Shown: positions 1-64,000 of the stretch, piece by piece
How the letters are laid out: each line of letters starts with the position of its first letter
Position numbering within the stretch: the first letter of the stretch is position 1
Source: Mobula hypostoma
Lineage: Eukaryota
Length of the DNA: 64,000 nucleotides
Assembly: GCF_963921235.1 (NCBI RefSeq)
Contig: NC_086097.1
Location: forward strand, 82,028,001-82,092,000
Direction: 5' to 3'
The notes under the pieces: model-generated
Database searches by the model: none
What the model was told of the DNA's origin: nothing
Seen by the model: only the letters and a program-made list of their open reading frames with translations
Program-made: the position numbers and the translations under genes

Positions 1-760
1 TTGGTGTTGATATCTCTTGTTTAAATGTGCGAGATGGTGCAGTGTATCTTGTACTCCTCAGTCACGGTATAGTAATGTATGAATACAAGAAGTGGTAGAT
101 GGTGTGTTGATCAAGCTGTTTTGTCCAGGATAACATTGACGTAGTGGTGTTGGAAGTGTCTGAGCTTTGAGAGTATGATGAGTGGCTTGCCACATATTTA
201 CTCGCTCTCTCTGCTACTCCTAAAGCTGCGAAGTTTATGCAGCTGCTGCAGTTAAGTTTCTGGTCAGTACTGGTGTAGAGGATGTTGATCTGAAGATTTA
301 GCAATGTTAATGCTGAGTTTCAGATAGAAGTGATTGGATTATCTCGTTGGAGATGGCCACGGTTAGCACCTGTGTTGGGAGTATTACTTGCGACTCAGCA
401 AATAGCTGAATATTATGTTGGTAGAGGCTATGTGGAGGTAGGGCCTGTCGCACGATTGAAAGGTTTGTAAGCAGAATTCCGATCTCTGCAGTCATCAGTG
501 TTTCTGTCTGGATGATGTAGCTGACAAAGGTTAGGCCTGGCATGCTGCCCTGACAAACTCTTGCAAGTGTCCTCGGATTATGACAATGTGCTTTCTGCCA
601 CTACTGTTCATCCTTCCACAAATAACTGGTCACTTGAAAACATTTCTGCCTGGTACGAAATGATTTCAGTTTTACAAAGCAATCCTGATTCACAGGATAA
701 CATGCCACTTTGGTTATCACTGTGGCCTTAGCTGTAGAACTCAGCTGATGTACTTGCCAG
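1..760 (-). mobile_element. Highly decayed CR1/L2-type LINE remnant
   Basis: Degenerate RT-like sequence; appears to resemble the old + strand remnant near 51780-53420; no intact ORF. Confidence 0.35.
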
Positions 761-799
761 TGCTGTTGACACTCCAGGTATATTTCACTGTCTTTAAAA

Positions 800-1215
800 A
801 GAACACTGTCTTTCCCTGCACATCTCCTTTGACTTAACCTCTCTCACTTTAAATACGTGTCTTCAAGTATTAAGTATTTCAACAACGGGAAAAAGATACA
901 GGCTTTCTACTCTTATCTGTGCCTCTCATAACCTTACAGACCTCTATCAGATCTCTCCTGAGCCTCTGCTGCTCCAAAGAAAACAACTTACATTTGTCCA
1001 ACATCTCCTTGTAGCACATGCTCTCTGATTCAGGCAGCATCCTGGTAAACCTCTCCTGCACCCTCTACAAAGCTTTGGCACCCTTGCAATGATGCAGCAA
1101 CCAGAATTTAATGCACTATTCCAGATGTGGCCTAACTGGAGTTTTATAAAGCTGCAAAATAACTTCCTGACTCTTGAACTCAATTCCTTGACTAATGAAG
1201 GCAAGCATGCCATAT
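800..1215 (-). mobile_element. CR1 LINE 3' fragment (RT C-terminus)
   Basis: ORFs give GMLAFISQGIEFKSQEVILQLYKTPVRPHLE and RFTRMLP..LFSLEQQRLRRDLIEV, matching the intact copy at 47373-49418. Confidence 0.85.
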
Positions 1216-2074
1216 ACTTTCTTTATCAGCTTTCTGTTCTGTTGTAAAAATGTGGCATTACTGAGTTGGCTATTAACAAGTGCTGCTTCATAGTAATGCA
1301 CCATAACTCCTGCTGTGACTAGATAGATTAGAACAGTACTTGGGAAGGTTTGGTTTGCTTTGCTCTGTTGTTTGTCAGCTAGACAAAGCTAGACATTCAC
1401 CTTATCAGGCATCTTGGCTATTTGAATTCTGATGGTCATGATAATCTGATTCTGGAGAAAAGGGAATACACAATCTTTTTTTCCACTCTGCTGTGTTTAA
1501 GTACAGAGAAAATAAATAAACGTCAAGTTCTAACACGATGGTACTTGGACTGTTGAACTTAGTTACTTGAAATCAGCTATCTTTCTATTCTTTTATATGG
1601 GCACTGCAGTGTTAAATTATCCTTAAATTTTTTTTTCACAACTTGGATTTCAGTACAATGTTTGAAGACAGGATAAACAGGATTTGAGCCTGTACTGACA
1701 ATTTTCCAAAAGTTTGAATAATTGAAATTGAGCCTTGCAAGGAAAAACAACCATTGGACTTCTAAACACGAATAAGATGTCGATGGTTTAGTGGGGCTGG
1801 TAGAAGCTTAAAACCCAAACTAGAAGTGTGATTTTAGGATCTTGTGACATTAATTTAAATAGTGCCACTTTTGAGTCAATCTGATCAAAATAATTTGGAA
1901 TGTTGCCAATTGTAAATATTGTCAAAGCATACTGAAATCCATTGAATTTTGGCTTATACTTGTATGAAAATCAAATCTTAAATGTTACTTAGCTACATAA
2001 AATTGTAATAGTAAAAGACATTTTAAGATAGATTACATTAAGGTATGATTTAAAGAATGAAAATTGTCTTTCAG

Positions 2075-2182
2075 GCGGACAAGCGAGCACACCACAATGC
2101 TTTGGAGCGCAAGCGCAGAGATCACATTAAAGACAGCTTTCACAGTTTACGTGACTCCGTACCATCACTCCAGGGTGAAAAG
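2075..2182 (+). CDS. MAX: MAX (MYC-associated factor X) coding exon, basic region and helix 1 (equivalent to human exon 3)
   Basis: tttcag|GCG...GAAAAG|gtttgt; 108 nt, phase 0; translates [36 protein letters not shown], the MAX basic-helix sequence. Confidence 0.97.
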
Positions 2183-2332
2183 GTTTGTGTTCCACAACTT
2201 TATTTTCACCACTAGTGTTCATATTAAGCAAAATGTTTGGGGAAATAAAGTAGTTGATGTGTTAGTGTTGAGTGAGGTGAGAATATTTTTTATATCTACG
2301 GCCTCATTCCTCCAAGATGCAACACAGCGTGT

Positions 2333-2545
2333 CATAGAAAGTCATTCCTGCCTGTGGCCATCAAACTTTACAACTCCTCCCTTGGAGGGTCAGACACCCT
2401 GTGCCGATAGGCTGGTCCTGGATTTATTTCATAATTTACATATTACTATTTAACTATTTATGGTTCTATTACTATTTATTATTTATGGTGCAACTGTAAC
2501 AAAACCAATTTCCCCCTGGGATCAATGAAGTATGATTATGACTAG
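2333..2545 (+). mobile_element. Rex/Babar-type LINE 3' end
   Basis: Near-identical to about 35244-35460, ending in an (ATGACT)-like tail. Confidence 0.8.
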
Positions 2546-2729
2546 TAGATGTTGCACAAAGATGAAGCATGAGATTGCTGTGGAGCAGCAAAGGCAAATG
2601 TCTAATCTGCCTCCACAGCCACCTTGCTAAGGAACTATCAATATGAATTCTGAGATTTCTCCACTTGGCCCAATGTCCTGTCATTTATTATGCAGTCCCA
2701 TTGTCTAGCCAAATCAATAATCTTAATCA

Positions 2730-3320
2730 GGTTTTCATAGCTGTGGGAGATGGTGCGGATAATCTCTCTCTACCTATTAAATGCTTATAATGGCATGCGT
2801 CTCATAGCCTCTGACAGCCGAGTCCAGCTCCTGGCCTTTTCATGTGGCTTAGCTACTGAGCCGCATGAAGCCATTTCTGCTGGCAGGAGAAAGGACAAAG
2901 GTTGGGTTACTGGCACCTTAAAACCAGTCACTTCTGGCAGATGGGGCTTAGAAGCCGTGGTTGGCAGCTCATCTACGAGAATGAAAACTCTGATCTCAAA
3001 CCTTTGCTGCTGTGTGGCTGTACCCTCTCATGGGGAAGGCTTCGGGAGTAAACCCTGAGGGGGTGGAGGGGGGTGGGGAGAGAATCAGAATCCAAATTGG
3101 AGTTCCTAAGACAGTCTTGCATTGAGTTTGGCACCTACTGGCGAGTTCTGTGACGCTGCTGGTGCTGTTCCTTTGGATTCATCAGCTGTATGGAGATGGG
3201 GAGCCTGATGCGTGGGCAACAGCTTGCTTTCCTTATTGCACTGCCCCAAGTTGCGTATCACGTGGATAGCTAGGAAGCAACATCTATGGTCAACCCTCAC
3301 AACTGGAGGGCCTAATAATC
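2730..3320 (+). mobile_element. Non-autonomous RTE-type 5'UTR-derived element containing a candidate HDV-like ribozyme
   Basis: GC-richer island with no meaningful ORF; resembles RTE-clade 5' UTRs from memory; nested pseudoknot pairings at 2816-2889; boundaries approximate. Confidence 0.45.
2816..2889 (+). ncRNA. Candidate HDV-like self-cleaving ribozyme (possibly decayed)
   Basis: P1 AGCCGA(2816-21)/TTAGCT(2849-54), P2 CTCCTG(2828-33)/CAGGAG(2884-89), P3 GCC(2834-36)/GGC(2846-48), pyrimidine-rich L3; the order matches the HDV fold. Confidence 0.4.
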
Positions 3321-4248
3321 ACCTTGTCCTCCTGGTCCACTAGTAGATTCCTATAGCCAAGAACCACACTCTCCTGTCAGTTTTGATGTCATCTTCAAAT
3401 TTGCTAGTAATGACTCCCAAGTTACTTCAATATACACAAGAAGCAAGGAAAACTTTGAGTCTTACAGAATCCCCGAGGCACTAAAATTCACAATCCCCAA
3501 TCCTCTGGCACCAAGTCAATCTCTTGTGCAACCTCCTACTTTCCTCCAGATCTTTGATCTTTTACTCTCAATCAATTTGTCGCGTCTAACTCTTATCAAA
3601 TCATATCAAGCACATCAAATGAGACGTGTAAATGGAAGTAATAGACAGTCAGACATAATCTTTTATCAGAATTGATTAATTGGCTGACCAGTATTGTGAA
3701 GTTTCTTTGATCCTTGTTAACATAAGAGTTCAAGGTGAGGCGTTCAGCTTTATTTGCCATTTCAACAGATCATGTCTGATATTTTAAATCAATTCCACTT
3801 TCTTGCATTGACTTTCCTTAAAAACAATGTCTTTCCATTCATGCTTAATATAATTAGTGATTAACCTGCTGCCATAGCCCTCTTGGCAGAGAATTCCAAA
3901 GTTTCACTTCTCTCTTGTAGAAGAAATAACTTCTCATCTTTGTCCAAATGGTTCTGTGACCTGCGGTTCTAGATATCCCCAGGAATGGAGAATCATAATC
4001 AGTCATGCATTGTAAGAACGTTGCATGTTTCAATGAGATCATCTTTTCATTCTTGCATAGTTTGCTTAGTATTTTATTTGTTTAATAAACCTGCCACCTT
4101 TGGAATCTGGTGAACTCTGCTGCACACCCTTTATTACACCCTTTATTACTGGTACATCCTTGCGTTAGGAGATCTGTTTTTCAAATGCAGTCTACTGAGG
4201 GCGCTAAATGATGAGGCATAATGACGGTTCGAAACAGCGGATTGATTA

Positions 4249-5976
4249 CACTGGACAACAATTTTTTTTCAAAAACGTTGCTTCCTCAGAATTTCATTTT
4301 GCTTATGATAGATCGCTTGAAGCTGAACATAAAAAAACTTCAGATGACTTGGAATTCGAAGAAACAAAAAATTAACTTTTATTGCATATAATGCATTTAA
4401 TTGCATAACAGTGCTGACACTTTGCAATAGTTCAACTTAAGTTAAAAATGTTTTGCTGATGACTTTTGTTTGCACTCAGGTGTCTGAGGCTTCTCACTTA
4501 AATGTCCAACAATAATCAGCCAGCATTGATGGGTTCCAATTGCCCTGATACAGTATCTCCATGACCGCAATGTCCTGCTGAGACCTTTCACCATGTCTGG
4601 CACTGACAGCGCCAAGATTTGCAGGGAAAAAGTCTAAATGGGAACGCAGAAAATGAATCTTTAGTGACATCTTGCACTTCTTGGTTTTGTATGCTTAAAG
4701 CATGTTGTTAATCAGCTGCACGTAGCTTGGTGCTCTGTAGTTGCCAAGAAAATTTTCAACAACTTCCTTGAATGCCTTCCATGTGATTTTCCCCAGTCCC
4801 CTAGAAGTTCAAATTGCCTGTCTTTGATGACCTGTTTGATTTATGGACCTACGAAAATGCCTTCCTTAATTTTGATTTCAGTTATTCTGGGAAACATCTG
4901 TCTCAAATATCGAAATCCTTCAGAGAAATTTTTGGGTCTGGTGACGGCGGATTCTATCCTTGCAGAGTGGAATCCAGTAATTCTGCTTTTGCCTTTGACA
5001 AACCCAAGTCTCTGATCAAGTCATTTTACTCTGAGTTAGTAGAGGAGGTTCATTCAACATAAAGGGTTCAAAACCTGTATCGGTATCAGTATCGTTTTTC
5101 ATTCCTGGCTTGTGCATCATAGCATCTTCATCTGTTTCCTCTAGACTCCGTGTCCTGTTTTTCTAAAACCTGTCCTGCCATGTAGCATACCCCCTGCCTA
5201 AACATGCCCAGCTATGCCTGGACAGGATTGAAAACTTTTTCAGCTTACATTATGGGCAACATTTTAACTGACTCGAATTATGAATTGAAATAACAGATGT
5301 GCGGATTAACAGGGCCTTGTGTGCCTCGTACTTGTCTGTTACTGGTGGCTGATGCAGAAAGTCGATAATGCGGCCCGCTGTCTCCTGTTCAAGGGCACCC
5401 ACCACGTAGTAATAACTGGTGGTATCTGAAACAATTTGCCTGACCTAGAACTGGGCGAGGCTCAAACCAGACCAGGGGTTGAGTGGTCCAGAAGGTTGGC
5501 AGTTTAAGGGAAACTGCATTCTGCAGAGCCGAGTTGTTCATGCTGGGTCCAAATGCTGTTGGACCGTCGGGATCACCAATGTAGTTGTGCTGATATGCAA
5601 CAAGTGAAAGCAACACACTGAGTCAAGCAGGGTCTGGTTGAACTGTTTACTGTTTCAATCCGTGCGCGCTTAAGTGCCCACTCCCAGCATCCCCCGCTCT
5701 TTGCGGGACAGAAGTGACGTCGGCTTCCGGGCCAAGGTCTGTCCCGTACTCAAAGCCCTCTCGGTTGCCACTGGCTGTGGACTCACCCACGACTGCTGGA
5801 GCCGGTTCGCTTGCCACGTGAGCAAGCAGCCACAAATTTCAAATTAATAAATTTTCTATTTAAGAATAAAGAGGTGCGTAGTAGGGAAACTCCATGGTGA
5901 TTTTTCACGATCAGCAGCCCAAAATCATAAGATACATCCAAAAGTATTCAGGAAGCAAAATCTTTGTTGTCCAGTG
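4249..5976 (-). mobile_element. Chapaev3 (CMC superfamily) DNA transposon, internally deleted
   Basis: TIRs CACTGGACAACAA...TTGTTGTCCAGTG; 3-bp TTA duplication (4246-48, 5977-79); minus-strand remnants NDLIRDLGLSKAKAELL, MSLKIHFLRSHLDFFP, HGERSQQDIAVME..YQGNWNPSMLADYCW. Confidence 0.88.
5300..5834 (-). mobile_element. Gypsy LTR retrotransposon 5' fragment: LTR (5834-5580), tRNA-Trp-type PBS (5578-5565) and gag start
   Basis: LTR bounded by TG...CA; PBS TGGTGATCCCGACG; ATG at 5541 gives MNNSALQNAVSLKLPTFWTTQPLVWF, then frameshifted YYYVVGALEQETAGRIIDFL. Confidence 0.8.
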
Positions 5977-7414
5977 TTATTTTTGAAATTGCCTCAGCTT
6001 GGAACTGATAGCCAAAATGAAGGAAGTCATTTTTGCTGTTTAAAATGGATTAAAAGATAGATAATCAAAAATAAGACAGCAATAATTTGGTTGATCAACA
6101 TCTTGATATATACCCTCCCCCCCCCGACCCCTCCCCTGTATTTCTCTGAGAAAAGGAGTAAATTATTGTAGGTTTTATAAGAACAGTAAGATCACATACT
6201 TATCTTGCAAAGCATTTTGGACTGCCCGGAGATGACTTGTGTAAGAGCATACATGAGATAAGAAGATACCTTTTTCATAGGTTCAAAGATGAGGAATATC
6301 TTTGAACCTATGGTTTATAAGTAATGATGTATTGTAAATCTTGAAAAACTATATTTGTCAAATATAATTATACAAGATTTTTCTGTTTCTAGTTTATTAC
6401 TAAAGGAACAATATTTTCATGAGAAATTGTTTTGTGGCACTTCATAGGTTTTAAGGTTTTTAATAATTGAAAATGAAAATAGTGAAACTGTAAATTGGGG
6501 TCTTTAAACTGAAACAGCGACTCTTTCCATAGATGCTACCAGACCTGCAGAAAGCTTCCAGAATTTCCTGTTTTAAATTGTAACCTAATTGGCTTTTTGA
6601 TAATCAGATATTAGAGCTGCGCAGGCTTTCTTCCTGCATGCTGACAATTTGATTGTTTAGGATGTATTCCTGACCAATATATTTGTATTCCTGTCAGCCA
6701 GAATATTACCCCGGTATTCACAAAAGGAATGTCATTATTTCTACCTCTATCCCACCCCATTCAATCTGCCATTCAGTTTATTTGCAAAATGTACTTTTTA
6801 AAGCAGTAGGAGAAGTTTGGAGAAGAGAAACTGTTTAAAGCTCTTCAGTTACAAGACATTTTACTTTTACAAAAATGGAAGTGGAGGGAAGCTTCTGTTA
6901 GAATTGAAAGTTATGTTTTAATTGCTTGAAAGGAATTTGTGTCGTTATGAAAGTCTATGGTCCAAATTGATTGTGGCTGGAACACAGTTTTAAAAAAAAT
7001 ATAACTGAAGAAAACCATGTAGTTTTTTAATGGCTCAGATTTCTTGCTGAGTGTTTCAGTCACAGCCTGCTAAACCCACTTCACCTGTTTGAGGGTTGCT
7101 GAGCACTAAGCTGGTTCCAGAATGTCAGGACTTGAGCAGTATGGAGCTCCAATGATTATATGTGGCAGCTACACCCAGAGGTCTGACAGGCTGGATGCAC
7201 TGTTGTTGTTTCTGGTGAGATCTAACACCAGGAGTCACAGTCTCAGTTTATAGAACAAGATGTTTACAGCTGAACTAGGGAAAAGTTTGCAAAATTAGGG
7301 GTCATGGGCTGAATGTATACTGGCAACATATTTCTTGACACAAGGCATTAAGAGCTATGAGAAGAGAGGGAAATGGTATTGAGGATCAGTCATGAATTCT
7401 TTGAATCGTGGAGC

Positions 7415-8090
7415 AGAATCAGAATCAGGTTTATTATCACTGGCATGTGTCATGAAATTTGTTAACTTAGCAGCAGTTCAATGCAATACATAATATAGAA
7501 GAAAAGCAATTAATGAATTATAACATATGTATATTGAATAGATTAAAAATCATGCAAAATCAGGTTTCTATACCTCCTACCTGATGATAGCAATGAGAAA
7601 AGGGCAGGCCCTGGGTGCTGGGGGTCCTTAATAATGGACACTACTTTTCTGAGACACTGCTCCTTGAAAATATCCTGGGGTACTTTGTAGGCTAGTACCC
7701 AAGATGGAGCTGACTAAATTTACGACCCCCTGTAGCTTCTCTGTGCAGTAGCTGTCTTCCCACCCCTCCCCCCACCCTGTACCAGACAGTGATGCAGCCT
7801 GTCAGAATGCTCTCCACAGTGCATTTATAGAAGTTTTTGAGTGTTTTTGTTGACATACAAAATCTCTTCAAACTCCTAATGAAGTATAGTTGCTGTCTTG
7901 CCTTCTTTGTAGCTGCATCCTGTTGGGTCCAGGTTAGGTCCTCAGAGATCTTGACACCCAGGAACTTGAAGCTGCTCACTCTCTCCACTTCTGATCCCTC
8001 TATGTGGATTGGTATGTGTTACTTCGTCTTGCCCTTCCTGAAGTCCACAATCAACTCTTTCATCTTACTGACGTTGAGTGCAAGGTTGTC
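7415..8090 (-). mobile_element. Rex/Babar (L2-related) LINE 3' fragment
   Basis: ORF 7692-7988 ERVSSFKFLGVKISEDLTW..KKARQQLYFIRSLKRF..FYKCTVESILTGCITVWY; (TCTGAT)n tail at 7415-7428. Confidence 0.85.
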
Positions 8091-9159
8091 ATATGACCTA
8101 GAGCTGCTGTTATTTTTCTACGTTTCTATAAATTGCACTGGCTGCACAGTAAACCGTGCCAGACTTAGTAGCTGTCAAGGACTGAATATTTGTTAATATC
8201 TAACTGACATTTTGCTTTTTATTGTATTAGTTGTCAGTAATACTCAGTGTACTGGGCAGTATATAAATGAATTTAAATTAATTCAGGTTAAATCAAATTT
8301 TTGTAATGTAAGGCATGCTTAACTTTTCTGTTTCTGTTCAAATTATTTAGCTTGTTGTAGTTGAACCAGATCTAGTATTCATAAACTTTGCAAAATTATG
8401 CAGATAAATGTCTGCAGTTCCATGCAAGTCTGCTAGCTTTTGTAGAAAATTGATATATTTTAAATGTAGATTTAAAAAAATCGTGTAGACAATATTTTGT
8501 AACTGGTGTTTGATGATCAAGTTAAAATGAGAATTAATTTTGGGTTCCTATTTTAGATTAATTTGATGTGTCGCTATTAAAGGGTACAGGTAATTATGTA
8601 GTACAGTATCATTTACTTGTTAGCATGTAGGATACATTTGACCAGGTGAAATCTTTAATTTTGCTTTCTTTGCCATTGTTCTTGCATCACATTTTATTAG
8701 TTGTGTTTTTTGGTTGTACTTCAGTTGCATAATAGTCTAATAGAGCTTTCATAACATCTAATTATAAAAGGACCAAAAGTATCTGGTGGAAAGGACGTAC
8801 TGCAGGATGCTTAAAGTTTGGCAGCAGCAGCAGTGACCACAATGTAATTGGAGGGAAAATGATCTTGACCTGTGGGACAACACTGCATTTCTGATAGAAA
8901 TTTGGTTAAATCAAAGTGCCCTTTAAAGGGGCATCTAATTGTCAACCAAATTGATGTGTTGCAGTTGTTTCTGAGCTGGATTGGATGAGGATGATGGATT
9001 TTAATTTCCTTCAACATAATAGTGAACAACAATACTGCGTACGTCTTGAGCACATGTAATAGAATTGTGTAAAGCAAAGATGTTTTCAAATATAATGAAA
9101 TGAAAAGTTTCTGAATGTCAAAAAATACTATAAACAGCAGTAAAACAGTTCTTAAAAAA

Positions 9160-10583
9160 AGAACTAAAATCAATTTTTGTTGTGACCATCCTGTGTCTTT
9201 AAAACTGCATCATTTCTCTTTGGTACACCGTCATGCAGTTTTATAAGAAAATTGGCCAGTAGGTTGTTCCAAGCATCTTGGAGAACTTCCCAAAGTTCTT
9301 CTGCAGACTTCGGCTGTCTTGCTTGCTTCTATCTCTCCAGGTAATCCCAGATAACCTTCATAATGTTGAGATCATGGCTCTGTGGAGGTCATACCATCTG
9401 TTGCAGAACTATTTGTTCTTTTTTTTTTGCTGAAGATAGTTCTTTATGACCATGGCCATGTGTTTGGAGTCATTGTCCTGCTGCAGAATGAAGTTGGGAC
9501 TGATTAGATACCTCCCTGAGGGTATTATATTATTATGTGACAGATGGGAATCTGCTTGTACTTTTTCATTGAGGGTTCCATTAATTCTGGCCAGATCACC
9601 AACTCTGTTTGCAGAACTGTAGCCCCAAACCTGAATGCAACCTTCGCCATGCTTCACTGTTGGTTGCAGAGAGTCACCGTTGTAGCACTCGCCAGCTCTT
9701 CTGCAGACTTCCTGTTTGAGCCACAAATTTTAAATTTTGACTCGTCAGACCAAAGCACTTGATACTATTGTCAGCACCCCAGTCCTTGTGTTTTATGTGT
9801 AGATGAATCTCTTGGCTTTGCTTCCACTTCAGTGGAATAGCTTTTTGGCAGCAACTCGTTCATGAAGACCACTTCTGACTGTAGAGGGGTGTACATGCGT
9901 TCCAGTGGTTTCTGTGAGTTCAGAGCTGATAGCAGTGTTGAACTATTTCCAATTTAAGAGGGACGTCAGTTTGATGTATCTCTTATCTGCTATACTCAGT
10001 TTCTACGGCCATCCGCTGTGTTTCTGGTCCTCTACCTTGCTGGTGTTTCTTCGTGCTTCTTCAGAAGAGCTTGGACAGCACATTTTGTAATTCCTGTCTA
10101 GCTTTGGAAAGACCTTGCTGATCCAGGGTGACAACCTTGTCTTGTTGCTATTTTCCCTTTTGCCATGGTGTAAGAATTGATGACTTGAAGGTTAAACTCA
10201 CATCTGCTACAACCTTGCCTTTTAGTTTGGTTATCCTTCAGCCAGTTTGTTCCTTCTACACCCGTTTCTGTTTCAGTTTGTTTAGTTCATTCAACTCATG
10301 ATGCCATGGATCATTGGCATCTGCTTACCTTGGTTTAATCACTCACTGGACTAGATACCTACAGAGTAATCAAGTTTTTATTTGAAATGTGGTCTATTAT
10401 TTAATATGTTACTTTAATGAAATACAAATTATTCTCTAACGTTTAATTTTTTTTGCAAAATGATTGATAATCTAAAATTTGCTCTTTTCTACTGACACTC
10501 TAATGCAGAATACAGACAAACATCCAAAACAAAATGTATGTAAAAATCAAGGAGGCCTAGCCTAAGACTTCTGCACTGTACTG
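9160..10583 (-). mobile_element. Decayed Tc1-like transposon
   Basis: ORF 9409-9726 PTVKHGEGCIQVWG...FILQQDNDSKH, followed by PPQSHDLNIM..IWDYLER; one TIR (CAGTACAGTGCAGAAGTCTTAGGC on -) ends at 10583. Confidence 0.85.
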
Positions 10584-10589
10584 CAGATA

Positions 10590-10755
10590 GGTTTTTCAAC
10601 AACCCAGCAGTTTCATGCCTACTGTGCTGGGAATAACAATTTCTAATTCCATGTTTGTTTAACTTAATTTAAATTTCTCAGATGCCATGTTCAGATTTGA
10701 TGTTATCACTCTGAATGAACTCTTGACTTCTGATGCCGTAATTTAACCTCTTTTC
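10590..10755 (-). repeat. Old tRNA-derived SINE fragment
   Basis: Similar to + strand copies at about 43495-43705 and 49820-50090 (B-box-like TTCAAATCC, shared body). Confidence 0.4.
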
Positions 10756-12270
10756 TGCCACATCTTAAATTGGTATTCGAAGTCCTTTGCTCTGTGGGCA
10801 ACATCATGCAGTTTAATAAACCAAAAGACATGGCAGTGGAATTAGCCATTCAGCCCATTGGGTCTGCTCCACCAATTGTTTGTGGTTAATCCCTTTCTAT
10901 CTCAATCCCATTCTCCTACCTTCTCCCTGTAACCTTTCATGCCCTGATTTATCAACAATATGTCAACCTCCACCTTAAATACACCCAATGACCTGGCCTC
11001 CACAGCTGCCTGTGGCAACAAATTCCACAGATTAACCACCCTCTGGCTAAAGAAATTCTTCCTGCTAGAGTTCTAAATGGACCTCCCTGCACTGAGGTTG
11101 TGCCCTCTGGTTCTAGACTCCCCCACTATAGGAAACATCCTCTCCACATCTCAACATTCAGTAGGTTTTAATGAAATCCCCCATATTTCTTCTGAATTTC
11201 AGTGAGTATATGATAATTTAATACTGCATTTGCCTTCCTCACCACCGACTCAACCTACAAATTAACCTTGCCTGAGGACAGCAAGTCACTTTGCACCTCG
11301 AATTTTTGAAATTTCTCCCAGCTTAGAAAATTGTCTACACTTTTATTCTTCCTATCAAAGTGCATGACCACACTGTATTCCATTGGTTACTTCCTTGCCC
11401 TTTCTCATGATCAATAAGTCCTCCTTGTAGCCTCCCTGTTTCCTTAACACTACCTGTCCTTCCACCTTTTGTCCTCAAAGCTATCAATTCCATCATCCAA
11501 ATCATTAACATACAACGTAAAGAGAAGCGGTCCCAACACTGACTGTGTGGAACACCACTAGTCACAGTCACAGGCAACCAATCAGAAAAGGCTCCCTTCC
11601 TGCCCGCTCTTTGCCTTCTGCCTAGCAGCCAATGCTCTATCCATGCTGCTCTCTTTCCTGAAATACCATGGGCTCTTATCTTGCTATGCAGCACCTTTTC
11701 AAAGGACTTCTGAAAATCCAAATACACAACATCCACTGATTCTCCTTTGTCTTTCTGCTTGTTAAGAGGGCTGATTGATAAGTTTGTGGCCTAAGGTAGA
11801 AGGAGTCAATTTTAGAAAACCTAGCACACTTATTTTTAACATAGTCTCCTCCTACATTTACACACGTAGTCCAGCAGTCGTGGAGCATACGGATCCCTTC
11901 TTTGTAGAAGTCGGCATCTTGGACCTCCAGAAAGTGGTCCACAGCAGGGGTGATTGATAAGTTTGTGGCCTAAAGTAGAAGGAGATGGGTTATTAACTTC
12001 AAATTTTCTGCATAACCACTCGGAGTTGAATTGCACCTGCATTAATGAGAGCTGTATAACTCATCTCCTTCTACCTTAGGCCACGAACTTATCAATCACC
12101 CCTGCTGTGGATCACTTCCGGAGGTCCAAGATGCCAGATGCCGACTTCTACAAAGAAGGGATCCGTATGCTCCATGACCGTTGGACTAAATGTGTAAATG
12201 TAGAAGGGGCAACCCACATAAAATTTGCTGGTGAAACAGCAGACCAGGCAGCATCTATAGGAAGAGGTAC

Positions 12271-12306
12271 AGTCGACGTTTCGGGCCGAGACCCTTCGTC
12301 AGGACT
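12271..12306 (-). ncRNA. Minimal type-I hammerhead ribozyme motif (Penelope-associated), intact core
   Basis: Minus strand reads AGTC-CTGACGA-AGGGTCTCGGCCC-GAAA-CGTC-GACT: stem I AGTC/GACT, CUGANGA and GAAA cores, stem II GGGT/GCCC, GUC cleavage triplet. Confidence 0.85.
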
Positions 12307-12952
12307 AACTGAAAGAAGAGATAGTAAGAGATTTGAGAGGGGGAAGGGGAGATCCGAAATGTTAGGAGAAGACAGGAGATGGAGGGATGGAGCTAAGAGC
12401 TGGAAAGTTGATTGGCAAAAGGGATACGAGGCTGGAGAAGGGAGAGGATCATGGGACAGGAGGCCTAGGGAGAAAGAAGAGGGGTGGAGAAGCCAAGAGG
12501 ATGGGCAAGGAGTTATAGTGAGAGGGACAGAGGGAGGAAAAAAGAGAAGGGGGAAAAAGAAAAGAAAAAATTAGTAATAAATAAGGGATGGGGTACGAAG
12601 GGGAGGTGGGGGTGTTCAGCGAAACTGTCGTCCAGCCTGCGTCGGATCTCGTTGCATTGAGAGCACCGGATGCAGTACATCACCCCAGCCAACTCACAGG
12701 TGAAGTGTCGCCTCACCTGGAAGGACTGTCTGGGGCCCTGAATGGTGGTAAGGGAGGAAGTGTAAGGGCATGTGTAGCACTTGTTCCGCTTACAAGGATA
12801 AGAACCGGGAGGGAGATCGGTGGGGAGGGATGGGGGGACGAATGGACAAGGGAGTCGCGTAGGGAATGATCCCTGCAGAAAGCAGAAGGAGGGGGAGGGA
12901 AAGATGTGCTTAGTGGTGGGATTCCGTTGGAGGTGGCGGAAGTTATGGAGAA

Positions 12953-14074
12953 TTATATGTTGGACGCGGAGGCTGGTGGGGTGGTAGTGACAAGGGGAAC
13001 CCTATTCCTAGTGGGGTGGCTGGAGGATGGGGTGAGAGCAGATGTGCGTGAAATGGGAGAGATACGTTTGAGAGCAGAGTTGATGGTGGAGGAAGGGAAG
13101 CCCCTTTCTTTAAAAAAGAACAACTCCTTTGTCCTGGAATGAAAAGCCTCATCCTGAGAGCAGATGCGGTGGAGATGGAGGAATTGCGAGAAGGGGATGG
13201 CATTTTTGCAAGAGACAGGGTGGGAAGAGGAATAGTCCAGGTAGCTGTGAGAGTCCGTAGGCTTATAGTAGACATCAGTAGATAAGCTGTCTCCAGAGAT
13301 AGAGACAGAAAGATCAAGAAAGGGGAGGGAGGTGTCGGAAATGGACCAGGTAATCTTGTGGGCAGGGTGAAAGTTGGAGGCAAAGTTAATAAAGTCAATG
13401 AGCTCAGCATACGTGCAGGAAGCAGCGCCAATGCAGTGGTCGATGTAGCGAAGGAAAAGTGGGGGACAGATACCAGTATAGGTTTGGAACATAGATTGTT
13501 CCACAAAGCCAACAAAAAGGCAGGCATTGCTGGGACCCATATGAGTGCCCATGGCTACATCTTTAGTTTGGAGGAAGTGGGAGGAGCCAAAGGAGAAATT
13601 ATAAAGAGTAAGGACTAATTCCGCTAGACGGAGCAGAGTGGTGGTAGAGGGGAACTGGTTAGGTCTGGAATCCAAAAAGAAGTGGAGAGCTTTGAGACCT
13701 TCCTGGTGGGGGATGGAGGTATATAGGGACTGGACATCCATGGTGAAAATAAAGCGGTGGGGGCCAGGGAACTTAAAATCATCGAAAAAATTCAAAGCAT
13801 GAGAAGTGTCACGAACATAGGTGGGAAGGGATTGAACAAGGGGGGATAAAACAGTGTCGAGGTATACAGAAATGAGTTTGGTGGAGCAGGAGCAAGCTGA
13901 GACAATGGGTCTGCCTGGACAGGCAGGTTTGTGGATCTTGGGTAGGAGGTAGAAACGGAAAGTGCGAGATGTGGGAACTATTAAGGTTGGTAGCAGTGGA
14001 TGAGAGATCCCCTGAGCTGATAAAGTTGGTGATGGTGTGGGAGACAATTCCCTGGTGCTCCTTAGTGGGGTCAT
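12953..14074 (-). pseudogene. Penelope-like reverse transcriptase, partial and decayed
   Basis: 373-aa ORF with PLE RT motifs; the catalytic YIDD is mutated to YIDH. Confidence 0.85.
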
Positions 14075-14107
14075 GATCGAGAGATAAATAGAGGAGGTAT
14101 CCGCGAG

Positions 14108-14845
14108 TTGTCGCTGTGCCTCGAGGTAGAGGTCACTATCAACTCTGCTCTCAAACGCATCTCTCCCATTTCACGCACATCTGCTCTCACCCTATCCTCC
14201 CGCCACCCCACTAGGAATAGGGTCCCCCTTGTCCTCACCTACCACCCCACCAGCCTCCGGGTCCAACATATTCTCTGTAACTTCCACCACCTCCAACAGG
14301 ATCCCACCACTAAGCACGTCATTCCCTCTCTCCCCCCCCCCCCACCCCCAGCTTTCCGCAGGGATCACTCCCTGCGCGACTCCCTTGTCCATTCGTCCCC
14401 CTCATCCCTTTCCACCGATGTCCCTTCCGGCACTTCCCCTTGTAAGCGGAACAAGTGCTACACCTGCCCTTACACTTCCTCCCTCACCACCATTCAGGGT
14501 CCCAGACAGTCCTTCCAGGTGAGGCGACACTTCACCTGTGAGTCGGCTGGGGTGATATACTGCGTCTGGTGCTCCCGATGCGGCCTTCTATATATTGGCG
14601 AGACCCGACCCAGACTGGGAGACCGTTTCGCTGAACACCTACGCTCTGTCCACCAAAGAAGGCAGGATCTCCCAGCGGCCACACATTTTAATTCCACGTC
14701 CCATTCCCATTCTGACATGTCTATCCACGGCCGCCTCTACTGTCAAGATGAAGCCACACTCAGGTTGGAGGAGCAACACCTTATATTCCGTCTGGGTAGC
14801 CTCCAACCTGATGGCATGAACATTGACTTCTCTAACTTCTGTTAA
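14108..14845 (+). pseudogene. Penelope-like C-terminal linker and GIY-YIG endonuclease, 5'-truncated
   Basis: 245-aa ORF with the Cys cluster PCKRNKCYTCPY, GVIYC...LYIGET, RFAEH and the C-terminal LGSLQPDGMN. Confidence 0.85.
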
Positions 14846-15148
14846 TGCCCCACCTCCCCTTCCTACCCCATCATCCCTTATTTATTTATTTCTCACCATT
14901 TTTTCTCTCTTCTTTTCTCCCTCTGTTCCTCTCACGATAACTCCTTGCCCATCTTCTGGGCTTCCTCCTCCCCCCTTCCCCCCCTAGGCTTCCCATCCCC
15001 CGATCCTCTCCCTGCTCCAGCCTCATATCCCTTTTGCCAATCAACTTTCCAGCTCTTAGCTCCATCCCTCCCCTTCCTGTCTTCTATCAGTTTGGATCTC
15101 CTCCTCCCCCTCCCACTTTTAAATCTCTTACTAGCTCTTCCTTCAGTT

Positions 15149-15184
15149 AGTCCTGACGAAGGGTCTCGGCCTGAAACGTTAACT
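15149..15184 (+). ncRNA. Minimal hammerhead ribozyme motif, mutated copy
   Basis: AGTC-CTGACGA-AGGGTCTCGGCCT-GAAA-CGTT-AACT; cores intact, with CpG-type changes at the cleavage site and stem I. Confidence 0.7.
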
Positions 15185-15986
15185 GTACCTCTTCCAATAG
15201 ATGCTGTCTGGCCTGCTGCATTCACCAGCATTTTTTACGTGTTGCTTTAATTTCCAGCATCTGCAGATTTCCTTGTGTTTGTGTTTTTAAATGTAGGAGG
15301 GACTATGTTGAACAATGTGCTCGGTTTTCTGAAATTGGCTCCTTCTCCCTAGGCCACGAACATATCAATCACCCCTCATATTTCCTCAAAAAATTTCAAC
15401 AAATTTGTTAGGCAAGGTTTCCCAAAGAAACCATGCTGACTTTGGCCTATTTTATCATGTGCCTCCAAGAACACCAAAACCTCATCCTTAACAATAGACT
15501 CCCAACATCTTCCTAACCACTAGCCTATAATTTCTTTTATTCTGCCTCTGTTCCTTGAACAGCGAAGTGACGTTTACAATTTTCCAGTCTTCTGGGACCA
15601 TCCAACAGCTAGTGATTCTTGAAAAGTTATTACTAATGCCTCCACTTCAGCTACCTCTTTTGGAACCTTGGGGTGTAGTCCTTCTGGTCCAGGGGTGACT
15701 TATCTACCTTCAGACCTTCCAGCCTCCCATGATTCTTCCTAGTAATACCAACTGCTCGCACTCCTGTCCTCTGACACCCAGACTTCAGGCATACTGATAA
15801 TGTTTTCCACGGTGAAGATTGAAGTGAAAGACTTGTTAAGTCCGTCTGCCATTTCCTTGTTCTCTATTGCTACCTCTCCAGTGTTATTTTCCAGTGGTCC
15901 GATGTTCACCCTTGCCTCTCTTTAACTCTTTATATATCTGAAAAAAAAACCTCTGGTATCCTTTTTGATATTATTGGGCTTGCTTA

Positions 15987-17120
15987 TAAGGCATTTGACA
16001 AGGTTCCACACAATAGGCTTATTCAGAAAGTCAGAAGGCATGGGATCCAGGGAAGTTTGGCCAGGTGGATTCAGAATTGGCTTGCCTGCAGAAGGCAGAG
16101 GGTCGTGGTGGAGGGAGTACATTTGGATTAGAGGGTTGTGACAAGTGGTGTCCCACAAGGATCGGTTCTGGGACCTCTACTTTTTGTGATTTTTATTAAC
16201 GACCTGGATGTGGTGGGTTGGCAAGTTTGCAGATGACACAAAGGTTGGTGGTGTTGTAGATAGTGTAGAGGATTGTTGAAGATTGCAGAGAGACATTGAT
16301 AGGATGCAGAAGTGGGCTGAGAAGTGGCAGATGGAGTTCAACCCGGAGAAGTGTGAGGTGGTACACTTTGGAAGGACAAACTCCAAGGCAGAGTACAAAG
16401 TACAGACATTTATAAATGGCAGGATACTTGGTAGTATGGAGGAGCAGAGGGATCTGGGGGTGCATGTCCACAGTTCCCTGAAAGTTGCCTCACAGGTAGA
16501 TAGGGTAGTTAAGAAAGCTTAGCTTTCATAAGTCGAGGGATAGAGTTTAAGAGTCGCGAGGTAATGATGCAGCTCTATAAAACTGGTTAGGCCACACTTG
16601 GAGTACTGTGTCCAGTTCTGGTCACCTCACTATAGGAAGGATGTGGAAGCATTGGAAAGGGTACAGAGGAGATTTACCAGGATGCTGCCTGGTTTAGAGT
16701 ATGGAGTATGATCAGAGTTTAAGGGAGCTAGGGCTTTACTCTTTGGAGAGAAGGAGGATGAGAGGAGACATGATAGAGGTGTACAAGATATTAAGAGGAA
16801 TAGATAGAGTGGATAGCCAGCGCCTCTTCCCCAGGGCACCACTGCTCAATACAAGAGGATATGGCTTTAAGGTAAGGGGTGGGAAGTTCAAGGGGGATAT
16901 TAGAGGAAGGTGTTTTACTCAGAGAGTGGTTGGTACGTGGAATGCACTGCCTGAGTCAGTGGTGGATGCAGATACACTAGTGAAATTTAAGAGACTACTA
17001 GACAGGTATATGGAGGAATTTAGGGTGGGGGGGGTTATATGAGAGTCAGGGTTTAAGGGTCGGCACAACATTATGGGCTGAAGGGCCTGTACTGTGCTGT
17101 ACTATTCTATGTTCTATATT
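15987..17120 (+). mobile_element. CR1 LINE 3' portion
   Basis: [26 protein letters not shown] through to the 3' UTR with TTCTATG tail; near-identical to 30127-30852 (-). Confidence 0.9.
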
Positions 17121-17124
17121 CTTA

Positions 17125-18221
17125 TGGAATTGGTTTTGTGGCAAAGTTTGTGGATGATACAAAGATAGGTGGAGGGGTAGATAGTGCTGAAGAAGGAATG
17201 CAGCAGGAGTTAGACAGATTGGAAGAATGGGCAAAAAAGTGGCAGATGGAATACAGTTCTGGGAAATGTATGATGATGTATTTAGGTAAAAGGAACAATA
17301 GTGCGGACTATTGTCCAAATGGGGAGAAAGTTCAAACATCAGAGGTGCAGAGGGACTTCGTCGTCGTGCAAGACTCACAGAAGATTAATTTACAGGTTGT
17401 TTGTGGTAAAGAAGGCAAATACAATGTTGGCATGTATTTCAACAGGAATAGAATATAATAGCAAGGAGATAATGCTGAGTCTTTATAAGGCAGTAGTCAA
17501 GCCGCACTTGGAGTATTGTCAACAGTTTTGGGGCCCCATATCTCAGAAAGGCTGTGTTGTCATTGGGGAGTGTCTAGAGCAGTGGTCCCCAGCCTCCGGG
17601 TCGCGGACCGATACATTGCCGTGAAGGATGCAGCGGTACAGCGGTAGCCAGAACGCACCCAGCACATCTTTAAGAAAAAAGCCGAAATATTCAAGCTAAT
17701 TAATTAGGTACCGCCTGGCACATAAATGTCGGCCCAGATCAGAAACGATTGCCAATTGCGTCGCCTCTGATCTGGGCCAACATTTACGTGCCGGGCAGCA
17801 CCTAATTACTTAGCTTGTTTATTTCAGCTTTTTTCTTAAAGATGTGCTGGGTGCGTTCTGGCTACCGCTGCACCCCTGCATGCTTTGTGGCATGTATCAG
17901 TCCGCGGCCTGGAGGTTGGGGACCACTAGTCTAGAGGAGGTTCACAAGGATGATTCCCTTTAGAACAGAGGTAAGAAGGAATTTTTTGGCCAGAGAGTAG
18001 TAAAACTGTGGAATGCTGTGCCACAGATTCGCGGTGGAGGCCAAGTCTGTGTGTATATTTAAGGCAGAAGTTGATAGTTTCCTGATTGGTCAGGGCATCA
18101 AAGGATATGGTGAGAAGGTGGGTTTGTGGGGTTGAATGAGATCTGGGATCCGCCATGATGGAATGACGGAGCAGACTTGATGGGTTGAATGGCCTAATTC
18201 TGCTCCTGTATGTTATGGTTG
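17125..18221 (+). mobile_element. CR1 LINE 3' portion (second subfamily), interrupted by a hAT MITE
   Basis: AKFVDDTKIGGG..EEWAKKWQMEYS, LYKAVVKPHLEYC; 3' UTR ends near 18220. Confidence 0.85.
17580..17928. mobile_element. hAT-Charlie-type palindromic MITE
   Basis: 8-bp TSD GTCTAGAG (17572-79, 17929-36); TIR CAGTGGTCCCCA[G/A]CCTCC; near-complete internal palindrome. Confidence 0.93.
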
Positions 18222-19119
18222 TACCCTGATATTTATCTTTTCCCTCTTTGTGGCTTTTTCAGTTGCCTTGTTGGTTGTTAAAAGTTTCCCAATTCTCTAA
18301 CTTGGTATGATACATACAGCACTGAGATTGAGACCCAAAAAAAACAAAGAATCAAACATTAGGACTATATGAGAAAGCGAATTTGAGTTGCATGATGAAC
18401 TGTGCTTTTTAATGAATGACTTCAGTTTGAGTGACTATAAGGCCTACTATTTGTTAATTTATATTTTTAAGCTTTATCCTCGTACTTTTATTACAGATGA
18501 TCATTTAAGCATTAGTATTGTTTTCTTTACTGTTCTTTCCTTGGGAAGGCTCAATTTTTAAATTGTTTTATTGTTATCACATGTACAATGAGGTATAATG
18601 GAAATTATACCTCATTCCATCCATATATACGGATCATTTCATCGCATCACATCAGTGTGTTAGGTGGTACAAGGGAAAAGCAAAAGCAGATTGCAGAGTA
18701 AAGTGTTACACTAATAGAGTGCAGGGCAGGTAGACAATAATATGCGAGAACGTAATGAGGTAAATTGTGAGGTCAAGAGTCCATCTTATTGTAGGAGACG
18801 ATTCAGCAGTCTTGTCACAGCTGGATAGACGTTCTTGAGCCTTGTGATACATGAATTCAAGACTTTATATGTTCTGAAGAGAGATGTTTTTTGACTTAAA
18901 CCAAGTGATCCTTATGTGAGCCATTACAGACTTAATCACCTATGTGGTTTGAGCCATGGGATTTTAATGTACTTCTAAAATAACAAAATCTGACTAATAA
19001 AATTTAATGTGTTTGGTTTGATAATCGAATTATCTTGAAATTCTCCATGACTTTTTGTTGCTTGAGGGAATGAAGAGTTCAATAATAATTTTGTACTTCA
19101 CTGAAACTTTACTCAATAG

Positions 19120-19243
19120 GCGTCCCGTGCCCAAATCTTGGATAAAGCTACAGAATATATTCAGTATATGAGGCGGAAAAACCACACACATCAACAGGAT
19201 ATTGATGACCTGAAGCGACAGAACACCTTGCTTGAGCAGCAAG
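19120..19243 (+). CDS. MAX: MAX coding exon, loop, helix 2 and leucine zipper (equivalent to human exon 4)
   Basis: caatag|GCG...CAAG|gtaaga; 124 nt; translates [41 protein letters not shown]. Confidence 0.97.
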
Positions 19244-21199
19244 GTAAGAGTGTATTATATTGAGTTTTATTTTGAGTAAAGGGGGATTTTTTTGTTATAG
19301 ATTGATTCTGCAGTATGGAAATTCTGTCTAAAATCTTTTCTTTCTGCCTAATGCACTGTCTTTTGCAGATAAAACTTAAGACTGTAGTTAATTCCAGTCT
19401 TCATAGAAAAGACTTATCAATAACTAAACAGAAGACAGTTTTTTTAAAGCTAATGAAATTGGTGATTAGCAGTTCTGCAACGGCAGTAAAAGATAGGACT
19501 AATTTTACTTTTGGCTTCTCCAATTAATGCAATGATCAAGGCTTCTGAAGATACTTATTAATCCTACTTTGTACTGTTCAAAGGTACAAGTTGCAGGTTT
19601 GTGTGTCTAGGGGAGATTGGATGGGAGGGGGAATTGCATTTGGAATTTGAAGGTCATTAGTGCAAATTTCCTCCATGTTAAACAAACCACAGAAGAGAGA
19701 TTGTGAGCTCTGCAGTGAGGATTTAATTAATTGAGTTTGTGGACCAATAAATATTTATTTTGCATGCAGTGTGTAGAAAAAAAAATATTGGACCTGTCTC
19801 TGAATAATGGGTATTTTCCAACCGTTATAGGTTGAAGCAGAGGCTTTGAACTTTGCTTCAATATACATATTAAAAAAGGAAATAGTTGCCTCATTAAAGC
19901 ACTGGCTTCAGTTTTTACATATATGTACATTTATTTGCACTAATACCTTTAATACTAATATGAAGACCCAGGGTGTGTTTAGTTATTAATTGTACAGAAA
20001 AATGAAGCAAAATATTTGTACATCAAATCATGTGATAATCTGTATAAAACAGAAGCCATTCGGCTGCTTAAGCTTTCATCATGGTGCTGACTGTAGCTAG
20101 AAATCACAATGCTAGAAACTGAATCAGAAAGTTTGCCAACTTGCTTTATGTTTGGAAAATAATTTGCTGCAGTCAAGTGTTATTGTTAGCAAATTATCAT
20201 TTGAAATGCAAATGTAAATCAAAATTTATCAGAAAATGCCAATCAAATGTTCTTGTGGATATTAAAGTAACACAAAAGTATCCTCAAGTGCCAAGTAAAT
20301 AAATTGGCTTATGATTGATGACTACAGATTTAGTATGCATGTATCTGTCCACCTCCCCTCTACCCAACTTAGTCTTTGTCTTCCATCCTTGTGAATGAAA
20401 ATTATAAATGGTTCTTCATTGGTGGCCTCTTTGTACATCTAAAATTTTAATTACATCTTAACTGCAGTAAAACCTGCAGCTGTAACTTATCAGGCATTAA
20501 CCACATTGGCTGTAGAATTACAATGGTATTTACCCAATTGCATCAGAATGCCAAAGGAACCTGATAAATACTTGTCATCTATTGCTTTAATCTTGCTGTA
20601 TAGAGATATGTAGTGCAAAATTGAATGACATCAAAAACCCGGTAGGCTTTTTTTTACTGATTCAGTTGAAGTCCAAGGTGTGAAATGAATCTCCACTACA
20701 TGTTTAACTTATTTCCTATCCTTTCATATTCCCTTCAGTCTTGTTCCTTTGTCTTAAAAAGCCATATGACTTTCCTTAAAATTTTCCTTTCCTACATTCC
20801 TGTTATAGTTACATGTGCAATGTTGCAGTGAGCACTATATCTGGAGTAATGTCACTCAAATTTGAGAGTATTTTGAGCACATAGTGGATGTGGCACATAC
20901 AATCGCGTGTCCCAAAAAACATGGAATAGAGTTAGGGGAAATGGTGTATGCAACTATTGTATATTTTCTTTTTTGTTTTTGGGCATGAGTGATCTTAAAT
21001 ATTTGAGACTCCCTTAGTTTCACTTCACATTGTTGTAGAATTTGCCTGTCTGGAGTTTGCTGAACGTGGCACTTTCCTACAATAAGCAGTGGGAATTTAT
21101 TTCAGAGTGTGTCAGTGTACAGAATCAATGTAGCAGATAACCCAGGAATTTTAAATTGGTGAAAATACTTTTGAGTTTACTAAGGTTGCCTTGGAAGTC

Positions 21200-22440
21200 C
21201 CTAAGCTTCAAGGTAGTTAATGGAAGCAGATAAAGTTGGTACTCAAGATTGGGTTTTAAATGTGGGGGGGCGCAGATTTCAACAGTGAGAAATATTACCT
21301 GGAGGAAATGGATTGAGAGCAGCTGTTAGATCTCATAAATGGGAGTTGTTTATAAGCAGAGTTCAGAGTTGGCACATCTGTGTAAGAGTAAGAAGCAAAG
21401 GTGGTAAATTTAAGGAACCATGGTTAATAAAGGATATTCAAGGTTTGATTAGGGAATAAGAAGCTTGTCATGTATTGGATGTCAAGTTATTTGATCCTTT
21501 TGAGGCATACCGTAGAGAAAAACAGGAGTATGGAAAGTGACCATAAAGTAAGGTTAAAGAGAATCCTTAACTCTGGATCATGTGTGGATCAGGTAGGACC
21601 GTGTTCTTTATAAACAAGGGTGACTAAGTCTCCAGGGCCTGTCTGGATCTACCTTCAGATCCTCGGAAGCAACAACTAAAATTGGAAGGGTGCTGATGTA
21701 GATTTTTCCATAATTTGCCGTTGGTGCTGTACAAGACTGCAGTGGGGTGGACAGTTAATATCTCCTTGTATAAAAGGGGCAAGAGTGGTAAACCTAGAAA
21801 CTGCAGGCCAGGAAAATGCTAAAGATTTTGAGTGACAGCATTTTATTTTCATTTGGAAAGCCAAGTACTGATTAGGAGGAGTCAGCATGCTATAGATGAT
21901 GTCATACAAACTAGCATTGGTAGACTTGGTTTACATGGACTTGTGAGATTTCTGACGAGGTTCCACATACATTTGGCTGGTCATAACGATAAGGCAAGGG
22001 GGATCTGAGGCATGTTAGCAAACTGGATCTGGACTACTGATTGGAAGCAGAGAGCAGTCGGAATTTTCCGTAGCATGTGCTCAATGTTGTAACAATATTC
22101 ATTGTTTTCTCTTCCTGCAATAGTTATGAGTGTACATATAAATTGGGTTTCAGAGTAAAAGTAGACTACATAGTCTCGAGTCTACTCTGCCTTTCAGTAA
22201 AATCAGTCTGGTCTGATCGTCATTTTAACTCAGTTTTTTTCAAAACTATCAGACTAAAACAAAGTGTGATCTAATCTGTCAAAGGCAAAATCCATAATAT
22301 TACTAGCCGTATAATAGGTTGTTATTCTATCAAGAATATTGGGGAGAAGGCAGGAGATTGGGGCTGAAGGGAAATAATGGATCAACCATGATGAAATGGT
22401 GGAGCAGACTCAGTGGGCAAATGGTCCTCATATTATTTGG
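21200..22440 (+). mobile_element. Old fragmented CR1 LINE remnant
   Basis: Degenerate KSPGP, FDEVPH-like segments and a CR1-type 3' UTR near 22330-22440. Confidence 0.5.
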
Positions 22441-22583
22441 CCTTGTCGTTGTAGCAGATTCCAAGAATATGTATGGGATCAATTCAGATGTATGGAGTTG
22501 ATGTTGACTGCAGAAGAGGGTTTCACTGTGTAGTAAATGAGTTGTTCTTTCATTTATCTCATGGCCTTTCCTTTCTTTTACAG

Positions 22584-22771
22584 TACGTGCATTGGAAAAG
22601 GCACGGGCAGCTGCTCAGCTACAAGCAAACTTTTCATCCTCTGACAGCAGTTTGTACACCAACCCCAAGGGCAGTGCAGTTTCTGCCTTTGATGGGGGCT
22701 CTGACTCAACTTCAGAGTCAGAAACTGAAGAACCCCAGACCAGAAAGAAACTGCGAATGGAGCCAAGCTGA
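22584..22771 (+). CDS. MAX: MAX terminal coding exon (zipper end, acidic region, NLS)
   Basis: tttctttTACAG|TA CGT...; phase 1 matches the previous exon; (V)[64 protein letters not shown] at 22769-71. Confidence 0.97.
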
Positions 22772-23745
22772 GCCTGTTCGGGCAATAAACTGGCTGGCTT
22801 TTACTAGGGATTCTTGTGTATAGCTTTACTTTTCAATTTGTCTTCTGTCAGACCCCTTTGTGCTAAAAAGATTATAACAAGATGCTATTAAATGGATAGC
22901 ATCTTCTTTCATCAGTGGAAGGGCTCTCTGCTCTTCCTCGAAGTTACAACATGGCAGCTGTCAAACTATTACGGACTCTTATCTGCTGTTAAAGGAACTT
23001 TGCAGCAGTTCTTAAGACTTGTTCACTTATGGCACCCAGTGGAAAAAGACTAGTCTTGAAATTGAGTACTATTGAAAGAATAAGGAAGCAAGGCACATGT
23101 TATTTGACATGTTGTTAATCTGTAGAGTTGTAGACTTCAACCTGCTTTTACTTATATGACTAGTTTTTAAATCTTGCTTTGAGAGCCTTTTGCCTTTATT
23201 CGATTATGAAATAAGTTCAGTAAAACTTGACTTTTTAGTCAAGTTGCATTTCATTTTTCTAAATGTCTTGCAGATTAAAAGTACTCAAATATTCTGTGCC
23301 TTGAGTTGCTTTTTATGTGACTACAAAAAAATGATGGAACAGCTTAAGTGCCCCTGAAGGAATATTTGATACTGAAATGTCAACTGTCAGTACAACTGAA
23401 AAGGGTATGTTAAGTTCATGTTTTAGCAGCAACTGAAATAATTGTATTTATGCCTCAGTCTGCAAAATACAATGTACAAAATTAAATTGATTTATAAAAC
23501 TGCTAATTATTGTTGTTTGAACAATCAGCTGGCTGCCAGTTACCATTCAGGCTGTGTCAGGGATGTGTGTACATTTGTCTGGGTCTGCCTTTTCAATTAC
23601 TGGTCTAAGCTTAAACTAGGTTGTAGTATTGTGTAGAATTGTCTTTCTTGTTATTTGATTCCATTCCATGGAAATTACAGGTATGTTGTACATACTGCCA
23701 AGAAATGTCTTGCAAGTTGAGGCTGACCTTTACTATAAGACTATA

Positions 23746-23751
23746 AATAAA
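23746..23751 (+). terminator. Probable MAX polyadenylation signal (3' UTR about 1 kb)
   Basis: AATAAA at the end of a repeat-free AU-rich tract, followed by T-rich sequence. Confidence 0.55.
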
Positions 23752-25789
23752 AACTATTTTATCCTTGTTATTTTGCCTACAGGTCTTTACTTTTAATTAA
23801 ACTAAGTTAGGCTATTTCAAAGATTATTTATCAAAGTATACAATTCTGAAATTGTTCTTCTCCAGACATCCATGAAACCAAAACAGAAAAGAATGGCAGC
23901 ACAATCATCAACCCCCAATCCCCCTCCCCACACAAAAAAAATGAACAAAAGCTGAACAGGCGCATCAACCCATGTATTTTAACGGTTTAGATACACAATA
24001 GTGTACAGAAGTCTGAGTCCCCTTTGAGGCTTAATGTTTCAGACTGAATTAATGAGTTATAGCAGCTATTTCGTTGAGTATTTTTATCATTGTTAATTGT
24101 TTTAAAAAGTGTAAAAATTCCAAGAAGACAATGCAATGACAACCCCATCTCTGGAAATGCTGAAGCGCTCTAGGCAGTAATTTAAGCAAAGTCAAAATAA
24201 TATTTTAAAAAATCAAACAGAAGGGTGATACGAGTTCTGTGTGGGAATCTGTCCACAAGGAAGAAGTGTGTCAGTTACTTGGTTGGTGGGCAGTGAAGGA
24301 AAACTATTTTGAGACTACTCAGACTTCTAAAGGACACCATATGAAAGTGAACTGCATGAATCTGACTAGGCCTTCCCAGTAATATAAATGTAGGAAAGTA
24401 TATCATTTGATCACTACCCATGGAAATTATGCTAGTTTAACATTGGCCTTGTCAAATTATATGTACTAATTTACTGATTTTTATTTTTGCTTTGTTGAGT
24501 GATTAGTTGCTAGTTTTTATTTTAAGATGGAGATACTAATGTGCAAGTTGAGGAACATGTTACACTAAATATTGATTTCAATAGACATTGAGAAGAGTTG
24601 CTATTTACTCTGCAATGGACACCTCTGGAAATTGGTCCTGTCAATATAGGATGGTACCCTTAAAATAGTTGAGTGCAAGTGGATGGTGCACATATTGTCA
24701 CAATCTATTTCAAATCCCAACACAATGATTTCCACCCGCTACAACTGGAGGGTAGGCGAGGGCTAAAATTTTAAAATTCTCTTTTGGGTTGAAGAATAAG
24801 TACCAGTAAGCATACTGCTGGATTACAGGAAAATAAGATCTTAAAAGAACACAAGACTGCAAAAGCTTCAAAAAGAACAAACGTGCATTCTTGTAATGGG
24901 GATCAAAGAAGGAGCAATTCAAATAAATTAGTTTTAGTGATGATAGTGCTGGAAAAATAACCAAAGCCTGATAATCTGGATTCATTTTCTCTTTTTCAAA
25001 AATAAAAAGATTTTGGCTGTATTGGCTGTTGTCTTCCAGAATCATATAGATTTGGAATGACAGGAGAGTGGTAAATGTAACCCCATTACATGGCAAGAGA
25101 GAGAGAGAAATTGGAACTATAGTTTGTTCTACCACATAAGTAGCAAATAGGATAATACCACTAAGAAATTATTGCTGTGAAATGAACTTCATATTTGTAC
25201 TGTATAGCTTACAGTATAATAAGGGACTACTTTGTTCTAGTAACACGTTGTTGAATGCGCTATTAGGCGTGTATTGATCTGTACATGTGTGCCGAGTTCG
25301 GATTCTGCCAGTAAAGAACCATGAAACTTGGCTCCCGTCTCCAGCATTTTTATTAATAGCATTTTTGTGTAACCAGGCCACATACACAACAATATTGATT
25401 AGAGACTCTCCTCTGGGTACTTTAAGATACATCAGTTGATTCTGATTTTGTGGTTTAGACATGGAAATAATTTGTATGAAGTTGAAACTAGAGTGGCAAG
25501 CTTACTTATAGGCCATCAGTGATCCGGAATGCTATCCAGAATGTGCTATACTGATCTACAAAGCATGTTGAATAAAAACATTCAAGTGGCAGAGAAAGTA
25601 CTCAGGGATCCAAAAATATTTCTTAAACATTGCTGAGAATGTCCGTTTTTTTTAAACAAATAGATTGTAAATTTACAATACTATTAAACACCACTGCTTG
25701 ATAAATCAGCATGCAAAATAGATTCCAGCACTAGCACGATGTAAGACTGAAAACCAGCATTTTGGCCCTCTACCACCCATTTTACACCA

Positions 25790-25975
25790 ACTGCACATCT
25801 GTCTCATTTCTTTTATTCACCATAGTCTTTCGGCTCCTCTCCGATTCTACCAGTTACATTCAGAACAATTAAAAATGGGCAATTAACCAACTAACCCACA
25901 TCTTTGGTATATAGATGAAACCAGACACACTCAGGATATGCAAACTACAGAAATCACACCCAAGGTCAATATTCT
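25790..25975 (-). repeat. Decayed V-SINE/HE1-like SINE
   Basis: AACCCACATCTTTGG..GAAACCAGA..ATGCAAACT..CACCCAAGGTC is the reverse complement of the V-SINE core as recalled. Confidence 0.5.
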
Positions 25976-27249
25976 GTTTCTATAGATGTCAGACTGAAAA
26001 TTTACCTCTCTCCCTGCCCACCCCTCAAATAGATTATATATCTAGCTCAACTTCCAAGTTCTCAGTCATTTCAAAGATATAATACTGAGTTTCAGTAAGT
26101 CTAATAATACTCGGTGTGTGAATTCCAGCAGCAAAATAAAACATTTTCAGTTAACAATCTAAAGTACAACTTTAAACAAGCCCGTGGGTGTCACATGACC
26201 TGCTTTGAAAGAAAGGGCCAGGGTAAAGTTAGCTATCTGGATACTAAAAAGTGGTTTAAAACAAATGATCCTTTTTAAAGATTCACAACTGCTACATTCA
26301 ATGAGAAAATGGCTGCAGCAGCTCATAATTCACTTTTCATGTCAGGAGCCGTCCAAATTGCTCTCTCCCTGTTCTTTCCATAAAGCTCTGTAAATATATT
26401 CTTCCAGTAAGCAATTCTTTTCTGAAAGTATCTTTTGAATCTGCTTTTGTGAATCTTGTTATGTAATGTACTCCAACATAAAAATAGCTTTCTTCATAGT
26501 GCCTCTGATTCACTAACTGACCTTTACATGCTTACTTCTTTATCTTATTTGCTATATAAAATTGATGAGGATTTTATATAAAGCTCCTCTTAATTGTCTG
26601 ATTTGAGTACCGCAATAAGTCACTTAGTTCTCAAGTGTAGTTACATCAAAATGGCTCACTGCTAAAACAATTTGGGTAATGCACAGGTATTGAATACTAT
26701 GTGGATTATAATTGATATTAAGTACTATACATGCTTAAATGCCATGTGTCCAAGTTTGCCAATGGCAAAACAACATATGATTGCCTTCTAACTCCACATA
26801 AAAAATTCTGTACTAACCTTAAAAATCTTCAGTTAACAAATGTCTACCAACCTCATTTGAATTTTGTAGCGATTAAGACTTTTGTAGCATTTAGAAGAAT
26901 CTCAGGGTCTTATAGCCCAGGCTCTAACGTTTAGAAATTTAGCCAGATACACCAGCTAGCAGAATAAATTTATGTCTATCCTTTATTCCACTTTTTAATA
27001 GGCATTGAGTCATACAGCATGAAAACAGGCCCTCTGGTCCATCTCATCCACCCAGTAAGGTAAACCCATCTGCCCACACTTGGCCTCTAACTCTCTAAAC
27101 CCCTCCTTACCATGTACTTAGTGGATGCTTTGTAAATGTTGCTGATGTGCCTGTCTCATCAATATTTCTGGCACTATTCCAAATATGCACTACTTTTTGT
27201 GAAGAAGCTGCCTCTGATGTACTTTTACATCTCTGATCTGAAATCTATG

Positions 27250-27378
27250 CACAAACAAGAGAAAATCTGCAGATACTGGGAATCCAAGCAACACACACAA
27301 AATGCTGGAGGAACTCAGCAGGCCAGGCAGCTTCAATGGATGAGTACAGTCGACCTTTTGGGCCGAGACCTTTCAGCA
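27250..27378 (-). mobile_element. Short Penelope terminal fragment with a degenerate hammerhead
   Basis: Reverse complement of the 3' terminus seen at 15150-15285. Confidence 0.7.
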
Positions 27379-27506
27379 TTTTGTGCATGTCGCTTAAGTT
27401 TATGTGCTCTTGTTTTTAGCACCTCTCCATGAAAAAAAGACCATGTGCTTTCATCAAAGTTGCTGGTGAACGCAGCAGGCCAGGCAGCATCTCTAGGAAG
27501 AGGTAC

Positions 27507-27542
27507 AGTCGACGTTTCGGGCCGAGACTCTTCGTCAGGACT
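27507..27542 (-). ncRNA. Minimal hammerhead ribozyme motif
   Basis: Minus strand reads AGTC-CTGACGA-AGAGTCTCGGCCC-GAAA-CGTC-GACT; one stem II mismatch. Confidence 0.8.
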
Positions 27543-28284
27543 AACTGAAGGAAGAGCTAGTAAGAGATTTAAAAGTCGGAGGGAGAGGGGAGATCCAAAA
27601 TGATAGAAGAAGATCCCTCCTGGGGGAGGGATGGAGCCAAGAGCTGGACAGGTGATTGGCAAAAGGGATATGAGAGGATCATGAGACAGGAGGCCCAGGG
27701 ACAAGGAAAAGGGGTGGGGGGGGAAATACCCAGAGGATGGGCAAGGGGTATAGTCAGAGGGACAGAGGGAGAAAAAGGAGAGAGAGAAAAAGAAGAAAAA
27801 TGTGTGTATATAAACAAATAATGGATGGGGTACGAGGGGGAGGTGGGGCATTAGCAGAAGTTTGAGAAGTCAATGCTCATGCCATCAGGTTGGAGGCTAC
27901 CCCCAGACGGAATATAAGGTGTTGTTCCTCCAACCTGAGAGTGGCTTCATCTCGACAGTAGAGGAGGCCGCGGATAGACATATCAGAATGGGAATGGGAT
28001 GTGGAATTAAATGTGTGGCCACTGGGAGATCCTGCTTTCTCTGGTGGACAGAGCGTAGGTGTTCAGCAAAACGATCTCCCAGCCTGCTGATGTGATATAC
28101 TGTGTCTGGTGCTCCCGGTGTGGCCTTCTATATACTGGTGAAACCCGATGCAGGCTGGGCGACAGTTTCCTTTTTGCCAATCAACTGTCCAGCCTTTGGC
28201 TCCATCCCTCCCCCTCCTGTCTTCTCCTATCATTTTGGATCTCCCCTCCCACTTTTAAATCTCTTACTAGCTCTTCCTTCAGTG

Positions 28285-28320
28285 AGTCCTGACGAAGGGT
28301 CTCTGCCTGAAACATCAACT
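28285..28320 (+). ncRNA. Minimal hammerhead ribozyme motif, mutated copy
   Basis: AGTC-CTGACGA-AGGGTCTCTGCCT-GAAA-CATC-AACT. Confidence 0.6.
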
Positions 28321-28559
28321 GTACCTCTTCCTAGAGATGCTGCCTGGCCTGCTGCGTTCACCAGCAACTTTGATGTGTGTTGTTGAATTTCCAGCATCTG
28401 CAGAATTCCTCGTGTTTGTGCCATGTGCTTTCACTCTGTTTGTGTTCCTCATGATCGAGCTACCCTCAATTAGGGCACCCCTTAATCTCTTTAGGAGCGT
28501 GTTGGTTCATCAATATGTTAAGGAAAATTATTTTTACTGATAAATCATGAGATAATTTA

Positions 28560-29494
28560 ACCTGGAATGTTGGTGTTGCTGTTTTTGTGCCTGAATAAAG
28601 GAACATCTTACTAACCATCTATAGTATATACAGCAGAATTGGTTGCCATCATTTTGGGCTTACAGTGGGTGGAGGAAATTTGTCCTTGCAAAGTTGTAAT
28701 TTGTTCAGATTCTTTTTCGGTTTGACTCGTCTTAAAACAGGTTATTCTAGCAGTAGGCCGGATTGACTGCTGGAAGCTCTTCAAACTTTTATTTCATATT
28801 CAAAGTATTGGTCTACATGTCTGCTTATGGGTCTCTACACATTGAGGTATTGAGGGAAGTGAGCCGGTTGATTGTTTGGCCTAAAAAGCTGTTAAAAATT
28901 CAACTGTGGATGTAGACCATCTACTTAGCAAATCAGAAGCTAAGGAGTTGGTGGGGCTAAGAATGAGGGGATTACGGCAAGACTTGTGAGATAATAGGCA
29001 TAGGGGGAGACACCTTTACAAAATGCACAAGGCTGTTGGATTGATGGGAGAAGGGGATAAGACAAGAAGGGAAGGAATTATTGACTTGACTTAGAACTGG
29101 GCATACTATGCTTAATTATTCCTTATATCTTGTTGGAAAACATCACTCTGGGTTGTGTAAATGTTATCATTATTATGAAACATTTGAACTCATTTACAAT
29201 GTGAAGTATGTAAGGTTAAAAGTAAGTAAATGCAGGCTGCACTACTATCTTTGGGGTTTGATAGTTTTAATTGTAAAACTTCACTAAGTTATGGAAGTGA
29301 CTTTAATTCACAATATTGTCTTTCATTATTTAGAATCTAAAGAGCTCTATGAGGTAATCTTGTTTTCATTTGATAAAGAACTAGTAGAGGTTTTACTTTC
29401 CAGTTCGCTACATGACATTTCAGTCCAGGTGGTGGCAGTAATGCACCTTTAAGTTGGACTGCCAACTACCATATAAAGTCAGAAGAAGAAGAAG
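28560..29494 (+). mobile_element. Nimb/I-clade LINE 3' part (RNase H and CCHC region), decayed
   Basis: YTAELVAIILGLQWVEEICPCKVVICSDSFS, GIEGSEPVDCLA, LRTGHTMLNYSLYLVGKHHSGLCKC; terminal hairpin and (GAA)n tail. Confidence 0.75.
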
Positions 29495-29519
29495 GAATAA
29501 AGTACAAGTCTACACCAGC

Positions 29520-31200
29520 TCTCCTTGCAACGCAGGCTCCCAAGTCCAAGCAACATCCTGGTAAATCTTTTTAGCTTAATGTGCCCAAAACTGTATACAA
29601 AGCTCTAAGTGTGGCCTCGCCAATAACTTAATTGGCTCCAACATAACTTACCACCTCCTATACTCAGTCCCTTGACTGATGAAAGCCAGCACTCATGACA
29701 CGTTCCTAACCACCCTATGTACCCATGACATCAATTTCATCAAACTTTGTACTTGCACACCTAGGTTCCTGTGTTTCATAACACAATCCAGGGCCCTACC
29801 TTTCACTGTATAAATCCTAGCCTGGTTTAGTCTGAAATACGAAACGTCATCTTTATCTGGATCAAAAACCTTTTGCCAGTCCTCAGCCCACATGCCTAGC
29901 TGATTGATCCCTCCGTAGTTTTTCATAACCTATACCATCTACAACTTATTTTAGTATCATCTCCTAATTTTCTAACCATACCTTGTACATTCACAACAAA
30001 ATCCCTTATATAAATTACAAACAACAAAGGTCCCAGCACCAATCGATGTGAATCACTAGACACAGGTCTCCAGTCAAAAAACAACTCTTGACAACCACCC
30101 TCTGTTCCTGTCATTGAGTCAATTACAGAACATAGAACAGAGAATAGTACAGAACAGTACAGGCCCTTCAGCCCACAATGTTGTGCTGACCCTCAAACCC
30201 TGCCTCCCGTGTAAGCCCCCACCTTAAATTCCTCCATATACCTGTCTAGAAGTCTCTTAAACTTCACTAGTGTATCTGCCTCCACCACTGACTCAGGCAG
30301 TGCATTCCACACACCAACTACTCTCTGAGTAAAAAACCTTCCTCTAATATCCCCCTTGAACTTCCCACCCCTTACCTTAAAGCCATGTCCTCTTGTATTG
30401 AGCAGTGGTGCCCTGGGGAAGAGGCGCTGGCTATCCACTCTATCTATTCCTCTTATTATCTTCTACACCTCAATCATGTCTCCTCTCATCTTCCTTCTCT
30501 CCAAAGAGTAAAGCCCTAGCTCCCTTAATCTCTGATCATAATGCATACTCTCTAAACTAGGCAGCATCCTGGTAATTCTCCTCTGTACCCTTTCCAATGC
30601 TTCCACATCCGTCCTATAGTGAGGCGACCAGAACTGGACACAGTACTCCAAGTGTAGCCTAACCAGAGTTTTATAGAGCTGCATCATTGCATCGCGACTC
30701 TTAAACTCTATCCCTCGACTTATGAAAACTAACAACCCATAAGCTTTATTAACTACCCTATCCACCTGTGAGGCAACTTTCAGGGATCTGTGGACATGTA
30801 CCCTCAGATCTCTCTGCTCCTCCACACTACCAAGAATCCTGCCATTTACTTTGTGAATTGAATTATGAATCCAATCCACTAATATCCTGGATCCCATGCA
30901 ATCTAACCGTCCAGACTAGCTTGCCATGAGGAACCCTGCTAGGCCTGCTAAAGGCCATACACTGCCCTACCTTCATCTAGCCTCTTGGTTATCTCCTTGA
31001 AGAACTCCAACAGCTTTCTCAGACATGAGTTCCAATGTACAAAGCTATGCTGACTGTACTAAATCAGACTGTCTCTCCTAATGTTGGTAGATTTACTCAC
31101 CACTGATGTCCAATTCACCAGCCTGCAGTTTCCAAATTAGTTTTGTTTAAAACCAAAGTACCACATTAGGAGCTCTTCGGGTCTCCAGAACTTAATCTAT
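29520..31200 (-). mobile_element. Older CR1 fragment (29520-30125 and 30855-31200) interrupted by a younger CR1 3' copy (30127-30852)
   Basis: ORFs 29923-30114 ([19 protein letters not shown]), 30463-30897 and 30193-30438; the younger tail (ACATAGA) lies at about 30127-30140. Confidence 0.82.
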
Positions 31201-31309
31201 GGCTGGAGATCAGAATCAGAATCAGATTCATCACCGGCATGTGATGTGAAATTTGTTAACTTAGCAGCAGCAGTTCAATGCAATACATAATCTAGCAGAG
31301 AGAGAACCA

Positions 31310-34090
31310 CTGAACACTACAGCACAGCAAACAAGCCATTCGGCCCTTCTAGTCCATGCTGAAACTTTATTCTGCTAGTCCCATTGACCTGCACCCTGTC
31401 CATAACCCTCCAGACTTCTCCCATCCACGTATCTATCCAATTTATTCTTAAGACTTAAGAGTGAGCCCGCATTTACCACATCAGATGGCAGCTCGTTCCA
31501 CACTCCCACCACTCTCTGAGTGAAGAAGTTCCCCCTAAACCTTTTCCCTCTCACCCTAAAGCCATGTCCTCTCGTATTTATCTCTCCTAATCTAAGTGGA
31601 AAGAGCCTATTCACATTTATTCTGCCTATACCCCTCATAATTTTGTAAACCTCTATCAGATCTCCCCTCATTCTTCTACGCTCCAAGGAATAAAGTCCTA
31701 ACCTGTTCAATCTTTCCCTATAACTCAACTCCTGAAGACCCGGCAACATCCTAGTACATCTTCCCTGCACTCTTTCAATCTTACTGATAACCTTCCTATA
31801 GTTAGGTGAACAGAACTGTACACAATACTCCAAATTTGGCCTCACCAATGTCTTATACATCCTCACCGTAACACCCCATCTTCTATACTCAATACTTTGA
31901 TTTATGAATGCCAGGATGCCAAAAGCCTTCTTTACAACCCTGTCTACCTGTGACGCCACTTTCAGGGAATTATGTGTCTGAACTCCCAGATCTCTTTGTT
32001 CCTCCGCACTCCTCGGTGCCCTACCATTTACTGTGTATTTCCTACCTGATTTGTCCTTTCAAAATGCAACACCTGACACTTGTCTGCATTAAATTCCATC
32101 TGCCATTTTCTAGCCCATTTTGCAAGTTGGCCCAGATCCCTCCGCAAGCTTTGAAAGCCTTCCTCGCTGTCCACAATGCCTCTAATCTTAGTGTCATCAG
32201 CAAACTTGCTGATCCAATTTATCACATTATCATCTAGATCATTGATATAGACAACCCTATGCCTGTTAACTTTGCCTTTAATCCTAGCAGGAATATGCAA
32301 ACTGCACTCTCGAAATTTCGCCTTTGAAGTCCTTCCACTTATTGAACATATCCTTGCCAGAAAACAACTTATCCCAATCCACTCTTCCTAGATCCTTTCT
32401 CATTTCCACAAAATTGGCCCTTCTCCAATTTAGAACCTCAACTCGAGGACCAGACCTATCCTTATCCATAATTAACTTGAAACTAATGACATTATGGTCA
32501 CTGGACCCAAAATGTTCGCCTACACATACTTCTGTCACCTGACCTGTCTGGTTCCCTAATAGGAGATCAAGTATTGCATCCTCTCTCGCTGGTACCTCTA
32601 AATATTGATTTAGAAAACTTTCCTGAACAGATTTGACAAACTCCAAGCCATCTAGCCCTTTCACAGTGTGGGAGTCCCAGTTAATATATGGAAAGTTAAA
32701 ATCCCCTACTATTCCAGCTCTCTGTTTCTTACATCGGTCTGCTATCTCTCTACAGATTTGCTCCTCCAATTCTCTCTGACTGTTGGGCATTCAATAATAC
32801 AACCCTATTAGTGTGGTCGCACCTTTCCCGTTCCTCAGCTCCACCCATATGGCCTCTGTAGACAAGCCCTCTGGGCTGTCCTGTCTATGCACAGCTGTGA
32901 TATTCTTCCTGACTAGTAATGCTACTCCTCTCCCTTTCATCCCTCCCCCTCTATCACGTCTGAAACAAATGAACCCCGGAACATTAAGCTGCCAGTCCTG
33001 CCCCTCCTGCAACTAAGTTTCACTAATAGCAATAATGTCGTAATCCCACGTGTCAATCCACGCCCTAAACTCATCTGCCTTACCTTCAATACTCCTTGCA
33101 TTGAAATAGATGCACCTGAGAACATTTCTATCATGTACAAACCTTTGAGTTCTGTCTATACATGCAGTCCTCACATGACCTTTATCCTCCTCCACCTCAC
33201 TATCTGCTCTAACACGCTGGTTCTCCTCCTCCTGCAAACCTAGTTTAAACCTCCCTGAGCAGAACTAGCAAACCTTCCTGCAAGGATGTTAGTCCCCCTC
33301 CAGTTCAGGTGCAAACCGTCCCGTCGGAACAGGTCCCACCTTCCCCGGAACAAAGCCCAATCGTCCAGAAACATGAAGCCCTCCCTCCTGCACCATCTCC
33401 TTAGCCACGTATTTAGCTGCATTATCTTCCTATTTCTAGCTTCCCTAGCATGTGGCACGGGTAGCAATCCTGAGATTGCAACCCTGGAGGTCCTGTCCTT
33501 CAACTTTGCACCTAACTCCCTAACCTCTCTTTGCAGGACCTCCTCCTCCTTCCTATCCACGTCATTGGTCCCTACATGGACCACGACATCTGGCTGCTCA
33601 CCCTCCCTCTTGAGAATACTGAGAACTCAATCTGAGATATCATGGACCCTGGCAAGACCATCCAGGATTCTCGATTCCTCCCACAGAACCTCTTATCTGT
33701 CCTCCTAACTATCGAATCCCCTATCACTACTGCTCTCCTCCTTTTCCTCCTTCCCTTCTGAGCTGAGGGTCCAGTCCTGGTGCCAGAGACGCGACCACTG
33801 CAACTTGTCCCTGGTAGGTCGTCCCCACCAACAGTATCCAAAACGGTACACTTATTGCTGATGGGAACTGCCACAGGAGTGCTCTGCTCTTTCTGTCTAT
33901 TCCTCTTCCCTCTCCTGACAGTCACCCAGCTACCTGCCTTCTCACTTTTAGGCGTGACTGTCTCCCTGAAACTCCTATATATTTCTGCTTCTGCCTCACG
34001 AATGATCCAAAGTTCGACCAGCTCCAGCTCCAGTTCCCTAACTGGGTTTGTCAGGAGCTGCAGCTGGATGCACCTTTTACAGGTGTAGTC
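31310..34090 (-). mobile_element. CR1 LINE with ORF1 (zinc finger and SGNH esterase), APE endonuclease and RT 3' part; central RT deleted
   Basis: VVIGDSIVR, VHVGTND, DGLHLN (esterase); CIYFNARSI, DIIAISET, VGDFNFP, SSDHNVI (APE); ISKFADDTK onward; abrupt junction near 32255. Confidence 0.9.
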
Positions 34091-34309
34091 AAATTAGCAC
34101 AGAGGAGGTATTGGACATGTTAAACTGCATTAAGGTGGATAAATCCCCAGGACCTGACCTGGTATATTCCCCAACATTGTAGGTAGGTAAGTAGGTAGAG
34201 AAGAAATTGTGGAGGCCCTTACAAAAATCCTGATAGAGATGTTGCAGAACCTGGGCCTCCGTACCTGTCTCTGCAATTGGATCTTCAACTTCCTAACCAG
34301 AAGACCATA

Positions 34310-34715
34310 ATTTGTGCAGATCCCTTATGCCTACACAATGTCCATATCCTTCTATTTTCTTCACATTTATTTGCCTATCCAAATATATATTTTTAAAGTC
34401 CATTATGTTTCTCCTGCTACCACCACTCCCAGTAGTGCATTCCAGGCATCTGCTACTCTCTGTGTTAAAAACTTGCCCCTCACATCTCCATTAACATGAC
34501 CTCCTTTCTCCTTAAATGCTTGCCCTCGGGTACGAGACATTTCAACCCTGGGAAAACGATATTGACTGTCTACCATAGTTTTATTAACCTCTAACAGGTC
34601 TCCCGTCAGCCTCCGCCACTCCAGAGAAAACAACCCACATTTGTCCTACCTCCTGCCCTATGACCCAGGCAGCATCCTGATAAACCTTTCCTGCACCCTC
34701 TCAAAAGCCTTGAAA
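34310..34715 (-). mobile_element. CR1 LINE 3' fragment
   Basis: ORF 34403-34633 FSLEWRRLTGDLLEV..FLTQRVADAWNAL. Confidence 0.8.
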
Positions 34716-34929
34716 ATAGACGAATTCATCCACCTTAACCAGTCAGGCCTCTCACATTGAAATAAATGGTGTTTAAACCAATGGTCTTTCTGCTCCGTTT
34801 ACTGTGCTCCTATCCCGATGACTAAACATGCTCTTATTGACTACATTATTACCCTGAGTCATAGAGCTACACAACCTGGAAACAGGCCTTTTTGCCCAAC
34901 TCATCTAAGCCAAACTAGTTGTTTACCCG

Positions 34930-35460
34930 AGTTCAACATCTGCCGGATGATGCTGAGGATGTTCTACGAGTCTGTGGTGGCCAGTGCTATCATGTTTGCT
35001 GTTGTGTGCTGGGGCAGCAGGCTGAGGGTAGCAGACACCAAAAGAATCAACAAACTCATTCGTAAGGCCAGTGATGTTGTGGGGATGGAACTGGACTCTC
35101 TGACGGTGGTGTCTGAAAAGAGGATGCTGTCCAAGTTGCATGCCATCTCGGACAATGTCTCCCATCCACTACATAATGTACTGGGTGGGCACAGGAGTAC
35201 ATTCAGCCAGAGGCTCATTCCACCGAGATGCAGCACAGAGCATCATAGGAAGTCATTCCTGCCTGTGGCCATCAAACTTTACAACTCCTCCCTTGGAGAG
35301 TCAGACATCCTGAGCCAATAGGCTGGTCCTGGACTTATTTCATAATTTACATATTACTATTTAACTATTATGGTTCTATTACTATTTATTATTCATGGTG
35401 CAACTGTAATGAAAACCAATTTCCCCCGGGATCAATAAAGTATGACTATGACTATGACTA
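34930..35460 (+). mobile_element. Rex/Babar LINE 3' fragment
   Basis: MLRMFYESVVASAIMFAVVCWG...RKSFLPVAIKLYN; AATAAA followed by (ATGACT)3. Confidence 0.88.
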
Positions 35461-35469
35461 ACACATTTC

Positions 35470-38400
35470 AGACCATAAGATACAAGAGCCGAGTTAGGCC
35501 TTTTGGCCCATTGAGTCTGCTTCACCACTTCATCATGGTTGATCCACTTTTCCTCTCAGCCCCAGTCTCCTGCCTTCTCCCCATATCCCTTCATGAGCGG
35601 ACCAATCAAGAATCTATCAACCACTGCCTTAAATATACATAAAGACATCCTCCACAGCTGTCTGTGACAAAGAATTCCACAGATTCACCACTCTCTGGCT
35701 AAAGAAATTCCTCCCCATCTCTGGTTCTAAAAGGACACCCCTCCATTCTGAGGCTGTGTCCTCTGGTCACAGACTCATCCGCCATAGGAAACATCCACTC
35801 CATCAAGGCCTTTAACCATTCGACAGGTTTCAATTGGGTCACCCCTCATTCTTTTGAATTCCAGTGAATACAGGCCCAGAGCCATCAAACACTCTTCATA
35901 CGACAAGCCATTCAATCCTGGAATCACTTTTACGAACCTCCTTTGAACTCTCCAGTTTTCTAAGACGAGGGGCTCAAACCTGCTCATAATGCTCCAAGTG
36001 AGGCATCACGAGTGCGTTATAAAGTTTCAATATTACTTCCTTGCTTTTATATTCTAGTCTTTTTGAAAGGAATGCTAACATGGCGTTTGCCTTCCTCACC
36101 ACAGACTTAGGCTGCAAATTAACCTTTAGGGAATACTGCACAGGAACTCCCAACTCCCTTTGCACCACAGTTTTTTGTATTTTCTCTCCATTTAGAAAAT
36201 AGTCATCCCTTTCATCTATCAAAGTGCACGACCACACACTTCCTAACACTGTATTCCATCTGCGATTTCTTTGCCCATTCTCCCAATCTGTTTAAGTCCT
36301 TCTGTAGCCTACTTCCTCAAAACTACCTGCACCCCCACCTATCTTCATATTGTCTGTAAATAATAAAAGCCATTAATTCCATTATCCAAATCATTGACAT
36401 ATAACGTAAAAAGAATCGGTCACAACACAGACCCCTATGGAACACCACTAGTCATCGGCAGCCAGCCAGGAAAGGCTCCCTTTATTCCCACTCTTTGCCT
36501 CCTGCCAATCAGCCACTGCTTTATCCATGCTAGAATCTTTACTGTAATGCCTTGAGCTTGTAGCTTGTTAAGCAGCCTTATGTGTGGCACCTTGTCAAAG
36601 GCCTTCTGAAAATCCAAGTGCACAACATCAACCATTTCTCCTTGTCTATACTCCTTGTTAGTTCTAAGATTCCCAGCAGATCTGTCAGTCAAGATGTTCC
36701 CTTGAGGAAACCATGCTGACTGCAGCCTATTTTATCAGGTGCCTCCAAGTACCCTGAGACCTCATCCTCAATAATCAACTCCAACATCTTCCCAACCAGA
36801 GGTCAGACTAACTGGCCTATAGATTCCTTTCTTCTGTCTCTCTCCCTTCTTGAAGAGTGGAGTGACATTTGCAATTTTCCAGTCTGGCAGAACCATTTCA
36901 GAATCTAATGATTCTTGAAAAATCATTACCAATGCCTCCATGATCTCTTCAGCTACCTCTTTTAGAACTCTAGGGTGTACATCATCTGGTCCAGGTGACT
37001 TATCACTTTCCCAAGAACCTTCTCTCTAGTTATGGTAACTTCACACACTTTATGCTCCCTGACACCTGGAACTTCCACCACACTGTTAGTGTCTTCCACA
37101 GTGAAGACTGATGCAAAATACTTATTCAGTTCATCCGCTATTTTGCTGTCCCCCATTACTACCTCTCCAGCATTGTTTTCCAGCTGTCCAATATCCACTC
37201 TTGACTCTTTATGTATCTGAAGAAACTTTTGGTATCCTCTTCAATATTATTGGCTAGATCACTTTCGTATCCCATCTTCACCTTCTTAGTGACTTTTTGT
37301 TGCCTTGTGTTGGTATTTAAAAGCTTCCTAATCCTCTGACTTCCCACTAATTTTTGCTCTATTATGTGCCCTCTCTTTGGCTTTTATGCTGGCTTTGACT
37401 TCTCTTGTTAGCCACAGTTGTGTCATCTTTCCTTTAGATTACTTCTTCCTCTTTGGGATGTACATATCCTGTGCCTTCCAAATTGCTTCCAGAAATTCCA
37501 GCCATTGCTGCTCTGCTGACATCCCTGCCAGTGCTCTTTTCCAATCAAATCTGGCCAACTCCTCTCTCATGCCTCCCTTTACTCCACTGTAATGCTGATA
37601 CATCTGACTTCGGTTTTTCCCTCTCAAACTTCAGGGTGAATTCAAACATATTATGATCATTGACCCCTAAGGGTGCTTTTATTTTAAACTCTCTAATCAA
37701 TTCTGGTTCATTGCACAACACCCAATTCAGAATAGGTGATCCTCCAGTGGGCTCAACCACAAACTGCTCTAAAAGGCCATTTCATTGGGACTCTCGAGAT
37801 TTCCCCCTCCTGTAATCTAGCAGACACCTGATTTTCCCAATCTACCTGCATATTGAAGTCCCCCATGACCATTGTAACATTGCCCTTTTGGCATGCATTT
37901 TCTATCTCCCACTGTAATTTGTAGGCCACATCCTTACCATTGTTGGGGTCTGTATACAACTCCCATCAGGATCTTTTTACCCTTGCAGGTGCTTAGCTTT
38001 ACCACAATGATCCAACATCTTCTGACCTTATGTCACCTCTTTCTAATGAGTTGATTCCCTTTTTTTCAGCCAACAGAGCAAAGCCGCCCCCTCTCCCTTT
38101 CTGCCTGTCCTTTTGATACAATGTGTATCCTTGGACATTGAGCTCCCAGCTATAATCTTTCAGCCATGATTCAGTGATGACTACAACATCATACCTGCCA
38201 GTTTACAACTGTGCTGCAAGTTCATCTGCCTTATTCGTAGACTGCGCACATTCAGATACAACACTTTCAGTCCTGTATTCACCCTTTTTGATTTTGTCTG
38301 CCTTTTAAGCTGCAGCTCATCCTGTTGACTGCAGTTTTGCCCTATCACCAGCTTCTCCTCACTACACATTGCCTCTGTTTGTAAACCAGCTACCTCTTCT

Positions 38401-38845
38401 TAGAAAGACAGACAAACTACAGCACAATATAGGCCCTTTGGCCCACAATGCTGTGCCGAACATGTACTTACTTTGGAAATTACCTAGAGTTACCCATAGC
38501 CTATTATCTTCAGCACTATTATCCAGCCTTCCTATGATGCTTCTTGCATTTAAATGCAGGCAGCTCAGGACACTAGTTACACCATGCTCAACCTTCTGCT
38601 TCCTATCTTTGTCTGGGGTCTTAACAACCTTTCCACTAACTGTTGTGGCACTCTGGTTCCCATCCCCCTGCAACTCTAGTTTAAAACCCACCATGCAGCA
38701 TTAACAAACCTTCCCACTAAGATATTAGTCCCCCTCCAGTTCAGGTGCAAACTGTCCCTTCTGTACAGATTCCACCTTCCTTGGAAGAGAGCCCAATGAT
38801 ACAAAAATATTATGCACTCGCTCCTACACCAGTTCCTTGGTCACA
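35470..38845 (-). mobile_element. Decayed near-full ORF2 CR1 LINE (APE and RT)
   Basis: LKVLYLNVRS, VMGDFNMQVDW, NDHNM, DVVHLDFQKAFDKVPH, MTSGVP; multiple frameshifts. Confidence 0.88.
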
Positions 38846-38877
38846 TTTGCATCTGTTTGGCCCATATCCCTCTAAAC

Positions 38878-38957
38878 TAGGGGTTCCTAAACTTTTTTAT
38901 GCCATGGACCAATACTATTAAGCAAGGAGTTCATGGGTCCCAGGTTGGGAATCCCTG
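38878..38957. mobile_element. 80-bp hAT-Charlie-type MITE
   Basis: 8-bp TSD CTCTAAAC (38870-77, 38958-65); imperfect TIRs TAGGGGTTCCTAAACT / AGGTTGGGAATCCCTG. Confidence 0.85.
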
Positions 38958-38959
38958 CT

Positions 38960-39930
38960 CTAAACTATTCCTATCCGTGTATCTGCCTGAGTATCCTTTA
39001 AATGCTGTAATTGTACTATTATCACTTCCTCTGTCGGCTCATTTCATAATCCCAATTACCTGGCCTTCTGGTCCTCTTTAACTCTTTCCTCTTTCACTTT
39101 AAACCCATGCACTCTAGCTATAGACTCTCAAATATGGGCACCTTATCAGTGCCCCGCATGATTACATTAACCATTAGAAAGTCACTCCTCAGCTTCTAAC
39201 ACTCCGGCGAAATAAAGACACAGGCTATCCATTAAAACTCAAGATCTGCAGTCCCAGTAATATTCTTACGTACCTTGCCTGCACTCTTTCAGTTAAAGTA
39301 TGCTCTTCCCATAGCTAGATGATCAGTATTTCACAAAATTATCCAAGTCAGTCTTACCAGTGTTTTACACAGCTGTAATCTGAAAACCAGCGTTGTAATC
39401 AATGCTTGGATTTAACCGTCCTCCCCTCTGCCCTCCCAGAATATGTGTGCTGCTACTTTCAGGGAACCATGTCCTGTATCCCTAAGGTCTCGCTGTTCTA
39501 CAACACTCTCCAGGGCCATGCCATTTACTGTGGAACTGCCCTCTTTTCATTGATCAAATGCAACATTGCATTTGTTAAGAGTTAAATTCCATCTGCCGTT
39601 CCTTGGCCGACTTTCCCAGTTGATCTAGATCCTGTTAGATAAACTTATTCTCATTCCAATAAAACATAATTTTTGTGTTATTCAGAAACTTAACAACAAT
39701 GCCACCTGCATTCTCACATAATCTTTAATACAGGGGATGCTGTGGCAAATAGCTGATCACAGGTCTCCAATCTGGGGGAAAAAACATCAACCACCACCTA
39801 CTGACTCCTTCCAACAAGGTAATTCTATATCCAGTTGGCTAGCTCAGCTTGGATCCTTTGAGATCTTTAAGCCCTTGTCAAAGACTTTGCTCAAGTTCAT
39901 GTAGAGCACATCTACTATGTTGACCTCTTG
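38960..39930 (-). mobile_element. Old CR1 LINE 3' fragment
   Basis: Degenerate collinear similarity to the other minus-strand CR1 copies. Confidence 0.6.
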
Positions 39931-40180
39931 ATCACCTCAGAATCAGGTCTAACATCGCTGGCATATGTTGTGAAATATGTTGTTTTGTGGCAGCAGTAGA
40001 TTGCAATACATAGAACATAGACCAGTACAGCACAGGAACAGGCGATTTGTCCCGCAATGTTGTGCCGAACAAGCTTAAAAGCAAATCAAAAACACCCAAA
40101 CACCAATACTTCCTATCCATCTCATGTCCGTATCCCTCCATCTTCCTTGCATACATGTGCTTATCCAAATATCACTTAAA

Positions 40181-41067
40181 GGCCGTATCTCAGGTAATGA
40201 TGAGTTTGAGTACAGAGAGGCAATTAAGAACCTGGTGGCATGGTGCGAAGACAGTAACCTATCCTTCAACGTCAGCAAGACAAAGGAATTGGTTGTTGAC
40301 TTCAGAAGGAGTAGAGGACTGCATGACCCAATTTACATCGGTGGTGCACAAGTGGAACAGGTCAAAAGCTTTAAGTTCCTCGGGGTCAATATCACAAGTG
40401 ACCTGACTTAGTCCAACCAAGCAGACTCCACTGCCAAGAAGGCCCACCAGTGCCTTCACTTCCTGAGAAAACTAAAGAAATTTGGCCTGTCCCCTAAAAC
40501 CCTCACTAATTTTTATAGATGCACCGTAGAAAGCATTCTTCTAGGGTGCATCACAACCTGGTATGGAAGTTGTCCTGTCCAAGACTGGAAGAAGCTGCAG
40601 AAGATCGTGAACACAGCGCAGCACATCACACAAACCAATCTTCCATCCTTGGACTCACTTTACACCGCACGCTGTTGGAGCAGTGCTGCCAGGATAATCA
40701 AGGACACGACCCACCCAGCCAACACACTTTTCGTCCCTCTTCCCTCCGGGAGAAGGCTCAGGAGCTTGAAGATTCGTACGGCCAGATTTGGGAACAGCTT
40801 CTTTCCAACTGTGATAAGACTGCTGAACGGATCCTGACCCGGATCTGGGCCGTACCCTCCAAATATCCGGACCTGCATCACAGATTTTTTGCACTACCTT
40901 ACTTTCCATTTTTCTATTTTCTATTTATGATTTATAATTTAAATTTTTAATATTTACTATCGATTTGTAATCCAGGGAGCGAGAAGAGCAGAATCATATA
41001 TCGCTATGATGATTGTAAGTTCTAGTATCAATTGTTTGGCGATAATAAAGTATAAAGTAAAGTAAAG
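40181..41067 (+). mobile_element. Rex/Babar LINE 3' fragment inserted in a CR1 tail
   Basis: WCEDSNLSFNVSKTKELVVDFRR..VKSFKFLGVNI..RTARFGNSFFPTVIRLLN; AATAAA and (GTAAA)n tail. Confidence 0.9.
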
Positions 41068-41492
41068 CCTTTAATATATTTGCCGCTACCACCATACCAG
41101 GCAGCGCTTTCCAGGCATCCGTGACTGAGTGAAAAACTTACCCCTTGCATTCCCCTTGAACCTACCCTCTCTCACCTTCATGCCCTCTGGTATTCGACAT
41201 TTCAAGCCTGGGAAATAGACAAATTCTGTCCACTCTATCAACTGTATACCTCTCATAATTAACAAATTTCACGAGACATGCCGGTGATAATAAACTTGAT
41301 TTTGATCTTGTAAACCTCTATCAGATCTTGCCTCAGCCTCCAACGCTCCAGAGAAAACAACCCAAGTTTATACAGCCTCTCACAATAGCACATGCCCTCT
41401 AAACCAGGCAGCATCCTAGTAAACCTTTTCTGCACCCTCTCCAAAGCCTCAACATCCTTCCTATAGTGGGGCAACCAGAACCGTACACAGTA
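41068..41492 (-). mobile_element. CR1 3' fragment (continues at about 40010-40180)
   Basis: [24 protein letters not shown]. Confidence 0.8.
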
Positions 41493-41494
41493 CT

Positions 41495-42530
41495 TAATTT
41501 AAAAATCTATAAATTACAATAATATATTTTAAAAATTAAATTAAGTGCAAAAAAGAGAGAGGAGGAGGAAATAATAGAGAAATAGTGTACATGGGTTCAT
41601 TGTCCATTCAGAAATCTGATGGCAGATAAGAAATTGTTCCTAAAATATTGATTGTGAGTCTTCAGGCTCTACTACCTCCTCCTTGATGCAGCAATGAGAA
41701 GAGTTAATGTCCTGTGTGAAGGGGATCCTTAACGATAGATACTGCCCTTTTGAGGCATTGCATTTTGAAGATGTCCTCGATGCTAGGGAGGTTAGTGCCC
41801 ATGATGGAGCTGGCTGAAATCTGAAACTCCTAATGTAAAATAGCCGCTGTCACACCTTCTTTGTAACTGCATCAATACTTTGGGCTCAGGAGAGACCTTC
41901 AGAGTTGTTGACACCCAGGAACTTGAAACTGCTCAGCTTTTCCACTGCTGATCCCTCAATTAGGACTGGATTTCCCTTTCCTAAAGTCCACAGTCAATTC
42001 CTTGGTCTTCCTAATGTTGAGGGCAAGGTTGTTGTTGCAACGTCACTCAACCAGCTGATCTGAATCACTCCTGTACACCTTGTCACCATCTGAAATTCAG
42101 CCAACAATTGTTGTGTCATGGCAAATGTATGAATGGTGTTTGAGCCGTACCTAGCCACACAGTCATGTGTGCAGATAAACTGAAGCTTTGGGCTAAGCGT
42201 CCTTGAAGTTTGCCTGTGTTGATTGTCTGTGAGGAGATGTTATTTCAGATCCCACTGACTTATCTCCCAATAAGAACTCTAGGATCCAGTTGCAGAGAGA
42301 GATAGAAGTCCAGGTTTTGGAGCTTATTGATTAGTACTGAGGGTATGATGGTGTTGAGCACTGAGCTGTAATCATGTTTCTATTGCCCAGGAGACCCAGG
42401 GCCTGTAGACCTATTGTGGCAATAGGCAAATCGCAGCCATCCAACTCCCCGCTTAGGCAGGAATTAAATCTGACCATGACTACCCTCTCAAAGATCTTCA
42501 TTGCAGTAGATGTGAAGTCAACTGGGCAAT
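41495..42530 (-). mobile_element. Rex/Babar LINE fragment
   Basis: Collinear with 7560-8090 (ACACCCAGGAACTTGAAACTGCTCA, i.e. SSFKFLGV). Confidence 0.75.
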
Positions 42531-43714
42531 AGTCTAATCAGTTCTTGCTTTTCCAAATACATGCAGATCTTGTTTCTCAGAACCCAATACTGTAACCTTT
42601 CCACCATTGATGTTAGGTTCACCAGCCTATAGTTTCACACCTTGTTTTTACAGTCCTTATTCAACCTTAGGACTTTGATCAAATTGCCCTTTAGCCCTGA
42701 AATTTTTGGAATGCAGCCCCGGTTTGTGTAATCTTTCCTCAAATACTGATTCTGCTATCATTCAGGTAATGCTCTGCTGCATTAGATCCTAGGCTCATGC
42801 ATTCTTCCTTTTGAGCATTGCTGTTAAAAGCTGTTCACTGTACTCTCGGTACAATCTAGGCAAAGCTTTGTATACCTGTACAATATCTTATCGCTTTGGC
42901 ATCTGACAATACTCAAACATACACAATCTCAGCTTCCATTGGCCCTTGGGGCTCAATACTGAATTCCAAGAAGCTTTTTTTCTCTCTTTTTGCACAGATG
43001 TGGCTGTTTCAAATTATTTCCTTTTTCCCCTCTTGGCTGCAACTGCTGTTTTGCAAATATTTTCAGACAACTTTGATCCGATTTCTGTCAGAGACATTGC
43101 CTCTGTTCTCTATCTCATCTCACTGTATCTTAAAACATTTGCTTCTAACTTTTCCAATTCTGATGAAGATACTGGACCTTGATCTGAGAAATTAACTTTG
43201 TTCTCTCTTACGGATGGCACTTGACTTGCTGGCTCCTTCAGCATTTTTGACCTTTGCATTGAATTGCCAGCATCAGCAGTGGTTTTTTGCCTTTATCACT
43301 TAGAACCTCATTTTTTTTTCACTCCCAAGATTAAAAAAATATTCTTGGGTTATTTTCTACACCTGTGCCTGATATTTTAACAAGCTCAAGGCTTTTTGAT
43401 GCTACATATTTCTAGCTTTTTACCACTTAGGAAGTTCTCTGTTTAGTCTCTCTTCTGTCAAAAGTAGATGATCTTACATCTGCTACATTAGGAGTGTGGT
43501 TGCATAGTTGTTAAATTACCTGGAAAAGTAGCCAGAGTGCTGGTCCACTGATTTGGAGAAAACGAGGTTGAATTCCACTACAGCAGCTGGAGAATTTAAA
43601 TTCACATAATTTTGCAAGTTTAAAATAGTTATTGTGAGTAACTAGAGTGAAAATAAATGCCTAGAAAGTAAACTCCAGGCCTAGCAATGTGGTCGACTCT
43701 GGTTACATAAGAAA

Positions 43715-44030
43715 AAACATAAGAAATAGGAGTATGAGTAAGCCATCTGGCCTGTCGAGCCTGCTCCGTCATTCAATAAGATCATGGCTGATCTGGCCAT
43801 GGACTCATCTCCACCTACCTGCCTTTTCCCCATAACTCTTAATTCCCCTACTATGCAAAAATCTATCCAATCTCGTCCTAAATATATTTACTGAGGTAGC
43901 CTCCACTGCTTCAATAGGCAGAGAATTCCAGATTCACTACCCTCTGGGAAAAGCAGTTCCTCCTCATCTCCGGCCTAAATCTACTCCCCCAAATCTTGAG
44001 GCTATGTCCCCTAGTTCTAGTTCTAGTTCT
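43715..44030 (-). repeat. CR1 3' UTR fragment with (CTAGTT)n expansion
   Basis: (ACATAAGA) tail and CR1-type 3' stem; simple repeat at 44011-44033. Confidence 0.7.
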
Positions 44031-44869
44031 AGTGTAGTGGCGTCAGGCAGCTGGGTGGAGCTTAAAATGCTTTTAGATATACATATGAATATGAAGGGAA
44101 AGGAGGGATATGGATGATACATAGGAGAATAGTTAGTATAAACCTATAGCAAGATCGACACACCACTGTGGACTGAATGGCTGTTCAGCGCTGTACTACA
44201 TCTTAAGTCAAAAGGTGCATCAACTTTTATGAAGCAATGGAAAGGTTATACTAAGCAGAGTGTAACAAGAGTGACTGAGAACCAGTATCTCGTGAGAGAT
44301 AAAATTGAACAGCTATGAAATACGACAGAATATTTTGATGCAGCAGAGGAAACGAGAACAAGGCAAATTTTCCAAGCAAGTTATAGAATTAGGTTCGGGT
44401 TTCATTATTAATTCATGCAGAGTAACAGTAATGAATAAAACTGCCATCAAATATTAACCAGTTCACAAGACTAGATTGTTTCCATCCCGGGTTTTGAAAG
44501 AAATGAGAACAGTTCAAGATTAGTCAAAGTTTTCTCATTGATTGGAAAATAGTGCTTGCAACCATCTTTTAGTAAATGTTGAAAGAGTCAACCAGATAAA
44601 TAAAGACCAGTTAGCTCTGCATCTATATCAGGAAATTAAAGACACCTTTACAAATTCATGGTGTTCTCCAATTAACTTAAAAGTTTTCTGTGTTCAATTA
44701 CTCTGTCCTTAATTACAACTCATTTTCAGACAGCAGATATTAGGTTAACGAGCTGGTAATTCCTGATACCCTACAGTATTCCAATGCTCAATTCTAATTG
44801 AAAACTCTGTTGTAAACTCTTCAAAGAAATCACTCTTCAGTCCCATAATGACATAGACTCATATATATA

Positions 44870-46465
44870 TAGACATAGAAATCCACAGCACATTACAGGC
44901 TCTTCGACCCCCAATAATGTGCCGACCATGTAACCTACTCTAGAAACTGCCAGAATTACCCTACCACATAGCCCTAAGCTCCATATCCCTATCTAAGAGT
45001 CTCTTAGAAGACCCTATTGTATCTGCCTCTGCCAATGTCACTGGCAGTGCATTCCACACACCCACCATTTTGTGTGAAAAACTTACCCCAGACGTCCCTT
45101 CAGTACCTACCTCCCTTGTACCTACTTCTAAGCCCTTTCAGCCCTGGGGAAAAGCCTCTAGTTATCCACACGATCAATGCCCCTTATCATTGTATACACC
45201 TCTATCAGGTCACCTCTCATCCTCCATCGCTCCAAGGAGAAAAGGCCAAATTCACTCAACCTACTCCTATAAGGCTTACTCTCCAATCTAGACAACATCT
45301 TTGTAAATCTCCTCTGCACTCTCTCTATAGTATCTACATCCTTCCTGTAGTGAGGTGACCAGAACTGAATACAGTACACCAAGTGAGGTCTGACCAGGGT
45401 CCTATACAGCTGTAACATTACCTCATGGCACTTGAGCTCAATCCCATGGTTGATAAATGCCAACACACCATATATCTTCTTTAATAACACTGTCAACTTG
45501 TGCAGTAGCTTTGAGTGTCCTAGGGACATGGACCCCCAAGATCTCTCTGATCTTCCACACAAAATGCTGTGTTCAAATCTGACCGACCAAAATGAACCAC
45601 TTCACACTTATCTGGGTTGAACTCCATCTGCCACTTCTCAGCCCAGTTTTGCATCCTATCAATGTCCCACTGTAACCTCTGACAACTCTCCAGACTATCC
45701 ATAAAACCCCCAACCTTCGTGTCATCAGCAAAATTACTAGCCCACCCTTCTACTTCATCATCCAGGCCATTTATAAAAATCACAAAGCGGAGGGCTCCCA
45801 GAACAAATCCCTGTGGAACACTACTGGTCACCAACCTCCGTGCAGAATATGAACCCTTTGCCTTCTGTGGGCAAGCCAATTCTGGATACACAAAGCAAGG
45901 TCTCCTTGGATCCCATGCCTCCTTGCTTTCTGAATGATCCTTGCATGGGGAACCTTATCAAATGCCTTACTGAAATCCATATACACTACATGCACTGCTC
46001 TACCTTCATCTATGTGTTTAGTCACATCCAAATGCTCATAAATTCTGCCTCTCGAGATCTTCTCCAACAACTTGCCCACCACTGAAGCAAGACCTACTGG
46101 TCTATAATTTCCTGGGTATCTCTACTCCCTTTCTTGAACAAAGAAACAACATTTGCAACCTTCCAATACTCTGGTACTTCTTCCATCCCTATTGATGATG
46201 CAAAGATCATCGCCAGAGGCTCAGCAATCTCCTCCCTTGCTTCTTACAGTAGCCTGGGGTACATCTCATCCAGTCCCTGCCACTTATCTAACTTAATGCT
46301 TTTCAAAAGCTCCAGCACATCCTCTTTTTAAAAAAAAATGTCTATATGCTCAAGGGTCTCAGTCTGCTGCAAGTCATCCCCACAATTGCCAAGGTCCTTT
46401 TCTCCGGTGAATACTGAAGCAAAGTATTCATTAAGTACCTCTGCTACCTCCTCTAGCTCTATGCA
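44870..46465 (-). mobile_element. Decayed CR1 LINE RT region
   Basis: YMDFSKAFDKVPH, SSVPQGFVLG, NFADDTK, LYRTLVRPHL. Confidence 0.88.
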
Positions 46466-47359
46466 CACATATCACCATAAACATCCATTGTATTCCTTCC
46501 CTATTTTCCCTAAGTATTCTGAAGGTTAAACATTGACTTGGACAGGCCTTACCATTGACTTAGAAGAAAGTATCCTACAAAGATTCAGATAGTTCCCTTT
46601 CAATGTCAGTTGCTGGTCCAGAAGATCTTCAGTACCCAGTAATAGTGACATTACAAACAGGAAAAAGCTAACCAAAAAGTGAACAGGTTTCTTAACTAAC
46701 CTTTTACATTGCAAACTAATTGGACAGAACTGAAAATTAACATCTTTCTATAATCAGGCTATCCCCAGTTGCATCCTCTACTGTCATGCCCACCAACTGT
46801 TTGTGCCCTTAAAAGTGTCCAAAGCCATTTTGGCTCTGCTTGCAATCAAAAGAAATTCACAAAAAAGCAAAATATCATTCAATTACACCACATGCCAAAT
46901 AGGTTCCACATTCATCCTCTTCTTGCCTCTCCCTACCTCCTTTAAAATTAAAATCAACTCTGCGTTAATTGTTTATAGTAACTCATTTTCATGCTATCTT
47001 CTCAAGCAATCTTCCCCTGCAAAGATCAGAGTTCTCAATATCATTCTGAATGCTTTTTGTTATAACATTCACATTGGAATCTGTTCTTCTAATTGCCCCA
47101 GTTCACTATTTGAGTGATGCATATAGTACTTAATTAATCAGTAAAAATGTTCTCCTTAAGTCTTGCATCAATCGAGACCATCAAATCAATCTCCAGAGCT
47201 GGTATTGTTGAGAATACAAGACATTCCTACAGCATTAGACCCAAGGATAGTGGAATACACTCCCAAAAATCTGTCTATTAAATCCAACCTCTTCTTTCTT
47301 CACAGATAAAAATACAACCACTCCTTATTTGATTAGGAGAGGATTTTTAAACATGATTT

Positions 47360-49514
47360 AAGGATTCAAGGATTGACGGTGGATATGCAATGGCAGGCAT
47401 TTAAAGGTTGCATGGATGAACTACAACAATTGTTCATCCCAGTTTGGCAAAAGAATAAATCAAGGAAGGTAGTGCACCCGTGGCTGACAAGAGAAATTAG
47501 GGATAGTATCAATTCCAAAGAAGTAGCATACAAATTAGCCAGAGAAAGTGGCTCACCTGAGGACTGGGAGAAATTCAGAGTTCAGCAGAGGAGGACAAAG
47601 GGCTTAATTAGGAAGGGGAAAAAAGATTATGAGAGAAAACTGGCAGAGAACATAAAAACGGACTGTAAAAGCTTTTATAGATATGTAAAAAGGAAAAGAC
47701 TGATAAAGACAAATGTAGGTCCCCTGCAAACAGAAACAGGTGAATTGATTATGGGGAGCAAGGACATGGCAGACCAATTGAATAATTACTTTGGTTCTGT
47801 CTTCACTAAGGAGGACATAAATAATCTTCCAGAAATAGTAAGGGACAGAGGGTCCAGTGAGATGGAGGAACTGAGCGAAATACATGTTAGTAGGGAAGTG
47901 GTGTTAGGTAAATTGAAGGGATTGAAGGCAGATAAATCCCCTGGGCCAGATGGTCTGCATCCCAGAGTGCTTAAGGAAGTGGCCCAAGAAATAGTGGATG
48001 CATTAGTGATAATTTTTCAAAACTCGTTAGATTCTGGACTAGTTCCTGAGGATTGGAGGGTGGCTAATGTAACTCCACTTTTTAAAAAAGGAGGGAGAGA
48101 GAAACCGGGGAATTATAGGCCGGTTAGCCTAACGTCGGTGGTGGGGAAACTGCTGGAGTCAGTTATCAAGGATGTGATAACAGCACATTTGGAAAGCGGT
48201 GAAATGATCGGACAAAGTCAGCATGGATTTGTGAAAGGAAAATCATGTCTGACGAATCTCATAGAATTTTTTGAGGATGTAACTAGTAGAGTGGATAGGG
48301 GAGAACCAGTGGATGTGGTATATTTGGATTTTCAAAAGGCTTTTGACAAGGTCCCACACAGGAGATTAGTGTGCAAACTTAAAGCACACGGTATTGGGGG
48401 TAAGGTATTGGTGTGGGTGGAGAATTGGTTAGCAGACAGGAAGCAAAGAGTGGGAATAAACGGGACCTTTTCAGAATGGCAGGCGGTGACTAGTGGGGTA
48501 CCGCAAGGCTCAGTGCTGGGACCCCAGTTGTTTACAATATATATTAATGACTTGGATGAGGGAATTAAATGCAGCATCTCCAAGTTTGCAGATGACACGA
48601 AGCTGGGTGGCAGTGTTAGCAGTGAGGAGGATGCTAAGAGGATGCAGGGTGACTTGGATAGGTTGGGTGAGTGGGCAAACTCATGGCAGATGCAATTTAA
48701 TGTGGATAAATGTGAAGTTATCCACTTTGGTGGCAAAAATAGGAAAACAGATTATTATCTGAATGGTGGCCGATTAGGAAAAGGGGAGGTGCAACGAGAC
48801 CTGGGTGTCATTATACACCAGTCATTGAAAGTGGGCATGCAGGTACAGCAGGCGGTGAAAAAGGCGAACGGTATGCTGGCATTTATAGCGAGAGGATTCG
48901 AGTACAGGAGCAGGGAGGTACTACTGCAGTTGTACAAGGCCTTGGTGAGACCACACCTGGAGTATTGTGTGCAGTTTTGGTCCCCTAATCTGAGGAAAGA
49001 CATCTTTGCCATAGAGGGAGTACAAAGAAGGTTCACCAGATTGATTCCTGGGATGGCAGGTCTTTCATATGAAGAAAGACTGGATGAACTGGGCTTGTAC
49101 TCGTTGGAATTTAGAAGATTGAGGGGGGATCTGATTGAAACGTATAAGATCCTAAAGGGATTGGACAGGCTAGATGCGGGAAGATTGTTCCCGATGTTGG
49201 GGAGGTCTAGAACGAGGGGTCACAGTTTGAGGATAGAGGGGAAGCCTTTTAGGACCGAGGTTAGGAAAAACTTCTTCACACAGAGAGTGGTGAATCTGTG
49301 GAATTCTCTGCCACAGCAAACTGTTGAGGCCAGTTCATTAGCTATGTTTAAAAGGAAGTTAGATATGGCCCTTGTGGCTACAGGGGTCAGGGGGTATGGA
49401 GGGAAGGCTGGGTTCTGAGTTGGATGATCAGCCATGATCATAATAAATGGCGGTGCAGGCTCGAAGGGCCGAATGGCCTGCTCCTGCACCTATTTTCTAT
49501 GTTTCTATGTTTCT
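47360..49514 (+). mobile_element. Young 5'-truncated CR1 LINE
   Basis: Uninterrupted ORF, 3' UTR stem and (TTTCTATG)n tail; candidate TSD ATGATTT (47353-59, 49515-21). Confidence 0.95.
47373..49418 (+). CDS. CR1 ORF2 reverse transcriptase portion (681 aa, endonuclease missing)
   Basis: [54 protein letters not shown], and the CR1 C-terminal motifs; no stops. Confidence 0.9.
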   Translation: MTVDMQWQAFKGCMDELQQLFIPVWQKNKSRKVVHPWLTREIRDSINSKEVAYKLARESGSPEDWEKFRVQQRRTKGLIRKGKKDYERKLAENIKTDCKSFYRYVKRKRLIKTNVGPLQTETGELIMGSKDMADQLNNYFGSVFTKEDINNLPEIVRDRGSSEMEELSEIHVSREVVLGKLKGLKADKSPGPDGLHPRVLKEVAQEIVDALVIIFQNSLDSGLVPEDWRVANVTPLFKKGGREKPGNYRPVSLTSVVGKLLESVIKDVITAHLESGEMIGQSQHGFVKGKSCLTNLIEFFEDVTSRVDRGEPVDVVYLDFQKAFDKVPHRRLVCKLKAHGIGGKVLVWVENWLADRKQRVGINGTFSEWQAVTSGVPQGSVLGPQLFTIYINDLDEGIKCSISKFADDTKLGGSVSSEEDAKRMQGDLDRLGEWANSWQMQFNVDKCEVIHFGGKNRKTDYYLNGGRLGKGEVQRDLGVIIHQSLKVGMQVQQAVKKANGMLAFIARGFEYRSREVLLQLYKALVRPHLEYCVQFWSPNLRKDIFAIEGVQRRFTRLIPGMAGLSYEERLDELGLYSLEFRRLRGDLIETYKILKGLDRLDAGRLFPMLGRSRTRGHSLRIEGKPFRTEVRKNFFTQRVVNLWNSLPQQTVEASSLAMFKRKLDMALVATGVRGYGGKAGF

Positions 49515-50654
49515 ATGATTTTGGTGCAAAATAGAATTAGCAGCTAAATTAAATTTGCACGTGTTTGAATAAGGGGGCCTCTTGTTTGAGAACATGCTGC
49601 ATTTTAGTTTCTTGTGAATATACTTTAAATTGAATAAATAACTAGAACTCTTTGCTTTGTCTATATGCACAATTTTATCACATTAAATACTTAGAGAATG
49701 CTCTCATTTGTTCACCACAATTGCTATTTTTTCTTAAAACCTACATTCTGAAAGTATCCAATTTAAAAGTAATAAGAAGACTACAAAAGGCCTGTTTCGT
49801 TTAACTCTAATTTACAACATCAGAGTAATGGTATGGAGACCCTGATTCAAATCCTAATGTGACAAGTGAATTCAGTTAATTCACTGAATAATACATAATT
49901 AAAAATACATATGACTAGAATCATTGAGTACTAAGGCACTGAATTGTTTTTAGAAAACATTCTGATTCATTAATGATTTTCAGCAAAGGAAACCCGCCAT
50001 TTCCTGGTCCAATTTACATTTGATTCCCCATTGATTGCAATCTAATTATTACTTAACTATCCTCTAAAAATGGCCAATCGCTTCCGTTAAAACACTAGCT
50101 TTCAGAACAACTGGATATGGTAATAATTGCTGTTTTTTTCCAGAAAACCACAGCCCATAAGTGACTAAAAAAATTAAAGTCAACCACAGTACACAAAAGA
50201 ACTTTTGTTTATTGAATAGAGTACCATTTCCAAAATATTTCCAAATAAAAATCTTACTCATTAATAATTCTGACAATAATAAGCTTGTTAAAAACCATTG
50301 AACTTACCACTGTTTTGCTGAAAAATGAAATAATTTAATTCTATATTATCGAACTGCACAAAGTATGAATCTTAAAAAAAAGTGCAATGCTGCAGATGTT
50401 GGTAATCCAAGATGAAAAATTCCACACATATACAGTTGGTCAGGTAGTATCCATTGAGATAAACTGTCAATTTTTCAAGCCAATGAGAACTATTCAGAAT
50501 GGAAAAAGTAGATTGACCTGAAAAACTTCTCTGCTTATTCCACAAATATGCCCTGACTTAATGGACAGATTCTAGCATTTTGTGTTTTGAGTTCAAAAAT
50601 CCTATGTTACATTTCCAATCTGGGAAAATGAATATCATCTTAACTAGCAGAAGA

Positions 50655-51610
50655 CAACATAGCAACCAGCACTGGGGCCCCACAGGGGACAGTCGTGGCT
50701 CCCTTCCTGTTTACCCTGTATACCTTGGACACTGATGCAACACTCAGTTATGCCATCTGCAGAAATTCTCTGATGACTCAGCAATAGTTGGGTGTATAAA
50801 GGGAGGATGGGAAATAGTGTCAAATGATGCAAGCTGAATCATCTGCAGCTCAACATTAGCAAGACAAAAGAGATGGTGATGGACTTTAGGAAGACTAGGA
50901 CTGCATTACTCCCTGTTGCTATTGATGGTGAGGACGTGGATGTGGTTAGGACCTATAAATACCTGGGGGTGCATCTGGACGGCAGATTGGAATGGAGCAC
51001 CAACAGAGGCTGTGTACAAGAAGGGCCAGAGTCGCTTCTACTTCCCAAGGATACTAAGTGCAATGTTGCAGACTGAGAGACTGAGACCGCAGGCGACTCC
51101 TTCACATGTTCTACCAGTCTATTGTCACGCCAGTACAATCTTCTAAGCGGTGGTGTGCTAGGGCAATGGTATCAACATGGGTGATGCCAACAGGCTCAAT
51201 AAACTAATTAGAAAGGCTGGCTCTGTTATAGGTGTCAAAATAGACACATTGGAGACTGTGGTAGAACAAAGGACTCTCCAGAAAATCCAGACGATTCTGG
51301 ACAATGTTTCTCACTCTCCGCATGCCACCTTAGCTGAACAGAGTACTTTCAGTAATACACTAAGACAACTGTACTGCTCCCAAGAGTGCTATACGAGGTC
51401 ATTCTTACCCTCAACCATTAGGCTCTATAATGAGTCAACCTATAGCCAGGGAAGAGATGACCCCCTCCAGTAGGACTGTTAGAGGCAACTTTTTTAAAAT
51501 TAATTATTTCTTACTTCTCTTCTATTATTTGTAAATTCATATATCTGTGCATACGTAATGCTACTGGAACACTAATTTCCTTTGGGATCAATAAAGTATG
51601 TAACTATCTA
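50655..51610 (+). mobile_element. Rex/Babar LINE RT 3' part, decayed
   Basis: STGAPQGTVVAPFLFTLYT, QKFSDDS, YKYLGVHLD, RSFLPSTIRLYN; AATAAA tail. Confidence 0.85.
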
Positions 51611-52379
51611 GTAAGGCTTTACCAAAATAATCCAGGGTTAGCAGCGGGTCAAATGATGTATTTAAATGTACACATTGCGTCGATTTTCTCAAGATTAACT
51701 AAAATCTATTTGTAAAACATATGAGAAATTAATATGCTAAAGTGTTCTATTACAATTGATACACTAGCATCCATCTGACTGTGTGGAAAATTATTCACAT
51801 GTCCAGTCACAGTAAGCTGGAAAAATACAATCTGGCTGATAACTACCCAATCAGTCTACTCTCAAATATCAAAGTGACAGACATCAACATCAAGCACTGG
51901 ATGCTGTGTTGTATTATGAAGCTGTACTTACTCAGGCCCAGAATAGATTTTGCAAGGCATACTCAACTTCAGACCCAACTTTGCTTCAAACTCCTAAGGT
52001 GAGATGGGGATTTTGACCCATGACACCAGAACAGCAGTTAATTGAAGGTGGCATTAGAAATATTGATCAGTGGATGATACCAAAGAGTTGAGGTGATCCA
52101 TTGCACAAAACAAGCCAGTCACGATTTTTAAACACCTCAGGCTTCACAGATCATGATCTCAGTGTAGAATATTATAGACCCAATCATCTTCAGTAGCTAA
52201 CTCCCATCACAAGGTGAAAAAGTGGGGTAGGTTTCATTCCATTGACAATTCTTCAGCAATGAGACATCACATGCCTACATGCATGAAGAATTAGACAACC
52301 CTCAGGCACAGGCTGATGTCAGACAAAGTATTCATGCCACAGAAGCGTCAGACAATGATTATGTCCAACAAAAGAGGAG

Positions 52380-53090
52380 AGAAAATCCAAAAATGCAAAG
52401 GGATTTAAGAGTCCCTGTGAAGAACACCCTAAAGGTTAACTTACAGGTTGAGTCAGTAGTGAGGAAATTAAATGCATATGTTAGCATTCATTTCATATTC
52501 TAGAGCTCTAGAATATAAGAGCAGAGATGTGATGCTGAGGCTTTAAAGGCACTGGTGAAGCCTCACCTTGAATATTGTGAACAACTTTGGGCTCTTTAAG
52601 AAAAGATGTGCTGGCATTGGAGAGCATTCAGAGAAGGTTCACAAGGGTGATTCTGGGAATGAAAGGGTTATCATATGAGGAATATTTGATGGCTCTGGGT
52701 CTGTAGTCGCTGGAATTTAGAAGGATGGGGGGGGAATCTCTTTGAAACCTTTCGAATATTGAAAGGCCTAGGCAGAGTAGATGTGGAAGGGATGTTTCGC
52801 ATGGTGGAGGAGTCTAGGACTAGAGAGCACAGACTCAGGATAGAAGGGTGTCGGTTTAAAGCAGATGTGAGAAATTTCTTAAGCCAGAGAGTGGTGAATT
52901 TGTGAAATTTGTTACTATGGGTAGGCTGTGGAGGCCAGATTGATAGGTTCTTGATTCACCATGGCATCAAAGGTTACTGGGAGAAGCCCAGAGTGTGGGT
53001 CTGAGGAGGGGAAAAAAGGATCAGCCAGTATTGAATGGCAGAGCAGACTCGATAGGCCAGGTCTAATTCTGCTCCTATGTCTTATGGTCC
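52380..53090 (+). mobile_element. CR1 3' fragment nested in an older LINE remnant (51780-53420)
   Basis: QRDLRVPVKNTLKVNLQVESVVRK; CR1 3' UTR. Confidence 0.75.
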
Positions 53091-53449
53091 ATCCAACCGT
53101 ACCTGACATTCAATGACATGACCTCTGCAGATACCCCATTAACGATGGTGTTGCTGTTGACCATAGACCTCAGCTGGATCATCCAAATAAATACCATGTT
53201 CCTTAGTGCAGGTCAGGGACTAGTAGTAAATTACTCATCTCCTGACAACCCCAAAGCCTTCCCACCATCTACACAGCACGAGCCAAAGGTATGATGGCAA
53301 ATTATTGTGCATTATAGGAATCCCTATACTAGAAGGAATAGAGCAATTCAAGATGCTAGCTCACCTCCATCTACAAGGGCAATCAGGGATGGGCATAAAT
53401 GATAACCAGTGATGCCCAAAACCTGATAAGTTAACAACAAATAAGAGGT

Positions 53450-54365
53450 GATGAATCCCCAGGACCCAATAAACCATATCCCAAGGTCTGAAAGAAATGT
53501 GAAGGAAATAAAGACTGTCATCTTCTTAATTTTACAGGTTATACAGAGGTTCTCACAGAAGGGAATGCAGCAAATGTAATCCCATTATTTAAGAGAGCGA
53601 GAACACAAATCAGCTAGTCCAGCATCAATAAAAACAAAAGATCTATTATTAACAAAGTGGTAACAGAACCCTAATAAAAACGTTGGGCAGGGTCAACATG
53701 GTTTTTATGCAAGAGAAATTATGTTTGACAACTATTACAGTTCAATTTTCTAACTTGCAGAATAACTGCAGAGGCCAATGAATATGATGTATTTAAACAT
53801 TCTGCACCTCAGTAAAGTGTCATACAAAAGGTTATGAAACCAAACTAGAATGAAGAGGATTGCCAGTAACATTTTAGCAAGGACTGAAGATTATCTGATA
53901 GACATAAAACAACTGTAATAAGCAGGGTGTTACAGAAATCATTTCCAGCTCCTAGCAATCTATGTTAACGATATGGATGAAGGGATCAGGTGTTGTTGAT
54001 AACTGAAACCTGGGTGGTAGAGGAGGATGCAATGGAACTTTGCGGGGGGGAGGGGGGGGGCTGCAAAAATAGTATGTGAGTATAACAAGGGCACATCCTG
54101 CTATTAGGAGGGTGGATGATTGTGAAGAAATCTCCAAACCATTGAAGAAACCAGATGAAAGAGCATTTAGAATTCTCTAGCTAATAGGACTTGAAGCTCA
54201 GTCACTTAGAATATTCACATATCTATAGTTCTTTTGGTTAGTAAGGGAATAAACACAGGTAGGGATAATACTGGGAAGTCATGCTGAAGGAGGATATTGT
54301 CTGATCTTCATAGATAATGGGATTGGTATGAAGGGTGGAGTAATCTACTCCTGCTTCCATTTCCT
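53450..54365 (+). mobile_element. Old CR1 remnant
   Basis: Degenerate ESPGP, ANVIPLFK and QHGF segments, and a 3' UTR. Confidence 0.55.
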
Positions 54366-55706
54366 ACTTTTTTTTACGCTACACAAAATGTTGGTGATTG
54401 CATACAACTATCAAATTGTGATTGATGTTATTTTATCATTGCAAGTTCATCCTTGATATTTAAAATTAAGATGTAAGCCCTTTGCAAACATAATTGGAAT
54501 TCAAAAACCAAAAAGTTACATTTTACTTTAATGCACCTTCCATTAGTTGCTCTAATGAACAAGTTTACAAAACTTTACAAAATTGAAAGTAAAGCATGGT
54601 GTTTACAGATAAATGTTCAAAAAAATCCATTTAAAAATTCACTTTCTATCTCAGTTCTAATCCCTTTAAAAATACATAGATGATTTACTGCTTGTAGGAA
54701 CTTTAATTTTGATGGCATATAAACCAAAATTTTCTTGATATTTGGAGAGATTTCAGAGAACAGTTCCTCATTTTTAAGATCAACTAAGGTTACCCAGCCA
54801 ACAACATCATATGCCCACACAGAGATAATGTGAGTTTAATATTTATTTTAATATTTATATCTGCAACCAAACAGTTCAAAATAAATTTAAAAGCAGGAAG
54901 ACCTGAGCACTGTAATTACTACATCTGCCAATGCAGAAAATGCAGTGGTTAATGCAATTTCCCAATTAGTTATGGAGAGGGGGAAATATTATTGTTGTAA
55001 AAACATAGCCATCACAGTGAATTTCCTTTCCATGGGTTACCTGCATCGATATTATTTCAGCCATAATTGGAATGTTCTGTCTATCCCGCTGACTGAGTTA
55101 AGACCATAAGACCTGAAGGCATAGGAGCACAATTAGGCCATTCAGCCCATTGTATCTTCTCTACCATTCCATCATGGTTGATTTACTATCCCTCTCAAAC
55201 CCATTCTTTTGCCTTCTCCCTGTAATCTTTGACACCTTTACTAATCATGAACGCGGCTGCTTTGAAACGAGAACTGTTGATAGCGCTTCTCTGATGCTTT
55301 TGCCCTTTGTTGTACAGTTCTGATTATGTGAAATATTATATGAACCATACCAAACAATACAATCAAGCAGTCACTAAGCTTCTATCTTATCTTTGTCTGA
55401 CAAATAGCTTTGCATGCTTCAATTACTAAACAATGCTGGGCCACTCCTAAAGGTTTTGAAAACAATAAATTGCTTTGCCTTCTCTGGCATGGTTTCTGCA
55501 TGTGACAATCACTTTGTAACTGTTTATTCTTTCATTTAAACCCATCCAAAAATTATGTTACTAAAAGCAAAACATATCACATACTACTCAACGTAACATT
55601 ATCTTTTTTTGTAACACTGGCCTTTTTTTTAAATGGCAAGCAAAAAGAACTGCTTCCAAAATAGTGAAAATTCAGGCAAAATGGAAAGCTCAAAGAAAAA
55701 AAAAAC

Positions 55707-55712
55707 TTTATT
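55707..55712 (-). terminator. Candidate FNTB polyadenylation signal
   Basis: AATAAA on - about 345 nt after the stop, followed by a U-rich tract; alternatives at 55523-28 and 54842-47. Confidence 0.4.
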
Positions 55713-56057
55713 GTGACATTGATAAATTATTTCTGAAAACAGTGAAGAGCACCGTGCTCTAGTCACACTAAAACTATTCACTTTTCTGAGAGATGATGTT
55801 GTGAGAACAGGAACATTTACAGATAATAGTCTCTGATATTTCAGTTCTCAGGAGCAAGTTGCCTGAATGTAAACTGGACTAGGTAGCCATACTATATGCA
55901 GTTCCAATGGCTTTTATCCTTGTTGCAAGAAGCAAAATGCTTCATATTAGAATGTGCTCCACGTTGAACATTTTACTTTGAAAAACATAATTCTTTGGAC
56001 TTGGGATACACAATTAGTATTTGGAAATTTATTTATATCGAATGCATAGTGAATTTA

Positions 56058-56159
56058 TTAAGAATTATTCTTCATCTGTGGAACTGGTAGCTTGAGAAAG
56101 TGCATTATAGCTTGTGCTACTTTTTCAGGACCGATGTTGTATACAGGATGGGTTGGTTC
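56058..56159 (-). CDS. FNTB: FNTB terminal coding exon
   Basis: ctctcctccag|GAA...; EPTHPVYNIGPEKVAQAIMHFLKLPVPQMKNNS*. Confidence 0.95.
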   Translation of the reverse strand, partial: EPTHPVYNIGPEKVAQAIMHFLKLPVPQMKNNS

Positions 56160-56729
56160 CTGGAGGAGAGAAGACAATTTATAAAATGTATAAGACTGCG
56201 ACTGAAATTTGATTAATATTTTGTATGAACAAAAAGTTAATTTGTATCTAGTCTACACTGAATGGGACTAATTATTACTTGCCTATGAAATTTTAACAAT
56301 TGTATAAAAGCTGGCAACATAAACAACTCAAATACATCCATGAAGCTATCCACAAAGAAAAAAAAAATCAACGACATTCAACATAAATATTTTGACAAAT
56401 GAGGCAAAATTATTAAATTGTTATGATTGTGCAAAATAATTTGAACTGCACATTACTCCAGTAAATTATTGACAAATTCCTGTAATTTCTATTGGTAAAC
56501 TGCAATTGCCACATAACCTTTTCAAAAGATGTAACCTCTAAATGATTATTAGTGCTTATCTCAAACACAAGAACTGTACTGGAGGGCAAACTATGCGTAG
56601 ATCATAAACAATGCAAAGTAATTTGGGGAGATTCAGCATGTTGCTGAGGCTTGCAATTCTTAGTTCAATGTCAAATTTCAAACATAACTGCAAAACAAAA
56701 TTTCTATTCAAAATTTCACAATGAGAAAA

Positions 56730-57475
56730 TAGCTGAGATTCCCTTAATTTATTTGAGACACTACGCCGCGTAATTGGAACAGGAGACTGTTGCCGAACAT
56801 TTCCTAACTAGTGTCAGTCATGTGCATGTTGTGTGGCCGTGAGACAATACACCGTGCTTAGAGCAAACAGTTTTTAAATAGCATCACTTGCATGCATGTG
56901 TTCAAAAAGCAGTCATTTTTGTTGCTGATTGCTGGCGAGTAATAAACAGTAAGATAATTCAGAGCAGTTTGGCTCACTGCGGTTTCAAGCATTCAGGATT
57001 GGAGATGCCAGAAACAGCCGGGAGTGAAAATGAAACGATTTCATTACTTCACAAGTTAGGAACTAGAAAGAATTTGAAGATATTGACAATCGTCTAGTAT
57101 ACTACAATTAGAATGAAGATCTGGAGGAGGTTATCGTCAAAAGCACTGTTTGAAGGCAGTCCACTCATCTGTAATAGGAACCTGCGCTGATTTAGTTCAT
57201 TTACAGTCAATCAAAAGAACATATCAGCGTACACTGGATTAATTCCTCCATTGATAACAATTAGGAATGAATACACAGTTTTATAGTACTATAGTAGTTT
57301 TGGTAGTTTCTAATTTATTCTGCATTTCATTTAAATACATAATTTGCTACTCAGGTTAAAAGGCAGTTTGTCTTTTTTTATACCTTTTTAACTATTTCTA
57401 TGAAACTTTGACTAATTGGGGTAGTTGCTTAATAGGGCCAAATGTACTGGTCCTGATGTGTCCCAATTAACTGTA
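56730..57475 (+). mobile_element. Tigger/pogo-derived non-autonomous element in an FNTB intron
   Basis: QKAVIFVADCWRVINSKIIQSSLAHCGF resembles the Tigger transposase C-terminus; GTCCCAATTAA-type terminal motifs. Confidence 0.6.
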
Positions 57476-57535
57476 CTTTATAAATGAACCCCTAAAGGAC
57501 GGTTGCTTAGTTCTCCCACATTCCTTCTTGCTTAC

Positions 57536-57650
57536 CAGCCTGTTTTTTTTGTCACCCACAATGGTTTCATGCAGAAGTTCTCCACCAGCAAAATGCTGTG
57601 CCACTGAAAGACCACTTAAACAATAGCAGGTATGGTAAAAATCTCTTGAT
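57536..57650 (-). CDS. FNTB: FNTB coding exon (zinc-ligand His motif DFYH)
   Basis: catattag|A TCA...AGGCTG|gtaagc; 115 nt; SRDFYHTCYCLSGLSVAQHFAGGELLHETIVGDKKNRL. Confidence 0.96.
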
Positions 57651-58489
57651 CTAATATGGGAAAAATATGACAAGTGTCAATATGAAATAATATCATTTAT
57701 TATCCAAAAAATCAGAAGAACAGACAACATTCAAAAACTGCAATCAAAGAAATTATATTGTATATTCTAAATTGTAGTACTTACTCAGCTTCACCAATTT
57801 GCCAGTGAAATAAAATACTTAAGTATTTTGGAAGCTATCAAAACGTGCACGCAATCTAAAATAGTGTGATAGACTAGTATTCATGAATGCATGTTTGTGT
57901 TTACCAACAGGGAATATTCAAACCTTGCTTCATAGAGTCCTTATAAACTTATGAAGCTGGCGGCTCCCTCAATCGCAGTGGCCTCTTTGGTCCAAACAAA
58001 GGTTTTGTGTGATTGCAAGACACTGCTGAAAAAAAATGCTGTGACTGTATGTTTTTCTGCTATTGTAATTATATGTGCTGTGTGCGATTGCTGATACAGT
58101 GTTTTGCACCTTAGCCCCAGAGGAACACTTTCATTTGGCTGTATCCATGTGCATGGGTGAATGACAATTAAACCTGAATGTGAATTTATGCATTTTGTTT
58201 GCTACAAGATAAATGCCCCACTTCAAAAATAATGCTCAGATATACAGTACTAAGTCAGCAAAATGTTAAACTGCTCTTCCCTTATAGTTTCTAGATTCTT
58301 CTGCACAATTCGAGGTCTCTTATACATTTGTTGATTCCATTACCAAGTCGAATTTTCTGCCTCCATGAGAATTACACCTTTTGAAAGCATTCTCCATTTT
58401 ATCATTTTCTTTCAATCAGCAGAAACTGCAAGATAAACTGCAGCCTCATAAGGTTGAGTTAGAATGTACCATACAAAATTACCACTCAC

Positions 58490-58601
58490 TTGCCAGGTTT
58501 ATCCAACAATCCTCCAGTGGAATTCTGACAACAGAGTAAGATGTACTCTTGAAGCGCTTCCTGATGAAACATCCAGTGTGTCATACTGAGAGCATCTTTC
58601 C
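58490..58601 (-). CDS. FNTB: FNTB coding exon
   Basis: ttttatag|GG AAA...GGC AA|gtgagt; 112 nt; (G)KDALSMTHWMFHQEALQEYILLCCQNSTGGLLDKPG(K). Confidence 0.96.
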
Positions 58602-59458
58602 CTATAAAAGCATTACAATAGAACAGCATTAGCTCACAGAGCTGGAGGAGCAAGAGGACTGAATTTGATAACCTAGAGATTTAAAACTGAGAAATGAATG
58701 GAACGGGGTTTCAGAAACAGACAGGACAAACTTCCACTTCATAATCTTCAGCTCCTTTCTTGTTTTTGCCCCCATTGTTTAAGTTCCACGAATCTCAGGT
58801 GATCCAAAACATTAATATCCACATTCTGCCTCAAAGTCATGTTCAAACATCAGCTTTATCTTCACTCAGTATTCATCCTCATATTCTACTTCTCTAGCAG
58901 TCTCAAATTGTAAATATTTTTGTTTTGAAAAGCCGCTCATGGCTTTGCATTATCCATTACTCTTCTAGAGTTCCAAGCACATTCTCTGCAGTTTCTTCCA
59001 CATGCCCATCCAACTCTTTAAAGGCAGCCTTCTCATCTCCCTCAACAAACCTGCATCAACCACATGCTTCTAGGAAATGCCTTACAATCGCAAGATTGAC
59101 TGCTTATTTTCACAAAGGAATATACTTTCAAAATGGGTGTCATTTGATTATTCTACTTCCAGCAAATATCAAAACCATGCTTCAAAGTTTTTCTTTAGCT
59201 CATTCGACAAACAGTGCTAGAAATGAATTACTTAGATGATAAATTGTAATTTTTTCTTTCCAGATGATGTGTACCACACTAAATTGCCAGTGAGTAAACA
59301 GCAAATAATAATTTAAAGCAAACATACTCCGTATACTCAATAGATCAGGTTCAAGTTCTCTTTCTTGATATTTTAGAAATTGAGATTTGCCTATTTGATA
59401 TGAAAATTAACTGCAATAAATAAAAGCACATAATATTTAACTGGTGCTTTGCACGTAC

Positions 59459-59591
59459 CCTCCGCATGTAGTGCACGGTGTAGAAGTGGCAAGAGTCCAG
59501 CCTGCCAGAATGAGTAACAACCATCCACCAACTTGTTGCATCGACCTTGAAATCCACCTTCAAACCGCATTTGCCGACTTGTCACCCAGCG
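59459..59591 (-). CDS. FNTB: FNTB coding exon (zinc ligands in DGCY)
   Basis: ttcatacag|CGC...GAG G|gtacgt; 133 nt; RWVTSRQMRFEGGFQGRCNKLVDGCYSFWQAGLLPLLHRALHAE; upstream exons lie outside the window. Confidence 0.97.
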
Positions 59592-59830
59592 CTGTATGAA
59601 TTACAGAAATACAGTTTAGACCAGAAAAGTAGCATTGTTAATATCACATCATTTTATGCAAGTTAATATCTTTAGACTAATTCTCGTTATGAATTATCAA
59701 ATAAAAGAAATTAAGTAATTGCACACCTGTCCTTTATTTACTACCTTCTCAGCTCCTTGTGCAGTACAAGAGTAATCAATCAAATTCATTGTCAATACAT
59801 CACAGAATTACTTTGATTTCACAATGCATA

Positions 59831-60350
59831 CAGTACTGTGCAAAAGTCTTAAGACACATAAATATAGCTAGGGTGCCAAAGAGTTTTGCACAGTACTGTA
59901 TCTGTCAACGTGGAGTGGAGAGCAAGTTTGTAAATCTGGCGAGAGCAAAGGATGTTGGGAATGGAGAGGGTGGAACACCATGGGAGGGGTGTGGGACAGG
60001 TGGCAGAGGAATGCCAGAGGCGGGGGAAGCTGTGGATGCAGACACATCAGACTTAAGACACCAGGAAAGGTTATTTGAATCCAAACAATTGGTTTATTGA
60101 TTATTAAAGCATGCCTCTCTCTCTTCCCATTTTCCCAACCATGATTCCCCTCTCCCTGCCCCCTTCCCACTCTCAGTCCACAACAGAGATCCATATCAGA
60201 ATAAGGTTTACCATCACCAACATATGTCATGAAATTTGCTTCTTTTTTGTGTCAGCAGTACAGTACAATACATAAAATTACTACAGTACTGTGGAAAAGT
60301 CTTAGGCACTCTAGTTAAATATATGTGCCTAAGACTTTTGCACAGTACTG
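59831..60350. mobile_element. Composite element bounded by two inverted Tc1 mini-MITEs (59831-59898, 60284-60350)
   Basis: Each mini-MITE has the TIR CAGTACTGTG[C/G]AAAAGTCTTA; TA flanks; the TIR matches the Tc1 end at 10560-10583. Confidence 0.8.
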
Positions 60351-60589
60351 CACAAAGTTCAAATTTAGAGACAATTTTCAAACTAATAGCCCTTTTACTT
60401 ACTTTCACACAAATTAACATAAAGCTACAGCCTATATTAACAGCTGTTAAAAAAGTTACAACATACCACAAGTGTGCATATATTCATCAATAAAGAATGT
60501 ATTCATAGGTTTTCTTTTCTCTGGAAAAGAGAAATCTGACTAGTAACATAATAAAGATCTTGATGGTCATGAATAGGTTTGATGGAATA

Positions 60590-61130
60590 CTAGACTGGGA
60601 GAAGGATGCAGAGAAGCTTCAGGAAGATATGGATTAGGTGACTGGGCGAAGACATGGCACTTGAAATCATGCACAAAAATGTGTACTCATCCAATCTGGT
60701 AGATCAATTGCTTTTCTTTGAAAATGGTTAGAGACTGATGTTCAAGCTCAGAGGGTCTCAAGGACCCTTGAATGCTAATGAAAGTCGACATGTAGGGACA
60801 GCAGGCAATTATGAAAGCAAACATGTTGCTCTTTACTGCATGAGCATGAAGACAAAAGTTGGGATTTCTTCTTCATTTCTGTAGCGCCTGAGTGAGACGA
60901 CATCAAGGACACCATGAGCCAAACTGATCTTCCTGTCAAAGCAAGCATACTTTAAGTAGAGGGAGTGTTCAGCAGATTGATTACTGGAATAGCAGGTTTG
61001 TCATGGGAGGAGAAATAAAACTACTGAGACTATAATCTCAAATTTGGAAGAACAAGAGCCAATTACACTGAAGCGTGATAAGGTAGGGATGAAGTTTCTG
61101 CTAACTAACAAGAGTAGGACCACTTGTCAG
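60590..61130 (+). mobile_element. Old CR1 remnant
   Basis: EDAEKLQEDMD..LGDWAKTWHL-like degenerate RT C-terminus. Confidence 0.5.
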
Positions 61131-61280
61131 TCTTAAAGGAGGATCCATTGTTGATGTCTGCATCTGTGTGAAGCAGCATACCACAGTGTCTGTCATATCA
61201 TAGTGGAAGACTTTAATCAGGCGAGGTGGAAGTCTCTGTTTAACTACTTTCAACAAATCACCTGCAACACTAGAGGGCTC

Positions 61281-61630
61281 AGTAGTAGTGCGATCACTCG
61301 AGTCGAGTATGATGTTCTCCTAAGGATGTGTCCTTAGGTGGCTGTAGAGGCCAATCCAGGACCCATATATTCCCGTGCAATGTGGGAAAGGGTAAATGGT
61401 GGTTGTGGTTAGTGGTGTTTTTTTTTGGTTTTTCAGTCTCTCCTTTCATAGCTGCCACTAGGACACAACAGAGATCGTTCTCATGTAGCACAGCTCTCTC
61501 CGGAACATTTTTCTTTCAGGTGTATATATTGAGTTCAACTTCTTCCCAGATTTTAGCTGTAATGTTGAGTTTCTTTAGACTAATTTTGATGTTATCTTTG
61601 AACTATTTCCTTTGCCCACCAGGGGCTTGT
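61281..61630 (-). mobile_element. RTE-clade LINE 3' end nested in a Rex/Babar endonuclease remnant (about 61150-62060, +)
   Basis: Minus strand gives PHCTGIYGSWIGLYSHLRTH (RTE C-terminal zinc-finger-like motif) and a (CTA)n tail; flanks give IIVEDFNQA and QDCFES. Confidence 0.7.
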
Positions 61631-62989
61631 TGACCTTCCTTCAACTGAGTGAAGGATCTGTTAGGGGAGAGGTGAATTATGGCCTATCCATCAGCATTGG
61701 TATTACAAATACCACTGATATACTACCAACAATAATGCCAACATTCCATCCATCACCCTCACGTTGTTGCAGGCTGTACTTCTTGGACCTATGTGCAGAG
61801 TGAACAGCATAGAGTTGGATGGCAGAGGTGAATGAGTGAATTCAGGACTGCTTTGAGTCGGTGACTGGACCATGTTCAACAATTCATCAATGAATGCAAA
61901 TGAATATGCTGCAGTCACCACTGATTATGAAGACATAATCCAAGTGACTATAATCCATCCTGATGAGATCAATACATTGTATGCACACTTTGATAGAGAT
62001 AACGCTGACATACCTGCATGCATTCCACATCTCCAGACAACCCTGTAATCTCAGTCTAAGGTCAAGGGCTGAATGGGTTAAAACAATAAGGATAAATGTA
62101 AAATTGAGGAAATACCAGATACGTATTGGTTAGGGGCAGCAAGAGACATCACACCCTTCACATGCTTCTTTTTTTTCTTTACTTTAACTCTGTTACCATT
62201 GCTGGTGAAATGCTGATATTGTTTTACTCTTCATAAAAGTTCTTGAGTAGTCCTGCATTCTGCTATTCAGTCTTCCTGCATCAGAATTTCCATAATAACC
62301 CGCCAATCGCTGAAAAGTCAACTCCACTTTAAATTCTTCAACTGTTGACACTGAAGCCACATTTGAAAACTAAGCCTTCCTGGATCTCCTCCTGCCAACT
62401 TCAATGGAAACAGACCATTTAAAATGCTTTTCTCCCATGCTTTCCAAATGAGTCTGCATGTTACTGTAGCTGTGGTCTGAATAGTTTCAATTAATGATCT
62501 TCACTATGATCAAAAAGACAGTGTTGAGGATGCCCAGCTAACTAGCTAACAGGTCATAGAAAAACAACTTGTGCAGAGATTGTTAAATGTTACTTCAGCG
62601 TCATTTATTTTACAACTGAACTTCCAGGGCAATTGAATTTCATAAATAAACTTAAATGTTGAAGATTGCAATTTAGACTTACAAGCTAGGTGGTGCTATA
62701 CCTCTATGCAATACCAATAATTCAAACTTGCTGTATACATTTTGTAACTTGCATATCATTGGTACAGTTTATAAAACTGATTTTATGACTGGATAAATCA
62801 TCTTTAATTCCATAACTAAATTATTTGGAAGTAAAAACAATCTTCCAAAAATAATTTAGGCATTTCAAGTAACATTAATGCACAACTGAGATCAATGATT
62901 CAACATTGTTAGAAGTAGTGCTTAGAAAATTAAACATTTTTTATGATTTCAGAAATAATTATACTGCAGCCTCCATGAGTTAGATGAAA

Positions 62990-63335
62990 AAAATTTCTGA
63001 GGAACTATGTTCTTTTTTTCAAAGACTACTTTGCAATATCTAAACTGGCAAACATCTGTGGAAAAAGAAGCAGTTAATGTTTCAGCTCTGAGACCCTTTG
63101 TCTAAAATGGGGGAAAGAAAGGGGAAAACTAATGTGAGGGAGGGGTTGGTATAATAAATGTTCTGATTTGGGACTACCACCCTAAACCCTCCTCTCCTTC
63201 CACCCCACCAACACCCATTTCAAGTCTGTGACCCTTCATTTATTTCTCTTTCTACAGGGGTTGTTGACTGTTCCCAGTTTATTCCCCCAGTTTTATTTCA
63301 GATTTCCAGTATTTATAGATTTTATTGATTTTCAT
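62990..63335. repeat. Old Penelope-derived inverted element
   Basis: Degenerate copies of the PLE terminus in both orientations (TTAATGTTTCAGCTCTGAGACCCTT at left; TTTCAGATTTCCAGTATTTATAG at right). Confidence 0.5.
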
Positions 63336-64000
63336 TTACTGGACTGAACTAACTTATCAAAGCTGCCAATATGTTCATTGTCTCATGTTCATTTAATTAT
63401 ATGATTTTAACGATTCAATCAGTTTCCTAACCTATCCAACCTTTCCCTATTATTCAGGTCCTCAAGTACCAGCAACATCCTTAAAAAATTTCTCTGTACT
63501 CTTTCTATCTTTCCTGTAGGTAGGTGACCAGTAGTACACGAGATCTTACTTATGATTTTAATTATAATGAAAGGATGTAGCCTACAATCCCAATGCCACA
63601 TGATAACTTCAGATTTCATGTTGGAAGTGCCTGCAGCTACTCAGATTCATTCTCTGTTTTCTTTCCAGCCAGACTAAGCTCAAAACAGTAAGGGGGTGGT
63701 AACGGGAAACAAGAGTCACATGAGGGTGTGAGTTGCAGACTAATGTTCAACTATAAAGACCAGGAAGATATTCAGAGAAATGCTAATTCGGTAAAGAGCT
63801 ATATGGTTGCTGGCAGCGGTATATGGTAGCACACTGGGGAAGTGGCACCATGCAGGTGCATAGTGAGGTGTTGGAATCTGCTAAGAGTCGACATCAGAGG
63901 AGAGACAAACAGTTCTTAAAAAAAAGCCAAAGACCACGTGGCCCTTGAGGTGTGCTCCGCCATTCAGTAAGATGATGGCTGGTGCAAATCAGTTCTGTTA

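What the first reader, a model, noticed from the sequence alone, without database searches (positions are those of the whole stretch)
12210..15287. Inverted two-arm Penelope-like element with a hammerhead ribozyme in each arm, inside a MAX intron
Seen: a minus-strand arm (RT) and a plus-strand arm (GIY-YIG) are joined near 14134 with their 3' ends facing outward. This gives about 1 kb of inverted repeat, and each arm ends in AGTC-CTGACGA-stemII-GAAA-CGTY-RACT (12271-12306 -, 15149-15184 +). TAAATGTAGRAGGG is duplicated on both flanks (12195-208, 15288-301). Established: GIY-YIG Penelope-like elements carry minimal type-I hammerheads with almost no stem III that are proposed to cleave as dimers. 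Inference: this is a ribozyme-processed retroelement family; the GAAACGUC segment contains the palindrome ACGU, suited to dimeric folding.
Basis: partly seen in the sequence, partly recalled or inferred. Interest (0 to 1): 0.75.

Follow-up and report, generated by a model that had tools for sequence, protein, structure and literature searches.

The report
Dead head-to-head Penelope retrotransposon in ray
This is an old, broken insertion of a known kind of jumping gene (a Neptune-type Penelope-like element) in an intron of a ray's MAX gene, and its mirror-image layout and tiny self-cutting RNA motif are the ordinary hallmarks of that kind.

Summary
12210-15287 is one insertion made of two 5'-truncated copies of the same Neptune-clade Penelope-like element (PLE), head to head. 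It has a 14-15 nt target duplication inside a mariner-derived miniature element in a MAX intron, and a tail about 40 nt longer on one arm. A second insertion (27454-28420) has the same layout. Inverted truncated copies, one-sided tails, TSDs and minimal hammerheads on opposite strands are all published PLE traits. Corrections: the arms are not an RT arm and an endonuclease arm; only the left hammerhead is intact (1 of 5 copies in the window); the two motifs lie on opposite strands, so they cannot form a dimer in one transcript; and all four arms were copied straight through the cleavage site, so their templates were uncut there. Cleavage was not testable. Most likely both nicked target strands primed reverse transcription, at two start sites about 40 nt apart (inferred). 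The scan found similar head-to-head PLE stubs before in other shark-like genomes.

The parts
12210..14134 (-). Left arm: 5'-truncated PLE copy (1.9 kb). RT core and thumb, frameshift, linker CX4CXXC, endonuclease broken by a 15-nt deletion (removes the YIG) and a ~208-nt deletion, 3' UTR, hammerhead, short end
12953..14134 (-). RT reading frame remnant; starts about 240 residues into an 820-aa relative (55% identical); motif C reads YIDH where relatives have two aspartates
12271..12306 (-). Intact minimal type I hammerhead: stem I AGUC/GACU, CUGACGA, bulged A, stem II GGGU/GCCC, GAAA-C-GUC; predicted cut after 12275; antisense to MAX
   Evidence: (stem I pair probabilities 0.89-0.96, stem II 0.89-0.99)
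14134..15287 (+). Right arm: shorter 5'-truncated copy of the same element (1.15 kb). End of thumb, linker CKRNKCYTC, GVIY-CxxCxxC-LYIG endonuclease to stop at 14845, 3' UTR, hammerhead, long end
15149..15184 (+). Decayed hammerhead: three CpG changes (stem II G-U, triplet GUU, C-A mismatch at the first stem I pair); sense with MAX
15246..15287 (+). One-sided tail, about 38-42 nt beyond the point where the left arm ends
   Evidence: tail described in PMC8557442 and PMC11167929
14134..14135 (.). Head-to-head junction with 1-2 nt shared by both arms
   Evidence: upstream residues of the family from P0121
12195..12209 (+). Left copy of the target-site duplication (14 nt, or 15 with G12209)
   Evidence: other runs show one more G at this MITE site (table 4)
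15288..15301 (+). Right copy of the target-site duplication
11765..15378 (.). Palindromic mariner-derived miniature element (about 530 nt without the insert) that received the insertion; its mirror arm 11848-11926 holds the target sequence once
   Evidence: SETMAR transposase end E=0.006, Mos1 E=0.45
27454..28420 (.). Second, independent head-to-head insertion of the same family (B): arms meet at 28086-28087, TSD CCATGTGCTTTCA 13 of 13, tail about 45-47 nt on the right arm, both hammerheads damaged
27250..27374 (-). Single 125-nt 3' fragment (C) with the long end and a broken hammerhead core; no TSD found
2183..19119 (+). MAX intron that holds the insertion

Best explanation
A dead insertion of an abundant, old elasmobranch Neptune-clade PLE. 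Shown: one single-ORF element (RT - CX4CXXC linker - GIY-YIG) is present twice, head to head, both copies 5'-truncated, with RNA 3' ends outward, different 3' end points, and a 14-15 nt TSD. Inferred: the endonuclease nicked both target strands 14-15 nt apart, and each 3'-OH primed reverse transcription on element RNA uncut at its 3' hammerhead. One strand began at the distal start site and one about 40 nt upstream, which gives the one-sided tail. The two incomplete cDNAs were then joined head to head through 1-2 nt of microhomology. The hammerhead is the family's ordinary pLTR motif, carried along; in the active source element it probably trims or circularises tandem transcripts as a dimer or with protein help. 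It has no role at this locus, and its copies decay like the DNA around them.
For: Same layout at two independent sites with different junctions, each with its own TSD. Contigs in 4 of 4 runs join position 13089 to 14138, so RT and endonuclease are one continuous family sequence (10, 10, 12 and 4 contigs). 139,146-253,699 contigs were laid per run in X1, X4 and X13. Named closest proteins are from Mobula and Hypanus (73-87%) and other sharks and skates (60-70%); all 11 form one 100/100 branch with the query, split into sharks, skates and stingrays/devil rays. Neptune: the linker motif is present, and the RT is 50% identical over 98% to P0016, which by my eye count matches the printed Neptune1_Ap row at 90 of 94 residues. 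The anole PLE protein cleaves and extends both strands and starts at two sites that bracket the tail (PMC11167929). In A the short-ended arm reaches 1,045 nt further 5' than the tailed arm; in B the tailed arm reaches about 63 nt further. Two independent primings allow either order. Decay: 7 of 8 differences among the four arm hammerheads fall on CpG positions; the 36-nt motif varies at 8 of 144 cells against 42 of 672 in flanking sequence.
Against: The priming model rests on two insertions and on in vitro work with a different clade (Poseidon). Tails here (38-47 nt) and TSDs (13-15 nt) are a little longer than those in the passages I read (30-40 nt; 8-10 nt). The published start sites lie in an AC-rich stem-loop; here the sense RNA is GU-rich at both ends, and the tail hairpin is no more stable than shuffles (z -0.5 to 0.0). 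The 13 core letters show 0 differences in 52 cells against 6% background, a weak, post hoc hint of constraint that disappears if fragment C is counted. A later central deletion could have produced the arm asymmetry in A. The tree holds no named Poseidon or Nematis references.
Confidence: 0.6

Rival explanations
1. Fold-back or self-priming: one cDNA is primed at the target and then folds back and copies itself, or an antisense transcript self-primes, giving the mirror arm. Later deletion trims the centre.
For: Proposed for head-to-head PLE structures in PMC3846280 (Discussion). B fits directly (tailed arm longer, about 63-nt loop). Arms group by insertion at 5 of 7 informative sites, and the other 2 are CpG transitions, as expected if one arm copies the other (also expected from one RNA or one source element).
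Against: In A the arm without the tail is the longer one by 1,045 nt, which a simple fold-back from the tailed arm cannot give, and a fold-back from the short-ended arm cannot add the tail. No palindrome at either junction, only 1-2 shared nt.
Confidence: 0.25
2. One reading: ribozyme cleavage, as a dimer through ACGU, processes the transposition intermediate and is needed for the element to move; the two arms supply the two ribozymes.
For: The left motif matches the min-HHR in every core position. Dimeric constructs of another min-HHR cut weakly in vitro (PMC4209133). The motif is kept across PLE clades.
Against: The arms are on opposite strands and mask each other. 4 of 4 arms cross the cleavage site unbroken, and fragment C starts about 22 nt upstream of it. 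Ribozyme mutants of the anole PLE insert normally, and no RNA-seq ends were found at the site. The lowest-energy predicted homodimer pairs through stem II and GUCGAC rather than the active ACGU register. 1 of 5 window copies is intact.
Confidence: 0.1
3. Two separate insertions or a later rearrangement placed two family copies head to head by chance.
For: The family is very abundant, and the A arms differ from each other as much as from B arms (27 of 217 against 25-27 of 211-215).
Against: One TSD encloses both arms in A and in B, and removing the insert restores the MITE (217 of 258 aligned positions identical to its mirror arm). At 12 of 12 alignable sites where the right arm departs from at least 95% of X1 depth, the left arm has the family letter, so those differences are private decay.
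Confidence: 0.04

Closest known systems
Neptune-clade EN+ Penelope-like elements (Neptune1_Ap, Neptune1_Nv; PMC8557442, passages and supplement parts 54 and 57 of 59)
   Same: RT followed by a C-terminal GIY-YIG endonuclease with two cysteines inside the core; CX2-5CXXC linker; 5' truncation; inverted truncated copy; one-sided tail; hammerhead in the pLTR region.
   Different: An elasmobranch lineage about 50-55% identical in RT to the invertebrate relatives. This copy has no full-length ORF and no direct pLTR. Tail and TSD are slightly longer than the values I read.
Minimal type I hammerheads of metazoan PLEs (PMC4209133, parts 1-2 of 4 read)
   Same: No helix III loop, palindromic 15.2-16.2, unpaired base before stem II, G10.1-C11.1 pair, 4-bp stem I; pairs on opposite strands were reported there.
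   Different: Stem II is 4 bp with a tetraloop here, against 7-8 bp in the Schistosoma motifs. No cartilaginous fish was named in the parts I read.
Poseidon PAc of Anolis (PMC11167929, parts 1-2 of 4 and passages)
   Same: Hammerhead shortly upstream of two reverse-transcription start sites that define the tail; templates uncut.
   Different: Poseidon lacks the linker Zn-finger; its start sites are described as AC-rich, while the sense RNA here is GU-rich; no protein test is possible on this dead copy.
Adineta vaga Penelope insertions with inverted pLTRs (PMC3846280, passages and Discussion)
   Same: Head-to-head arms, one tail, one TSD around the whole insert, microhomology deletions.
   Different: TSD 8-10 bp there; palindromes at the junction there, not here.
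LINE-1 twin priming (recalled, from no call)
   Same: Both target strands prime, and the cDNAs join by microhomology inside one TSD.
   Different: In twin priming the second primer lands inside the RNA, so the 3' end is present once; here it is present on both arms.

Membership tests
EN+ Penelope-like element | PLE-type RT | tested here: met
   RVT_1 E=1.3e-4, below cut-off; 55% to an 820-aa RT + GIY-YIG protein; 414 longer relatives
EN+ Penelope-like element | C-terminal GIY-YIG endonuclease with cysteines between GIY and YIG (CCHH) | tested here: met
   GVIYCVWCSRCGLLYIGET..RFAEH in the right arm; Pfam GIY-YIG E=1.6e-3; definition
EN+ Penelope-like element | RT and endonuclease in one ORF | tested here: met
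   Continuous in family contigs of 4 of 4 runs and in P0001; in this copy split by frameshift and truncation
EN+ Penelope-like element | Inverted 5'-truncated copy, one-sided tail, TSD | tested here: met
   Insertions A and B; described
EN+ Penelope-like element | Direct pLTR / partial tandem before a full ORF | tested here: inconclusive
   Both window insertions are 5'-truncated, so the feature cannot appear; no full-length family DNA was obtained
Neptune clade | CX2-5CXXC linker between RT and endonuclease, with long spacer | tested here: met
   CKRNKCYTC; spacing resembles the Neptune rows and not the short Nematis rows of Fig. S2, judged by eye
Neptune clade | RT phylogeny with named clade references | tested here: inconclusive
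   Tree of 31 relatives chosen by me from 240 listed has only a Neptune1_Ap-like row (P0016) and no Poseidon or Nematis rows
Minimal type I hammerhead | CUGANGA, GAAA, UH, stems I and II, palindromic 15.2-16.2 | tested here: met
   Left arm only, 1 of 5 window copies
Minimal type I hammerhead | Core conserved above background across the family | tested here: inconclusive
   0 of 52 core cells against 42 of 672 flank cells in four arms; whole motif 8 of 144. One search showed only 40 of 405 differences, none in the motif
Minimal type I hammerhead | Self-cleavage after the UH triplet | not testable with these tools
   Needs in vitro assay
Non-LTR retrozyme | Non-coding tandem repeats with a hammerhead in each unit | tested here: not met
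   Copies are inverted and carry RT/endonuclease sequence; definition in bioRxiv 10.64898/2026.07.22.740005

The most novel reading that the evidence does not exclude
These head-to-head insertions are the direct footprint of a dimeric PLE complex that primes reverse transcription from both nicked target strands at two fixed RNA start sites. This would explain in one step the inverted copy, the one-sided tail and the TSD, which the literature still lists as unexplained. Insertion A (tail on the shorter arm) is the kind of copy that separates this from fold-back models, and a family this abundant in rays would allow a genome-wide test. I found no explicit statement of this model in searches or in the passages read, but the pieces are in PMC11167929 and most subscription papers are not searchable.
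Probability: 0.45. Interest if true: 0.4.

Novelty: new member of a known kind. Interest (0 to 1): 0.17.

Why it matters
As a locus it matters little: a dead copy in an intron, with every trait already described for PLEs. Two modest uses remain. The family is very abundant in rays and appears inherited across sharks, skates and rays, yet searches returned no paper devoted to it (one chondrichthyan genome is covered in a 2026 preprint), so it is worth curating. And its many TSD-bounded head-to-head copies could settle how PLE inverted structures and tails arise. The 0.86-kb inverted repeat would also form double-stranded RNA in MAX pre-mRNA, a possible editing substrate; nothing here tests that.

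Tried and rejected
No whole genome is held for this window, so no genome-wide scan. Rfam found no hammerhead family; minimal motifs probably fall outside its models. A 20-nt family pattern gave 27 metagenome loci and 1 viral locus, and 0 of 28 align to the element. The endonuclease query found no viral-contig relative. No solved PLE structure by sequence (one hit, E=0.29, unrelated). Run X15 is only guessed to be RNA, so no expression claim is made. Tail hairpin as start signal: not above shuffles. Hammerhead fold z-scores are weak (-1.18 left, +0.33 right), and the left MFE extends stem I with pairs that use core bases. Arms copied from two different subfamilies: a few endonuclease-region letters looked crossed between A and B, but the count gave 5 sites grouping arms by insertion, 2 CpG sites against, 0 for the crossed pattern, in 234 columns; rejected. 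A regex for the linker motif in relatives was mis-specified and matched 0 of 20; the motif was read from the alignment instead. Earlier-findings look-ups by sequence and by place gave nothing. Supplements of the bioRxiv preprint were not seen and may list chondrichthyan PLE families.
Full report
Observation. A minus-strand arm (12210-14134) and a plus-strand arm (14134-15287) meet head to head. Their shared part aligns over 858 columns with 89 mismatches and 275 gap columns. The minus arm has a 405-codon RT frame (RVT_1 E=1.3e-4) and the plus arm a GIY-YIG frame (E=1.6e-3), both below Pfam's curated cut-offs. A 14-nt repeat with one mismatch flanks the whole (12195-12208, 15288-15301); it scores 12, while 300 random position pairs reached at most 9. 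MAX exons lie at 2075-2182, 19120-19243 and 22584-22771; the first matches solved Max at E=2e-19. The insert is in the intron between the first two.

Anatomy. The arms are two truncated copies of one element, not an RT arm and an endonuclease arm. The left arm continues past the RT into the linker and an endonuclease that has lost 15 nt (the YIG) and about 208 nt. Contigs in 4 of 4 public runs join 13089 to 14138, so RT and endonuclease are continuous in the family. The RT remnant starts about 240 residues into an 820-aa relative and reads YIDH at motif C, so the copy is dead. The right arm ends about 38-42 nt beyond the point where the left arm ends. The target is a palindromic mariner-derived miniature element (SETMAR transposase end, E=0.006). 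Its mirror arm holds the target once, and removing the insert restores it (217 of 258 aligned positions). Other runs show one more G at this site (46,649 of 46,837 depth in X1), so the TSD was 14 or 15 nt. A second insertion, B (27454-28420), has the same layout with a different junction, a perfect 13-nt TSD and a 45-47 nt tail. A 125-nt single fragment, C, lies at 27250-27374.

Family. Named relatives of the RT come from Mobula and Hypanus (73-87%), Amblyraja, Leucoraja, Rhincodon, Stegostoma and Chiloscyllium (60-70%). In a tree of the query plus 31 proteins that I chose from the 240 listed, all 11 elasmobranch rows and the query form one branch (100/100), split into sharks, skates and stingrays/devil rays. 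This suggests inheritance from an early elasmobranch and a myliobatiform host (inference). Of 29.4 million contigs read in run X1, 253,699 were laid on the stretch; X4 gave 224,451 of 34.2 million and X13 139,146 of 24.6 million. That is no copy number, but it shows a very abundant repeat. The linker CKRNKCYTC meets the CX2-5CXXC motif that marks Neptune and Nematis (PMC8557442, passages). The RT is 50% identical to P0016, which matches the printed Neptune1_Ap row at 90 of 94 residues by my eye count. The tree has no Poseidon or Nematis reference, so Neptune rests on motif and similarity.

Hammerhead. The left motif is a complete minimal type I hammerhead as defined in PMC4209133 (parts 1-2 of 4 read): 4-bp stem I, CUGACGA, an unpaired A, stem II, GAAA-C-GUC and no loop 3. 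It is the only strict descriptor hit in the window; 200 shuffles gave a mean of 0.0. That paper also reports pairs of such motifs 100-700 bp apart on opposite strands, and only low cleavage of dimers. The other four window copies are damaged; 7 of 8 differences among the four arm copies are at CpG positions. The motif varies at 8 of 144 cells against 42 of 672 in flanks; the core alone at 0 of 52, a weak hint that fragment C contradicts. Three points go against 'ribozyme-processed'. All four arms pass through the cleavage site and end 57-107 nt beyond it, so the templates were uncut there or re-ligated. The two motifs are on opposite strands and would pair with each other's antisense in any read-through transcript (-120.9 kcal/mol); MAX pre-mRNA carries only the damaged one in sense. 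And in the anole PLE the ribozyme is protein-assisted and not needed for insertion in vitro (PMC11167929, parts 1-2 of 4).

Mechanism. Shown: geometry, TSD, two 3' end points, 1-2 nt junction overlaps. From the literature: the anole protein cleaves and extends both strands, is predicted to be a dimer, and starts at two sites that bracket the tail. Inferred: both nicked strands primed cDNA synthesis here, and the two cDNAs were joined. The tail is on the arm with the shorter 5' reach in A (by 1,045 nt) and on the longer one in B (by about 63 nt), which independent priming allows and simple fold-back does not, unless A lost its centre later. Arms group by insertion at 5 of 7 informative sites, the other 2 being CpG transitions (234 columns). 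This fits one RNA, one source element or fold-back alike, and gives no sign of two subfamilies. The rival self-priming model is in PMC3846280 (Discussion). I put priming from both strands at 0.6 and fold-back at 0.25.

Comparison and verdict. Inverted 5'-truncated copies, a 30-40 bp one-sided tail and pLTR hammerheads are stated as typical of PLEs in PMC8557442, and inverted pLTRs inside 8-10 bp TSDs in PMC3846280. A 2026 preprint (part 1 of 5 and passages; supplements not seen) finds Neptune and Poseidon widespread in vertebrates and includes one chondrichthyan genome. Three earlier notes of this scan describe similar head-to-head PLE stubs in other shark-like genomes; my reading was on record before I saw them, and they are not independent support. 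The finding is a new member of a known kind. Interest 0.17; the best remaining use is as material for a genome-wide test of how PLE inverted structures form.

Noticed in passing
window 27454-28420 and 27250-27374: Second head-to-head insertion of the same family with a perfect 13-nt TSD, and a single 3' fragment 80 nt upstream of it; both lie downstream of the MAX stop codon.
   Followed up: yes
window 14609-14640 (family coordinates on the right arm): Three break points cluster in about 30 nt of the endonuclease region: the ~208-nt deletion of A-left, the ~396-nt deletion of B-right and the 5' end of B-left. It may be a pause or jump site of the RT, or chance.
   Followed up: partly
window 11765-12209 and 15288-15378: Palindromic mariner-derived miniature element with four copies of its terminal repeat and the transposase C-terminal end on each arm; abundant in other runs.
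   Followed up: partly
window 11335-11790 and about 15400-16200: LINE-like RT fragments flank the miniature element (CR1/L2-like by recalled motifs, not tested); similar pieces recur at 36450-37208 and 45853-46023.
   Followed up: no
window 16413-17122 vs 30127-30848; 17617-17892: A 93-95% identical inverted pair 13 kb apart, and a 132-nt-arm hairpin with a 12-nt loop.
   Followed up: no
P0125, P0137, P0147: Database proteins named as host genes of rays and skates (chitinase domain-containing protein 1, divergent protein kinase domain 1C, nicotinamide riboside kinase 1) carry this PLE RT; probably gene-model artefacts or exonised copies.
   Followed up: no
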